A stretch of 64,000 bases of DNA from Biomphalaria pfeifferi (taxonomy: Eukaryota): assembly GCA_030265305.1 (NCBI GenBank), contig JASAOG010000079.1, positions 365,331 to 429,330 on the forward strand. The letters are read 5' to 3'. The notes under the pieces are model-generated. The model ran no database searches. It was not told the origin of the DNA and worked only from the letters and a program-made list of their open reading frames with translations. Below are positions 1 through 64,000 of this stretch, piece after piece (positions within the stretch are counted from its first letter, which is position 1; each line of letters starts with the position of its first letter). The position numbers and the translations under genes were made by a program.

Positions 1-699
1 TTCTATTCTACTAATGGAGGTGGCACTCCCGAGAGGAATGATGAGGAAAGACAAGGGTTCACATCCGCAACCTATGCAATATATTGTTTACTTTGGAAGC
101 ACACAGGAGTACTAGACACTAGGTGATAGCTTTTTTCCCCAAGACGTTTCCACCAGGACTCCACGTTAAGATTACAAAACACATTACCTTGTTTTCTTCT
201 TGGTGTGAAGTGTATGCGCGTGTTGCTTATGTAACCATGAAGAAAGTAGGGCGGATGTTGTGCTTGTGTAAGTTGAAAAGTTTCTGATGAAATCATGAGA
301 TAGTTTTAGCTAGTGAAGACTGGTATGAAAGTGGAAGAATGAGAGTAGCAAGTGACTTGAAACCGACTTGTATTATTTTGTTGTGAGATATATTTTGTTT
401 CAAGTATTATTTCTACTTTCAAGTTGAATCTGTGTACATTTATAAACAAAAAGTTATTTTCTGTTTTGTTGTAAAAGAAGTCTATTCAAGTTTATTGTAA
501 GTCAAACATTAAGAATTAAACATGCCTACATCCATTTAGTTGTAGACTAGCTGTTTGGAGCTACAAACCAACGACCAGGTAATAACACTCCACCTCCTCC
601 TGCTGGTTGGTCTACAGTCTGCATCTTAATGGAATTGAACAAGCTTTCATTCCCTTCCTCTAACTATACAGATGTATAAGATTATAATACTTTATTTGA

Positions 700-960
700 C
701 GTAGCGAGATGGGATTATTTTGTAAGTATTTTTCCCAGCTTAGGCGCCAACTTGCCTTGGCTGACATAGAAGAGAGCAACTGGTTGAATGCGGCCTCAGA
801 ACGAGATAGCTGGAGGTCAATCACAAAGAGAAACACATTTGAGACCAAAAGAAAATCCGCTGCCGAGGACAGACGCATACGGCGAAAAGAAAATCTAAAT
901 CGACCATCTGCGGACAATGGTTACGCTTGCCCTGATAGGGCAAAATATGTAGGTCACATA
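700..960 (+). mobile_element. Family X-related fragment
   Basis: Encodes QLALADIEESNWLNAASERDSWRSITKRNTFETKRKSAAEDRRIRRKENL, homologous to the 3375-3815 tail. Confidence 0.55.
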
Positions 961-1009
961 TTCTTTGTTTACTTTTTGACATTGCACTTGCTGAAATACT
1001 TGCTGAAAG

Positions 1010-1400
1010 TTGTCATAACAAACGAATATTCACATTTGACTAGGGTAACACCATTAGTAAAATCACTAAATTTAGAAAGCCTTCAGGACAGAAGACTCAA
1101 AAGTAAAGTAGCAATTATACATAAAACACTGAACCATAATCTTCAAATACAAAAACAAAATTTAATAAAATACTCTGAAAGACACAAAAATAAAGGCACA
1201 TTCCTCGTCCCATATGCTAGGACAAATTTGTACAAATACTCCTTCTTCCCTAGTGCTATTAGAGCATGGAATGGGTTGCCTGAGCTAGCCAGAAAAACCA
1301 GTGACTTGGCAGAATTTAAGTCATTGGTTAATATGCATGACTAAATGCATGACGCGTAGGACGTAATCATCTTCTTTTTTGAAGTAACGTCTGTATTATA
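1010..1400 (+). mobile_element. LINE family Y 3' fragment
   Basis: Encodes TNEYSHLTRVTPLVKSLNLESLQDRRLKSKVAIIH...SLVNMHD and the conserved 3' UTR gttaatatgcatgactaaatgcatgacgcgtaggacgtaatcatc. The 5' part of ORF 709-1344 is a separate TE fragment (family X). Confidence 0.75.
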
Positions 1401-1799
1401 TAAGAGTTTCACCATTTAAATTGTCTGTGAAATTTCTGCTATGGATTTCTCATTCCTCGCTGAATGAAGCGAATAGGGAGATCACAGCTAGAACTGCATA
1501 GCCACGTGAAATATTGCACTTCTACTTAATGTTTGGACTCATAAAGACGAAATATTATTATTATGTCACATGTACACTGCAACTTTACATACATTCAAAA
1601 TAAATATTTATTTGAATGAGATTTGACTATCAACGAGTGATTAACTCATCTCTTATTCTACTTTGCTACATGTATTTTGATTGCATATTCATTTATTAAT
1701 ATTAACTACAGAGATATAAGAGCTACCACCACCAATCTTATAAATTACAAGGTTTCTTCAAAAACAGAAGCTAAATGCGCACTACCGTGTTCATCAGGT

Positions 1800-2480
1800 C
1801 GTGCATGTTAATTAGAGACTTAAACTTTGATAAGTCGTCGGTTTTCCTGGCTGATAAAGGCAACTCGTTCCATGCTCTCAAGGCAGTAGGGAAGAATTTG
1901 TCCTAGAATATGGAATAATAAATGTGCCATTGCCTTTGTGCCTTTCTGATTATGTTGATAGTTTTTTTTTAAATTCTTAATTTATGCTTCAGTGTTTTGT
2001 GTATTATAATTACTTTATTCTTCTGTTCATATTATAAGTATCTCTAAATTTAGTGCTTAAACTAATGCAATACTCTTTGTCTCAGGTACAGCTGAGGCTA
2101 CGTAGCCACGGAAATACTGCATTCCTCATTAATCTTCGGACTCGAAGACAAGCCTTAGTTTTATTATTTTTCTTGTCAAATGTGAGTATTTATTTGTTAT
2201 ACATTTCATTGCTGTAATTTGCGACTGTACTAGTTTCTTGATTACATTTATCCCAAACAAAGGACGCATATTCTTCTTTTTACCAAGGTTAAATAGCATC
2301 TTGGTTGTATGTTTTTATTTTATTTGTAAACATTTCTTTCCATAAACTCTAATGTTTTGATAGATTTTTAAAACAATATCATCAATATGGGAGTTCCATA
2401 ACTTTTCATTTTTTTTTAGGTATTTAGATTTTTTTATGTAACTGGTTTACCATGAATACCATGAGTAGGCCTAATTTATA
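1800..2480 (-). mobile_element. LINE family Y divergent copy (minus) carrying a small nested family-X fragment at ~2093-2158
   Basis: Reverse-complement similarity to the RT C-terminal/3' region of family Y. The ~65-bp segment cagctgaggctacgtagccacggaaatactgcattcctcattaatcttcggactcgaagacaagccttag matches the 3' end of family X (reverse complement of 27030-27090). Confidence 0.5.
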
Positions 2481-2699
2481 TATTTTTTAGTTGCCTTTTT
2501 TGTGTTACTCGTCATTTTTTTCCGGGTGAAAAAAATATGCTACAGTTTGATTTTGATTTCAGTTTCATCTAATTCTCTTTTTAAAATGTCAGTATCTTGT
2601 GATCTTGGGTTTTTTGGTTCCGCAAGGTTATTAACGCCGGAATTGGTAATGGTTTTAAGCACACCAATGGTATGGGTCTCAAATAATCTCTGACAACCA

Positions 2700-3070
2700 G
2701 TCCATCTCCTGGCCTTCACGTACGGTTTAGATATTGAGCCCAGCGGGCCTGTTACTACTTACAGAAGAAAGGGCGAAGGCGAGCAAGTTGCGCCTAAGCC
2801 AGTAAGCCTTGGCAATGAGGGGCTCGTTAGCTTTTGTTGGCTACTCACCTAAGAGGAGGTAAACTCTGAATACAAACCATCGCTGCCTTTCGGATGTACC
2901 CAAACATTGGGAAAGGCTACCTGAGACAATCCTGAGAATAAATCAGGAATTGGTGAGTGGCTACCCTTATGTAGCTTGCGGCACGCAGTGCTATAACCCG
3001 GCAAAGCTACATCCTGGCAGAACATTCAACGTTACTGATCCCCAACTGTTTCGGATATTTGCATTTTTAT
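2700..3070. repeat. Unclassified interspersed repeat (family Z)
   Basis: Shares cgctgc..tacccaaacat(t)gggaaaggctac..gag.caatcctgag..tgatcccaa.ctgt with 20395-20560. Confidence 0.45.
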
Positions 3071-3276
3071 CCCAAGTCTACGAACTACAAACTATACAGT
3101 GCGGATAGAGAATCTTTGGACTCTGGACCAGACTGCACGATATTTTCCTTAGTCCCATTCCCTTTTTACCATTGACATATAATACTGTTAGTAAGGCGAA
3201 ATCCTGGCACAAGACGTCGCAGAAATACCTATAATACATATTGGAACCACACCCTTTCAGTGGTGCAGGAATTTAC

Positions 3277-3830
3277 CTACTTGGGTTCAACAATTGTCAG
3301 TAACCTAGACTTAGACATCGAGCTGACTTTATGGCAGTGAAAGCTGGTCAACATACATGTACCAATAGCACAGATTGAATAGTTTCCACTTGCGCTGCCT
3401 GAGACGCATAATGGGCATCTCTTGGAGGGACCATGTCTCCAATCAGGAAGTTTTGACATTGGCCAATATGAACAGCATGTATGCTCTCCTGACACAAAGA
3501 AGATTACGCTGGCTTGGACATGTTACCCGCATGCCAAATGGTAGAATCCCGAAAGGTATCTTATATGCTGAGCTTGTGGAAGGAGTCAGACCCAAGGGCC
3601 ACCCAAGACTAACATATAGAGATGTCTGCAAGCGAGACATGAGAGCCACAGGCATCAGCGAAAGTATGTGGGAAAACATAGCCAAAGACAGGAGTGCATG
3701 GAGACAGACTGTGCGTGCTGGGACAACCCTTGCTGAGAACAAAAGAATTGAAGCGGCCTTAAGCAAGAGGGAAAAAAAGAAAGCTGCCCTGCCCGCTAGC
3801 CCTGATTTGATTTGATTTTGGGCACATCGG
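3277..3830 (+). mobile_element. Non-LTR retrotransposon family X, ORF2 C-terminal fragment
   Basis: ORF 3375-3815 encodes ..RRLRWLGHVTRMPNGRIPKGILYAELVEGVRPKGHPRLTYRDVCKRDMRATGISESMWENIAKDRSAWRQTV, a conserved LINE ORF2 C-terminal tail. Confidence 0.7.
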
Positions 3831-4019
3831 CACAATTTAGGCCATGTAGTGCCTGCAGTCCCTCAAGGGCCACTCTCCCTCCACACAACAAGGGCCAAAT
3901 TCCATACAGTAAAATCATTAAAATCAAGGTCTATTCACAGTTAAAATAGTAGAGGTAGTAAAAATTTAATAATTTGGTAAAAATCTAATGTAAATAGTAC
4001 ATGTTTACAAATTCATAAA

Positions 4020-4685
4020 TCAGATCTTCGTAGACAACCCCACTTCCCGGATAAAGCCCAGTACCTTCCCAGGGTCGACATTATTGAATAGTGTTTTTAA
4101 ATTAGTGGCTCTAAAATATTTCTCCCTGACATCCTGGTATCTGGGGCAGTCGATGAGGATATGTTCCACGGTGAGGCGAGAGTCACAATACTCACAAAGT
4201 GGGGGCTCTTCTTTCTTCAGCACAAAAGAGTGTGTGATGTAGGTGTGGCGGCCAATCCTAAGTCTGGACATGGTCGAGCTACCACGCCATGTCAGACCCT
4301 TAGATGTGGACCGCCACCTGACATCCGCCACAATCTGCCTGAGTTTATTGTGAGTCTCAGCCTTCCATCGGTCCTGCCACTCTTGATAGGTGGCAGAGGC
4401 AATACTTTGTCTCAGGTCCGAGCAGGGAATTTGGGTTCCTGACACCGCATGATTTAGGGCTCTATTTGCTTCTCTGTCTGCGGCCGCTAGCCTTGAATCA
4501 GAGGCATACATATGTACGAATTGTGGCAAAGTCTGCCGTTCTAGAATTGGCTTGATTAGCCACACCAGATTCTGCCCCGTCTCAAGATTTAGCCAAAACC
4601 AGTGACTCATTTGGGCGCATCCATTGCCTTTCGAGACAAAAGGAGCCATATATAATACAGATGTAAGTTCTGTCGAGCTATTCAT
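4020..4685 (-). mobile_element. Non-LTR retrotransposon ORF2 C-terminal fragment (third family; Cys-His C-terminal domain)
   Basis: 221-aa ORF with ..RLRIGRHTYITHSFVLKKEEPPLCEYCDSRLTVEHILIDCPRY, typical of LINE ORF2 C-termini. Confidence 0.65.
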
Positions 4686-4884
4686 CCGAGAGCAGCTTTT
4701 GATACAGTTGACTAGAGATCAGATGTGATAAACAGATGATTTAATTAGGTATCTTAGGATATTTCTCAGCTGGTTTGAGATCCGTTTGAGAGTTCGAAAT
4801 AATAGTGAACTTTAATAGATTTCATTCGCACGCATAAAGAAATGCAAAACAAGAAATAGAAAAAAAAAAAAACACTTTATCAAA

Positions 4885-4995
4885 CCAAGAATATGAGTTG
4901 AAATAAACCTAGAGACAAGAATACAAGTTGAAATAAACCTAGAAACAAGAATATGAGTTAAAATAAATCTAGAAACAAAAATATGAGTTGATAAT
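4885..4995. repeat. 30-bp tandem repeat (gttgaaataaacctagaaacaagaatatga)n, ~4 copies
   Basis: Directly visible. Confidence 0.85.
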
Positions 4996-5397
4996 TGAAG
5001 CAACAAAAGTAAGCCACATCCAACATTTACCTATATACCTCTTAGCGTCAAAAAGTTTTAAAAGATAATAATGAATATCTTCACTATATATGCACAGAGT
5101 CAAGCGTTAAATGACTTGCTTGCGAAGCATAGGTAACAGAATTGTAATAAATGAACTAGACAAAAGTAAATACGGAGCTCTAGAAAATCTGATCTTTTTT
5201 AAAAAGTTGTTGGGTTTTAATGGCTGCAAATACTTATGCTACAGTAACCAAGACCTGACCAAAGATGACACATTGGCGAGAAACTGAAGCGAAAATTAGT
5301 TTAACACTTGTGCAATTAGCATCTATATTTAGATTTCAAGAAAACGAAAGTCTAAGAAACGCCAAATTTCGATTGAAATATTTTAACTTACCAAATC

Positions 5398-5509
5398 TGG
5401 CAGGTTTTTGAATCAAAGTATGTGGCATTATTGGGTCTGTGTTGTCCTGTTTCGTTCACACATTTACAGGCGTCCCCCTGAACACACTGACCTTGATGAC
5501 AAAGACATG
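5398..5509 (-). CDS. mucin/VWF-like gene exon (Cys-rich module after the repeat domain)
   Basis: Strong acceptor ttttatttttacag and donor gtaagt, in phase with the PTS exon. Encodes (A)CLCHQGQCVQGDACKCVNETGQHRPNNATYFDSKTCQI. Confidence 0.65.
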
Positions 5510-5618
5510 CTGTAAAAATAAAACAATTGAACAAAGGTGGACAATTGAGCAAAGGTGGACAAGTGAATAAATGCAATTAGGGCATAACTGACTTTAAAGT
5601 AAAGATAAAAACACTGAC

Positions 5619-8270
5619 CTAGTTGACGTGAAATTGTCAAAGAGAGTGCGGCAGCGATAGGCGAGGTCGTAGTATATTGTGTCAGCTTTGTTATTGTTGA
5701 AGTTTCGTTGATATACTTTGCATTTGTAGTGCTTCCTGGCATTTCAAGCGAAGTATATTGTGCCTTTGTAGTCATTTCTTGGGAAAGAGTTGTTTCTTTA
5801 CTCAATTCTGTGATAGAATATTCTAGTGTTGTCTGAATAGTCTTTTCAGTGGTAGTTAATAGTTTCTGTGGTGTTGTTTCAATAGTCTTTTCAGTGGTAG
5901 TTAATACTCGCTGTGGTGTTGTTTTAGTAGTCTTTTCAGTGGTTGTAATTTCTTCCTCTGTTGTTTCTATGGTCTTAGCAGCGGTTGTAAATTCTTTTTC
6001 TGTTGTTTCTTTGGTCTTAGCAGTGGTTGCAAATTCTTCCTTTGTTGTTTCTTTCATCATAGCAGTGGTTGTAAATTCTTCCTTTGGTGTTTCTTTCATC
6101 ATAGCAGTGGTTGTAAGTTCTTCCTTTGGTGTTTCTTTCATCATAGCAGTGGTTGTAAGTTCTTCCTCTGTTGTTTCTATGGTCTTAGCAGTGGCTGTAA
6201 GTACTTCCTCTGTTGTTGTTTCTATGGTCTTAGCAGTGGTTGTAAGTTCTTCCTCTGTTGTTGTTTCTATGGTCTTAGCAGTGGTTGAGAGTTCTTCCTC
6301 TATTGTTGTTTCTTTGGTCGTAGCAGCGGTTGTAAGTTCTTCCTCTGTTGTTGTTTCTATAGTCTTATCAGTGGTTGTAAGTTCTTCCTTTGGTGTTTCT
6401 TTCATTATAGCAGTAGTTGTAAATTCTTCTTTTGTTGTTTCTATGGTCTTAGCAGTGGTTGTAAGTTCTTCCTCTGTTGTTGTTTCTATGGTCTTAGCAG
6501 TGGTTGTAAGTTCTTCCTCTATTGTTGTTTCTATGGCCTTAGCAGTGGTTGTAAGTTCTTCCTCTGTTGTTGTTTCTTTGGTCTTAGCAGCGGTTGTAAG
6601 TTCTTCCTCTGTTGTTGTTTCTAAGGTCTTAACAGTGGTTGTAAGTTCTTCCTCTGTTGTTGTTTCTATGGTCTTAGCAGTGGTTGTAAGTTCTTCCTCT
6701 GTTGTTGTTTCTATGGTCTTAACAGCGGTTGTAAGTTCTTCCTCTGTTGTTGTTTCTATGGTCTTAGCAGTGGTTGTAAGTTCTTCCTCTGTTGTTGTTT
6801 CTATGGTCTTAACAGTGGTTGTAAGTTCTTCCTCTGTTGTTGTTTCTATGGTCTTAGCAGTGGTTGTAAGTTCTTCCTCTGTTGTTGTTTCTTTGGTCTT
6901 AGCAGCGGTTGTAAGTTCTTCCTCTGTTGTTGTTTCTATGGTCTTAGCAGCGGTTGTAAGTTCTTCCTCTGTTGTTGTTTCTATGGTCTTAGCAGCGGTT
7001 GTAAGTTCTTCCTCTGTTGTTGTTTCTATGGTCTTAGCAGTGGTTGTAAGTTCTTCCTCTGTTGTTGTTTCTATGGTCTTAGCAGTGGTTGTAAGTTCTT
7101 CCTCTGTTGTTGTTTCTATGGTCTTAACAGCGGTTGTAAGTTCTTCCTCTGTTGTTGTTTCTATGGTCTTAGCAGTGGTTGTAAGTTCTTCCTCTGTTGT
7201 TGTTTCTATGGTCTTAACAGTGGTTGTAAGTTCTTCCTCTGTTGTTGTTTCTATGGTCTTAGCAGTGGTTGTAAGTTCTTCCTCTGTTGTTGTTTCTTTG
7301 GTCTTAGCAGCGGTTGTAAGTTCTTCCTCTGTTGTTGTTTCTATGGTCTTAGCAGCGGTTGTAAGTTCTTCCTCTGTTGTTGTTTCTATGGTCTTAGCAG
7401 CGGTTGTAAGTTCTTCCTCTGTTGTTGTTTCTATGGTCTTAGCAGTGGTTGTAAGTTCTTCCTCTGTTGTTGTTTCTTTGGTCGCAGAAGCGGTTGTAAG
7501 TTCTTCCTCTGTTGTTGTTTCTATGGTCTTAGCAGTGATTGTAATTTCTTCCTTTGTTGTTTCTTTCATCTTAGCAGTGGTTGTAAATTCTTCCTCTGTT
7601 GTTTCTATGGTCTTAGCAGTGGTTGTAAATTCTTCCTTTGTTGTTTCTATGGTCTTAGCAGTGGTTGTAAGTTCTTCCTCTGTTGTTTCTTTCATCAAAG
7701 CAGTGGTTGTAAATTCTTCCTTTCTTGTTTCTGTTGTTTCTATGGTCTTAGCAGTGGTTGTAAGTTCTTCCTTTGGTGTTTCTTTTGTCTTAGCAGTGGT
7801 TGTAAGTTCTTCCTCTGTTGTTTCTTTGGTCTTAGTAAAGGTTGTAATTTCTTCCTCTGTTGCTTTTTTTGTCTTATCAGTGGTTGTACTTACAGTAATT
7901 TCTGTAGTTATTTCTGGTACAATTGTTTCTGTAACTTTTTCAGAAATTGTAGAAATGTTTGGCACAAATGTTTCTGTAACTTTTTTAGAAACTGTTGTGA
8001 TTTCTGGCGCAAATGTTTCTGTAACGTCTTCAGAAACTGTTGTGTTTTCTGGCCCAAATGTTTCTGTAACTTTATCGGAAACTGTTTTGATTTCTGGTGG
8101 AAATGTTTCTGTAGCTTCTTCAGAAACTGTTGTGATTTCTGGCGCAAATGTTTCTGTTACTTCTTCAAAAACTGTTGTGATTTCTGGCGCAAATGTTTCT
8201 GTAACTGCTTCAGAAACTGTTGTGATTTCTGGTGCAAATGTTTCTGTAACTTTTTCATGAACTGTAGTAT
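5619..8270 (-). CDS. mucin/VWF-like gene exon: Thr/Glu-rich tandem-repeat (PTS-like) domain
   Basis: Acceptor ttattttatcaactgcag (2-nt start, in phase with the previous exon) and donor gtcagt. 884 codons open in one frame. Made of ~14-aa VTETFAPEITTVSE repeats then ~45 copies of a 15-aa TTTEEELTTTAKTIE repeat (45-bp DNA period). Confidence 0.75.
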
Positions 8271-9087
8271 CTGCAGTTGATAAAATAATTTTGGACAAGC
8301 TTATGATGTGTTATTATTGCTTACCATCATGATAGTCATAGAAATACTAGGCCACATGTTGTGAATCATCCCAGTTTGTTTCCAAACGTTTTGATCACAT
8401 TGTATTCAACTAAGAAATTAACTTGGGGAATATATAAAATGGTTTCTATTTTTTAAACTGTGTTTCAAGTGTTCATTTAAATGACAGCAAATTTTTTTTG
8501 GTTAAATAATTCCTCTTATTAGCTGGCAAACTCTTCATGGGTGGGCGGACACGACTCTAACGATTTTCCCAGAAGTTTGACAGTTTATCTATATCTTAAA
8601 GGAAAAAAAAGAGGGTGGGGAATAGTTATTACAAGCAAACTAACCATTCTTACAAAAAGTCTTTAGCTTTATAAAAGGAGTAATAGCCTTTTTAAAGAAA
8701 TAATTTGTGACAAATTTTACTTGTTTTTATAGCACAACCACAATGAATCTGAATAGAAGAAATGTATTTAAAACTAAAGTGTTTTCTGAGTTAATTTTAC
8801 AATTCCTTTTATTTACATTACACAATTTTTTACTGTTTTCACCCGAGTCTTTCAAAAAAGAGACATGCTTTTTGTTCACAATCGGTCACATAAAATCTCA
8901 GTTGTTAATAAAATAGTCAGGTAAATTAATTATTTAATTATGATCATTAAAATTTATATGTCATAAATGAAAGTGTACATACTATATTTTGAGTATAAAA
9001 GGAATACTTTAATGTAACGTTCATGTAGTTGTGTAGGTGGGTCTCTGTATGCATATATACTTAATTCCTAAATATTTCTATAATTAC

Positions 9088-9260
9088 CCAGCTCTAAACA
9101 TTCATCTGAAGACTCATCTGATCCATCTTCACAATCTTGGACTTCATCACAAACGCTGCTGTTTGAAATGCATTTATGACTCTCAAGACATTCAAACTGA
9201 TCGATGTGACACTTGGTGCAGTTTTCACCAGTACATAGAAATACTCCTCCTTGGCAGACA
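9088..9260 (-). CDS. mucin/VWF-like gene exon (E module end + LDLa-like Cys/acidic module)
   Basis: Acceptor ttcttctag and donor gtaatt. Encodes (C)VCQGGVFLCTGENCTKCHIDQFECLESHKCISNSSVCDEVQDCEDGSDESSDECLEL, an LDL-receptor class A pattern (CxxxxFxCxxxxCIxxxxxCDxxxDCxDGSDE). Confidence 0.75.
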
Positions 9261-9479
9261 CTAGAAGAAATTGTGGGAAATAGTGGAACATCTTAAAATA
9301 ACAAGAGCTTTATATTGATATAAAATTGTGCAGTATTCCCACTTCACAGGAGCTATAAATAGACATGAACCTAGGAACACATGAGATTTTAACTTATAAA
9401 ACACTGAACTCCTCCCCCAGACTATATCTAGTATTAAACATATGAAACAAATTTCAATATTCCTTTTGACCGTAGCTGT

Positions 9480-9840
9480 AATAGTGTTATGGAGTGGGTT
9501 TGTGAGTTTCATAGGTAACGGAAGAAAGCATAGTGATAGGTTGTGAATGGTGCAAGATAAACGGCATTGTCGTCAGCGGTCTTAGACAGTACAGATGACT
9601 CCAGAAAGCCAGACTGAAATGACGTGTTAATGGAGTGGGTAAGACTTTGTTCAGAATACCATTTTATATTATTACTAAAGTCTACTAAACTTATTGCATT
9701 TCATCTCAAGTTTAACTTGTTAACATTGTATGAAAATTATATTTAGTATTGTTCACAAAGAAGTTATTCAAGTTATTTCAAGTTTTATAAATTAAGATAT
9801 AATATGCCCAGAGAGGTTTGAAAGTCATGATCATGTATAT
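9480..9840. repeat. Unclassified interspersed repeat, copy 1 (paired with 15380-15850)
   Basis: Shared segments ggcattgtcgtca..ggtctta.acag.. and attattactaaagt..ttgttcacaa.gaagttattcaagttatt...taaaatataata.gcc.agag.ggttt. Confidence 0.45.
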
Positions 9841-9954
9841 GTTCTCTAAAACCTTCTAAATAATGTTCTCGTTTATATTTCACTTTAATGCATTTATTAA
9901 AGACTAGATCTGAAGTACCAAAAAATAAATATAATACAAAATGGGATTTTTATT

Positions 9955-10140
9955 TTCGGGATGTTTGGGTGCCTCTGAGTTCACCCAGCTTTAATGGGTA
10001 CCTGACACTAGCTGGGGAAAAGTAAAGGCCATTGGTCGTTGTGCTGATCTCATGATACCCTCGTTAAATGTGGGACATAGGAACAGATGACCTTTACAAT
10101 ATCTGCCCTATAGATCGCAAGGTCTGAAAAGGGAACTATA
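9955..10140 (+). mobile_element. SINE family A, 5'-truncated copy
   Basis: Body motifs gggtacctgacactagctgggg..ggtcgttgtgctgatctcatgataccctcgttaa..atctgccctatagatcgcaaggtctgaaaag. Confidence 0.7.
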
Positions 10141-10273
10141 CTTTTTAAACTGTTTAGACATAAGTGCTTTGTTTACTGTACATGAAATAATTGTTACACT
10201 AGTGATTATGCATAAAACTGTATCAGAGTGATACAATGTGATATAGAATATAGATGTAGTAGATTGTATTTAC

Positions 10274-10365
10274 CAATTCATGCAGTCAACAATGTTCACA
10301 GAGTCAGCATCATACCATCGCCCGTTGTGATAGCATGGGCATTCATTTGGAGAGATACAGCTTGA
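10274..10365 (-). CDS. mucin/VWF-like gene exon (TIL end + E module)
   Basis: Acceptor ctaaagag and donor gtaaat. Encodes SSCISPNECPCYHNGRWYDADSVNIVDCMN. Phase-2 end plus T of the next exon gives Cys. Confidence 0.8.
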
Positions 10366-10979
10366 CTCTTTAGAAAAAAAAAAAAGAGAAAGAGATAAAG
10401 AGACGGAGTGAACTAGATAATTCAAAACATTAAATTCATCCTTTGACTAGCAATACTTTAAGTTTCATATTCGCATTTTGTCATAATATAAATCTAATGT
10501 TTCGTTTTCTTAGGTCTTTATTAAGGCTCTTACAAGATTTGTTTATTGTAAAACAAAAACAATCAAAAAAAAAAAAACAACAACAACAAAGAATGCTAAA
10601 TGAAGTTTTCTAAAAGACCTAGAAATATTAGTCATTACTAATAATTGTAAAAGTATTTAATTGACATATTGTCGAGCTTTTCCTTTTGCAAACATTTAAT
10701 ACATGATATAATGAACAGTGAACAAAATTGAATTCCCTTTCGCGAATTGTTACTTTAATTTAATTAAAATAATTTCAAACAGTGCAAAGAAGATACATAT
10801 ATATATATATAAATATATATATATTGCTACAGTTGTAAAGAGCTACATAGTTAGACACTAACATGGGTACAAAGAATACACAGGAAAGAATCCTATTTGT
10901 TTTTTAACTGTGTGATATGTTTTTTAACATATACACAGTCTGATAAAATATTCACAAAGACACAAAGATAAATGCACAT

Positions 10980-11100
10980 TTCTTATTCCATAATGCTGGG
11001 ACAAAATGGTACAGGTGATCCTTCTTTCCTAGTGCCATTAGAGCATGGAATGATGGACCAGATTGCCTGAATCAACCAAGAAAACCAAAGTCAGAGGTTA
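10980..11100 (+). mobile_element. LINE family Y-related divergent 3' fragment
   Basis: Similar to the ..KGTFLVPYARTNLYKYSFFPSAIRAWN coding region (gcacatttcttattccataatgctgggacaaaatggtac..agcatggaatg). Confidence 0.4.
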
Positions 11101-11394
11101 TGATCGGACAAAACTGTAGGCTTGTAATCTAATTGTGAATTCCTTTATTGTCTTATTGTTTGCTGATGTGATGACTCTCATAAGCAAGCACTGCTAGATT
11201 AACAATTAGATACGTAATTATCTTCTGTCAAGAAGGATCGTCTGTAATTTATAACAAGATAAGATAAGAGTGACACTTTTAACATATTTGTTTTAGTTTT
11301 ATACAATTACTAGAAAAACTAACTAGGCTTAGAATAGAACAGCCCTTAATTTAAGCTGATGCCAATTTAACCACAGTGATACATACCTTATATA

Positions 11395-11560
11395 AAGTCT
11401 TGACATATAAGGTCTAGCAATGTAATTCTTACCATGTAAGGTCTGGTAATGGAGCTACTTGCTATGTTAGGTTTGGCAATGGACCTAATTACTATGTATG
11501 GTCTGGCTATGGAGCTACTTACAATGTAAGGTCTGGCAATGGAGCTACTTACCATGCAAA
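11395..11560. repeat. ~31-bp tandem repeat (aaggtctggcaatggagctacttaccatgt)n, ~5 copies, in the intron next to exon 11563-11702
   Basis: Directly visible. Confidence 0.85.
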
Positions 11561-11562
11561 AC

Positions 11563-11702
11563 CTGACCAGTAGGACAGAAGCATCCTTCTACTTGGACAT
11601 GAGTTAGACAATTCGCGGACGTATTCTTTGAAATATCATAGCAGGTCATGTGACAAGGTGCATCTTTGGCCTGGTACACCATTCCTCCTTCACACTGTAC
11701 AG
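11563..11702 (-). CDS. mucin/VWF-like gene exon (TIL domain)
   Basis: Acceptor cattttag and donor gttttg. Encodes (P)VQCEGGMVYQAKDAPCHMTCYDISKNTSANCLTHVQVEGCFCPTGQ. Confidence 0.85.
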
Positions 11703-11879
11703 CTAAAATGAATAGATGATGATGAAATGATTAAGTAGTTTTTTCCCTCAGAAAAAAAATGCAAGTCAAAATGCACGATTTATTACCAATCTGTCTCCTG
11801 CTCGCCAGTCAGGCTCTTAGAGTTTATAGTATAACTATCATTCGGTAGATATTATAATATAGTTGAAATTTTTAAGGAA

Positions 11880-12060
11880 GTTTTATTATTAATTTTGTGT
11901 GGCTGCCTGGTCGTGTTGTATGCGCGCTGGACTGTCGCCCGGTCGTCTAGATGGTCCTGTATTCATAACCTGCCCCACAGCTATCCCCCGTCATACTGCG
12001 TAGGTTTGCACTCTGGTGTAAATAATCTTCAGCTCTGAAGGAACCTCCGAAACAAATGCA
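11880..12060 (+). mobile_element. tRNA-derived SINE family B copy
   Basis: ggctgcctggtcgtg..gcgcgctggactgtcg..then conserved tail ..cagctctgaaggaacctccgaaaca. Confidence 0.65.
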
Positions 12061-12386
12061 CAAATATTTTAGAAAACATTTTTATTATCGGAAAATGTTA
12101 CAGCTAGATACCTATGTTTCATACATGTAGTCCAGCCTTTTTGATGAATCGTAACTTAAATACATGCTATAGAAAGATATAAAATGTTAAACAATTTTAG
12201 CGATGTTATCAGAAGGAATTAAAGCATATTTACATTAAATTTCAATATAAAACGCTGTTGCAAATGTCTCTGTCATCAGAATCGCTAAGTTACATTATTA
12301 TTAATTTTGTACAATATAGACTTGGCCAATGTTGGTAATCAACCTACAACATTAGGGCTGACATTAAAATGTTCAAATCCACCTAC

Positions 12387-12496
12387 GACACAGATGCTGA
12401 GATCTCCAATGACTTGGGAAGCCTAAATCTGAGCATGTTAAGGCAAAGTGAGCGATGGAGTCACACAGACATTCACAGTCTCCGCCCTTGTCACAC
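12387..12496 (-). CDS. mucin/VWF-like gene exon (C8 domain)
   Basis: Acceptor ttttaccag and donor gtaggt. Encodes CDKGGDCECLCDSIAHFALTCSDLGFPSHWRSQHLC. Confidence 0.85.
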
Positions 12497-13189
12497 CTGG
12501 TAAAAAGAGGTTTTACCAAACCAAAAAGTATCAGCCAAGAAAGCAAGAAGAAACAAATATTTTAGGAACAGAACATTTATTTAATTATTTGTATCATTTA
12601 ATTCTGTATTGTGTATTAAAAAGAATTGTGATAATTTATTACATATTAAGTATTTGTTTATCTCTGGTTTACTGACTTGCTTTTGCAATCACTAGTTTAA
12701 AACTGCCTCGCTGAAACTCAAAATCTACGAGTTTTCGTTGTTTTTCCTTATACATCCTTCTTACAAAAACAATGTAAAAGAGGCAACTCAGCAACGAATG
12801 ATGGAAGAGGCTTCAGACATTGCCAGTTATGGAGACAACTTGCCGCCCAATGTACCGAACAGCGCGGGAAAATCTAAGTCTAAATGGGATGAATATTACT
12901 TGTGATAGAGGATGAGACGCTTACAATAAATAAGTCCGTGTTGCTTCTCAAGTCTTGTAGCTCTGGCGGCATTCTGGCCTAAAGGATTCAATCGTGCCAT
13001 CTCCTGTCTTTACTTCCTACAGGCTTCCCTATATGGACACTAACGCGTGTTGTCTTAAGGACGTTGGTCTAAAAAAACAAACAGGAATGTCTTCCACTTC
13101 CAGGAAATACTCTTCCACAATTGCAAAGACAATTTCTTGACCAGACAACCCACACCGTTGCAGTACTATAGAATCTTCTTCTTATCTTC

Positions 13190-13990
13190 TTATATAATAC
13201 AGATGTTACTTCAAAAAAGAAGATGCTTACGTCCTACGCATCATGCATTTAGTCATGCATATTAACCAATGACTTAAATTCTGCCAAGTCACTGGTTTTC
13301 CTGGCTAGCTCAGGCAACCCATACCATGCTCTAATAGCACTAGGGAAGAAGGAGTATTTGTACAAATTGTCCTAGCATATGGGACGAGGAATATGCCTTT
13401 ATTTTTGTGTCTTTCTGAGTATTTGATTAAATTTTGTTTTTGTATTTGAAGTTATGGTTCAGTGTTTTATGTATAATTGCTACTTTACTTTTGAGTCTTC
13501 TGCCCTGAAGGCTTTCTAAAATTTAGTGATTTTACTAAGGGTGTTACTCTAGTCAAATGTGAATATTCATTTGTTATGAATCTCACTGCTCTATTTTGTG
13601 TATTTTCCAGTTTCTTAATGTTTTCTTGAGTTGAGGGGTCCCAAACGGAGGATGCATATTCTATTATTGGCCTAACCAAGGTTAAATGACATTGTAGTTT
13701 TATGTTCTTATTTGATTTATAGAAATTTCTTTTAATAAATCCTAATGCTTTGTTTCATTTTTTTTTTATAGTTTCATCAATATGTGGATTCCATGACAGT
13801 TTTTCATTTATTATAACACCTGGGTATTGTGCGTTTTATAGTCTGTGTTACTGGTTTGCCATGGATAAGATAAGTGGAATTAATTTGTTTTGAATGTAAT
13901 TACCCGCTAGAAAACGATTTATTTGTAGAACAAGTGGTTGTGTGTTTTAAAAAAATGATCGGACAAAACTGTAGGCTTGTAATCCAATTG
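13190..13990 (-). mobile_element. LINE family Y 5'-truncated copy (minus)
   Basis: Reverse complement of the conserved 3' UTR at 13200-13265. Minus ORF 13485-13679 encodes MVRPIIEYASSVWDPSTQENIKKLENTQNRAVRFITNEYSHLTRVTP. Confidence 0.75.
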
Positions 13991-14394
13991 TGAATTCCTT
14001 TATTGTCTTATTGTTTGCTGATGTGATGACTCTAAACTACAAAACACGAAGTTGAATCTTAATAGTAGCATGGGAAAAGGGATATAACTCATAAAAAAGT
14101 AATTTATTATTACAGTGAATTGTCTTCCCAAAAAGAACACAACATAAACATGTGGGGAAATTTCTTAGGCAAACAAAATAACACTTCCTGCAACAACACT
14201 TCCGTACGCCCAGGCTGATAGTTTTGTTATTGACTGCTCTAATGTATCCTATACGAAATATTATTGTAGTCTTTTCACTAGTAGAAACAAGCATTCTGGG
14301 TAGACCTGTTCATTAACATTTGGTTAAATTGACTATTGTCTAGTGAACTGATATATGCTGCCTTGTAAATAAGTAAAATTATGTTTATTCTTGT

Positions 14395-14760
14395 TTTCCT
14401 TGTCATGCTTTGTTTCCTGTTGTAATGTCATGCTTTGTTGCCTGTTCTAATGTCATACTTTGTTTCCTGTTCTAATGTCATGCTTTGTTTCCTGTTCTAA
14501 TGCCATGCTTTGTTTGCTGTTGTAATGCCATGCTTTGTTTCCTGTTCTAATGCCATGCTTTATTACCAGTTGTAATGTCATGCTTGGTTTCCTGTTGTAA
14601 TGTCATGCTTTGTTTTCTGTTCTAATGCCATGCTTTGTTTCCTGTTGTAATGTCATGCTTTGTTTCCTGTTCTAATGCCATGCTTTGTTTCCTGTTGTAA
14701 TGTCATGCTTTGTTTCCTGTTGTAATGTCATGCTTTGTTTCCTGTTCTAATGCCATGCTA
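14395..14760. repeat. 25-bp tandem repeat (tgtcatgctttgtttcctgttgtaa)n, ~14 copies
   Basis: Directly visible. Confidence 0.9.
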
Positions 14761-15030
14761 CCTATGATGGGGCTCGAGGTCGACTCGATCAGAGTTGTGT
14801 TTTTTGAGCTGCCTAAAAGCAGCACGGTAAACCTTCTCCCAAGTACGCCCAATAATGAAAGCATGAAAGTAGCGCTATCAAAAAGATAAAATTTATTTAT
14901 TTTAATGTCTTGTTTGTTTGTTTTTTCTTTCATGGTTATTTTTTTTGTCTTGAACCATATCGTCTGCCATATCAAAGAATCTTAAGTATCGAGGTAGTCG
15001 GAAATATAGAGTCGTATAAATAAATCTCAC

Positions 15031-15170
15031 GTGCAGGCGTTCTCCTCACAGTCACTGACAAATCTTTTGATGTTAGACTCTGGCATCATTTGTCTACATC
15101 CCTGGAACATCTCGGAGGTCGCGATGACACTACACAGTTCTTTGGCCCAAGCTGAGCGATGAGGATGTTT
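15031..15170 (-). CDS. mucin/VWF-like gene exon (C8 domain start)
   Basis: Acceptor ttttccag and donor gtgaga. Encodes KHPHRSAWAKELCSVIATSEMFQGCRQMMPESNIKRFVSDCEENAC. Its 2-nt end plus 1 nt of the next exon gives CEENACTCDKGGDCEC. Confidence 0.85.
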
Positions 15171-15289
15171 CTGGAAAAATAAAACATAACAAAACTAGAC
15201 CATAGTCGAATTCTTTTGGTCCAAATTTCTTTGAATTCATTTTATTAATCGCTTTTATAAAGCGCCACTTTCATGCTTATATCATGCTC

Positions 15290-15372
15290 ATAGCGATATT
15301 GTCCAATTTCTTTCATATTGTCCAATTTCTTTCATATTGTCCAATTTCTTTCATATTGTCCAATTTCTTTCA
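15290..15372. repeat. 21-bp tandem repeat (tattgtccaatttctttcata)n x4
   Basis: Directly visible. Confidence 0.9.
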
Positions 15373-15379
15373 TGGGCCA

Positions 15380-15850
15380 GTGCCTTTAGGTGCACAGTAA
15401 ACACTACTCTACTCGAGTCGGGTGTCGAACTAAAGCCCCCTTGATAGGTAGCCAAGTGGTTTTATCCTCTCAGTCACACTGTCATGGAGTGTGTGTGTGT
15501 GTTTTCTATGGTGACGGTGGGAAGAGGTTAGCGATTGGTTGTGACTGCTGCAACAAAGGTGGCATTGTCGTCACTTGGTCTTATAACAGACGACTTCAGA
15601 ACGTGAGACTAAATGGTTGTGTTATTGTAGTGAGTGACATTTTGTTAAAAGATATTATTACTAAAGTATTTTATATTTATTTTATGTTATATCAACTTGA
15701 TTTTGTCTATATCATAAATAAAGTTATATCGGTATTTAGCATTGTTCACAAGTAAGTTATTCAAGTTATTTGACGTTTTATTAGTTAAAATATAATACGC
15801 CTAGAGCGGTTTAATTGTCTACCAGCAATTTGGTGCTACAAGTCAACGAC
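15380..15850. repeat. Unclassified interspersed repeat, copy 2; includes (GT)n and (CA)n runs
   Basis: See 9480-9840. (GT)7 at 15489 and (CA)8 at 15862. Confidence 0.45.
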
Positions 15851-17589
15851 CGGTAACAATACACACACACACACACACATCTAAAAAGCTAAAAATTATT
15901 TGCAAAATATAATTTCATTTTTATTGATGTTTACTTTTCGGTTATTAAGCTCAATAATTGAAACACACATAGTTTAATAAGTTATAAATAGTTTATAGAT
16001 AGTGTAATTCAATCAAAGTCGTTAGAATAGATTATTGTCCAAATAAAATGGTCCGCTTTGATAGAATAGATTGCATTTGAAAGCTAATGCTAAGGGCAGT
16101 GCATAGAATTATTTGCAAATGGTTCAGTGAGCAGAAATAAATCGGAGAAGAATTTTATTGTAACACAACTATCCTGGAGAGATAAGATTAGCCACAATTC
16201 TTATGGGCATTAAATACATCAGAGATTCTTCTGTTCACAGTGCCTCTAATAGGTGTTGCCTTAAGGGTTGGATCGCTGGCGCCCCCAGGAACATCAATGA
16301 GATACTCTGCACACACACACGCGAAACCGGCTTGTGCATAAAATTTAGTTTGTTGTATCCGTATCACTCTAATGCTCCAAATTGTGTACATAAGAAACAA
16401 CTCGTCACACACAGCAAATTACAACCTCCAACCTCAGCCCTCACTAACTCCAAATGTGTTACTTCAATCAAAATTCATTTCCTCCCCTTACTATTCCAGT
16501 GAATATGTTGTTCAGGATCTCATTCCCCTATGGATACCCATGGTCAACCTCTCAATAACTCGGGTAAAGTAAAGTCATACCTTTATAATAACAGTGTTTG
16601 TGACACACGAATTCTTGTTGTTTTTTTCTCTCTGTTATTTTAATATTCATTTCGTTTCATCGTCTAAGAGCTGAGCCGAAGGCTCTTCGAGCTTTTTAGT
16701 TTGAAGAAAACACTGTTTGAGCGTCAAACAGTAAAAAAAAAACAGTCTGAACCGCCGTTCTCTCTGGAAGAGACCCAAGTCAATGCCTTTATAAAGCATT
16801 GCTATTTCCGACAAAACTGGCCTCCAGACGCATGGGCTAGACATGGCCAAAGGACAGAGTTTACGGGAGCCTCCGCCATTTTCCTATGTTATACTAAGCT
16901 CACAGTGGAGGGAAATCGCCATTAATGGAACGGTGCCTTGAGGAACGGCGCATGGATTATCGACAGGGTTGTGAGAGATCTCTTTCAACTCCGTGCGTGC
17001 AATGGGCCCGCTCTCGCGTACCCTTGGACACTCCCGCGGGAGTTTTGTTTTGCCATTCATTTAGCCTAGTTACCCCCTCAAGTAACCGTTTCCACACGGG
17101 CGCCACTTTGAGGCAGAATAGCATGCCTGTGAATATTAATTCCAAAATACACAATCGTTCCTGGTATTACCTGACTAACATATTTCTGACATTTTTTCAT
17201 TGATATCTGGCGCGGATTTTGGATTATACACTTTATACAACCAAACAGGTCATCAAGGGTGTATTCAATAGGGCTTCATCTGTGATTCCTTTGTGATATC
17301 CCCCGAGCAGATATTTGTAAATGTTAACGCAGGAGTTTCCCAGGTCAGTTTCCAATTGTCCGGAGGATTTCAGCTCTCGTCTCCTCAGCGTAGTGCCTCC
17401 AGTAGAAACGTCTAGAAGTACAACTAGATAGGCTAAGAACGAGAGCTAACAAGACCTCTTGTGGGCTACATTGGGTTAGCTTTTTTATTTATCTCATCGT
17501 GGGGATGGAACAAATAGGCCGGTAACCTAGTCCAAAAAGTTATTTATGTATCGACATATTACGTCATGCTGAAATATTGAGTGAAATAC

Positions 17590-17795
17590 CTCACAAGACG
17601 GCGTGGTGATGTCATAGTCCGAGTCCGAGCAGATGGCGCCTTCTTCCTTCCAAGACATTCCAAATTCAATAGCATCACTGCCAAGACTGTGATCAGATTT
17701 CAGAAAGTCGTTTTTTGAGTCAAAGTCATAAGTCCCACACAGACCCTCCAGCTTATTGAGCCATTTATCTGAGACTTGAATTTTGGTTAACAGGG
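17590..17795 (-). CDS. mucin/VWF-like gene exon (VWD GLCG..SW region)
   Basis: Acceptor tttgtttctctag and donor gtattt. Encodes LLTKIQVSDKWLNKLEGLCGTYDFDSKNDFLKSDHSLGSDAIEFGMSWKEEGAICSDSDYDITTPSCE. Confidence 0.85.
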
Positions 17796-17892
17796 CTAGA
17801 GAAACAAATGAAAACTTGATGCTACGTAAAAGGTGTCAAAGTTTGAAGTTAGTGTGCAAGGCAATCTGAAGATATGCTTAAGACTTAGTATT

Positions 17893-17896
17893 CCAG

Positions 17897-17936
<40 letters not shown>
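17893..17936. repeat. (AT)22 microsatellite
   Basis: Directly visible. Confidence 0.95.
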
Positions 17937-17940
<4 letters not shown>

Positions 17941-19472
17941 GTATATACAAATTAACAGCATCTCTAGTTTGATTTGGTTATCTAGATTTATGTTGTTTTT
18001 TTAATCTCCAACCCAGCTTCTCATTATGTAAAATTGTTAAGTTTATCCCAGACAAGATGAAATATTTTCCCCAAATCAACAATACCACAGAGGCTGAAAA
18101 CAAGAACACAAAAATAGTCTGAATCTAAAATCTGTTGTTTGTTGTGTATGAAGCTGCCGAGCTATAGGGCACCGATATGGAGTGTGCGTATGGAAGATGT
18201 GTTATTGGTGTGTTATTTGTACAATTATCAATGCAATGTTAATTAAACCACCATGATTCATTGATTGGTATACATTGAAATTTCTTGTTAATTTGCAATT
18301 AGGTTATTATTAAATATTGTTCGTGTTGAAACAATTGTTGTGTTTTCACTAACTGTTCAGTTGAATGACATTTATTCGATGCTAAGTTATGTAGTTTTAT
18401 ACGCTATTACTGTATGGGTTTTCGCTTTATACTGTTGAGGTGGGGAACCCGGGAAATCAATGAAATTCTGTCCACCCCTAGATAAACAAACTGTAAACCT
18501 AACTGACAACGGCGAGGCAGGATATAAAACTATGTAAGATTATTACAATTTTTTTTTTATATATTTCAATGGTTTGTTTTATATATCCATATGTAGCTAT
18601 TTCTATATCGTTTATAGCTCTGTAGAATTGGTTTTGAAAAAAAAATTGAAATAAGACTCAACAAAAACATTTTTTTAAAAGTGACCTAGAATAAAGATAG
18701 GTCATAAGACCAGTGACCTGTACTGTACTGGCAAGTTAGTCCAGTGGTACTTGGTGGTCCCAATTATATTATCTAGGCTAATAACTGTAGCCTCTAGATG
18801 TACAAAACTACTGAGACAGACAAGTAATAAGTTTGAGATTTCAGTTGCAACACAAAAAAAAGGAGTTTATTTACAAACAAAAGAAACAGATCATGAAAAA
18901 TATAAATGGCAATAAAGGCTCACAAAAGAATATGACATAATGAAACAAAGCAAAGTAGCAAGACAGTTTCCAGTCAATATAATTAAAGAACCATCATTAT
19001 AGAGGCACAATAATGTCTTATGCCAAAAAACCAAAAAGATGGTTTACAATAATATAATATACATGCATAAACAATGAAATGACGTCATTCATGAGACACA
19101 CTACTGTTTCGTATCTAAACAAAAGATGTCTTTAAAAAAAACATACAGGAGAGGATAAGAGACTAAGTGGCAATTGTAAACAGTTAACAGGGACTTAAAT
19201 CAAGTAATAAAGGGGACTAACTCTAATAAACAAAATAAAGGTAGCCACCATTATTGTCCCTCTTGTCACAGTCAAGTTAAAGAGAAATCCAGTGTGCTCA
19301 ATACTGATAGTTTTTATATTCAAATGCGATTAACGTTATATGATTTTGTCAGTTATGTGCGAGTGTGTGTTTGGCTTATTTCTGCATGTAATACGTGTAT
19401 GTTGTGTGTTATCTGGTGTGTTGTGTGTGTGTGTATTAGTCAAATATTGAGAGTGATCAACCCAATGCTTAC

Positions 19473-19704
19473 CTCCAGACCAGTACAACGCTATCTCCTG
19501 GAAACTGACCACTGTGTGAAGAGTAGACGAGAATATGTGGACATCTCCGAGTCTCAGAGAGTCATTTAAGGCCAGAACAGTGTTGCCTGTAATGATCCCC
19601 TCGATCCCTTTAATCAGCTGGACATGAGTGTCTCCAACATGGATATCAATCTTATGGGAACAAGCGATCCCTGAGGATCCACACGCCAGGTTTTTTATGC
19701 TGAC
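19473..19704 (-). CDS. mucin/VWF-like gene exon (VWD core)
   Basis: Acceptor tttgtag and donor gtaag. Encodes VSIKNLACGSSGIACSHKIDIHVGDTHVQLIKGIEGIITGNTVLALNDSLRLGDVHIFSSTLHTVVSFQEIALYWSG. Confidence 0.85.
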
Positions 19705-19779
19705 CTACAAACATGTACATTTAGACAACAGTAATCATTTATTAACCAGAGATTCTAACATTACAAATATATGCATATG

Positions 19780-19862
19780 CCATGCATGACTAAATGCATG
19801 TATTACGCTTTCGACGTAATCATATTCTTTTTTGAAGTAACGTCTGTATTATATAAGATATA
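19780..19862 (+). mobile_element. LINE family Y 3'-terminal fragment
   Basis: catgcatgactaaatgcatgtattacgctttcgacgtaatcat..ttgaagtaacgtctgtattatataaga. Confidence 0.6.
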
Positions 19863-19985
19863 TCCATATCCAACATTTGCATCACAATACATATGCGGGG
19901 AAATATGCAGGACTCAATTGGGTTTGCGTAGTCATGTGAAACGCATCCTTATTGTCTTTCATGGTTTAAATGAAATAAAGCAAAC

Positions 19986-20101
19986 CTTCACTTCCGGTGT
20001 GCTCGATTTGATGAGTGTGTAAGAACAACGCCCCGGAAAACGGAACATACTTCCGTCAAACGTCACCACTGTCATTGATGTACCAGACAAATAACAGGAG
20101 G
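19986..20101 (-). CDS. mucin/VWF-like gene exon (VWD N-terminus)
   Basis: Acceptor ctcttttcctcag and donor gtttgc. Encodes SCYLSGTSMTVVTFDGSMFRFPGRCSYTLIKSSTPEVK. Confidence 0.8.
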
Positions 20102-20394
20102 CTGAGGAAAAGAGGGATATCGTATGAATTCAACCCCATACATTGGACAAACTGGTTGGATTAATAATTAATAAATAATACGTACTGGCCTTTGCTCTAG
20201 AAAAAGTTAATTTAGGATTTATTATGTGTGCCTACATTTTCCAATGCTATCTTTATATCCTATAATTCTCATTTAAAATTTTTACACATCATAAAGCTTA
20301 ATTTAATAATTAAATCTGGTGCATAAACCAGAAAAAAATGTGCATGAGGGGATGGGTAGCATAGGTAGGTTAGAAGAAGATAAATATCTGAATC

Positions 20395-20560
20395 CAAACC
20401 CCCGCTGCGATGCGGCTATACCCAAACATGGGAAAGGCTACAGGAGCCAATCCTGAGGAGCTACACTCTGTCAGACTGTTGATCCCAAACTGTATCTGCC
20501 GTTCCCTTGCAGCCAGCAAGAGAGAATTGGGGGGGGGGGGGGGGGGGGGGGAAGGAATTC
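20395..20560. repeat. Family Z copy ending in a 25-nt poly-G tract
   Basis: Homology to 2876-3060. G25 at 20528-20552. Confidence 0.45.
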
Positions 20561-20989
20561 TGTAAGGGAGATAACTTTCCAACTTTAGCTAATGCCCCGT
20601 ATCTCCATTTGCTCTAAGAGATGACACACAGTTGCTATAACGAGACCAATGACGCCCCGATGGTCTTCCATTAAGGCCATAAAATATATGCGTTTTGTTT
20701 TGTCCCCGGGACAGACTACAATTGACTGCTATAATCATTCATTTCATTTTTCAGACCAAAACATTTCCCTTATGTTTACCTACTACAGAGACAATTCATA
20801 ATAGAGGGTCTTCATATTCAGCCTGAATAAAAAATGCATTACATAGTAATTTTTGTGTTTTCTTTGAAATAAAAATAAATAAAAAAAAAAAAGAGGCATG
20901 ATCCCAAAAAAGAGGTGAAAGAAATACCAAAAAAAAAAGAGGGCCCAGGGCCCAAGGATTCAATGATGAAAATGAATAGCACAAATGAT

Positions 20990-21150
20990 GAGGTTTCCTT
21001 AATAAATTAAAAAAAGCGTCATTTTGCTAGGACAAATTTATACAAATACTCCATCTTCTATAGTACTACTAGAGCATGGACTGGGTTGGCTGAGCCAGCC
21101 AGGAAAACCAATGACTGCCAGAATTTAAGTCATTGGTTAGCATGCATGAC
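20990..21150 (+). mobile_element. LINE family Y 3' fragment (divergent)
   Basis: gctaggacaaatttatacaaatactcc...ccaggaaaaccaatgactgccagaatttaagtcattggttagcatgcatgac. Confidence 0.6.
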
Positions 21151-21175
21151 TAGATTGACTGACTGTATTTTATAA

Positions 21176-22445
21176 GATAAGAAATTTCCTTACATTGTCA
21201 TGTTAACCTAAACCTAACTAAAAAGTTCCTTACATCGTCATGTTGACCTAAACTTAACTAAAAGTTCCTTACATCGTCATGTTGACCTAAACATAACTAA
21301 AAAGTTCCTTACATCGTCATGTTGACCTAAACTTAATTAAAAAGTTCCTTACATCGTCATTTTGACCTAAACTTAACTAAAATTTCCTTACATCGTCATG
21401 TTGACCTAAACCTAACTAAAAAGTTCCTTACATCGTCATGTTGACTTAAACTTAACTAAAAGTTCCTTACATCGTCATGTTGACCTAAACCTAACTAAAA
21501 AGTTCATTACATCGTCATGTTGACCTAAACTTAACTAAAAAGTTCCTAACATCGTCATGTTGACCTAAACTTAACTAAAAAGTTCCTTACATCGTCATGT
21601 TGACCTAAACTTAACTAAAAAGTTCCTTACATCGTCATGTTGACCTAAGCTTAACTAAAAGTTCCTTACATACATCGTCATGTTGACCTAAACCTAACTA
21701 AAAAGTTCCTTACATCGTCATGTTGACCTAAACTTAACTAAAAAGTACCTTATATCGTCATGTTGACCTAACCTTAACTAAAAGTTCCTTACATCGTCAT
21801 GTTGACCTAAACCTTACTAAAAAGTTCCTTACATCGTCATGTTGACCTAAACTTAAATAAAAGTTCCTTACATCGTCATGTTGACCTAAACTTAACTAAA
21901 AGTTCCTTACATCGTCATGTTGACCTAAACCTAACTAAAAAGTTCATTACATCGTCATGTTGACCTAAACTTAACTAAAAAGTTCCTAACATCGTCATGT
22001 TGACCTAAACTTAACTAAAAAGTTCCTTACATCGTCATGTTGACCTAAACTTAACTAAAAAGTTCCTTACATACATCGTCATGTTGACCTAAACCTAACT
22101 AAAAAGTTCCTTACATCGTCATGTTGACCTAAACTTAACTAAAAAGTACCTTATATCGTCATGTTGACCTAACCTTAACTAAAAGTTCCTTACATCGTCA
22201 TGTTGACCTAAACCTTACTAAAAAGTTCCTTACATCGTCATGTTGACCTAAACTTAAATAAAAGTTTCTTACATCGTCATGTTGACCTAAACTTTAAAAA
22301 AAAATTCCTTACATCGTCATGTTGACCTAAACTTAAATAAAAGTTTCTTACATCGTCATGTTGACCTAAACCTTAAAAAAAATTCCTTACATCGTCATGT
22401 TGACCTAAACTTAACTAAGAAGATCCTTACATCGTCATGTTGACC
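21176..22445. repeat. 40-bp satellite (aagttccttacatcgtcatgttgacctaaacttaactaaa)n, ~31 copies
   Basis: Directly visible tandem array with point variants. Confidence 0.95.
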
Positions 22446-22574
22446 TACCATGAAAGTCAATTCTTTTTATTTTCCGCCACACGCTATTGTCACACTTCCT
22501 GAAAGACAAACAGAATGTACACATGGATGTCATATTCAAAGATCTCTAAACCTAGTCAATTGAACTGTAACTTA

Positions 22575-22805
22575 AAAAATAAAGAGTAAATTTCCCCTTT
22601 CAGACCTTGCGACTATGGGGCAGTTAATTAACGTTTAACGATGGTGTCATGTGGCCAGCACAACCACCAACCGCCAACTTTTGTCAGGTACCAGTTAGAA
22701 TTCAAAGGCGCCGTAGAAATCCCAGCCTTCACAACGACTCGAACCCGGGACCCCTGGGTTCGCAAGCCAAGTGCTTTATCACTCAACCATCGCGACTCCT
22801 AACTT
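22575..22805 (-). mobile_element. SINE family A copy (minus)
   Basis: Reverse complement gives tRNA-like head ggagtcgcgatggttgagtgataaagcacttggcttgcgaacc..gggttcgagtc and the conserved body ending gtcgcaaggtctgaaagg. Confidence 0.75.
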
Positions 22806-23045
22806 TACCATAGGTTTCTAAAAAGCAGGTCCAACAAATAAAAAAATAAATATTTATCTGACAATGATAAACACAAAGTTAATAAGTTTAGTTTACTAAT
22901 CAACATTTATCAACACATCAACAGCGTAAGAATGTGTTCACGAAATGTGAGATGTGTATTGCAGTGTATTTAAGCCAACTTTGCGGACATGGCTTTCAAC
23001 TCTGTTGTGTTACTATATTTATAACACACCTAAAAACACTCACAC

Positions 23046-23138
23046 TATGTCAAACTGGATTGTTATCTCAGAGTTGTTCGGATACCAGATGTCATTATAG
23101 AAGCACGGGCAAGTGCCGATTCGGGTACACTGACCATC
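23046..23138 (-). CDS. mucin/VWF-like gene exon (TIL end CPC + E start)
   Basis: Acceptor ctatttcag and donor gtgtgagt. Encodes DGQCTRIGTCPCFYNDIWYPNNSEITIQFDI. At least one unresolved exon lies between here and 20101. Confidence 0.6.
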
Positions 23139-23418
23139 CTGAAATAGATGTATGATTCTTTCATAAATAAGTAACTGATTTCGGAAATACATATCAAAAG
23201 AGAAATATATTTGTATTGCAGACAACTATTGGTCATATCTGCTTTGATGAAAAACTAGTCAGCTGCTACTGAATTGTTTTAGAACTAAATATAAGTTCTC
23301 TGAAATAAATATTTTTAATAAAAAAAAATGTTTTAGTGCTTTTTTAAAATTAAAATAAAACCCATAATTTCTCTTTTGTTTCGTTCAAAAAGTTATTGAG
23401 AGAAAATAAACAACTTAC

Positions 23419-23620
23419 AAAAGTCTCAGCAAATCCATCCTGGCAAACGCAGTCCCGTATATCGTCTGCACAAGTCATTATAGTATTAAATTTGTCGGGA
23501 CACTTGTACCTGGCACACATATCGTTTTGACGTTTGATTTTTGTGTACGCCACTTGGTTTTTCGGGCAGACGATTTCAGCACACTTGTCTCGACAACTTA
23601 TTAAAGCATCATCGCATTGG
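23419..23620 (-). CDS. mucin/VWF-like gene exon (E module + TIL-like Cys-rich)
   Basis: Acceptor ttctacag and donor gtaagt. Encodes (C)QCDDALISCRDKCAEIVCPKNQVAYTKIKRQNDMCARYKCPDKFNTIMTCADDIRDCVCQDGFAETF. Confidence 0.8.
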
Positions 23621-23744
23621 CTGTAGAATGAAGTATGTGGTTTTATTAATTCACTGCACAAGACTTATGAAGAGGTTGTTCCATGAAGAAGCAGAATCAT
23701 AGAATCTATTCAAAGTGCACCATAGTTGACGGACTTTGAACGTG

Positions 23745-23915
23745 ACGTGATGGCTGCCTGGTCATGCGGTTTGCTCGCTGGACTGTCGTTCGGATTTATC
23801 GATGGTCGAGGGTTCAAATCCTGCCCGCTCCCATTCCCCGTCGTCCTGCGGGAGGTTTGGACTAGGAAGTAAACTATCTTCAACTCTGAAGGAACATCCG
23901 AAACATGTAAAACAT
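23745..23915 (+). mobile_element. SINE family B copy
   Basis: gatggctgcctggtcatgcggtttgctcgctggactgtcgttcggatttatcgatggtcgagggttcaaatcctgcccgctcccattccccgtcgtcctgcgggaggtttggactaggaagtaaactatcttcaactctgaaggaacatccgaaaca. Confidence 0.7.
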
Positions 23916-24574
23916 TTTACAAAACAAACAAACATTTTACATTAAGTGATGTCACAGACAAGTGGTTTCTATTTTATTAATTTTTTTATTAGTCAGCTGG
24001 TGTTTGGAATTAAAGGGGACAACATCGTAATACGGACAGAGCTTCGACTGTGACCTTTACGTATTATAACTTCACTCAAGTATCTAACAGTCTGGACTTA
24101 GATCTTCGTCTTGTTATTGTGATAATCCAGGCCTTCTTTCTTTAGAACTTTATTAGGCCTAAAGTAAGGAAATTGTTACTTTATTGATTATAAAGCTTAT
24201 ATCAATTGTGACTGTCTGTCTGATATAAAAGTTGTAAAAATTATTTCTCCCACACCCATTCTCAGATCAAGTTGAAACTTTAAGCAAGTATTTATTGTAC
24301 CTAATAAAACATGAATCAATTTTTAAAAAATTATTCAATCAGTCAATAATTGTTGGTAATTAATTACTTTGTTCGAAATAACTTCTACAATATTGAGATA
24401 CATAGTTGTACGTGTGGAGTTCTTCACATTACACAAGCTTTGTTGTTGTTTTACAGTATTTTTATATTTCGTTTATTAATCTTTCATTCTCTATTGGTCA
24501 AGATAAATCTATCTAAAATACTTAATAAAAAGAGAGATTATGTGATGTCCTAATAACTATAACTAATAACTATA

Positions 24575-25752
24575 AAGTAAAGATAATAGTGAACAAATAG
24601 ATGCTATCTTACTAGATTTTTCTAAGGCTTTTGACAAAGTTCACCACCATAGTTGGCTTAAAAAATTAAAATATTTCGGCATTAATGGTCCACTGCATCA
24701 GTGGATTAAAGATTTTCTGATAGAGAGAGAACAAACTGTAATAATAAATGGCTCTAAATCAACACCAATAACAGTAAACTCAGGTGTACCTCAAGGAACA
24801 GTCTTGGGTCCACTACTATTTTTAATTTACATAAATGATTTACCAAATTGCATTAGTTCAGGAACAAAAGTCAGATTATTTGCAGACGATTGCATAATAT
24901 ATAGAACAATAAAAACAAAACAAGACACAGATACTTTACAAAGAGAATTAGATGAATTACAGAAATGGGAATCAAATTGGAGCATGTCTTTCCACCCAGA
25001 AAAATGTCAGTTGTTAAGAGTAACAAAAAAACTAAAACAAATTAATTCCACTTATCTTATTCATGGCAAACCAGTAACACAGACTAAAAACGCAAAATAC
25101 CTAGGTGTTATAATAAATGAAAAACTGTCATGGAATCCACATATTGATGAAACTATAAAAAAATCAAACAAAGCATTAGGATTTATTAAAAGAAATTTCT
25201 ATAAATCAAATAAGAACATAAAACTAAAATGTTATTTAACCTTGGCTAGGCCAATAATAGAATATGCATCCACCGTGTGGGACCCCTCAACTCAAGAAAA
25301 CATTAAGAAACTGGAACAAACACAAAATAGAGTAGTGAGATTCATAACAAACGAATATTCACATTTGACTAGGGTAACACCTATAGTAAAATCACTAAAT
25401 TTAGAAAGCCTTCAGGACAGAAGACTCAAAAGTAAAGTAGCAATTATACATAAAACACTGAACCATAATCTTCAAATACAAAAACAAAATTTAATAAAAT
25501 ACTCTGAAAGACACAAAAATAAAGGCACATTCCTCGTCCCATATGCTAGGACAAATTTGTACAAATACTCCTTCTTCCCTAGTGCTATTAGAGCATGGAA
25601 TGGGTTGCCTGAGCTAGCCAGAAAAACCAGTGACTTGGCAGAATTTAAGTCATTGGTTAATATGCATGACTAAATGCATGACGCGTAGGACGTAATCATC
25701 TTTTTCTTTTGAAGTAATGTCTGTATTATATAAGATAAGATAAGATAAATTG
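24575..25752 (+). mobile_element. LINE family Y, 5'-truncated copy with open RT C-terminal ORF
   Basis: ORF 24804-25673 (LDFSKAFDKV.., FADDCIIY, ..YSFFPSAIRAWNGLPE). Conserved 3' UTR and (TAAGA)n-like tail. Confidence 0.85.
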
Positions 25753-25844
25753 GCTTCAATTCCATTATTCACAAAGAAATTTTTAAGTCTCCACTTTGGA
25801 ATGCATTTCATTCTACCAAGAACCCAAAGTTATCAAAAACTTAC

Positions 25845-26094
25845 CAACGTATGCAAAAATCTTTTTGGAAAGAACCTGGCTTGACATAGGCCTTAGACTG
25901 GACTTCAAAACATGGGCAATCTTTTCTTTTTACACAATGTCCTTCATGGGTCAGCAGATGACCATGTGGGCAAGAACATCCTGGTACAGTTTTATCCGTG
26001 AACATCCTGACAGACAGCTGGGGGTCGAGACAATGAGATAGCCAGACTGGGGTGTGGTCATTGTAATCTAGGTCACCTTGACACGTTTGCATTT
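25845..26094 (-). CDS. mucin/VWF-like gene exon (TIL end + E module)
   Basis: Acceptor tttctttgaaacag and donor gtaagt. Encodes ...GCSCPHGHLLTHEGHCVKRKDCPCFEVQSKAYVKPGSFQKDFCIR. Phase-2 end joins the next exon to give Cys. Upstream exons between 26.1 and 30.4 kb were not resolved. Confidence 0.8.
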
Positions 26095-26117
26095 CTGTTT
26101 CAAAGAAAAAGAAATCA

Positions 26118-26207
26118 AATCAATCAATTCAAATCTATCTATCTATCTATTTTTCTATCCATCTTATCTATCTATCTATCAAATCGATCTGTCTGTCTCT
26201 CTCTCTT

Positions 26208-26257
<50 letters not shown>

Positions 26258-26260
26258 ATT
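26118..26260. repeat. Compound microsatellite (ATCT)n-(TC)n-(TG)n-(AT)17
   Basis: Directly visible. Confidence 0.95.
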
Positions 26261-26271
26261 TCTTATCTTAT

Positions 26272-26352
26272 CATATCTTATCTTATATGATACAGGCTTT
26301 ACTTCAAAAAAGAATATGATTATGTCCTACGCGTCATGCATTTAGTCATGCA
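26272..26352 (-). mobile_element. LINE family Y 3'-terminal fragment (minus)
   Basis: Reverse complement of the conserved 3' UTR with (TCTTA)n tail. Confidence 0.6.
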
Positions 26353-26889
26353 TTTAGTCATGCATATTAATCAATGACCTAAACTCCGCATGAAATAATT
26401 GATCTAAATTAATTAGTCTAATTTACCCATTTTTTTAGTAGGTTTCTGTAGGGTACTCTAATCTATATGCTTAAGGGTAAGTTAACATATATGCTTTAAT
26501 AATGAATATAACAGTGACATAACATGACAAATACGACATGAATGTTATGTTCCAACCTGGAAGAAGGTCTGGTAGCGAGGTGTGTTTCTTCAAGTGTCCA
26601 ATTAGAAAGGAAAATGGTATTTGTAGCGAGTGGGAAAGTTTCAGAAGAGTTGACTGAACTACTGACCATTCCTGACTGACCAGTGCTACTCTGTCCAGGT
26701 TACTGATCGGAATATAAATGTTTTCTAAAATGTCACTCAAACCTGCGAACTAAAGATTAAAGGCAGACAGAAAACTGTCATTAAAATCTTTGATAAGATA
26801 AAATAACTAGAGAAATGAGAGACTAGAATAATCTAAACTTTAAAGTTGACTTCACAAACATTTTTTCCTGTTAATAAAAGAATACAAAT

Positions 26890-27530
26890 ACTGATTTGTG
26901 GCGGCAGAGTGGTAAAGCACTTGGCTTCCGAACCAACAGGTCTCAAGTTTGAATACAGGTAAAATGAGATATGAACTTCGGGATTTTTATGAGGCCCCTA
27001 AGTTCACCCAACTCTATTGATTATGTATAAGGCTTGTCTTCGAGTCCGAAGATTAATGAGGAATACAATATTTCCAGTGGCTGCGCACCCCAGCTGTGAC
27101 CTGCATATTTTGCCACATCCAGGGCAAGCATAACCACTGTCCGCAGGTGGTCGATTTAGATTTCTTTTTCGTCGTCTGCGTTTGTCCTCGGCAGCGGATT
27201 TTCTTTTGGTCTCAAATGTGTATCCCGCGGCCTTCGTGAGTGACCTCCAGCTGTCTCGTTCCAACGCCTCATGCAGCCAGATGCTTTCTTCTATGTCAGC
27301 CAAGGAAAGTTGACGCCTACGCTGGTCTTTGAAACGTTTCCGTGGGGCGCATCTGTTACGTCGACCACCTTTTAGCTCACCAAAAATTATGTAACATAGG
27401 CTGAAAAGCAAATTCTGTTGGTAATTCTACTGGCCACATGATACCTTCGTTAACCGTCAATGACAGAAACATATGAACTTAACATCATCTGCCTTTTTAG
27501 ATCGCAAGGTCTGAAAAGGGAAATCTTTTA
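26890..27530 (+). mobile_element. SINE family A copy interrupted by a nested LINE family X fragment
   Basis: Head gcggcagagtggtaaagcacttggcttccgaacc.. up to ..ttcacccaactctattg. Body resumes at ~27412 ..ctggccacatgataccttcgttaac..atctgcctttttagatcgcaaggtctgaaaagg. Confidence 0.7.
27006..27420 (-). mobile_element. Family X 3' fragment inserted into a SINE-A copy
   Basis: Minus ORF 27004-27411 encodes (RRQLSLADIEESIWLHEALERDSWRSLTK..). Its 3' end aaggcttgtcttcgagtccgaagattaatgagg is the reverse complement of the 3' end seen at 2093-2158. Confidence 0.65.
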
Positions 27531-27639
27531 CAAATACGAGAACATTTGTTTATTTAAATACGTCATGCAGACAGGTGAAAATACGCTTATGTTAAGAGTT
27601 CATTTCATTTTGTTATGTTGACTCTTTCTCTCCTAACTT

Positions 27640-30316
27640 AGAACTTAGACTTAGAAATTTTATTAGAATGTGAGAAACCAGACATAATTGCAGGAAAAGA
27701 AACTTGGCTACATCCTGAAATTTATAATGCAGAAATTTTCAATAGTAATTATGAAATTTTTAGAAAAAATAGGGCTGATAATCATGGAGGAGTTCTTCTA
27801 GTAATAAAAAACACTCTTATAGCAGAAGAAATTACCTTACCTAACTCAAAAAATATAGAATCAACATTTTGTAAAATTAATACCACCTCAACATCCCTAA
27901 TAATAGGCAGCATTTACAGACCACCAAATTCTAGTTTAGAATATATGCAGGAACTATGTAATCAGATTACTACACTTAAAGAGACAAATACAAATGCAGT
28001 TTTTTGGATTATGGGTGATTTCAACCTACCTGATATAAATTGGAAAACACTAACCATAGATAAACACCAAAACCTTAAGGACATAAATGAACTTTTCATA
28101 GAAACTTAACACAACCTAAGTTTAGATCAAATCATTAAAAAGCCAACTAGATTAAACAACACATTAGATCTCTTCTTAACCAAAAGACCTGGATTAGTAG
28201 TTGATTATGATATTATCCCTGGTCTATCAGACCATGAGATCATAGAAATACACAGTCCCAATTCAAAACCCAAAAGAAAAATCTTACTCAGGAATAAATG
28301 TAACCTAACACAACTACACCAAGCTGCATTAAACTTTCAAGAAACATTCTTATTAGAAAAAGACATTAACCAACCAGTTGTTGACCTCTGGAATTTCATT
28401 AAAAACCATCTTAAAAGCATTATAGAAAATCATATACCAACTAAATACATATCAAACATAATAAATAAATGCTGGTTTAATAATAGACTAAAGAAGCTTT
28501 GTAAACAGAAGGAAAACCTATATAGAAAATTTAAAGAAACTAAGGCAGAAAGAGTTTACAAAAAGTATATAAAAATTAAACACTTAACCCAAAAAGTAAG
28601 CAGACAGCTGCAGAGTGAATACATAAACAATGTAATATCTAAAGATAACAACAAAAACCTATGGTCATACATTAAGTCTAAGAAAATGGAAACAACAGGC
28701 ATAGCGCCATTAAAAGATGAACATAACAGAGTACATAATGATAATGAAACTAAAGCAAACATTCTAAACAAATACTTTGCATCAGCATTCTCAGCCCCAG
28801 GAGACAAAGACATATTACTGAATTTGAACCAAGTAGACAACATGGAAGATATAGTAGTACAAGAAAATGGAATTCAAAAACTATTAGCCAACACCAAACC
28901 AAATAAAGCATCTGGACCTGATGGTATTCCAGCTAGATTACTCAAAGAACTAAGCAATGAGCTAGCGCCAGTGTTCAAAATACTCTTTCAGGCTTCACTT
29001 AACCAGGGCAGAGTACCAAAGGACTGGAAAGAAGCTAATGTCACATTTAAAAAAGGAGAAAGATCTGACCCAGGAAACTACAGACCAGTATCACTTACCA
29101 GCATCACATGTAAAATCCTAGAACACATAACATGTTGCAACATCATAAACCACTTAGACAAACAAAATGTCCTCACACCATACCAACATGGCTTTAGGAA
29201 ATATAGATCATGTGAAACACAACTAATAGGATTAATTGATGATTTTTCTAAAGGTTTTGATAATAGTGAACAAATAGATGCATCAGTGGATTAAAGATTT
29301 TCTGATAGGGAGAGAACAAACTGTAATAATAAATGGCTCTAAATCAACACCGATAACAGTAAACTCAGGTGTACCTAAAGGAACAGTCTTGGGTCCACTA
29401 CTATTTTTAATTTACATAAATGATTTACCAAATTGCATTAGTTCAGGAACAAAAGTCAGATTATTTGCAGACGATTGCATAATATATAGAACAATAAAAA
29501 CAAAACAAGACACAGATACTTTACAAAGAGAATTAGATGAATTACAGAAATGGGAATCTAATTGGAGCATGTCTTTCCACCCAGAAAAATGACAGTTGTT
29601 AAGAGTAACAAAAAAACTAAAACAAGTTAATTCCACTTAACTTATTCATGGCAAACCAGTAACACAGACTAAAAACGCAAAATACCTAGGTGTTATAATA
29701 AATGAAAAACTGTCATGGAATCCACATATTGATGAAACTATAAAAAAATCAAACAAAGTATTAGGTTTTATAAAAAGAAATTTCTATAAATCAAATATGA
29801 ACATAAAACTAAAATGTTATTTAACCATGGTTAGGCCAATAATAGAATATGCATCCACCGTGTGGGACCCCTCAACTCAAGAAAACATTAAGAAACTGGA
29901 ACAGACACAAAATAGAGCAGTGAGATTCATAACAAATGAATATTCACATTTGACTAGAGTAACACCTATAGTAAAATCACTAAATTTAGAAAGCCTTCAG
30001 GACAGAAGACTCAAAAGTAAAGTAGCAATTATACATAACACACTGAACCATAATCTTCAAATACAAAAACAAAATTTAATAAAATACTCTGAAAGACACA
30101 AAGATAAAGGCACATTCCTCGTCCCATGTGCTAGGACAAATTTGTAGAAATACTCCTTCTTCCCTAGTGCTATTAGAGCATTGAATGGGTTGCCTGAGCT
30201 AGCCAGGAAAACTAGTGACTTGGCAGAATTTAAGTCATTGGTTAATATGCATGACTAAATGCATGACGCTTAGGACGTAATCATCTTCTTTTTTGAAGTA
30301 ACGTCTTTATTATATA
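27640..30316 (+). mobile_element. APE-type non-LTR retrotransposon (LINE family Y), near full-length degenerate copy (EN + RT)
   Basis: EN motifs (GKETWL, NYEIFRKNR..GGVLLVIKN, IYRPPNS, GDFNLPDINW). RT motifs (DFSKGFD, FADD, VPKGTVLGPLLF). Stops and frameshifts present, plus a ~100-bp internal deletion near 29280 relative to the copy at 24575. 3' end conserved; tail ataagataagataag. Confidence 0.8.
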
Positions 30317-30434
30317 AGATAAGATAAGAACTGACGATACCAACGTTGATTCCACCAGAATGTGGTAAATAATTACGGAGAGAAAGAGCTAAACGACGAT
30401 GTAATCTTTAGTGTCTTTGAGACTTTATGCCTAC

Positions 30435-30602
30435 CTTCTGTTGTCGACCGACTGAGTCGTCAATACTTCTAAATCCAGATCGACCACAAGAGTCCGTAGA
30501 ATAAGCTCCTATATACTTGTCATCAGATTCTGCATCAATCCCAGAGGGCAATAACCTGTCATCGTGAATTTGTCTGTTCATGTTTCCGCACAGACCCCGG
30601 AG
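30435..30602 (-). CDS. mucin/VWF-like gene exon (VWD GLCGN motif)
   Basis: Acceptor tttttttccag and donor gtaggc. Encodes LRGLCGNMNRQIHDDRLLPSGIDAESDDKYIGAYSTDSCGRSGFRSIDDSVGRQQK. Confidence 0.8.
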
Positions 30603-31164
30603 CTGGAAAAAAAAATGTTTTAGACCTTCATTTGAACGAGAATCTAAACGAAATTTAGATTTGTGTAGATTTTCCTTTATATTGTTAATTCATCTTATTG
30701 CAATATTACTTAATAAAAAAATATAATCTGTATAATCCGTGAGGATATACGTACTACACTTAACGATACATGTATTGTCTAAGAGCAACGAAATAATACC
30801 ACACACATAAAATATACGTTCGTATTTGGGTTAATCTTAAACATTACTGTAAAGTTTATATCACAAAGCTACATGTTGCTCAATGATGTCATTTCTGAGA
30901 GAACAAAAGAGTTCTTGTGTTGTTGTTGTTTTTTTTATCTACTATTTATAGAAATGGAAGATTTGGTTGTGCGAAATTCAATAATTTTGAATTTCGCACA
31001 ACCAAATCTTCCACCTATTATCTTCCTCTTATTTATTCCTAGACTCTGTGTGTGAGTTCTCTCCCTTCAACCACCCACGACTGTAAACAATTGTAATTTT
31101 ATAGCTCTTTCAAATCTCCACTACATAAAATCAAATCACATCATACCACTCTGCCTTCAGTTCT

Positions 31165-31640
31165 TCAATGTCGAATGAAGGATTTGGGGGCGGGGGGGGG
31201 GGGGGGGGTCCAAATTCGAAACTCCTCCCGGGCCCCCGAATGAATAACCTAATTTTTTAACATTAAATATATAATATTACGCCGCTGCCATGTAATCTTG
31301 CTATTTATGTGGAGTCATAAAGTACTAGACAGCGCTGATCTTGATGTTGTAGATGCCGTTGCTGCACTGAAAGCACGACGTGAGGCGATATGAATTAATT
31401 TTGGTATTATCTCGCCAATAAACAACGGTATTATGCAATAAAAGAGCCTTACTGTCTATTTTTGGTTATTAATTTTACTTAAATTTAGACATATATTTAT
31501 TAAGAACATTTTCTCATGTCATGTTGTTAAATGTCAAAAATGCAGGGGCCCTGAAAAGGTCAAGCCCCCCGGGCTCCCAAATCCCTAGCTACACCACTGC
31601 AGTTCTTGGGTTTACAACAAAGAATTTATTTCCCCCCCCC
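31165..31640. mobile_element. Candidate MITE-like inverted-repeat element
   Basis: ggatttgggggcgggggggg at the left end and ccccccgggctcccaaatcc at the right end form ~20-bp imperfect TIRs including a poly-G tract. Interior is AT-rich. No clean TSD found. Confidence 0.3.
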
Positions 31641-32087
31641 CCATACACATAACCACACGCACATATTAAGAACCACAATGTTTATTTACTTATTTTATTA
31701 TTATATCATTTATTTTTCTATATTTCCAAATCATTCTGTTATAAATTTAAAAAAAAAATTAGCCTTACAAAGAAAATGGAATACTATATACTAACAAGAA
31801 ACTAGAGCTCGGTGTCGCACCTATAGAGATAATAATGAACGCGAAAGTGATTATGACGTGATCATATTAGAGAAAAAGTTAGCGTAGTAACTACAGAACA
31901 AGCCAACAGTGCCAAGAGTTCACGCTGACAACATCGTCGCATTAACAGAAGACCTAGACCAACATGCACTATTACTATTTTGCTTCCTCCCCCTTTCCTA
32001 CTAAATATTTCGTCCTCCCAACCCCTCCCTTTTTGACCAGATAACGGTCTGTACAAAACTGCTTTAACCTTAACTAGTTGTACAGTA

Positions 32088-32232
32088 TCTTATCTTATAT
32101 AATACAGACGTTACTTCAAAAAAAAAAAAAAGAAGATGATTACGTCCTACGTCATGCATATTAGCCAATGACTTAAATTCTGCCAAGTCACTGGTCTTCC
32201 TGGCTAGCTCAGGCAACCCCATTCCATGCTGT
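32088..32232 (-). mobile_element. LINE family Y 3'-terminal fragment (minus)
   Basis: Reverse complement of the 3' UTR plus tail atcttatcttatat. Confidence 0.6.
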
Positions 32233-32337
32233 AACATCTAACACATCAAACACCTTACCTAGTTGTACAGTTTGTAGACCACTATAACATCAAACACCAT
32301 TAGCATAAAACTGCAAATATAAATGAGTACATCTTAC

Positions 32338-32649
32338 CGAGCCTGCTTCATAGAATGACTCCCAGGTCGCGACCACTAAGTAGTTCAGATTAAACAGAAG
32401 AATTCGAAACTCAAAAGCGTCTATTGCGATACTGGATGACGTGGGGGTCCGAATATAAACAAACTCGTTCGTATAAGGAAGCCGGACGCTGCTATTGCTC
32501 TTAAGGTCCAGCACCTTATAAAAGCTGGAGTTTTGGAAGATGACCACAAAGTGGACTTTGTCCCCCTTGAGCTCAACTCCTAGAGGTGTTAGAGTAGAAG
32601 GAGTCAGAGGGGACTTCTGAGAAATCATGTTTATCTGTAAATCATTTTT
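32338..32649 (-). CDS. mucin/VWF-like gene exon (VWD core)
   Basis: Acceptor ttccccag and donor gtaaga. 104 codons, phase 0 to phase 0. Encodes KNDLQINMISQ...FEFRILLFNLNYLVVATWESFYEAGS. Confidence 0.8.
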
Positions 32650-32699
32650 CTGGGGAAGTAAACAGAACAGATTGATATCAACCAAATCAAAATAAATCA

Positions 32700-32790
32700 A
32701 CATCTATCAATTTATCAATCAATTTATCTATCTATCTATCTCTCTGTCTGCCAGTCTGTCTGTCTGTCTGGCTAGCTAGTTATCTATCTG
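32700..32790. repeat. Compound microsatellite (ATCT)n/(GTCT)n
   Basis: Directly visible. Confidence 0.9.
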
Positions 32791-32910
32791 TTATAACATA
32801 TAGTTATTTATTCTAAGGTACAATTAATTGTTTTAAAGTCTGTATAATTCAATAATTATACGCTACCAAGATTGACACATTTTAAACTCTATTAAAAAGT
32901 TACAACTTAC

Positions 32911-33070
32911 TTGGTGGGCTACTAAAGTAAAAAGACAAGTTGTATCGTCTGAGGACAGAAAAAAATCCTGGCGGTCAAAGGTCGTCAAGATGCCAGGCCC
33001 GTACACAGAGCAGGAGGCATAACAGTTGTTGGATTTAACGCAGGTCCATAAACCACTTGCTGCACAAGTA
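32911..33070 (-). CDS. mucin/VWF-like gene exon (E module end / VWD N-terminus)
   Basis: Acceptor atcttcag and donor gtaagt. Encodes (C)TCAASGLWTCVKSNNCYASCSVYGPGILTTFDRQDFFLSSDDTTCLFTLVAHQ (TFDG-like VWD start). Confidence 0.8.
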
Positions 33071-34590
33071 CTGAAGATAATATAGAAACAAATTCATAAA
33101 AACAAATGATATGAAACAATATATTGCTAGTTTTCATTAAGTACAATGTAATTGTAGACCATAAGTTATTACTGAAGATAAAAGAGGTGAACATGGATTG
33201 AACTAAATCTAATGTACAGTTAGGCTACTATTGAAATAAACTCAACATCGTCATTGGATTCTATGACGTATCACATTTTTTGTCGTCATTACATGAATTG
33301 AAAACAACATTCATAAAGTTTTGCAAAAGTTATATCAGTTTGCTTGGACTGTCTGCGCCAGATTTTGTACACGTTATTTCTCCAACTTCTAAATCTCGGA
33401 TCAAGATGAAACTTTGCACAATTATTATTTGCCCGCAACAAAACGTTAATAAATCGAAAAATTCACCAAATATTTTATCAATTAGTAGTTATTAATTAAT
33501 TTTGTTTTTAATAATAATAATAATCTTTATTATCCGTATGGAAATTTGTCTTACAATTTGTGCATTACACTCATAATTTACATGTGACAAAGTTTATACC
33601 AGATTGTTCTTATTTAATGATTTCATTGCCAGGGGAACAAAAGAGTGTTTGTGTCTGTTTGTCTTTGCTATCGGTGTCTTGTATCTCTTTTGTGATGGTA
33701 AAATCACAAAATCCTGACGTAAAGGGTGATTCTTTATTTCGATGATCTTGTTAGCTTTTTTTATAGATGTTTGTCTCAAACAACTGCCCAAATGGGGTTT
33801 GTTTGTTTGTTTTTATATAGAATACATAGAAAACAAAACAAACCAGGCCAGAGAATAATTTTTTTAAAGAGAATTAGATGTTAAGAATTGAAAGATAGCC
33901 AGAGGAAAACAATTAAATGTTAATGTTAATAATATATCAAAGACTGTCAGTTTATTAATTCTAAGGAAAAGTTTGAATAGAATTTGTTAATTAACTTTTT
34001 CTTAATCACTATTTTCACAAATGATTTCTTTTCAACAAAACCACTTGACTGCTTGCAACGAGAGACAAAAATTAATTATAACTAATTAACAATAAAGTAT
34101 ATTGCAAATGACAATACTACCGTACCCTGGGGCAGAATTTTGTGGAGGATCCTAAACTTTTTTGATAGCTTTAATAAAAATTCACTTTTTAACCCTTTAA
34201 AGGCTGAGCTGTTTTAATTACAATTGTGTTGTTTAGAGGATAAACTACCACACGCGTTTTAAGGGTTAACACTTATTAAAACGTTGGTGAAAAAAAAAGC
34301 AAAAGCTGATAAATTGTGTACATTTTGAGACTTTAAATCTTTTAAATGGAGGCCTTCTTTTAGTGGAGACCAAGGGGCTGTAGCCTTCGCCTGCACTGCC
34401 TTAAATCCGGCCCTGTGTAACAGTTTCCATTAACTAAATATAAAGTTTGCCTGTTTTATAGCTTTGCAATCGCAGGGTTTGGATATTCAAATAATAATAG
34501 TTACATTTCTAAGAAAAAAAGCTAAAATTAAATGCCCGATAAATTTTTCAATCCACACAGTACAAAAAGTAGCTATCACACTGAACTCAC

Positions 34591-34840
34591 CAAACTTGGC
34601 ATGTATCCAGGAGATGGATTCGTTCGTTATGTTTGTAGTACCTGCCGTGTTGGGAACACGGGCACTCGGAAGGCGTAACGCAGCTCTTGTTATAGTACAG
34701 TAGACCGTCGGGACAATGACAGCCGGAAATACAGGTAGCTTGTTGCCCAAGACAACCTGGGGGGGATTGTGTTCGACCGCAAGCTGGACGCTGGGAAGGT
34801 CCGCAGTCACTGTAGACCATATTGGCAGGGCACTTCATAT
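34591..34840 (-). CDS. mucin/VWF-like gene exon (TIL domain + start of E module)
   Basis: Acceptor ttttcttacacctatag and donor gtgagt. Encodes MKCPANMVYSDCGPSQRPACGRTQSPPGCLGQQATCISGCHCPDGLLYYNKSCVTPSECPCSQHGRYYKHNERIHLLDTCQV. Phase-2 end completes a Cys codon with the next exon. Confidence 0.85.
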
Positions 34841-34970
34841 CTATAGGTGTAAGAAAACATTAGGTTAGAGAAGGGAAAACTGGACTCTGGGAAGGTCGGC
34901 AGTCACTGTAGACCATATTGGCAGAGCACTTCATATCTATAGGTGTAAGAACACATTAGGTTAGAGAAAG
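34786..34970. repeat. ~90-bp tandem duplication spanning the acceptor and 5' end of TIL exon 34591-34840
   Basis: 34786-34870 and 34876-34970 are ~90% identical. Both contain ctataggtgtaag and the antisense of atatgaagtgc(c/t)ctgccaatatggtctacagtgactgc. Confidence 0.85.
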
Positions 34971-35220
34971 GAAATATTCTACTAAATAATGACTAGCGAA
35001 CGGTTTGTATGTCAACAACTTATTGTTGGTTAGATAATGTAAAATGACACTATCTCTATCTGTTGTATATTAGTTACACTGAGAATAAAGAGGGAAAATG
35101 AATACTTTGATTTGTTATAAACAAAAGCGAAAAAAAAATTTGTTACATGATTTAATTTTGGTAATTTTTATATATAAAGCTAAAGAGGTTTAAAGGTGGA
35201 CCAAAAGAGGACTTTCTTAC

Positions 35221-35377
35221 CACACCCAGACTTCACTCTCCACGAAAGAACTATATTCTCCATCAGACAAGCGCTGACATAAGCAGCCATTGCTTGACAT
35301 CTCGTGACATTCTTTGTTGACACTGGCATTAAACAAAATGTGTCCATGCAGTATTCGATATAAGGTTTGACATCGAC
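35221..35377 (-). CDS. mucin/VWF-like gene exon (C8 domain)
   Basis: Acceptor attttag and donor gtaaga. Encodes VDVKPYIEYCMDTFCLMPVSTKNVTRCQAMAAYVSACLMENIVLSWRVKSGC. Ends phase 1; joins next exon as ...SGC-D-MKCP. Confidence 0.8.
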
Positions 35378-36264
35378 CTAAAATACATCATCAAATATCA
35401 TATCAAATTGAATCAGCGACAAAACTCTTAAAGTCATTAAATACCGACATTGCCTGAAAATTATATAACTATAATTTAAACTTCATTAAATTATGTGAAA
35501 GAGGTAACTCTGGACAAAAAAGTGTAATTTTTTCCATCAATGGAATGCATTTAACAGTGTATTTCATCGTGTGTACATGTCTGTTGTATGCTAAAGTTTT
35601 AATTTTACCGTATTACTTGTTTAAAGACATATGGAGTCTTGACTTTTTATAAATATTCATTTAATAAGTATTTTTTTTTATTAATGCAATCAAATATTTT
35701 AATGCCTATATTGTTCTTAATCTCTTTTACTTTTAAATATTGGTTTCATCCTTTATTTCTATTTCATATCGACTGGAATGTGGGAAGCGTGGTCGAGAGG
35801 TTAAGTGCTTGAACTTGGCTTGGCTACCTAGAAGGGGGCTCGAGATTCGACATCCGACTCGGGCAAAGTTGTGTTTACTGATCTCCTAAAGGAAAACCAA
35901 CTGCTGGTTACCCCCTACCCCCCCCCCCCCCCCCAGTGGTCCACAAATGAGATTGGACCAAAGCGCTCTGAGCATGCTATAAGCATGAAAGTAGCGCTAT
36001 ATAAAAGCTATAGTAATAATTATTATTTCGAAATATTTCTTTACATTCAAATTAGTATTACTCCCCTTTCATTCTATTGTCTGGTGTAGCTACTTCCCTT
36101 TCTTTCTATATCTTCTGAAAATTTTCATCACACATTCAGTCAAAAATTCTTAAAAAAAAAAATAAATAAACATCTACATTTAAAAACTAAGAAAGTTGAA
36201 CAGAATCTATTCATCCCTTTTATTTACGTGTACCAGATCTAGCTGTTCTACTACTAGCACTAGT

Positions 36265-36425
36265 TGGATGGCTGCCTGGTCGTGCTGTTTGCGCGCTGGA
36301 CTGTCGTTCAGATTTATCGATGGTCCAGGGTTCAAACCCTGCCCGCTCCCATCCCCCGTCGTCCTGCGGGAGGTTTGGACTAGGAAGTAATTATCTTCAA
36401 CTCTGAAGGAACATCCGAAACATGT
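36265..36425 (+). mobile_element. SINE family B copy
   Basis: Near-identical to 23745-23915 (ggatggctgcctggtcgtgctgtttgcgcgctggactgtcgttcagatttatcgatggtccagggttcaaaccctgcccgctcccatcccccgtcgtcctgcgggaggtttggactaggaagtaa..). Confidence 0.7.
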
Positions 36426-36858
36426 AAAACATTTTACTAACAAACATTTTAGTTTTCATCATTCTAGATCTGCATCAAATAAACACTCATCAAAAAGTCT
36501 TATTAGTAACGGTTTTATAATGCAATGCCTTTTTTTTTAAATTATAGAAAAGGTGATACTAATATGTACACTATATAGGCTTGAAAGTTTTGTGTATGCA
36601 GTGTGCATGGACATGTCCGTTGTCACAATTTACACATATAACTTGAAATAAAAACGTATTTCCTTTACAAAAAAAAATACAAATGTTATTTTTAGCAATT
36701 TGATTTCTAAACACGCTAGTTCCCCCCCCCCCCCCCTTTTCTTTTCGCTTAAGACAATTTCGAACCCCTCTCTTGGGGATACAAAAGGAAACACCTCCTC
36801 TAATGTATATTAATTATTGTGTTTGAAATAAAGGTATAAATCATATCTAGCAAACTAA

Positions 36859-36963
36859 CCTTGTCATGACATGGTCTGAAAATGTCTGTAGTTAACAAGT
36901 AACAAGCTGACCTGGCCATTTCCAGTTCATAGCTAGTCCTACATGGCCTTGATTTCTCACTCC
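36859..36963 (-). CDS. mucin/VWF-like gene exon (VWD end / C8 start)
   Basis: Acceptor tatatttttag and donor gttagt. Encodes WSEKSRPCRTSYELEMARSACYLLTTDIFRPCHDK, which joins in phase 0 to VDVKPYIEYCMDTFC (ChxxVdpxxYxxxCxxDxC pattern). Confidence 0.65.
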
Positions 36964-37093
36964 ACTAAAAATATACATTTTTGAGGAAATTATGATCACA
37001 TACATTGGTACACATTATATAGTGTTATTACACCTGTTATGTTATGGGTTAAAAACAAACCAATACATTTTTAATCCAATGAAATAGACTTAC

Positions 37094-37164
37094 ATTTGGC
37101 TGTACGTCAAGCTGGTGGCTGTAGACTTTCATCAGATTGTTGAGTTTCTGTTCAGTCTGTTTAT
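37094..37164 (-). CDS. candidate short exon (2-nt start, phase-0 end)
   Basis: Acceptor aaacag and strong donor gtaagt. Phases fit exactly between exons 37701-37867 and 36859-36963. Encodes KQTEQKLNNLMKVYSHQLDVQPN. Confidence 0.4.
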
Positions 37165-37700
37165 CTGTTTGAGACGTATAGCAAGCTAGGTATAATAAAG
37201 CTTTAAAAAAACAAAGCTTATATAGAGTAAAGAGAGCGCACCGTTAAATTGCTGTCACATCTCTTAATAATGCTAGTTATATTTCCTTTTTCTATATACA
37301 ACAAAATTAAGCAATTACCACTAATCCATTACATAATTGTTTTTTTTAAAATTGATTTATGTGTTGTTACCGACAATGAGTAACATTCAACATTTCAGAT
37401 CCGAGAATGGAAATTGGGAGAAAATGACCCAGACAGACAGACAGACAGACTTAGGGAGTTAATATAAGCTTTGTAAAAAAAAGATGCAATCTGACATACT
37501 GCTTAAGTTTTTATTTGTTTACATTTCATAAAATGTTCAGGGAAAAAATGCTAAGAATTTTTTTTCAACATTCAGTATTTAAAAATAAGTATTACTATTT
37601 CGTAGATATCAATTCAAATTATATATAATTATTCCTTTCCTCCAGGTACTCAGTGTTAACACACACAAAAACAAAACATCAACAACAAAAAGACTAATTT

Positions 37701-37867
37701 ACCTGGTCTTAATTTTTGACATGCTCCACCAATGTACTTGTCATGAATTAGCGGAGAGTCAAATCCAACAGTTATAAAGATCTCAATATTACTATCACGC
37801 CTGATGAACAAATCCAAGACGGGAAAAGCCAGAACTATACTGTCACTGAGCACATCAAAGTTGACGT
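37701..37867 (-). CDS. mucin/VWF-like gene exon (VWD domain part; 1-nt start, ends phase 1)
   Basis: Acceptor tcctttcgcag and donor gtaaat. Encodes ...NFDVLSDSIVLAFPVLDLFIRRDSNIEIFITVGFDSPLIHDKYIGGACQKLRPG. Exactly one exon must intervene before the next confident exon for phases to fit. Confidence 0.55.
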
Positions 37868-38129
37868 CTGCGAAAGGAAGGAAAAAAAAAAGATTTTCCA
37901 CAAGATAAACGATAAGACTAATAGAAGACTAATAGAAGACTAATAGAAGAATTTCAACTTGAGATGTCATTTTGTAAATGGAAAACAAAACCTTCATTAT
38001 AATTAGACACAATTGTTCATGCATGGTGGAAAGCTTAGTGCAAGATAAACATTTACTGTAATTAATAGTAATAGGAATAGACTTCAATACATTCTAACTA
38101 CATTTGAACTGTTAACCAGCTGTATTTGA

Positions 38130-38495
38130 AATGACATTAACTGTGTATTCAAGCACTAAATTTGAATCGTATTATATTTGATCTGAAATTAGTGTGTATT
38201 CAAGCACTACATTTGAACTGATCATTAGCCTGTGCATTCAAGCACTGCATTTGAACTGATCATTAGCAGAGTATTCAAGCACTACATTTGAACTGATCAT
38301 TAGCAGAGTATTCAAGCACTACATTTGAACTGATCATTAGCAGAGTATTCAAGCACTACATTTGAGCTGATTATTAGCAGAGTATTCAAGCACTATATTT
38401 GAACTGATATTAGCAGTGTATTCAAGAACTACATTTGAGCTGATCATTAGCAGAGTATTCAAGCACTACATTTGAGCTGATCATTAGCAGAGTAT
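38130..38495. repeat. ~36-bp satellite (gtattcaagcactacatttgaactgatcattagcaga)n, left part of the array split by the LTR element
   Basis: ~10 tandem copies; the same satellite resumes at 45367. Confidence 0.9.
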
Positions 38496-39190
38496 TGTCA
38501 CGTATTACAAATTGAATTCTACTTTTAAATGGCTTGCCTAGGGGAACGTGACAATAGAAAAAGGTAGTTGTGTCACTTATCTTAAGTCTGAATTTAATCA
38601 GAGACTTACAATGAATAAAAAAAAAATATGACACAAGAAATCGGAAGGTAAAATATCAACTTAATGTTTAATCATAATATAACTCAATACAAAATGGAAG
38701 GGTTGACCAAAACCCTTTTACAAAAATGGCATGTAAAAATATTACAATACAATAGTTTGAAAATATAATTACAAATACAAGCAAGGCCTTGAAAAAAGAA
38801 AAATCTACACGATCAATTGGTATACCACGCACGGGTCACGCAATGTCTCCGCTATTCTGTCTCACGGCTGTCTCCGTATGTCTGTCCGTCAACGTAACGC
38901 GAGCGGTCTTTATATAATCTACCGCGCGTCGATATCGAGTAATTTCTAGAACAGAAAGTCATCAACACCCAGATCTAGAACGCTCTTCAAAGAGACAGAA
39001 GAAAAGAAAAAAAAAACCACCCTCCTTTCAACCAGAGGTACACAGATAGGTCAAGGACCGGTCACTGTCTGTGTGGCTTGACTCTTGAAGAATAAAATAA
39101 AAAAAAACTTATTACACAAAGGGGCAGACAACCTACAGGTCAAGAAAAAAAAACAATAGTATCTAGGCATTGTTACCTAGATACGTAACA
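38496..39190 (-). repeat. 3' LTR of the Gmr1-like element
   Basis: Direct repeat of 44673-45366; preceded on the element strand by the polypurine tract. Confidence 0.9.
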
Positions 39191-39206
39191 CCTCCCTCCT
39201 AAAAAT
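39191..39206 (-). promoter_or_regulatory. Polypurine tract (AGGAGGGAGG) immediately upstream of the 3' LTR
   Basis: Reverse complement of cctccctcctaaaaat abutting the LTR start TGTTACG. Confidence 0.7.
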
Positions 39207-39327
39207 AAAAAGTTTACATTTCCACGAAATGGAAATCTTTTTAGAATAATTACAAAAATGATATTTACATTACAGAATGTATTTATCATGATATATATAA
39301 AAAAAAATATATACATCAAAATACTTT

Positions 39328-42300
39328 TTACAATCTAGATAAGGCATCGGCGATAACATTTTCGCTGCCTTTTATGTGTTTAAGATCTAGGTTGTACTCT
39401 TGTAAAAATAAACTCCACCTGAGAAGTCGTTGATTCTTGCCAGACATTTTGTGGATAAATGTAAGGGGATTGTGGTCAGTAAATACAACCAGTGGCCATC
39501 TGGACCCACTGATATAAAGATCAAAGTGTTGTATAGAAAGAATCAACCCAAGACATTCTTTTTCCACAGTAGAATAATTTCTTTGATGTCTATTAAATTT
39601 CTTGGAAAAGAAACAAATAGGATGCTCTACTTGGAAATTATCTTCTTGGTAAAGGACTGACCCAACACCTGTGTCACTGGCGTCAATAGCTAACCTAAAA
39701 GGTTTTCCGAAATCAGGAGCCATCAAAATGGGGGAGCTAGATAATATCTGCTTAATTTGGTTAAAGGCTTTCTGACATTCATCCGTCCAAGTAAATCGGA
39801 CGTTCTTTCTCAGGAGGTTTGTTAAAGGACTGGCAATGACAGAAAAATTTTCGCAAAATTTTCTATAATATCCAGACATTCCCAAAAATCTTCGGAGTTG
39901 TTTCCGATCAGCAGGAATAGGGAAAGCTTGGATAGCTTCTACTTTGGCCATTACAGGTTTCACCTGGCCTTGTCCTACAATATGGCCTAAGTATTGGATG
40001 GAAGCCTGGCAAAAATCACTCTTACTCAGGTTTACAGTAATTTTTGCATGTAAAAGTTTAGTAAAAAGACAATGCAGTTGTTTACAATGGCTAGAAAAAT
40101 CTTGGCTAAAAATTACTACATCGTCTATGTATGCGTGGCAATTCTCCATGTCAGCAAGCAGGGCATTTATCATTCTCTGGAAAGTGGCAGGAGCATTCTT
40201 CATGCCAAATGGCATCACTTTGTATTGGTACAGACCATCAGGGGTGACAAAGGCGGAGATTTCCTTTGCCCTATCAGTCAGGGGAACCTGCCAATAACCT
40301 GAAAGTAGGTCTATTTTGGTGAAGTACTTAGCTTCACCAATACGATCTATGAGATCGTCTATCCTAGGGATAGGAAACGAATCGGTCTTTGTTACAGCAT
40401 TTACCTTACGGTAGTCTGTACAAAAACGATAAGTCTTGTCCTGTTTAGGTATCAAGACACATGGGGAGCTCCAGCTACTGGAACTTGGTTCAATGAGGTC
40501 ATTTTCAAGCATATACTTGATTTCTGACCTAAGTATGGCAAGTTTTTCAGGGTTGACCCTGTAAGGATGCTGCTTGACTGGAGTAGCCTCGCCAACATCT
40601 ACATCATGCATTATAACATTAGTCTGTTTTGGTACATCAGAAAAAATGTCATTAAATTCATTAATGAGTTTCATGATAACTGGCCTTTCTGTCGAAGACA
40701 GATGAGACAGTTTTACATCCAAATTCTGTAATACAAAAGAATTAGGTATTTTGTATTGTCCAAATTTCTCCTTTACAATATCATCATCAATAGGAGAAAC
40801 ATGGCTATTTGAACAACTTTTGACTGTATTTAAAACACAATTACTCTTCTCTGAGTGATCTGGCCGAGATACATAAGGCTTCAGCATGTTTATGTGACAT
40901 AGCTGAGTCTTTTTCCTACGGTCAGGAGTTTTGATTGTGTAATTGAGGTCACTAATTTTGGTCTCAATTTCATAGGGACCAAAATATCTGGCTTGCAAGG
41001 GTTGACCTGGTATGGGCAAAAATACAAGCACCTGATCCCCGGGAGAAAATTCTCTAACACGGGCCTTTCTATCATACCAGCGTTTCATGCTGGATTGGGT
41101 GTTTTGTAAGTTATTTTTGGCCAGAACACAAGCATCATAAAGTCTAGTTTTAAACTTACTTACATAGTCTAAAAGTCCTTCAGTGGCTGTTGGTGACAAC
41201 AAAGTCTCTTTTATACATTTCAAGGGACCGCGCACCGAATGGCCAAAGACTAAGTCAAAAGGGCTGAATCCCAACGATTCCTGGACGGATTCACGGGTTG
41301 CAAACAGCAGCATGTGGATTCCTTCGTCCCAGTCTTTTTCGTGCTCAAAGCAATAGGTTCGGATCATGTTCTTGAGAGTCTGATGGAATCGCTCAAGAGC
41401 GCCTTGCGACTCGGCATGATACGCACTCGACATGCAGTGTTTGATGCCCAACTGAGTCATGATTTGCTTGAAAAGATTGGCCGTGAAATTCGTTCCTTGG
41501 TCCGATTGGATGGACTTTGGTAGACCAAATAGAGTAAAGAACTTGATTAAGGCCTTTACAATGTTCGATGCTTTTATGTTCCTTAGAGGAATAGCCTCAG
41601 GAAAACGAGTTGAAGCACACATAATGGTCAACAGGTATTGGTTGCCAGCTTTTGTCCTTGGGAGAGGACCAACACAGTCAATAAGTACTCTGCTGAAAGG
41701 TTCTTCAAAGGCTGGAATCGGCTTCAGAGGAGCAACAGGGATCTTTTGATTTGGCTTGCCAACCATCTGACAGGCATGACAGGATCGGCAGTACTGGATG
41801 ACATCTTTCTTCAAACGTGGCCAGAAGAAGTGTGACATAATCTTGTGATATGTCTTGTGGATGCCGAGATGACCTGACATTGGTGTGTCATGAGCCAGAT
41901 TCATGATGTACGCTCGGTATCTTTCTGGTAACACGATTTGATGGCATATTCTCCATTCTTCTTCGTTGGATGCGTCTGGAGGTTTCCATTTCCTGAAGAG
42001 CATATCATCTTGGATGTAGTAGCACGTTGATGCTAGCTCTGCCTCTTGTGATGTCATTGCGGTTTCTCGGAGTTTGGCGAGCTCTGGATCCTTCTTTTGG
42101 TCCTCAATCAACTGTTTTCGAGTTGATGCCGGCTTTTCAGAATTTGGCGTTGGTTCTTCTTCAAGAGAAGCAAAGAATGTGGTGCTCAAGTCCACATCAT
42201 CGTGGTTACTGTTGGCCTTGATGACGTTCTCTTCTTGAGATGCTTTCAACCTCATTGCCCTTGTTACTGCACACGCTGGATATAACTCTAGGTCTTCCTC

Positions 42301-44406
42301 GGGTGTGGCAGATAAGTCGGGTTTTTGAGTGACGATGGGTTCGGCTATCACCTTTCCACCTGCTAAGTCATTGCCTAACAGCAACGAGATGCCTTCCAAT
42401 GGTAATGTTGGTCGGACACCTACAACAACCGGTCCAGTAATGAGATTTGACTTTATGTCGATTAGATGTAGAGGCACATCTATACATCCAAGCTCTACGC
42501 CTCGTAACAGGATGCTCTTCCCAGTCGATGATGATTTTGACAAGGGCAAGATACCCTCTAAAAGTAGCGATTGTGAGGCACCTGTGTCTCTCAAAATGGT
42601 GATAGGTCGTAGACTTGTAGAATCACCGGGTAGTGATACGAATCCTTCCGAAATGAAAGGCTTAAAATCCTCTAATAAAACATCAATTTTGGTTGATGCA
42701 GACTGGACTTGGGTCGAACTCTCGCTGGAGTCATTGACATCTCTAGGAGACGCAGTGGAGAAACTCTTTCTTGAGTCAGTAGAACATCTTTTGGATGTAT
42801 TTGGAGAACTCTTGATGGAGTCATTGGAACATCGGGGTGATGTTTTATGGGAACTCTTGATAGAGTCATGGGAACATCGGGGTGATGTATTATGGGAACT
42901 CTGGATAGAGTCATTGGAACATCGGGGTGATGTATTATGGGAACTCTGGATAGAGTCATTGGAACATCGGGGTGATGTATTATGGGAACTCTGGATAGAG
43001 TCATTGGAACATCGGCTTGATGTATTATGGGAACTCTGGATAGAGTCATTGGAACATCGCTGTGATGTACTAGGTAAACTCTTGTTTGAGTCATTGGAAC
43101 ATCGGCTTGATGTCTTTGAAAAACTCTTGATTGAGTCAATGGAACATCGTAAAGATGAATTTGAAAAACTCTTGTTTGAGTCATTGGAACATCGGCTTGA
43201 TGTATTTGAAAAACTCTTGTTTGAGTCATTGGAACATCGTGGAGACATTTTCGGAGAGTCTTGTACAGTCAATACATTTGAAACAGGTGGTGTCGAGGTA
43301 TTCTTGATATGACTTGATGATGAGGGAGTAAACCTCGCCGACCACTGTACTGTGCAAGCGCTGACTTTTGAAGGAGCTTTTTCGTTTCTCTTCCTCAATT
43401 TCCAGCAATCGTCAATTTTATGGCCTTCTCGTTTGCAGTAGGAACAAGTAGCTTTACTTGTAGTAGGTTTTCTGTCGTTTGTACTGCTGTTCTTGATGGA
43501 GTTGCTAGCAGTGGACTCAGGCTGTTTGACTTGTTTTGGCTTGACATCCGTCGTATACTTGGCAAATTGTTGTGATATTATATAATCGTCTGCCAACACT
43601 GCAGCCTTGTGCACATCTTCCTCGCCACGATCAGCTATATGCGTACGGACGTCCAGCCGCACACAACTCTTGAACTCTTCCATCAGCATTAGGTTCTTGA
43701 ATTTGGCAAAGTCGGTGCCGATTTCCTTGGAAGTGAGCCATTTTTCAAAGCGTCGCTCCTTTTCCCGCAGGAATTCTACATGGGTTTGGCCATCCGATTT
43801 GCGACAATCCCTGAACTGCTTTCGGTAAGCTTCCGGAACAAGTTCATATGCCTTAAGAATTAAGGCCTTAACAACATTATAATCTTTTTGTTGTTCAATG
43901 GTCAAAGAACAAAATACCTCTGCAGCTCTACCAGTCAAAACTGTTTGCAGCAAAGTGGGCCACAAAGTTTCAGGTACATTAAAATTTTTCACAGCAAGTT
44001 CAAATTGTGGAAAATAATTGTCAATTGTGGCTTCATTAAAGCGTGGAATTATTTTCAAAAATTTTGTTGCTTCAGCAGTATGACTGGCAGGGGAAGAATC
44101 TGGTCTTACATTAGCAGCTAACTCTAATTTTCTTAACTCTATTTGTAATTTCATTTCCTTCTCTTTTAAAGCTAACTGGGCTTCTATTTCCATTTGTTTT
44201 AATTTTATCTGAAGTTCTAAATCTGATTTACCCTCATCAGGTCTAAGGGTTTCTAAAAGGTCTTCAGAAAACACTTCCTCGTCTACATAATGGATTACAA
44301 TGTTATCTCTGATTTCTTGTTTAAGGGCATTTGATTTTATTTTTAACCCTAAATGTTTAGAAATAAGGACCAGTTCCTTCCTAGTACAAGCATCAAGCTC
44401 TTCCAC
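39328..44406 (-). CDS. gag-pol polyprotein of the LTR retrotransposon
   Basis: In order: gag CCHC knuckle CSYCKREGHKIDDC; Ser-rich repeats; protease LRDTGASQS; integrase HHCC (HLGIHKTYH...CRSCHACQ), DDE core (LIDCVGPLP, SDQGTNF) and GPY/F (ARYFGPYEI); RT (FGMKNAPATFQRMIN, YIDDVVIFS); RNase H (DASDTGVGSV, TDHNPL, ADALSRL). Integrase lies upstream of RT. Confidence 0.9.
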   Translation of the reverse strand: MEELDACTRKELVLISKHLGLKIKSNALKQEIRDNIVIHYVDEEVFSEDLLETLRPDEGKSDLELQIKLKQMEIEAQLALKEKEMKLQIELRKLELAANVRPDSSPASHTAEATKFLKIIPRFNEATIDNYFPQFELAVKNFNVPETLWPTLLQTVLTGRAAEVFCSLTIEQQKDYNVVKALILKAYELVPEAYRKQFRDCRKSDGQTHVEFLREKERRFEKWLTSKEIGTDFAKFKNLMLMEEFKSCVRLDVRTHIADRGEEDVHKAAVLADDYIISQQFAKYTTDVKPKQVKQPESTASNSIKNSSTNDRKPTTSKATCSYCKREGHKIDDCWKLRKRNEKAPSKVSACTVQWSARFTPSSSSHIKNTSTPPVSNVLTVQDSPKMSPRCSNDSNKSFSNTSSRCSNDSNKSFSNSSLRCSIDSIKSFSKTSSRCSNDSNKSLPSTSQRCSNDSIQSSHNTSSRCSNDSIQSSHNTSPRCSNDSIQSSHNTSPRCSNDSIQSSHNTSPRCSHDSIKSSHKTSPRCSNDSIKSSPNTSKRCSTDSRKSFSTASPRDVNDSSESSTQVQSASTKIDVLLEDFKPFISEGFVSLPGDSTSLRPITILRDTGASQSLLLEGILPLSKSSSTGKSILLRGVELGCIDVPLHLIDIKSNLITGPVVVGVRPTLPLEGISLLLGNDLAGGKVIAEPIVTQKPDLSATPEEDLELYPACAVTRAMRLKASQEENVIKANSNHDDVDLSTTFFASLEEEPTPNSEKPASTRKQLIEDQKKDPELAKLRETAMTSQEAELASTCYYIQDDMLFRKWKPPDASNEEEWRICHQIVLPERYRAYIMNLAHDTPMSGHLGIHKTYHKIMSHFFWPRLKKDVIQYCRSCHACQMVGKPNQKIPVAPLKPIPAFEEPFSRVLIDCVGPLPRTKAGNQYLLTIMCASTRFPEAIPLRNIKASNIVKALIKFFTLFGLPKSIQSDQGTNFTANLFKQIMTQLGIKHCMSSAYHAESQGALERFHQTLKNMIRTYCFEHEKDWDEGIHMLLFATRESVQESLGFSPFDLVFGHSVRGPLKCIKETLLSPTATEGLLDYVSKFKTRLYDACVLAKNNLQNTQSSMKRWYDRKARVREFSPGDQVLVFLPIPGQPLQARYFGPYEIETKISDLNYTIKTPDRRKKTQLCHINMLKPYVSRPDHSEKSNCVLNTVKSCSNSHVSPIDDDIVKEKFGQYKIPNSFVLQNLDVKLSHLSSTERPVIMKLINEFNDIFSDVPKQTNVIMHDVDVGEATPVKQHPYRVNPEKLAILRSEIKYMLENDLIEPSSSSWSSPCVLIPKQDKTYRFCTDYRKVNAVTKTDSFPIPRIDDLIDRIGEAKYFTKIDLLSGYWQVPLTDRAKEISAFVTPDGLYQYKVMPFGMKNAPATFQRMINALLADMENCHAYIDDVVIFSQDFSSHCKQLHCLFTKLLHAKITVNLSKSDFCQASIQYLGHIVGQGQVKPVMAKVEAIQAFPIPADRKQLRRFLGMSGYYRKFCENFSVIASPLTNLLRKNVRFTWTDECQKAFNQIKQILSSSPILMAPDFGKPFRLAIDASDTGVGSVLYQEDNFQVEHPICFFSKKFNRHQRNYSTVEKECLGLILSIQHFDLYISGSRWPLVVFTDHNPLTFIHKMSGKNQRLLRWSLFLQEYNLDLKHIKGSENVIADALSRL
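42780..43270 (-). repeat. 48-bp in-frame tandem repeats (~11 copies) inside the gag-pol ORF
   Basis: Encodes SSRCSNDSNKSFSNT-like 16-aa units between the NC zinc knuckle and protease. The plus-strand ORF 42329-43312 is its antisense shadow. Confidence 0.85.
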
Positions 44407-44645
44407 AGAGGGATTTGCAAGAAAAACCTGAATATCTATGACTAACTAACAACTATTACAAGCAAAAAAATGTATACAATGTAAATATACAGTACAAAAT
44501 CAGTACAACAAAAAAACCTTAAGAGAGTTTGGTCAATACTATTGATACTTTACTTCCGACTCTTTGACACAAAAAAAATTTTTGTTAAAGTCAACTTCGC
44601 CTTTACAAAATTACTCAAGTAAGACGAAAATAGGTTCAGAAAAAT

Positions 44646-44663
44646 ATCCCGGACGAGCCCCCA
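44646..44663 (-). promoter_or_regulatory. Primer binding site complementary to the 3' end of tRNA-Pro (TGGGGGCTCGTCCGGGAT)
   Basis: On the element strand, 9 nt downstream of the 5' LTR end, the 18-mer TGGGGGCTCGTCCGGGAT is complementary to ...ATCCCGGACGAGCCCCCA, the canonical tRNA-Pro 3' end. The identical PBS is used by murine leukaemia virus. Confidence 0.75.
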
Positions 44664-44672
44664 AACTTCTTT

Positions 44673-45366
44673 TGTCACGTATTACAAATTGAATTCTACT
44701 TTTAAATGGCTTGCCTAGGGGAACGTGACAATAGAAAAAGGTAGTTGTGTCACTTATCTTAAGTCTGAATTTAATCAGAGACTTACAATGAATAAAAAAA
44801 AATATGACACAAGAAATCGGAAGGTAAAATATCAACTTAATGTTTAATCATAATATAACTCAATACAAAATGGAAGGGTTGACCAAAACCCTTTTACAAA
44901 AATGGCATGTAAAAATATTACAATACAATAGTTTGAAAATATAATTACAAATACAAGCAAGGCCTTGAAAAAAGAAAAATCTACACGATCAATTGGTATA
45001 CCACGCACGGGTCACGCAATGTCTCCGCTATTCTGTCTCACGGCTGTCTCCGTATGTCTGTCCGTCAACGTAACGCGAGCGGTCTTTATATAATCTACCG
45101 CGCGTCGATATCGAGTAATTTCTAGAACAGAAAGTCATCAACACCCAGATCTAGAACGCTCTTCAAAGAGACAGAAGAAAAGAAAAAAAAAACCACCCTC
45201 CTTTCAACCAGAGGTACACAGATAGGTCAAGGACCGGTCACTGTCTGTGTGGCTTGACTCTTGAAGAATAAAATAAAAAAAAACTTATTACACAAAGGGG
45301 CAGACAACCTACAGGTCAAGAAAAAAAAACAATAGTATCTAGGCATTGTTACCTAGATACGTAACA
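44673..45366 (-). repeat. 5' LTR of the Gmr1-like element
   Basis: Direct repeat of 38496-39190; TG..CA ends; followed on the element strand by the PBS. Confidence 0.9.
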
Positions 45367-45665
45367 GTATTCAAGCACTAGATTTGAACTGATATTAGCA
45401 GTGTATTCAAGCACTACATTGGAACTGATATTAGCGGTGTATTCAAGCACTACATTTGAACTGAATTAGCGGTGTATTCAAGCACTACATTTGAACTGAT
45501 ATTAGCGGTGTATTCAAGCACTACATTTGAGCTGATCATTAGCAGTGTATTCAAGCACTACATTTGAGCTGATATTAGCAGTGTGTTCAAGCACTACATT
45601 TGAGCTGATATTATCAGTGTATTCTAGCACTACATTTGAACTGATATTAGTGGTGTATTCAAGCA
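45367..45665. repeat. Same ~36-bp satellite, right part
   Basis: Array continues exactly where the left part stopped once the element and one GTAT copy are removed. Confidence 0.9.
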
Positions 45666-46072
45666 CTACACATGAATCCCACTTTCAGTGCGTCTTATAC
45701 GAACAGCAGATGAAAAAAACAACAACGTATAACATTTACTTAATTGTTCCAATAGTATACTCATTATTATGCTTAGTTATTTCACTTCGTGTTTTAGGTT
45801 GATCGTACGAAGTCTTGGGTTTAAAACTTTTAGGAAGTAATTCTACATTTTAATGGTATGACACAAATGGAAACATTTAGAATGAATAAGAGTTAGGTGT
45901 GTCATATAAAGGGGACGTTTTTTTTTAAATAATAGCAAAATGCGCCTGGTAAAATAGCTGGATAGAATTATATATTTTAAAACACACTAAAAACAACTAC
46001 AAAGATAAAAACAACTAACAAAAACAATGTAACAATTGAAATACACATAAAAAGAGAGAAATCAAAAGAAAC

Positions 46073-46213
46073 CTCCAATTTTCTCCACATGGTCCAGATG
46101 TTGAGAAAACAAAACAGACTTCACCGTATAGTTCATATTAGTTGAAGTCATTGCGATGGACTCATCATCCACCTGGTAGACACGCTCTCTGGAGATATGA
46201 TGAACACGAAGAC
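46073..46213 (-). CDS. candidate additional upstream exon (VWD-like); coordinates approximate
   Basis: Acceptor ttccctacag. Encodes GLRVHHISRERVYQVDDESIAMTSTNMNYTVKSVLFSQHLDHVEKIG. Its phase link to the exon at 37867 is not resolved. Confidence 0.3.
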
Positions 46214-46504
46214 CCTGTAGGGAAATGAATTAGATGGAATAAATAAAAGTGGATTAGAATTGATAAAGTGAAATATGATTAATTTCATGTAGTCGAAATG
46301 TTGGGAAACATAGAATGGATATCAGATAATATAGATTGCTTAAAGAGGAAAGATAAAGGTGTTGAGTTTATGGGGTATAGCGATAGTAATAAATAAATAA
46401 ACATATTGGATAAAAGCCTTTATAAGAGTGAATAGCAGAATGGAATGTGGAATTGATTCTTTGAGGGGATAAAAGTTGGAAATTAGATGCAAATTTATTA
46501 AATA

Positions 46505-46795
46505 TAGAAGGCGCGGTGGCTTGTGGTAAAGCGCTTGGCTTCCGAAACGGGTGTTCCGGGATCGAATTCTTGTGTCTACTGGGATATTTACTTTCGGAAT
46601 CTGTAGGGCGCCTCTGAGTCCACCCTTCTCTAATGGGTACCTGACATTAGTTGGGGAATGGTAAAAGCGTTGGTCGTTGTGCTGACCACATGACACCCTC
46701 GTTAATCGTGGGTCACAGAGTCGGATGACCTTGACATCATCTGCTCCATAGATCACAAGATCTGAAAGAGGATTTATTTTTTTTTTACTTATTGA
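46505..46795 (+). mobile_element. tRNA-derived SINE family A, full-length copy
   Basis: tRNA-like head ggcgcggtggcttgtggtaaagcgcttggcttccgaaac..gggatcgaattc; body ..ctaatgggtacctgac..ggtcgttgtgctgaccacatgacaccctcgttaa..catctgctccatagatcacaagatctgaaag. Confidence 0.75.
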
Positions 46796-46924
46796 ATAGA
46801 AATGTACGTGGTGAATATAGTAGATTATATTTTTAGGACTGGATATAAGGTCGGATAGAGTAATGGCTCTATAGTTTTGTTTTCGTTATGGCAATGTGTT
46901 TAGGAGTTTGATTTTGTTTTTTTT

Positions 46925-47100
46925 TAATGTTTCGGATGTTTCTTCAGAGTTAAAGATAACCTACTTCCTAGTCCAAACCTCCCGCAGGACGACGGGGGAT
47001 GACAGCGGGCAGGGACCAGGTTATGAACCCGAGACCACCAAGACAACCGAACGACAGTCCATCGGGCATACCGCACGACCAGGCAGCCATCCAAGATTTC
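46925..47100 (-). mobile_element. SINE family B copy (minus)
   Basis: Reverse complement of tgtttcggatgtttcttcagagttaaagataacctacttcctagtccaaacctcccgcaggacgacggggga..ggttatgaacccgag... Confidence 0.65.
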
Positions 47101-47596
47101 CTTCTAGCCCTTATGACTCAGAATGGTTTACTTTATTCTGTGTTGGATTACCTTATAGCATTTTGACGTCTCATTGCTACAATGCGTCCAGCTGTCAATC
47201 TTGATGTTGTCCAGTTCTAACAGTGTGATATTACAAGACACAGAAAAAGGCTGGTACACGGCTCCCAGGAAAGTCTGAACAGTGCATAGGGCACCAGCCC
47301 TGCAAGTCAGGTATGGGCCTAGCAGTTGAGACTGACTCATTGGAGAAGGCTGCACTGAAGATTTAAGTACGACCATTTAGGTTTTATTAAAAAATGGAAG
47401 AGCAGAGCTGTTAAGTAAACCTTTAGAATTACGTAAGAAATGTGTGTTTTTGTTAGCTCAAAGTCTACTACAGTAAATGTGTATGTGTGTGTAAAGTGTC
47501 GAATGTGTTGAAAAACATCTCTCTAATTTATAATGTAATGACGTTTCTGTCATGTTGCGATGGTAATCTTAATAATCCAGACGACATGTTATTTAC

Positions 47597-49054
47597 TAGG
47601 GGTGCACCGGATAGTACTTTTTAATATTCGACCGGAGCCAAATATTGAATAGTAAAATTTGATATTCGGAAGCCGGAGCCGAATACTTACATGTCTTGAA
47701 AATAACTTGTGTTATTGAACATTTTGCAAAACTGTTAAATAACATACCTATATTCGTGTTTTTTTTTCCTTTTATATACCTTATTGTTTCAAACTCTGTT
47801 ACTCATTGTTGAATTAATGCTCAGCAGTATTTATAAACAGATAGGTCTAATTAACTAATCTGTGTAGCATGAGTGTGTGTTTATGTACGAGGCCACCAAC
47901 TGTAAAAGGTGTGTGGGGAAAGATCAATATGTAGTGTAATGGATACTTTTTTAGGCCACACCAGCCACCCAGATCTCCACGTGACCCTTCCCCCTTGTGT
48001 CCGCGTAAAGGCAGAACAACTTGGGCACTGTCCATTCTACCGGCATCTCTTGTCACTGTAGTGTCCGTATGTTACTGGACCTACGTCGTCTCCACTCCCT
48101 TTTGTGCCTGGTTCTACACCATGTGTTTACGTAAGGCTGCAGGTCATCACATTTTACTTATTTATATTAGATTGTAATTTTATTTAGTATTCTATATAGA
48201 ATGTTCACTGTCCATCTTGTAAATGTATTTTTACATCAAGTGTTTAGATACTGGCTTTTAAGAAACAGTATATTTGTGAGTGTATAGATTTGTTATATTT
48301 AATTGTAGTTTTTGTCAGGGAAAGGAAAGAGCGAAACTCTTCAAACAATGTGTATATATATATGTTAGTGTTATGTAGCACAACTAGTTGATTTATTTTT
48401 AAAGAACTACGTTGTCATTTATTTTTATACTGTTTGTTGGTGTTCCATATCTCTCATGTGTGTTTGTAAAAGAGATGATTGGGTCACACCATAAGACGTT
48501 CTTGTTGTTTATCGTTAGATCTAGTATTCAGGCCTATTAATTATGTTTAGTTTATGTTCATTTGTAATTATGTGTTTATGTTTGCCTTTGGCAGGTCTTT
48601 AATGTATAATAAACAGTTTGGAATCGTCCTACGAGTTGCCTTCGTCATGTCATTTAGTTTGTTCTGTGCCAAACCCACCACGAATATAAAATATGTAACT
48701 ATATATTTTACTAGTTACTAATGTAAATCTCTTAAAAGTTTGTTTGACGACATTCGACTGTTCCTTTCATAAATTATTAAACTTCTTGTTCGACATCGTT
48801 TAGCCGCGTCGACTAGCCTTTTATGGTTGGCCTTTCGCCTGCAATGTTTCGGTATTTAAATGTTACCTCCATTTGACATCTGAAAAAGAGGAGGCTCCTA
48901 ACAATATTAATAGAAATATAGGTACTACGGTGTAGTTTTTACTATCCGGCTGAGTATTCGGCAGCGATATTCGGCCGAAGCCGATTATCGCCGAATAGTG
49001 AAAAATTGCCGAATATTCGGCCGAAGCCGGTGCGACTATCCGGTGCACCCCCTA
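47597..49054. mobile_element. Non-autonomous hAT-like DNA transposon (1458 bp) with 8-bp TSD
   Basis: TIRs TAGGGGTGCACCGGATAGT (left) and TAGGGGGTGCACCGGATAGT (right, reverse complement). Subterminal ccggagccgaata / attcggccgaagccg repeats. Exact 8-bp direct repeat TTATTTAC at 47589-47596 and 49055-49062. No transposase ORF. Confidence 0.75.
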
Positions 49055-50499
49055 TTATTTACATTATTTGTCCATTATGTTTTCTTCAGCAACATGATAA
49101 TAATTGAAAGGATACCGCATGGTGTCACGCATATAACCCGCGGGTTATACAAGTTATATAAAAACGAATGGGACCTGTGAGGGTATACAATGGTGCGGAG
49201 GTTTACACTTTTTTACTCATAAACATAGCATAACGGAAACTAAGGACATACCTGTGGGTGTATATACCTCCTACAGTTCGCTGTGTGGTTGTGAAATGTA
49301 CATAGGAAGGCTTTATGAACATCTCATTTTAAGCCTCAACAAAACAAATTGTACCGACGCGGCAGAGAATCTCTTATATACATGTGATCAATCGTAACAA
49401 GTAAGTAAGCAACTCAACTCATTTGCCGATACCGGAAATAAAGGCTCTTATTTCACACGCGTAGCACTCAATGCATCACTTGTTGGAACATCCACTGGAG
49501 CATGATCGCGTCTCGAGGGACAGACGTCTGATGAGCAACAATTTAATGTACCGGTAGTCTACTGCAAATCACGCTTTGCATATGCGGGGTATTTAAGGGT
49601 GCGGGTTGAATGATTTTTTAAAAAATAATTATTTTGTAATTTGTCAGGGGTATACGCGTATGTGGGTAATACGCATAAGCGGGATATATGCGCGAAAATA
49701 CGGTTTATATTATTATCACATCCGTCCATTACAACTAACACACCAGCAATCATCAACTAACAAACTTAGCTAAAACATGTAATGCTGTCCAGTGCTGTAT
49801 TTACAGCCTCTATGAAAATGTAATTCTTTCTAAATGAAATAACCGTTTGATATAAATAAAGCCTTTTCCATCAGTATTTTGTTTGCCTAATTAGAGGAAA
49901 AAGACATAAACTGTTTACCTTTAGAGCAGTCCAGGCAGAAGTTACCGTTCTTTGACATTCCCCAAGAGCGCGAGGCATCACGACAACACGACTCGGCGTC
50001 TACGAAAGATTCATTGAGTACTAACTTGCTTCGGCAATGTTTTTTGGCATAGCAGAACTGGTTGCGTTCCTTTCCTGGTGCTGACCCGTCATATAATACA
50101 ACAAGTAAATAAAAAAAAGGGGCTCAACTAAGGGGCAGAACTCAAAATTTACAATGCATAACTAAATACTAAAAGATTTATTTCTCTTTTCGTTATCAAA
50201 CAAAACTAATTAATCACAACTGTTTAATTAACTAATTGTTTTTTTTAATTGATTCATTTTTTTAGTTATAATGAATAGATAATTGTGGAAAGTTTCAACT
50301 TGATCCGAGAATGGGAAGTGGGAGAAATGACGTGCTCAAAGTGTGTACCAGAGTTGATGTAAAAGACAGCAGGCAATTAGCGAACTCACCATTAACATTG
50401 ACTATTATCAGTGTTAGCACTTAGTATCAAGTAACTATGATGATGTTATTCATTGATCATTAAATATCAAACTGATTTGTAATATCGTACTTATAGTTT

Positions 50500-50730
50500 T
50501 CCTTTCAGACCTAACGAGCTATAGGGCAGATGATGTAAAGGTCATCTGTCTATGTGGTCCACTGTTAACGAGGGTGTCATGTGCCCATTAGTGCTAGGTG
50601 GATTCAAAGGCGCCCTAAAGATGCCGAAAAAAAAAATCCCAGTCTTCACCAGGATTCGAACCCTGGACACACACATCCACGGATCGGAAGCCAAGCACTT
50701 TACTATTAGCCACCCCGCCTCCGATAGCTA
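50500..50730 (-). mobile_element. SINE family A copy (minus)
   Basis: Reverse complement gives head ggaggcggggtggctaatagtaaagtgcttggcttccgatcc..ggttcgaatcc and the conserved body. Confidence 0.75.
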
Positions 50731-50958
50731 CTCAAAATTAGACTCTCAGGGTCTACAAAAAAAAAAAAAAAACAAGACATTTTAATGATGTGAAAGAGAG
50801 GGGGCATCGAAGTAAAGGTCCAACATTTTGTCATGGGAACGCTTAATTTAGCTCATGTCAATATCGCGTTGTTACCTTTGGTCAGTAAACAAATAGATCT
50901 TTAAAAAAAAATGGATTCAATATAATAAAAGTGGAACAATCTGAGGTCAATAACTCAC

Positions 50959-51014
50959 CTTTTTCACAGTTGACCCCTGTGTATCCTGGACAACAGACTT
51001 CAATTGTTATGTTT
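50959..51014 (-). CDS. candidate short exon encoding an EGF-like C-terminal half (CCPGYTGVNCEK)
   Basis: Acceptor ccacag and donor gtgagt. The CxCxxGYxGxxCE motif is present. Very short; may belong to the same or a neighbouring gene. Confidence 0.25.
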
Positions 51015-52789
51015 CTGTGGACATTCGTATCTAACGATCATTTGTATGAAACGAATAGGTAAAGGTCAAGTACTACAACTGTATTATATGTGCATACCTA
51101 GGACGAAGCAGGACGTTTTGGCCCCACCGTTTTGGCGCGAAGATCGTTTTGGCGCGAGCCGTTTTGGCGACGGGACGTTTTGGCGCGAGATACATTATGT
51201 ACGTTTATTGTATTATTTCTTTTAATTTTCTTTAATAAACATTTTGGCTTGTGTATGTGTGTTTATTAATAGGCACACTTTTATTTTCAAAAAAGTTTTT
51301 TAAGATATTACTTCAAAATTAAAAACAAAATGAAACGATGATAGACTAAAAATTGATGCAATTATTTGTTTACATTAACATTGGTTTACTTAATGACTGT
51401 ATGGTATCTCCAGCTATACATACCAAACACTTGCTAATAATAAGTAAAAATATATTACATGTACCATGTTTCTCAAAAGACTTTAAGTTAAGTATACATA
51501 TACACCATGGTTATTTGCCTAAGTCGCTGGAATTCAAGGGTTCATTAAAAAAAGCTACGTGCTTATTAAATTATCGTCAAATGATATCTCGCGCCAAAAC
51601 GTCCCGTCGACAAAACGGCGGGGCCAAAACGTCACGCACCGTACCTAGGAATAGGTCTTTATTTACCTATCTCTTTCATTGTGCCTAATTGATTTGAAGC
51701 TAATATAAAACTTCATATTTCCAAAGAAAATCTCCAAGCTCTGCTTTAGTCTATTGAAATTTTACCATAGAAGTGCACATCTGAAGAGTTACTTTGCAGA
51801 GATTTCAGTCTCAAGAAAGAGATGAACTTTACATCATCTATAGACCATAAAGTCTGAAAGGGGTACTTTACTATTTTTTTTTACAGTCTGAAGGCTATTA
51901 TCTGACAGAAAGATTTCCAGTCCTCAGATGACCATCAAAACAAAAGTTTTATTTTTAGAAACCCATCTGTCTCTTGACTGTGGGTTCTGTGACAGTTTGC
52001 TTAACTAAATCCGATCACTTTTGCCGCTCAGCAGCTGTTCTTTGCAGAATATCAAGAGAGGGGACGGTCCATTCTTTCACATTGTCCAGTCACCTTTTCT
52101 TGGGACACCTTTTCTTTGTGCTACCTCCATTGTACCTTGGAGGATGAATTATGATAGTGAGTCATGTCTAACAATATTACCAAGCTAATTTTTCGCCTTT
52201 TCACAGTATTGAGGAGTTCCTCCTTTTTGCCAGCCTGAGTAAGAGTACAAATTTATTTGTCTTCTTATCCTGATATCCGATACCCAGCAATTTTCTTTAG
52301 CTTTGTTCTCAAAGGCTTGTATTCTCTTTTCAGACTCCACGATCAATTTCCAACTTTTTCAACCACAAAGGAGTACAAGAAACCTAACGAAGAATTCAGT
52401 TTTAATCTAACTTGGAATCTGATGTTATATTCTCAAATTCTCCATTATTTGCCCATGACGCCAAACTACAAGAAAGTGAAAGTCTTGAATTCTATTTATT
52501 TTATTGACTGCGTCTTTCTTCTAAACGAACATGATGTGATAAATGTGAAGTGAATGAGTCTCAATCTAATTTCTTTCCTTCATGAAGGCTTTAAATAAGG
52601 TCATGTAGTAGTAATTAACATGAATACACTTAAAATGATTATCAATAAGGTGAATCTCTCAAGCTAATTCGGAAGTATTTTGAGAACCACTGCATGTTAG
52701 ACATGTTTTTTTTTTCATTGATAAACCTCTCAATCCAATTACTTGCCCCCCCCCCAAAAAAAAAACCCAGCAACAACACACTATGTTAA

Positions 52790-53060
52790 TAACTTACTTG
52801 TAAATAACACACTTACTTATAAGTAACACACGATCAAACTACACACTTACTTGCAAATAACACACTTACATGTAAATAACACATGATCAAACTACACACT
52901 TACTTGTAAATAACACATGATCAAACTACACACTTACTTGCAAATAAAACAAGATCAAACTACACACCTCCTTGTAAATAATACACAATCAAATAACACA
53001 CTTACTTGTAAATAACACACTTACTTGTAAATAACACACTTACTTGTAAATGACACACTC
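52790..53060. repeat. Imperfect tandem repeat (acttacttgtaaataacacatgatcaaactacacac)n
   Basis: Directly visible, ~6-7 units. Confidence 0.8.
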
Positions 53061-53404
53061 GCCTAGAAATCCATTGAAAATTCGAGACATTGTTTTGTCC
53101 TCGTCATGTCTCCAGTTGTTTCTATTCTCAGTCTCTCGAACATCTAGTGTGAAGGACTCTAGCACAATATCTTTAACAGCTTGATGACACTCCACTGTTT
53201 TGGACATTATGTGACTTGTCGGAGTCTTGCAGCGTCTTGCAAGAAATACAGAGTGGTCAGTCCAAAAAGTTTAGAAATAAACACAATCCTCTGAACTGAG
53301 TTTTGTATAACTTTAAAGTGGCATTAAACAATACAAATAGAACAAGCTAGCGCTTATGTCGAGTGTGAGAAATAGAAACTTTTAGGATGACAAATTAGAA
53401 GATT

Positions 53405-53585
53405 TATGGCTGCTTGGTCGTGCGGAATATGCGCTGGACTATCGTTCGGTCGTCTAGAATCTAGATGGTCCAGAGGTTTTACCCTGACCACTGCCCTCCC
53501 ACGTCGTTCTGCGGGAGGTTCGGTCTAGGAAGTAGATTATCTTCAGGCCTGAAGGAACATCCAAAACGTATAAAGCATTACAAAA
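53405..53585 (+). mobile_element. SINE family B copy abutting the 25-bp satellite
   Basis: ggctgcttggtcgtgcggaatatgcgctggactatcgttcggtcgtctagaatctagatggtccagaggttttaccctgaccactgccctcccacgtcgttctgcgggaggttcggtctaggaagtagattatcttcaggcctgaaggaacatccaaaacg. Confidence 0.65.
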
Positions 53586-53587
53586 CG

Positions 53588-56500
53588 AATGGCTTCTTTG
53601 TATAGTCACTAATAGGCTTCTTTGTATAGTCACTATAATGGCTTCTTTGTATAGTCACTATAATGGCTTCTTTGTAAAGTCACTATAATGGCTTCTTTGT
53701 ATAGTCACTATAATGGCTTCTTTGTATAGTCACTATAATGGCTTCTTTGTATAGTCACTATAATGGCTTCTTTGTAAAGTCACTATAATGGCTTCTTTGT
53801 ATAGTCACTATAATGGCTTCTTTGTAAAGTCACTATAATGGCTTCTTTGTAAAGTCACTATAATGGCTTCTTTGTATAGTCACTATAATGGCTTCTTTGT
53901 AAAGTCACTATAATGGCTTCTTTGTAAAGTCACTATAATGGCTTCTTTGTATAGTCACTATAATGGCTTCTTTGTAAAGTCACTATAATGGCTTCTTTGT
54001 AAAGTCACTATAATGGCTTCTTTGTATAGTCACTATAATGGCTTCTTTGTATAGTCACTATAATGGCTTCTTTGTATAGTCACTATAATGGCTTCTTTGT
54101 AAAGTCACTATAATGGCTTCTTTGTAAAGTCACTATAATGGCTTCTTTGTATAGTCACTATAATGGCTTCTTTGTAAAGTCACTATAATGGCTTCTTTGT
54201 AAAGTCACTATAATGGCTTCTTTGTATAGTCACTATAATGGCTTCTTTGTAAAGTCACTATAATGGCTTCTTTGTATAGTCACTATAATGGCTTCTTTGT
54301 ATAGTCACTATAATGGCTTCTTTGTATAGTCACTATAATGGCTTCTTTGTAAAGTCACTATAATGGCTTCTTTGTATAGTCACTATAATGGCTTCTTTGT
54401 AAAGTCACTATAATGGCTTCTTTGTATAGTCACTATAATGGCTTCTTTGTATAGTCACTATAATGGCTTCTTTGTAAAGTCACTATAATGGCTTCTTTGT
54501 AAAGTCACTATAATGGCTTCTTTGTATAGTCACTATAATGGCTTCTTTGTAAAGTCACTATAGTGGCTTCTTTGTATAGTTACTATAATGGCTTCTTTGT
54601 AAAGTCATAATAATGGCTTCTTTGTAAAGTCACTATAATGGCTTCTTTGTATAGTCACTATAATGGCTTCTTTGTATAGTCACTATATATAGTCACTATA
54701 ATGGCTTCTTTGTATAGTCACTATAATGGCTTCTTTGTATAGTCACTATAATGGCTTCTTTGTATAGTCACTTTAATGGCTTCTTTGTATAGTCACTATA
54801 ATGGCTTCTTTGTATAGTCACTATAATGGCTTCTTTGTATAGTCACTATAATGGCTTCTTTGTATAGTCACTATTGTGGCTTCTTTGTATAGTCACTATA
54901 ATAGCTTCTTTTTGTAGTCACTATAATAGCTTGTATAGTCACTATAATGGCTTCTTTGTATAGTCACTATAATGGCTTCTTTGTAAAGTCACTATAATGG
55001 CTTCTTTGTATAGTCACTATAATGGCTTCTTTGTATAGTCACTATAATGGCTTCTTTGTATAGTCACTATAATGGCTTCTTTGTATAGTCACTATAATGG
55101 CTTCTTTGTATAGTCACTATAATGGCTTGTATAGTCACTATAATGGCTTCTTTGTATAGTCACTATTGTGGCTTCTTTGTAAAGTCACTAAATGGCTTCT
55201 TTGTATAGTCACTATAATGGCTTGTATAGTCACTATAATGGCTTCTTTGTATAGTCACTATAATAGCTTCTTTGTATAGTCACTATAATGGCTTGTATAG
55301 TCACTATAATGGCTTCTTTGTATAGTCACTATAATAGCTTCTTTGTATAGTCACTATAATGGCTTGTATAGTCACTATAATGGCTTCTTTGTATAGTCAC
55401 TATAATGGCTTCTTTGTATAGTCACTATAATGGCTTCTTTGTATAGTCACTATAATGGCTTCTTTGTATAGTCACTATAATGGCTTCTTTGTAAAGTCAC
55501 TATAATGGCTTCTTTGTAAAGTCACTATAATGGCTTCTTTGTATAGTCACTATAATGGCTTCTTTGTATAGTCACTATAATGGCTTCTTTGTATAGTCAC
55601 TAAATGGCTTCTTTGTATAGTCACTATAATGGCTTCTTTGTATAGTCACTATAATGGCTTCTTTGTAAAGTCACTATAATGGCTTCTTTGTAAAGTCACT
55701 ATAATGGCTTCTTTGTATAGTCACTTTAATGGCTTCTTTGTATAGTCACTATAATGGCTTCTTTGTATAGTCACTATAATGGCTTCTTTGTATAGTCACT
55801 ATAATGGCTTCTTTGTATAGTCACTATAATGGCTTCTTTGTATAGTCACTATAATGGCTTCTTTGTATAGTCACTATAATGGCTTCTTTGTATAGTCACT
55901 ATAATGGCTTCTTTGTATAGTCACTATAATGTCTTCTTTGTATAGTCACTATAATGGCTTCTTTGTATAGTCACTATAATGGCTTCTTTGTATAGTCACT
56001 ATAATGGCTTCTTTGTATAGTCACTATATATAGTCACTATAATGGCTTCTTTGTATAGTCACTATAATGGCTTCTTTGTATAGTCACTATAATGGCTTCT
56101 TTGTATAGTCACTATAATGGCTTCTTTGTATAGTCACTATAATGGCTTCTTTGTATAGTCACTATAATGGCTTCTTTGTATAGTCACTATAATGGCTTCT
56201 TTGTATAGTCACTATAATGGCTTCTTTGTATAGTCACTATAATGGCTTCTTTGTATAGTCACTATAATGGCTTCTTTGTATAGTCACTATATATAGTCAC
56301 TATAATGGCTTCTTTGTATAGTCACTATAATGGCTTCTTTGTATAGTCACTATAATGGCTTCTTTGTATAGTCACTATAATGGCTTCTTTGTATAGTCAC
56401 TATAATGGCTTCTTTGTATAGTCACTATAATGGCTTCTTTGTATAGTCACTTTAATGGCTTCTTTGTATAGTCACTATAATGGCTTCTTTGTATAGTCAC

Positions 56501-57662
56501 TATAATGGCTTCTTTGTATAGTCACTATAATGGCTTCTTTGTATAGTCACTATTGTGGCTTCTTTGTATAGTCACTATAATAGCTTCTTTTTGTAGTCAC
56601 TATAATAGCTTGTATAGTCACTATAATGGCTTCTTTGTATAGTCACTATAATGGCTTCTTTGTAAAGTCACTATAATGGCTTCTTTGTATAGTCACTATA
56701 ATGGCTTCTTTGTATAGTCACTATAATGGCTTCTTTGTATAGTCACTATAATGGCTTCTTTGTATAGTCACTATAATGGCTTCTTTGTATAGTCACTATA
56801 ATGGCTTGTATAGTCACTATAATGGCTTCTTTGTATAGTCACTATTGTGGCTTCTTTGTATAGTCACTAAATGGCTTCTTTGTATAGTCACTATAATGGC
56901 TTGTATAGTCACTATAATGGCTTCTTTGTATAGTCACTATAATAGCTTCTTTGTATAGTCACTATAATGGCTTGTATAGTCACTATAATGGCTTCTTTGT
57001 ATAGTCACTATAATAGCTTCTTTGTATAGTCACTATAATGGCTTGTATAGTCACTATAATGGCTTCTTTGTATAGTCACTATAAAGGCTTCTTTGTATAG
57101 TCACTATAATAGCTTCTTTTTATAGTCACTATAATTGCTTCTTTGTATAGTCACTATTGTGGCTTCTTTGTATAGTCACTATAATGGCTTGTATAGTCAC
57201 TATAATGGCTTCTTTGTATAGTCACTATAATAGCTTCTTTGTATAGTCACTATAATGGCTTGTATAGTCACTATAATGGCTTCTTTGTATAGTCACTATA
57301 ATAGCTTCTTTGTATAGTCACTATAATGGCTTGTATAGTCACTATAATGGCTTCTTTGTATAGTCACTATAAAGGCTTCTTTGTATAGTCACTATAATAG
57401 CTTCTTTTTATAGTCACTATAATTGCTTCTTTGTATAGTCACTATTGTGGCTTCTTTGTATAGTCACTTAATGGCTTGTATAGTCACTATAATGGCTTCT
57501 TTGTAAAGTCACTATAATGGCTTCTTTGTAAAGTCACTATAATGGCTTCTTTGTATAGTCACTATAATTGCTTCTTTGTATAGTCACTATTGTGGCTTCT
57601 TTGTATAGTCACTTAATGGCTTGTATAGTCACTATAATGGCTTCTTTGTATAGTCACTATAA
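53588..57662. repeat. 25-bp satellite (ggcttctttgtatagtcactataat)n, ~160 copies, with variant units and higher-order blocks
   Basis: Directly visible. Variants include gtaaagt vs gtatagt, 18-bp short units (ggcttgtatagtcac), and cactattgtgg / cactatatatag units that recur in the same order in two ~1-kb blocks. Confidence 0.95.
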
Positions 57663-57769
57663 TGGTATCGGCTTAGGAACAACTCATTGCGATTTTCTAT
57701 CGACTCTAAAGAGATGCAGGCTAGGTCGTAGCAATCTTTCAAATGAATGATTTATTTAGCGTCTCTTTT

Positions 57770-57935
57770 TGGTTCACCCACCTCTAATGGGTACCTGACT
57801 TTAGTTGGGGAAAGTAAAGGCGGTTGGTCGTTGTGCTGGCCACATAACACCCTGCTTGTTGACCGTTGGCTTAAGAAACAGATGACTTTAACATAATCTG
57901 CCCCATAGATCGCAAGGTCTGAAGGGGACACTTTA
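57770..57935 (+). mobile_element. SINE family A, 5'-truncated copy abutting the 25-bp satellite
   Basis: cacccacctctaatgggtacctgactttagttgggg..ggtcgttgtgctggccacataacaccctgcttgttg..atctgccccatagatcgcaaggtctgaagggg. Confidence 0.7.
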
Positions 57936-58698
57936 CTTTACTTTACTTTTGGTTTACAATACAGTAACTCTGCACGGTCTGAAAGCATCGTGTGTCGTGG
58001 CTTTTTGTTTAAATTCAATTTTTTCTAGTTAATAATAGTTTGACTTTCAAAGAATTCGCACTATAGAATCATAAGTTATTTCTGTATAAGATAATAACTG
58101 TGAAAACATGTAATTCTACTTAAAAGTATAATATTAGAGTTTATTTTTTTGTCAAATGTAATATATACGATAAGATAAGACGATAAGATAACACTAACAC
58201 CATCTATGCACACATTTGAGTGTATCTCTCATCTGACTAGAAACTTTAGTCTACACTGTAGTTGTAGAGTAATTTTTATGCTTTTCCTTCTGTCTTTTCT
58301 TCTGTTCCTGCCTGTAATGAAGTGATAACGACTAGACTACCAATACCATGGCTTTATTCGACAAAATCAGACTACAGTAAACAGTGAATGAAACCAGCAC
58401 GTCTCGCATAACACTGATGCAGTACTCTACACACACACACACACTGGACATGAAACAAACACTGGGCATGACCTTCTGACACGCTGGACGCAAGCAGAAA
58501 ATCAACTCAGTTACACTACAATGTATTTAGGGATAGGATACTTTCCTACATTCCAACATCACCTCTACCTCTGTAAAAGTATAGGCCCACCACAAGGATC
58601 AACCCCCTCGCCGTGCACATGCTGCATCGGTAAGCCATCTGTCCGATACCACATTCTCTGTTTCATCTGTGAAGATGAACTACCTGTTACTTCCCCCG

Positions 58699-60793
58699 AA
58701 TTTAGGAAATTTAGGCACCGGATATTTAGGCACCCGGAAATTTAGGCACCCGGATAATTAGGCACTTTTTGACAAGGCGGAAAATTAGGCACCGGAAAAT
58801 TAGGCACTCTTTAATAAGCGATCTTTATTTTGAAAATAATTTTAAAATGTTAACGTATATTTTATCCTTAGGCTATGGGCTATCGGAGACGTTATAATAA
58901 ATAGCAACTATAACGATTCTAGCTAAAGAAAAGCTGACAAAATGTGAAAAAATGACAATCATGAGAATGTGTGGAAAAAATGACTCATGAGTCATTATAT
59001 AATATAGACATCACAGCATTCAGGGAAGGGGAGGTAGAGATGATTCTCCGCTCATTGCTTCCCTCCATCACCAACCCCTACGGTTGACTGGTGAGTTTTT
59101 TCTAAAATTGATGATTATGCAATTTTTGTAAATATTTAGTTACTAATGTAAATACTTAGGATTAAAAAGTATTATAAAATATTTTTATTATGTCGGTGAG
59201 TGTTGGCGATAAATATAATCGCAATCGCCCTCTGCTTGTTTGAAAGGGTGGGTCGTACTTTTAAAATGGGTTGGGCGGGGGGGGGGGGGCGCCCACACTC
59301 ACTTAAATGAGAGGATTTCTCGCAGGTAGATGTAAACTTGGTCGTAAATGTTACGTAGTAACTCTGAAGGCTACACACTGGACTAAAGGGCATGGAAACA
59401 CAAAGGTGTTACAATGGAGGTCTGGGGATTCTATTTTAGAGGCCTTCCAAAACTTTGGTAGAACCATTTCTGTTAAAACCATCATAATATTAATAACAGT
59501 AATAAAAATAATAATATATATAAGGAAAATGAAGATAGTTGAATTTCATTGGGCAGTTTTGGAAGTTAAAGAAACGAGTGTTTTTGTTGTTTTTGTTTTT
59601 TAATCATATATATGTGTGTGTGCGTTTATTAATGTGTGTATGAAACCTTTTTTGTCGTTGTTTTTTTTTTCATTCTGAAGAAAAAAAATTGCATATGGTA
59701 CTGAACACAAAAGGAATGGGGGAATCATGCCTTCTCGAAAATTGAAGTAAATATATTTGGTTTATGATAGAGAAGGCGGGGTTATATTGGAACATCAACA
59801 ATCTTCTATAAGCAGAATAAGTATTAATAAGAGACCAATATTCCAAAAAAATGATATTAAAATTTTTAACTCATCTGTCTTTTCCATAAACTTTTTTTAA
59901 ATTTTCAAAACATATTTTATCGTAATTTCTAGCCGTTTTGCGATTTCTGTTGTAATTTATATAAATATTATATTACATAAATTTACATATATATTCAATA
60001 AAAGTTAATTACCACACTTGAAGGACGTAACACACCTATACACTCACACAATAGATCTTCCTAAAGTGGTTACCCATTAATAATATAAAGAAGGAGTGTT
60101 GATAATAGATATTAATGCTATTATAAAATATGAATAATACTTTAGTTTATCAACATATTTAATTCCTAAAAGTAACGCGCGCAAATCCCTCCTGCTCATT
60201 TCCATTCCCACTATAAGAAGACAATTTTCTCCAGACTTCCATTTTAGCAGTTACGTACAATGGTGTACCCTGCCCTGTACTCCAGTGTGTAGCTTTAAGA
60301 CTCATTACGTCATTTTCACGACCTAGTTCAACATCTACCCGCGATCCCCTCCTTTTAGTGGGAGTGCGTAGATGGGGAAGGGCTAAGGAGGGGAAGCAAT
60401 GAGAAGAGAATCAACTCTACCTCCCCTTCCCTGAATCCTGTGAGGTCTATATTTTATAATGACTATTTAGTCGGGGTCATTTTTTTCCACCCATCCTCAT
60501 GATTGTCATTTTAGCCATTTTGTCAGCTTTTCTTTAGCTAGAATCGTTATAGTTGCTATTTATTATAACGTCTCCGATAGCCCATAGCCTAAGGATGAAT
60601 TATACGTTAACATTTTAACATTATTTTCAAAATAAAGATCGCTTATTAAAGAGTGCCTAATTTTCCGGTGCCTAATTTTCCGCCTTGTCAAAAAGTGCCT
60701 AATTATCCGGGTGCCTAAATTTCCGGGTGCCTAAATATCCGGTGCCTAAATTTCCGGGTGCCTAAATATCCGGTGCCTAAATTTCCAGATACC
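58699..60793. mobile_element. Foldback-like non-autonomous element with ~430-bp inverted arms and subterminal tandem repeats
   Basis: Arms 58699-~59075 and ~60360-60793 are reverse complements (~90% identical). Both ends carry (aaatttaggcacccgg)n subterminal repeats. Flanked by identical 9-mer ACTTCCCCC at 58690-58698 and 60794-60802. Central ~1.28 kb has no convincing ORF. Confidence 0.6.
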
Positions 60794-60819
60794 ACTTCCC
60801 CCACGCCTTGTTATCATAC

Positions 60820-61170
60820 AATGGTGTCAGTGACATACAATGGTGTCAAGTGACATACAATGGTGTCAGCGACATACAATGGTGTCAGCGACATACAATG
60901 GTGTCAGTGACATACAATGGTGTCAGTGACATACAATGGTGTCAGTGACATACAATTGTGTCAGTGACATACAATGGTGTCAGTGACATACAATTGTGTC
61001 AGTGACATACAATGGTGTCAGTGACATACAATGGTACAATGGTGTCAGTGACATACAATGGTATCAGCGACATACATTGATGTCAACGACATGCATTGAT
61101 GTCAGTGACATACAATGATGTCAGTGACATACAATGATGTCAGCGATATACAATGGTGTCAGGAAACATT
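60820..61170. repeat. 21-bp tandem repeat (tgtcagtgacatacaatggtg)n, ~16 copies
   Basis: Directly visible, immediately right of the foldback-like element. Confidence 0.9.
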
Positions 61171-62584
61171 AAATTATATCTGCCAATAGCTCTGAATGAC
61201 TTCTGACATCGATTTGCAATTTAAACCAATGACCAGGTACACGTACATCTATTCATAGCTTTTAACTAGCAACAGACATTTTGTCGAAGTAGAAAAATTA
61301 TATTCTTAGAAACTTTTCTTAACCTCTACTTTATAATTATATCAAATATAAAACGTTCATTGTAAACTCTTTTCATCACACATGGATTCTCTTTGGTCGA
61401 GTTGGTGAGAATGATAACTTAACGCAAGGTTTGAACCCTGGGCCCTTACCTTGCCAGTGAAGGCCGAATACTCATAAAGCCGATCAAGATGACATACAGT
61501 CCTAATAGCCATATTCTATGAATTATTCTAAAGCATATCATAGCTAGGTTTTTGAGAGGATGCCCCTAAGTTGTCTTCACTGGTAAAGACATCACCATTG
61601 TTTTGTTGAAAAGGTAAGTGATAACTAATTAAGTAATGTGATACAGCACACTTAAACAGCTGTTAGACTTAACACACTCTAAAGTATCGACTTTCACGCA
61701 AATCTCTTTTAATTAACTTCAGGCTGTATGCAGGGGCGGACTGGCTATATGGGCATTCGGGCAAATGCCCGGTGGGCCGGTACCCCATTGGGCGGTAGGG
61801 CCACCGAAAGGGTTACCAGTAACTTATATTATTCTCTTTAAAAGCAACACTTCGAGCTAATGGAATGAAAATACTTTTTATACTTTTTAAATCTAATACT
61901 AATCTAAAGCATTGTTGTAAATATCTTTCATCTAATATTAGTTCTTCTAGTAAACTTCACTAAACTATTAAAAAAAAAAAGTTAAGGCCTTTATTTCTTA
62001 TAGAGATCGACAGTGTCAATATATTCGGATGAATCTATAAAGTTGACCAACAACAAGGGTCTTAGTCCTATTGACGATATGTCCAGATAAATACGAATTC
62101 TTATTGGTTTGGTGGAGTTCCTACATGATCTCGATTTGACCCCGCTACGAAGTCCTTCACAAATCACAATTATTATCTTGAACGGTGTAGAAATGTGTTG
62201 ATTGGAATCAAATTGCAAAAGAATCGAAAAAGAAGGAGCAGAAAACGAAATAAAATATAAAGCAACCATTGCTGGAATCCTGTGCCAAAAAAAATAAATA
62301 AAATTATTAATGTTTTCTCGCAAGTATTAGAGATTCGCCAACGTTATCTTGACAGCATATACGAATGAAAAGGCTTAACGCCATAAGAAACACTAAAGAT
62401 AAGACAAAGTTATTGCCTTAAGTCGAAATATAAAGAGGCTTTGCTAAAATATGAGATAATCTTGACAGCTTTTGTTTTTCTGAACGTAAGGATATTAAAA
62501 CAAGCGAACATGATCTGTTGTGTGTGTGTGTATAGTCAGCTCTAAGTTACAGTCAAACTAGGTTTCCCAGTTATTGAGAAAGCA

Positions 62585-63250
62585 TAATATGTGAGTAAAG
62601 TAAAGTTCTATTTCAGACATTGCGACTTTTCTTAGCCAATTGTTTACGAAAAGGGAATCACGTGGCCAGCACGACAAGCTACCGCCTTTACTTTTCTCAA
62701 CAAAAGTCAGGTACCCGTTAGAGTTAGGTGGCTCAACCAATGAGCATCAGGAAACACAGGAAGCGCCATGTACAAAGAAATGACGAAGCCTAACAAACTG
62801 GACAGTATTAATTTCCTCTCCCGCAAAGAACAATCTACATTTTTCCAACTAAGAACAGGATACATACCACTATTATATTACCATCAGAACAAAATAAACT
62901 CCACACAACTCCCCCTTTACAGACACTGCGCCCACATCTTTAAAACCATTTACCATATCCTCTTTGAATGCCCCTCCCTAATCAACCTTAGGCAGACCCT
63001 ACTTCCACTACAGCCCAACATAACCAACGGCAGAGCTAAACAACTGAAGAAAACAGCACACTTTTTTCCCCCTTGGCACAGTCTGCAAAAGAGCGCACAG
63101 CTCAGCAGCAATAAAACTAGCTAGAAGAAGAAGAGTTAGGTGGACTCAGGGGAGCCCTAGAAATCCCGAAATTCAAAATCATCTTAACCGAGATTTGAAC
63201 ACAGAATCCAGATTTGGAAGCGCATAACCTCTCAGCCACCGCGCCCCCAT
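62585..63250 (-). mobile_element. SINE family A copy (minus) interrupted by the nested LINE fragment at 62736-63131
   Basis: Body (reverse complement of 62585-62735) and tRNA-like head (reverse complement of 63148-63245: ggggcgcggtggctgagaggttatgcgcttcc..gttcaaatctcgg) separated by the insert. TSD of the insert lies within SINE sequence. Confidence 0.65.
62736..63131 (+). mobile_element. 5'-truncated LINE 3' fragment (same family as 4020-4685) inserted in a SINE-A copy, with ~16-bp TSD
   Basis: ORF 62768-63124 encodes ..HIFKTIYHILFECPSLINLRQTLLP... Flanked by AGAGTTAGGTGG(C/A)CTC at 62720-62735 and 63132-63147. Confidence 0.65.
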
Positions 63251-64000
63251 GACCAATTGAGATGGGCAGTTAAATAATGGAGGATTAAGGTTTATATTTG
63301 TAAATTGAAGCCTGAGGAAATGTCAAGGAGTTAAAGTGACTCTTAAACAATGTGTTCGTTGATGGAGAAGCTTCAAATGTCTTGAATGTAAACGTGAATT
63401 TTTCACAATAAGAGATTCCCCATTCCAAGAGTTACACTTTATTCCTTTTGCGCTTATCAGATAGTTTCAAAATCATCAATAAACTTTTCATTTACTAACT
63501 ACTTTCGATACATTAAGAAACTTTACAAAATACTTATAAGGACAGGTATGACTGGACGCCCACCATGTGGCAGACAATTTGTGGGTCGGATTGTTTAGAA
63601 ATGCCCGAGCCGATTTTGACACCCAGTCCGCCCCTGATTATGTATCTAAAAATTGCAAAATAATAATTATGAGACTAGAGTGCTGCGGCTACATATCCTT
63701 GAAGTAGTCCGGCTACTAGACATGAAAGATATTCTAGTTCTAGAGTTTATCTTTTCAGCCCAAGGTCTGTGAATTCAGTATCATATTTTTTGAATAATAA
63801 ATGTATATTTGTTTCGTACACTATTTGATATAATGTAGAGCTCACGTGATCCCACATTTATATTCTCAGCTCCTGGAGCAGAGGCGTAGTGAGCAAATCG
63901 TGCGACCGGGACAATGTACGTTATTGTCACTCCTTCCCCTCCTTTTTTATTTTTCCATGCTAAGGTTGCATAATCGCTTCCTGGACTGGTGGTTGTTTAA

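Follow-up and report, generated by a model that had tools for sequence, protein, structure and literature searches.

Two inverted arms around a non-coding middle, with the same 9-mer abutting both ends, raise the question of whether such a locus is a mobile element, and of which kind, or the product of a local rearrangement. In the window, by which we mean the whole 64-kb stretch of DNA analysed here, a 2,096-bp segment with inverted ends (58698-60793) probably represents a single inserted copy of a foldback-type class II (cut-and-paste) transposon that is non-autonomous. Its most likely home is the Mutator superfamily, on the Phantom/'MULE-NOF' side, to which Drosophila FB and nematode Tm1 are assigned. 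The superfamily is read from duplication length and architecture alone; these would favour Mutator/Phantom, with a P-type element as a possibility.

The inverted arms, proposed in an earlier note on this DNA, are real. A blastn comparison of the element with the window pairs 58705-59066 with 60387-60755/60786 (93.5% identity over 370 columns, E = 8e-156), the left arm measuring 370 nt and the right arm 407 nt. Complementarity reaches 98% in the outermost 247 nt (58705-58951 and 60509-60755), and from outside to inside the identity of the arms falls from 97.6% through 92.0% to 83.8%. Once a 224-nt block present in the left arm only is skipped, the inverted repeat continues more weakly to ~59428 and 60225, which extends the reach of the arms to ~730 and 570 nt of the 2,096 bp. 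A large share of the element therefore consists of long terminal inverted repeats, as is characteristic of the foldback class. Folded as a single strand, the element has a computed energy of -932 kcal/mol, against -475 +/- 8 for shuffled sequences, and forms 356 long-range pairs. The left-only block has no match elsewhere in the 64-kb window; a nested insertion was considered for it and dropped, since the alignment of the two halves shows neither a duplication of its own nor inverted ends. The homopolymer previously given as G19 is a G13 tract and lies near the end of this block.

Tandem repetition is confined to the outer 100-140 nt of each arm, about a third of it, and the remaining arm sequence is unique. 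The outer domain is made of 15/16-nt units, GGAWAWTTAGGCAC(C)(C); the subterminal array of 16-bp repeats already seen in both arms holds up (TRF periods 16 and 15, with 31 for the dimer). The core TTAGGCACC occurs 10 times in the window, always within the arms, where 0.31 occurrences would be expected. Counted by TTAGGCAC, the left arm has 6 units and the right arm 8. The right outer array exceeds the left by 31 nt, which is one 15+16 dimer and hence two units, not the single extra unit first reported. Both arrays start with GGA. Modular, internally repetitive ends with an unequal number of repeats are again those of foldback elements.

The exact 9-mer ACTTCCCCC adjoins both ends of the element and is absent from the rest of the 64-kb window on both strands. 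Its identity at the two ends had been recognised correctly, with the left copy misplaced at 58690-58698 instead of 58689-58697. At each end the 9-mer is separated from the inverted repeat by the same offset of 7 nt. Random position pairs in this window show a direct repeat of 9 nt or more, no further than 15 nt from either end of the inverted repeat, in 0.2-0.7% of cases, and in 0.03-0.3% if both offsets are required to be equal. The intervening 7-mers do not pair with each other. The earlier note had observed this mismatch and treated it as an imperfection; the observation stands, but Tm1 elements carry asymmetric 7-bp motifs, A1 and A2, in the same place. Because the same layout is found in these Mutator/Foldback elements, the non-matching nucleotides are probably characteristic of the family and not a sign of decay. 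The neighbouring minisatellite, described as a 21-bp repeat starting 25 bp to the right, has a TRF period of 19 and begins 13 nt beyond the right 9-mer. Tandem arrays are abundant across the 64-kb window.

Features of the element and its immediate surroundings (positions in the window)
Feature	Position	Strand	Remarks
Left 9-mer ACTTCCCCC, putative target-site duplication	58689-58697	.	Exact match to 60794-60802
Whole element	58698-60793		2,096 bp, with inverted ends
Left asymmetric terminal 7-mer GAATTTA	58698-58704	+	Inside 9-mer, outside inverted repeat; unpaired with right end
Left outer array, 4 units of 15/16 nt, GGAWAWTTAGGCAC(C)(C)	58705-58765	+	TRF period 16, 3.9 copies, 89% matches
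Spacer TTTTTGACAAGG	Between left outer array and left inner pair	+	
Left inner pair of 15-nt units, CGGAAAATTAGGCAC x2	58778-58807	+	TRF period 15, 2.0 copies, 100% matches
Left arm, unique non-repetitive domain	58808-59067	+	Pairs with 60387-60652; identity 97.6% in outer part, 92.0% in inner part
GA-rich motif GGGAAGGGGAGG	59023-59034	+	In unique domain of left arm
Left-arm-only block, 224 nt, G13 near its end	59068-59291	+	Right arm has 10 nt there (global alignment of halves)
G13 tract	59277-59289	+	Located by sequence search
Left inner weak inverted-repeat continuation	59292-59428	+	79-84% identity to 60225-60376
Central AT-rich non-coding segment, 27% G+C	59429-60224	.	Frequent stops in all six frames
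Right inner weak inverted-repeat continuation	60225-60376	-	Pairs with 59292-59428
Right arm, unique domain	60387-60652	-	Pairs with left unique domain
CCTCCCCTTCCC, reverse complement of GA-rich motif	60420-60431	-	In unique domain of right arm
Right inner pair of 15-nt units	60653-60682	-	TRF period 15, 2.0 copies
Right outer array, 6 units	60695-60786	-	TRF period 16, 5.9 copies; period 31, 2.9 copies, 96% matches
Right asymmetric terminal 7-mer AGATACC	60787-60793	+	Reverse complement GGTATCT differs from GAATTTA
Right 9-mer ACTTCCCCC, putative target-site duplication	60794-60802	.	Exact match to left copy
Minisatellite, period 19 nt	60815-61162		Outside right 9-mer; TRF; begins 13 nt past right 9-mer

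The middle of the element has no convincing coding sequence, in agreement with the first inspection: no ORF of the element exceeds 98 aa, stops are frequent in the six frames, and a six-frame Pfam search gave no match at E<=1. The 98-aa central ORF has no real homologue among 1.84 billion representative proteins; its single match, a bacterial repeat protein, was rejected because the score came only from summing seven weak repeats. The six-frame translation of the right arm matched none of 5.8 billion proteins. Most copies of foldback and MITE-like elements likewise lack an ORF and a Pfam domain. In the window as a whole, ORFs of 120 aa or longer encode reverse transcriptase and integrase domains of retrotransposons and no others; no MULE, FLYWCH, THAP, P-type or other transposase is among them, and Rfam gave no match anywhere in the window.

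Relatives of the element were sought in the window and in several collections. With the element masked, neither blastn (word sizes 11 and 7) nor nhmmer found a second copy in the window when queried with each arm and with the middle; the best hits (E = 0.002) are AT-rich stretches. There is also no copy on three contigs reached via retrotransposon protein matches. One of these, an ENA metagenome contig reached through LINE ORFs, carries LINE copies 96-98% identical to those of the window, and its source is thus probably the same species or a close relative; it too has no copy of the element. A strict unit-dimer pattern gave 0 matches in metagenome contigs. A looser pattern of three cores matched more than 120 times in metagenome contigs, more than 120 times in contigs of prokaryotic genomes and 14 times in viral contigs. 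These loci were rejected as relatives: a blastn comparison of the element with the fetched loci found no similarity beyond the motif, so by this comparison they are unrelated short tandem arrays. The chance expectation of ~0.06 for the three-core pattern is misleading, as a tandem array cannot be treated as random sequence.

Foldback elements end in long, modular inverted repeats that contain tandem repeats, duplicate 8-10 bp of the target site and are mostly assigned to Mutator (PMC4079207; PMC3169594). The flanking duplication at this locus, a single instance, falls within that range and within the 8-11 bp of Mutator, most often 9 (PMC6446971), although some P elements also give 9 bp. The foldback label given earlier on the strength of the arms and the 9-bp duplication fits both the measurements and the literature, except that the arms are not built of tandem repeats like those of Drosophila FB. 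The accompanying view of a 9-bp duplication as typical of FB, Mutator and some other superfamilies also fits, but the length does not discriminate, since P elements of the Drosophila repleta group give 8-9 bp (PMC3698922). With Drosophila FB and Tetris (PMC4079207) the element shares long modular inverted ends with a short-repeat array of variable number, a non-coding middle, a duplication within their 8-10 bp and, by most authors, the Mutator assignment. The tandem repeats make up most of the arm in those elements (Tetris units are ~220 bp), whereas here they form a short outer domain of 6-8 units. The units of Drosophila FB are 10/20/31 bp long. The TU elements of the sea urchin Strongylocentrotus purpuratus are reportedly foldback transposons with heterogeneous non-coding middles, whose inverted ends are said to have ~15-bp tandem repeats outside and a unique domain inside; this division into an outer repeat domain and an inner unique domain would recur here, and the comparison with TU serves as a lead only.

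The layout has its fullest counterpart in Tm1, a Mutator/Foldback family found in root-knot nematodes of the genus Meloidogyne (Gross & Williamson 2011, PMC3169594). Both have (i) a 9-bp duplication, (ii) asymmetric 7-bp end motifs lying between the duplication and the inverted repeat, (iii) GGA just internal to the 7-mers, (iv) tandem units, 13-15 bp long and 1-9 per end in Tm1, 15/16 nt and 6 vs 8 here, unequal between the ends in each case, and (v) a GA-rich motif toward the inner end, GKGGAAAAGGGGA in Tm1, GGGAAGGGGAGG and its complement CCTCCCCTTCCC here. Mean end-to-end identity in Tm1 is 93.15%, compared with 93.5% for this element, and most Tm1 copies are non-coding and 0.2-2.6 kb long, as is this copy of 2,096 bp. 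Asymmetric ends before the inverted repeat are known for Tm1, Phantom and Jittery (PMC3169594). The element agrees with this Mutator feature: its 7-nt ends do not match, and the inverted arms behind them are no shorter than 360 nt.

The sequences themselves differ. Tm1 has A1 CGGTTAA, A2 CCTACCC, C CGATTCAGTATCGC and D GKGGAAAAGGGGA, where this element has GAATTTA, AGATACC, GGAAATTTAGGCACC and GGGAAGGGGAGG; the units CGATTCAGTATCGC and GGAAATTTAGGCACC are without sequence similarity, and the 7-mers share at most 3-4 bases. As the layout is shared but the sequences differ, motif comparison places the element outside Tm1, as one that is only built alike. Here the unit arrays are separated from the GA-rich motif by ~215 nt of unique sequence, so that most of each arm is non-repetitive, the inverted repeat runs on weakly to 570-730 nt, and the host is another animal than Meloidogyne. 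A Tm1-A copy encodes a FLYWCH + MULE (Phantom-type) transposase (PMC3169594), and none is known for the present element.

For a foldback-type, Mutator-leaning transposon, an insertion of this shape could have arisen as follows. An autonomous relative elsewhere in the genome would supply a DDE transposase, which would bind the 15/16-nt units, putative binding sites that lie one after another in each arm's outer domain and are inverted between the arms; several such sites could provide specificity and the pairing of the two ends. Cutting would take place at the bases adjoining the asymmetric 7-mers, and joining into a target with a 9-nt staggered cut, followed by repair of the stagger, would leave the two copies of ACTTCCCCC. 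The predicted empty site is ...CCTGTT-ACTTCCCCC-ACGCC..., with a single 9-mer, that is, ...GAACTACCTGTTACTTCCCCCACGCCTTGTTATC.... Slippage or unequal exchange within the arrays may account for the unequal unit numbers, and the middle would be gene-free. In the animal MULE Muta1, subterminal repeats and the terminal motif influence transposition both in vitro and in yeast cells (PMC5499845), and in Galileo the DNA-binding domain of the transposase binds tandem repeats of the long ends (PMC3688188).

Inverted arms that chance cannot explain, together with unit arrays that are oriented and confined to the outer parts of the arms, speak for a transposon. The inward fall in identity, from 97.6% to 83.8%, is unlike the uniform decay of a once-perfect duplication and fits a constrained or homogenised outer domain. 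Against the preferred reading, only one copy is known, the 224-nt block of one arm lacks an explanation, and the likeness to Tm1 in sequence is limited to short motifs. Against Mutator in particular, foldback-like ends arose independently in several superfamilies, and the unit holds a core of the THAP1 type, TxxxGGCA, that would point to a P-type transposase.

The last of these points leads to an unlikely alternative, a non-autonomous foldback-like transposon of the P superfamily resembling Galileo, in which the 15/16-nt units are putative sites for a THAP-domain transposase. Galileo of the Drosophila buzzatii group has long, internally repetitive, Foldback-like ends, its tandem repeats carry multiple transposase binding sites recognised by the THAP domain, and many of its copies are non-autonomous (PMC3688188, PMC3573991). 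It differs in its 7-bp duplication, in arms of up to 1.2 kb and in encoding a THAP + P-type transposase; here the duplication is 9 bp. That length is at the edge of the P range, as most P families duplicate 7 or 8 bp, but the repleta-group P element and the MITE BuT5 produce 8-9 bp, mostly 9, and have minimal inverted ends, 3 bp long, together with sub-terminal inverted repeats (PMC3698922). Any unit with AAATTTAGGCA or ATATTTAGGCA holds TTTAGGCA, which matches the human THAP1 core TxxxGGCA (PMC2879526). The match is found in 3/6 left and 5/8 right units (8/14 in total) and is weak, since a core of five bases has an estimated chance of ~3% per 15-nt unit, the T is missing from half of the units, and THAP domains differ in the sequence they recognise (PMC2879526). 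The combination of 7-nt asymmetric ends, 9 bp and ~15-nt units is the published Tm1 (Mutator/Phantom) pattern, and the window's ORFs of 120 aa or longer include neither a THAP nor a P-type transposase.

A doubtful variant takes the element as the first member seen of an undescribed foldback lineage in a poorly sampled aquatic invertebrate. The Tm1 layout would then represent a Phantom-type requirement conserved across phyla, or else, going by the THAP-core units, convergence by a P-type transposase.

It is rather improbable that the locus never transposed and is an inverted duplication peculiar to this place, arising for example by template switching or fold-back repair in a region rich in minisatellites, with the 9-mer there by chance or as microhomology. 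The occurrence of one copy only, in the window and in the collections searched, would be expected of such an event; the wealth of tandem arrays in the window suggests a region prone to replication slippage, and the arms differ by the 224-nt block and by indels. An inverted duplication gives no direct repeats outside both ends, however, and the chance of the 9-mer is 0.03-0.7% over the two calculations above. A one-off duplication should also decay evenly, whereas unit arrays exactly at the outer ends and an identity that falls inwards are typical of transposon ends, and the full layout mirrors that of a described transposon family, Tm1.

Quite unlikely is a non-autonomous element of some other superfamily: Merlin, hAT with a coincidental extra base, or a Rehavkus-type element. 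Merlin duplications are 8-9 bp and those of hAT 8 bp, and the termini here presumably lack the end features of hAT or Merlin. Rehavkus, a Repbase group near the MULEs, duplicates 9 bp, ends in inverted repeats of 26-400 bp and carries a minisatellite close to its 3' end (PMC6446971); at this locus, a minisatellite of 19-nt period is found 13 nt beyond the right 9-mer. That minisatellite (60815-61162) lies outside the 9-mer and is therefore not part of the element as delimited, whereas in Rehavkus it lies inside the element before the 3' end and is accompanied by a PHD-finger transposase; the element here has no Pfam domain. Some authors group Rehavkus with the MULEs in any case (PMC6446971), and the element has no transposase by which to decide among superfamilies.

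A hairpin-RNA locus with a transcript processed to small RNAs, a reading compatible with a transposon origin, is very improbable: the fold computation predicts a stem of more than 350 bp if the element were transcribed, but there is no Rfam match and the sequence demands no such reading. Long inverted repeats and foldback-type transposons can yield endogenous siRNAs in animals.

As a foldback-type transposon, the element is of an ordinary kind. It would add one non-autonomous foldback-type family to the repeat library of the genome and has little significance beyond annotation. If there were many copies in the genome, it would be a second, phylogenetically distant case of Tm1-type ends and would help to define recognition by Phantom/FB transposases; the copies would be candidate hotspots of ectopic recombination, inversions and hairpin-derived small RNAs, like other elements with long inverted repeats.

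The retrotransposons of the window have their nearest relatives in bivalves, sponges and echinoderms. A Gmr1-like pol ORF is not itself on record; its best matches, at 67% identity, come from a freshwater metagenome, and the named matches are from scallop, sponge, sea urchin and fishes, all at <=58%.

The foldback-like element, a segment of 2,096 bp (58698-60793), is a real feature of the window. It combines (i) long inverted arms, (ii) oriented arrays of short units at their outer ends, (iii) a non-coding middle and (iv) an exact flanking repeat, a set of features characteristic of non-autonomous foldback-type transposons that move by cut-and-paste. A transposon insertion is very probably what the segment represents. 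The features are collected in the table.

The two arms are reverse complements, as the earlier note had claimed, with 93.5% identity over 370 alignment columns (E = 8e-156; 58705-59066 against 60387-60755/60786), and their outermost 247 nt are 98% complementary. The left limit of ~59075 does not hold: the inverted repeat resumes after a left-only block and reaches ~59428 / 60225 at 79-84% identity. This 224-nt block terminates in GGGCG13CG; it shows neither its own duplication nor its own inverted termini, matches nothing elsewhere, and was either inserted into the left arm or lost from the right one. The homopolymer reported as a central G19 tract was found to be G13. Folded as a single strand, the element is predicted to form a stem of >350 bp, at -932 kcal/mol versus -475 +/- 8 kcal/mol for shuffles.

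Units of 15/16 nt, GGAWAWTTAGGCAC(C)(C), are arrayed in tandem at the outer end of each arm, and their alternation produces a 31-nt dimer. The core TTAGGCACC occurs 10 times, always within the arms, against 0.31 expected. The right arm exceeds the left by 31 nt, that is by two units rather than the one originally counted. In the arms, CpG observed/expected reaches 0.87, versus 0.60 for the whole window, and CCGG is present in every repeat unit; a young insertion, or constraint acting on the units, would be consistent with both.

The 9-mer ACTTCCCCC adjoins both ends of the element and has no other occurrence in the window; the exact repeat is as first described, with its left copy one base further left. 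Among position pairs drawn at random from the window, 0.2-0.7% have a direct repeat of >=9 nt lying <=15 nt from both boundaries, and 0.03-0.3% have one at equal offsets, the upper figures including matches due to the window's own repeats. Exactly 7 nt separate the 9-mer from the first paired base at each end, and these are mutually unmatched (GAATTTA versus AGATACC, reverse complement GGTATCT). What had been taken for imperfect matching is probably part of the design, because the Tm1 layout also has asymmetric 7-bp terminal motifs.

The centre comprises 796 nt of 27% G+C. ORFs within the element reach at most 98 aa, stops are abundant in all six frames and none of these frames has a Pfam match at E<=1, which bears out the initial impression that convincing coding sequence is absent. 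The only database match of the central ORF, a repeat protein, was rejected as spurious. Six-frame translations of the arms found nothing among 5.8 billion proteins, and Rfam gave no match anywhere in the window.

The closest described architecture is that of Tm1, a Mutator/Foldback family of root-knot nematodes. Tm1 elements are flanked by 9-bp duplications. Between duplication and inverted repeat lie the asymmetric 7-bp terminal motifs, A1 and A2, one per end, with GGA adjoining them; there follow 1-9 tandem units of ~14 bp, in numbers unequal between the ends of one element, and, innermost, the GA-rich motif GKGGAAAAGGGGA. The two ends share a mean identity of 93.15% (PMC3169594). The element likewise has a flanking 9-bp repeat, asymmetric 7-nt termini, arrays starting with GGA, 15/16-nt units (6 versus 8 per arm), the GA-rich GGGAAGGGGAGG with its complement, and arms 93.5% identical. 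In contrast with Tm1, ~215 nt of unique arm sequence separates the arrays from the GA-rich motif, and the sequences are unrelated, so the element is not a member of Tm1, though built like one. The outer domains of sea-urchin TU elements consist of ~15-bp repeats.

Foldback elements, with composite ends containing tandem repeats and duplications of 8-10 bp, are mostly assigned to the Mutator superfamily (PMC4079207), and in MULEs the inverted ends are unusually long and the duplications measure 8-11 bp (PMC6446971). Both the duplication of 9 bp and the layout resembling Tm1 favour a Mutator/Phantom-type element, at roughly even chances. The foldback interpretation of the earlier note is supported in part and made more specific, as a Tm1-like Mutator/Foldback architecture of tentative superfamily. 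Foldback-like ends have separate origins in P (Galileo) and Mutator lineages, and a P-type element is an unlikely reading: a repleta-group P element and its MITE BuT5 make 8-9-bp duplications, mostly of 9 bp (PMC3698922), and TTTAGGCA, present in 8 of the 14 units (58705-58807 and 60653-60786), fits the human THAP1 core TxxxGGCA (PMC2879526), which hints weakly at a possible THAP domain in the cognate transposase. The core match is the weak point, being a ~3% chance event per 15-nt unit that was spotted post hoc, and specificity varies among THAP domains. Other superfamilies or a non-mobile duplication share what is left; a one-off inverted duplication should decay evenly, but arm identity drops inward from 97.6% (outer 247 nt) to 92.0% (next ~115 nt; Fisher p = 0.02) and 83.8% (inner ~135 nt). 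This fall fits a constrained or homogenised outer domain, or the gradual inward growth of the ends that has been proposed for foldback-like families.

For a foldback-type transposon, a transposase supplied in trans would bind the stacked units of both arms, synapse the ends and then excise the element, and integration would involve a 9-nt staggered cut. Both the subterminal repeats and the terminal motif influence how the animal MULE Muta1 transposes, and the Muta1 transposase cuts via hairpins on flanking DNA (PMC5499845).

Even low-stringency searches of the window and of three contigs reached via retrotransposon protein matches found no second copy. One of these, ENA metagenome contig ERZ25072283 ctg155383 (L256), is probably from the window's own species or a close relative: it carries copies of the window's LINE family at 96-98% nucleotide identity, which points to the presence of DNA from that species or a sister species in the sample. 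The contig appears palindromic, possibly a long-read fold-back artefact. A strict unit-dimer pattern had 0 matches in metagenome contigs. A looser three-core pattern matched many prokaryotic and metagenomic contigs, and the core TTAGGCAC recurs at a 14-17-nt period in >120 such contigs and 14 viral ones (loci L001-L254). These were rejected as relatives, having nothing further in common with the element; they are unrelated short tandem arrays containing the 8-mer by chance.

Features of the element and its surroundings (window positions unless stated)
Feature	Position	Strand	Details
Flanking 9-mer	58689-58697; 60794-60802		
Left arm units			4 units, 12-13-nt spacer, 2 units
Right arm units			6 units + 2
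GA-rich motif; complement	59023-59034; 60420-60431		
Left-only block	59068-59291		
G13 tract	59277-59289		
Ty3/Gypsy-type retrotransposon ORF	39328-44406	-	intact, 1,692 aa
944-aa ORF	5464-8298	-	array 5872-8265
25-nt minisatellite AATGGCTTCTTTGTATAGTCACTAT	53588-57665		4.1 kb, ~165 copies, ends 1 kb left of element
19-nt minisatellite CATACAATGGTGTCAGTGA	60815-61162		~18 copies
LINE family	709-1405; 13164-13891; 24581-25756; 28479-30329		copies 94-98% mutually identical
Short dispersed repeat	57772-57939; 62662-62730; 9979-10144; 46618-46766		~80-85% identity
TTAGGCAC array, example	1955-2307 of L151		Ekhidna sp. MAG

The window is eukaryotic, repeat-rich DNA of 36% G+C, containing many minisatellites, several LINE fragments and one intact Gypsy-type ORF. 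The latter encodes a SCAN-like gag domain, and its RT/RNase H (aa 1319-1671) is preceded by the integrase (aa 827-1177), a Gmr1-like order. The ORF itself has no database record; its best database relative, from a freshwater metagenome, is only 67% identical, and named matches (<=58%) are from scallop, sponge, sea urchin and fishes. An in-frame 45-bp tandem array lies at 42794-43239. The 944-aa ORF of 45-nt (15-aa) Thr/Glu-rich repeats, TTEEELTTTAKTIET..., looks mucin-like and has no Pfam match; because the opposite strand is also open (803 aa), it could be no more than a minisatellite lacking stops. Besides the 25-nt minisatellite there are at least six arrays with periods of 19-45 nt. The array to the right of the element, first described as a 21-bp minisatellite 25 bp away, has a 19-nt period and its start lies 13 nt past the right 9-mer; within the right inner arm, 60256-60266 repeats an 11-nt part of the minisatellite unit, TACAATGGTGT, which may be chance (estimate ~2%). 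A short dispersed repeat, unrelated to the element, flanks it on both sides in opposite orientation and has two more copies in the window.
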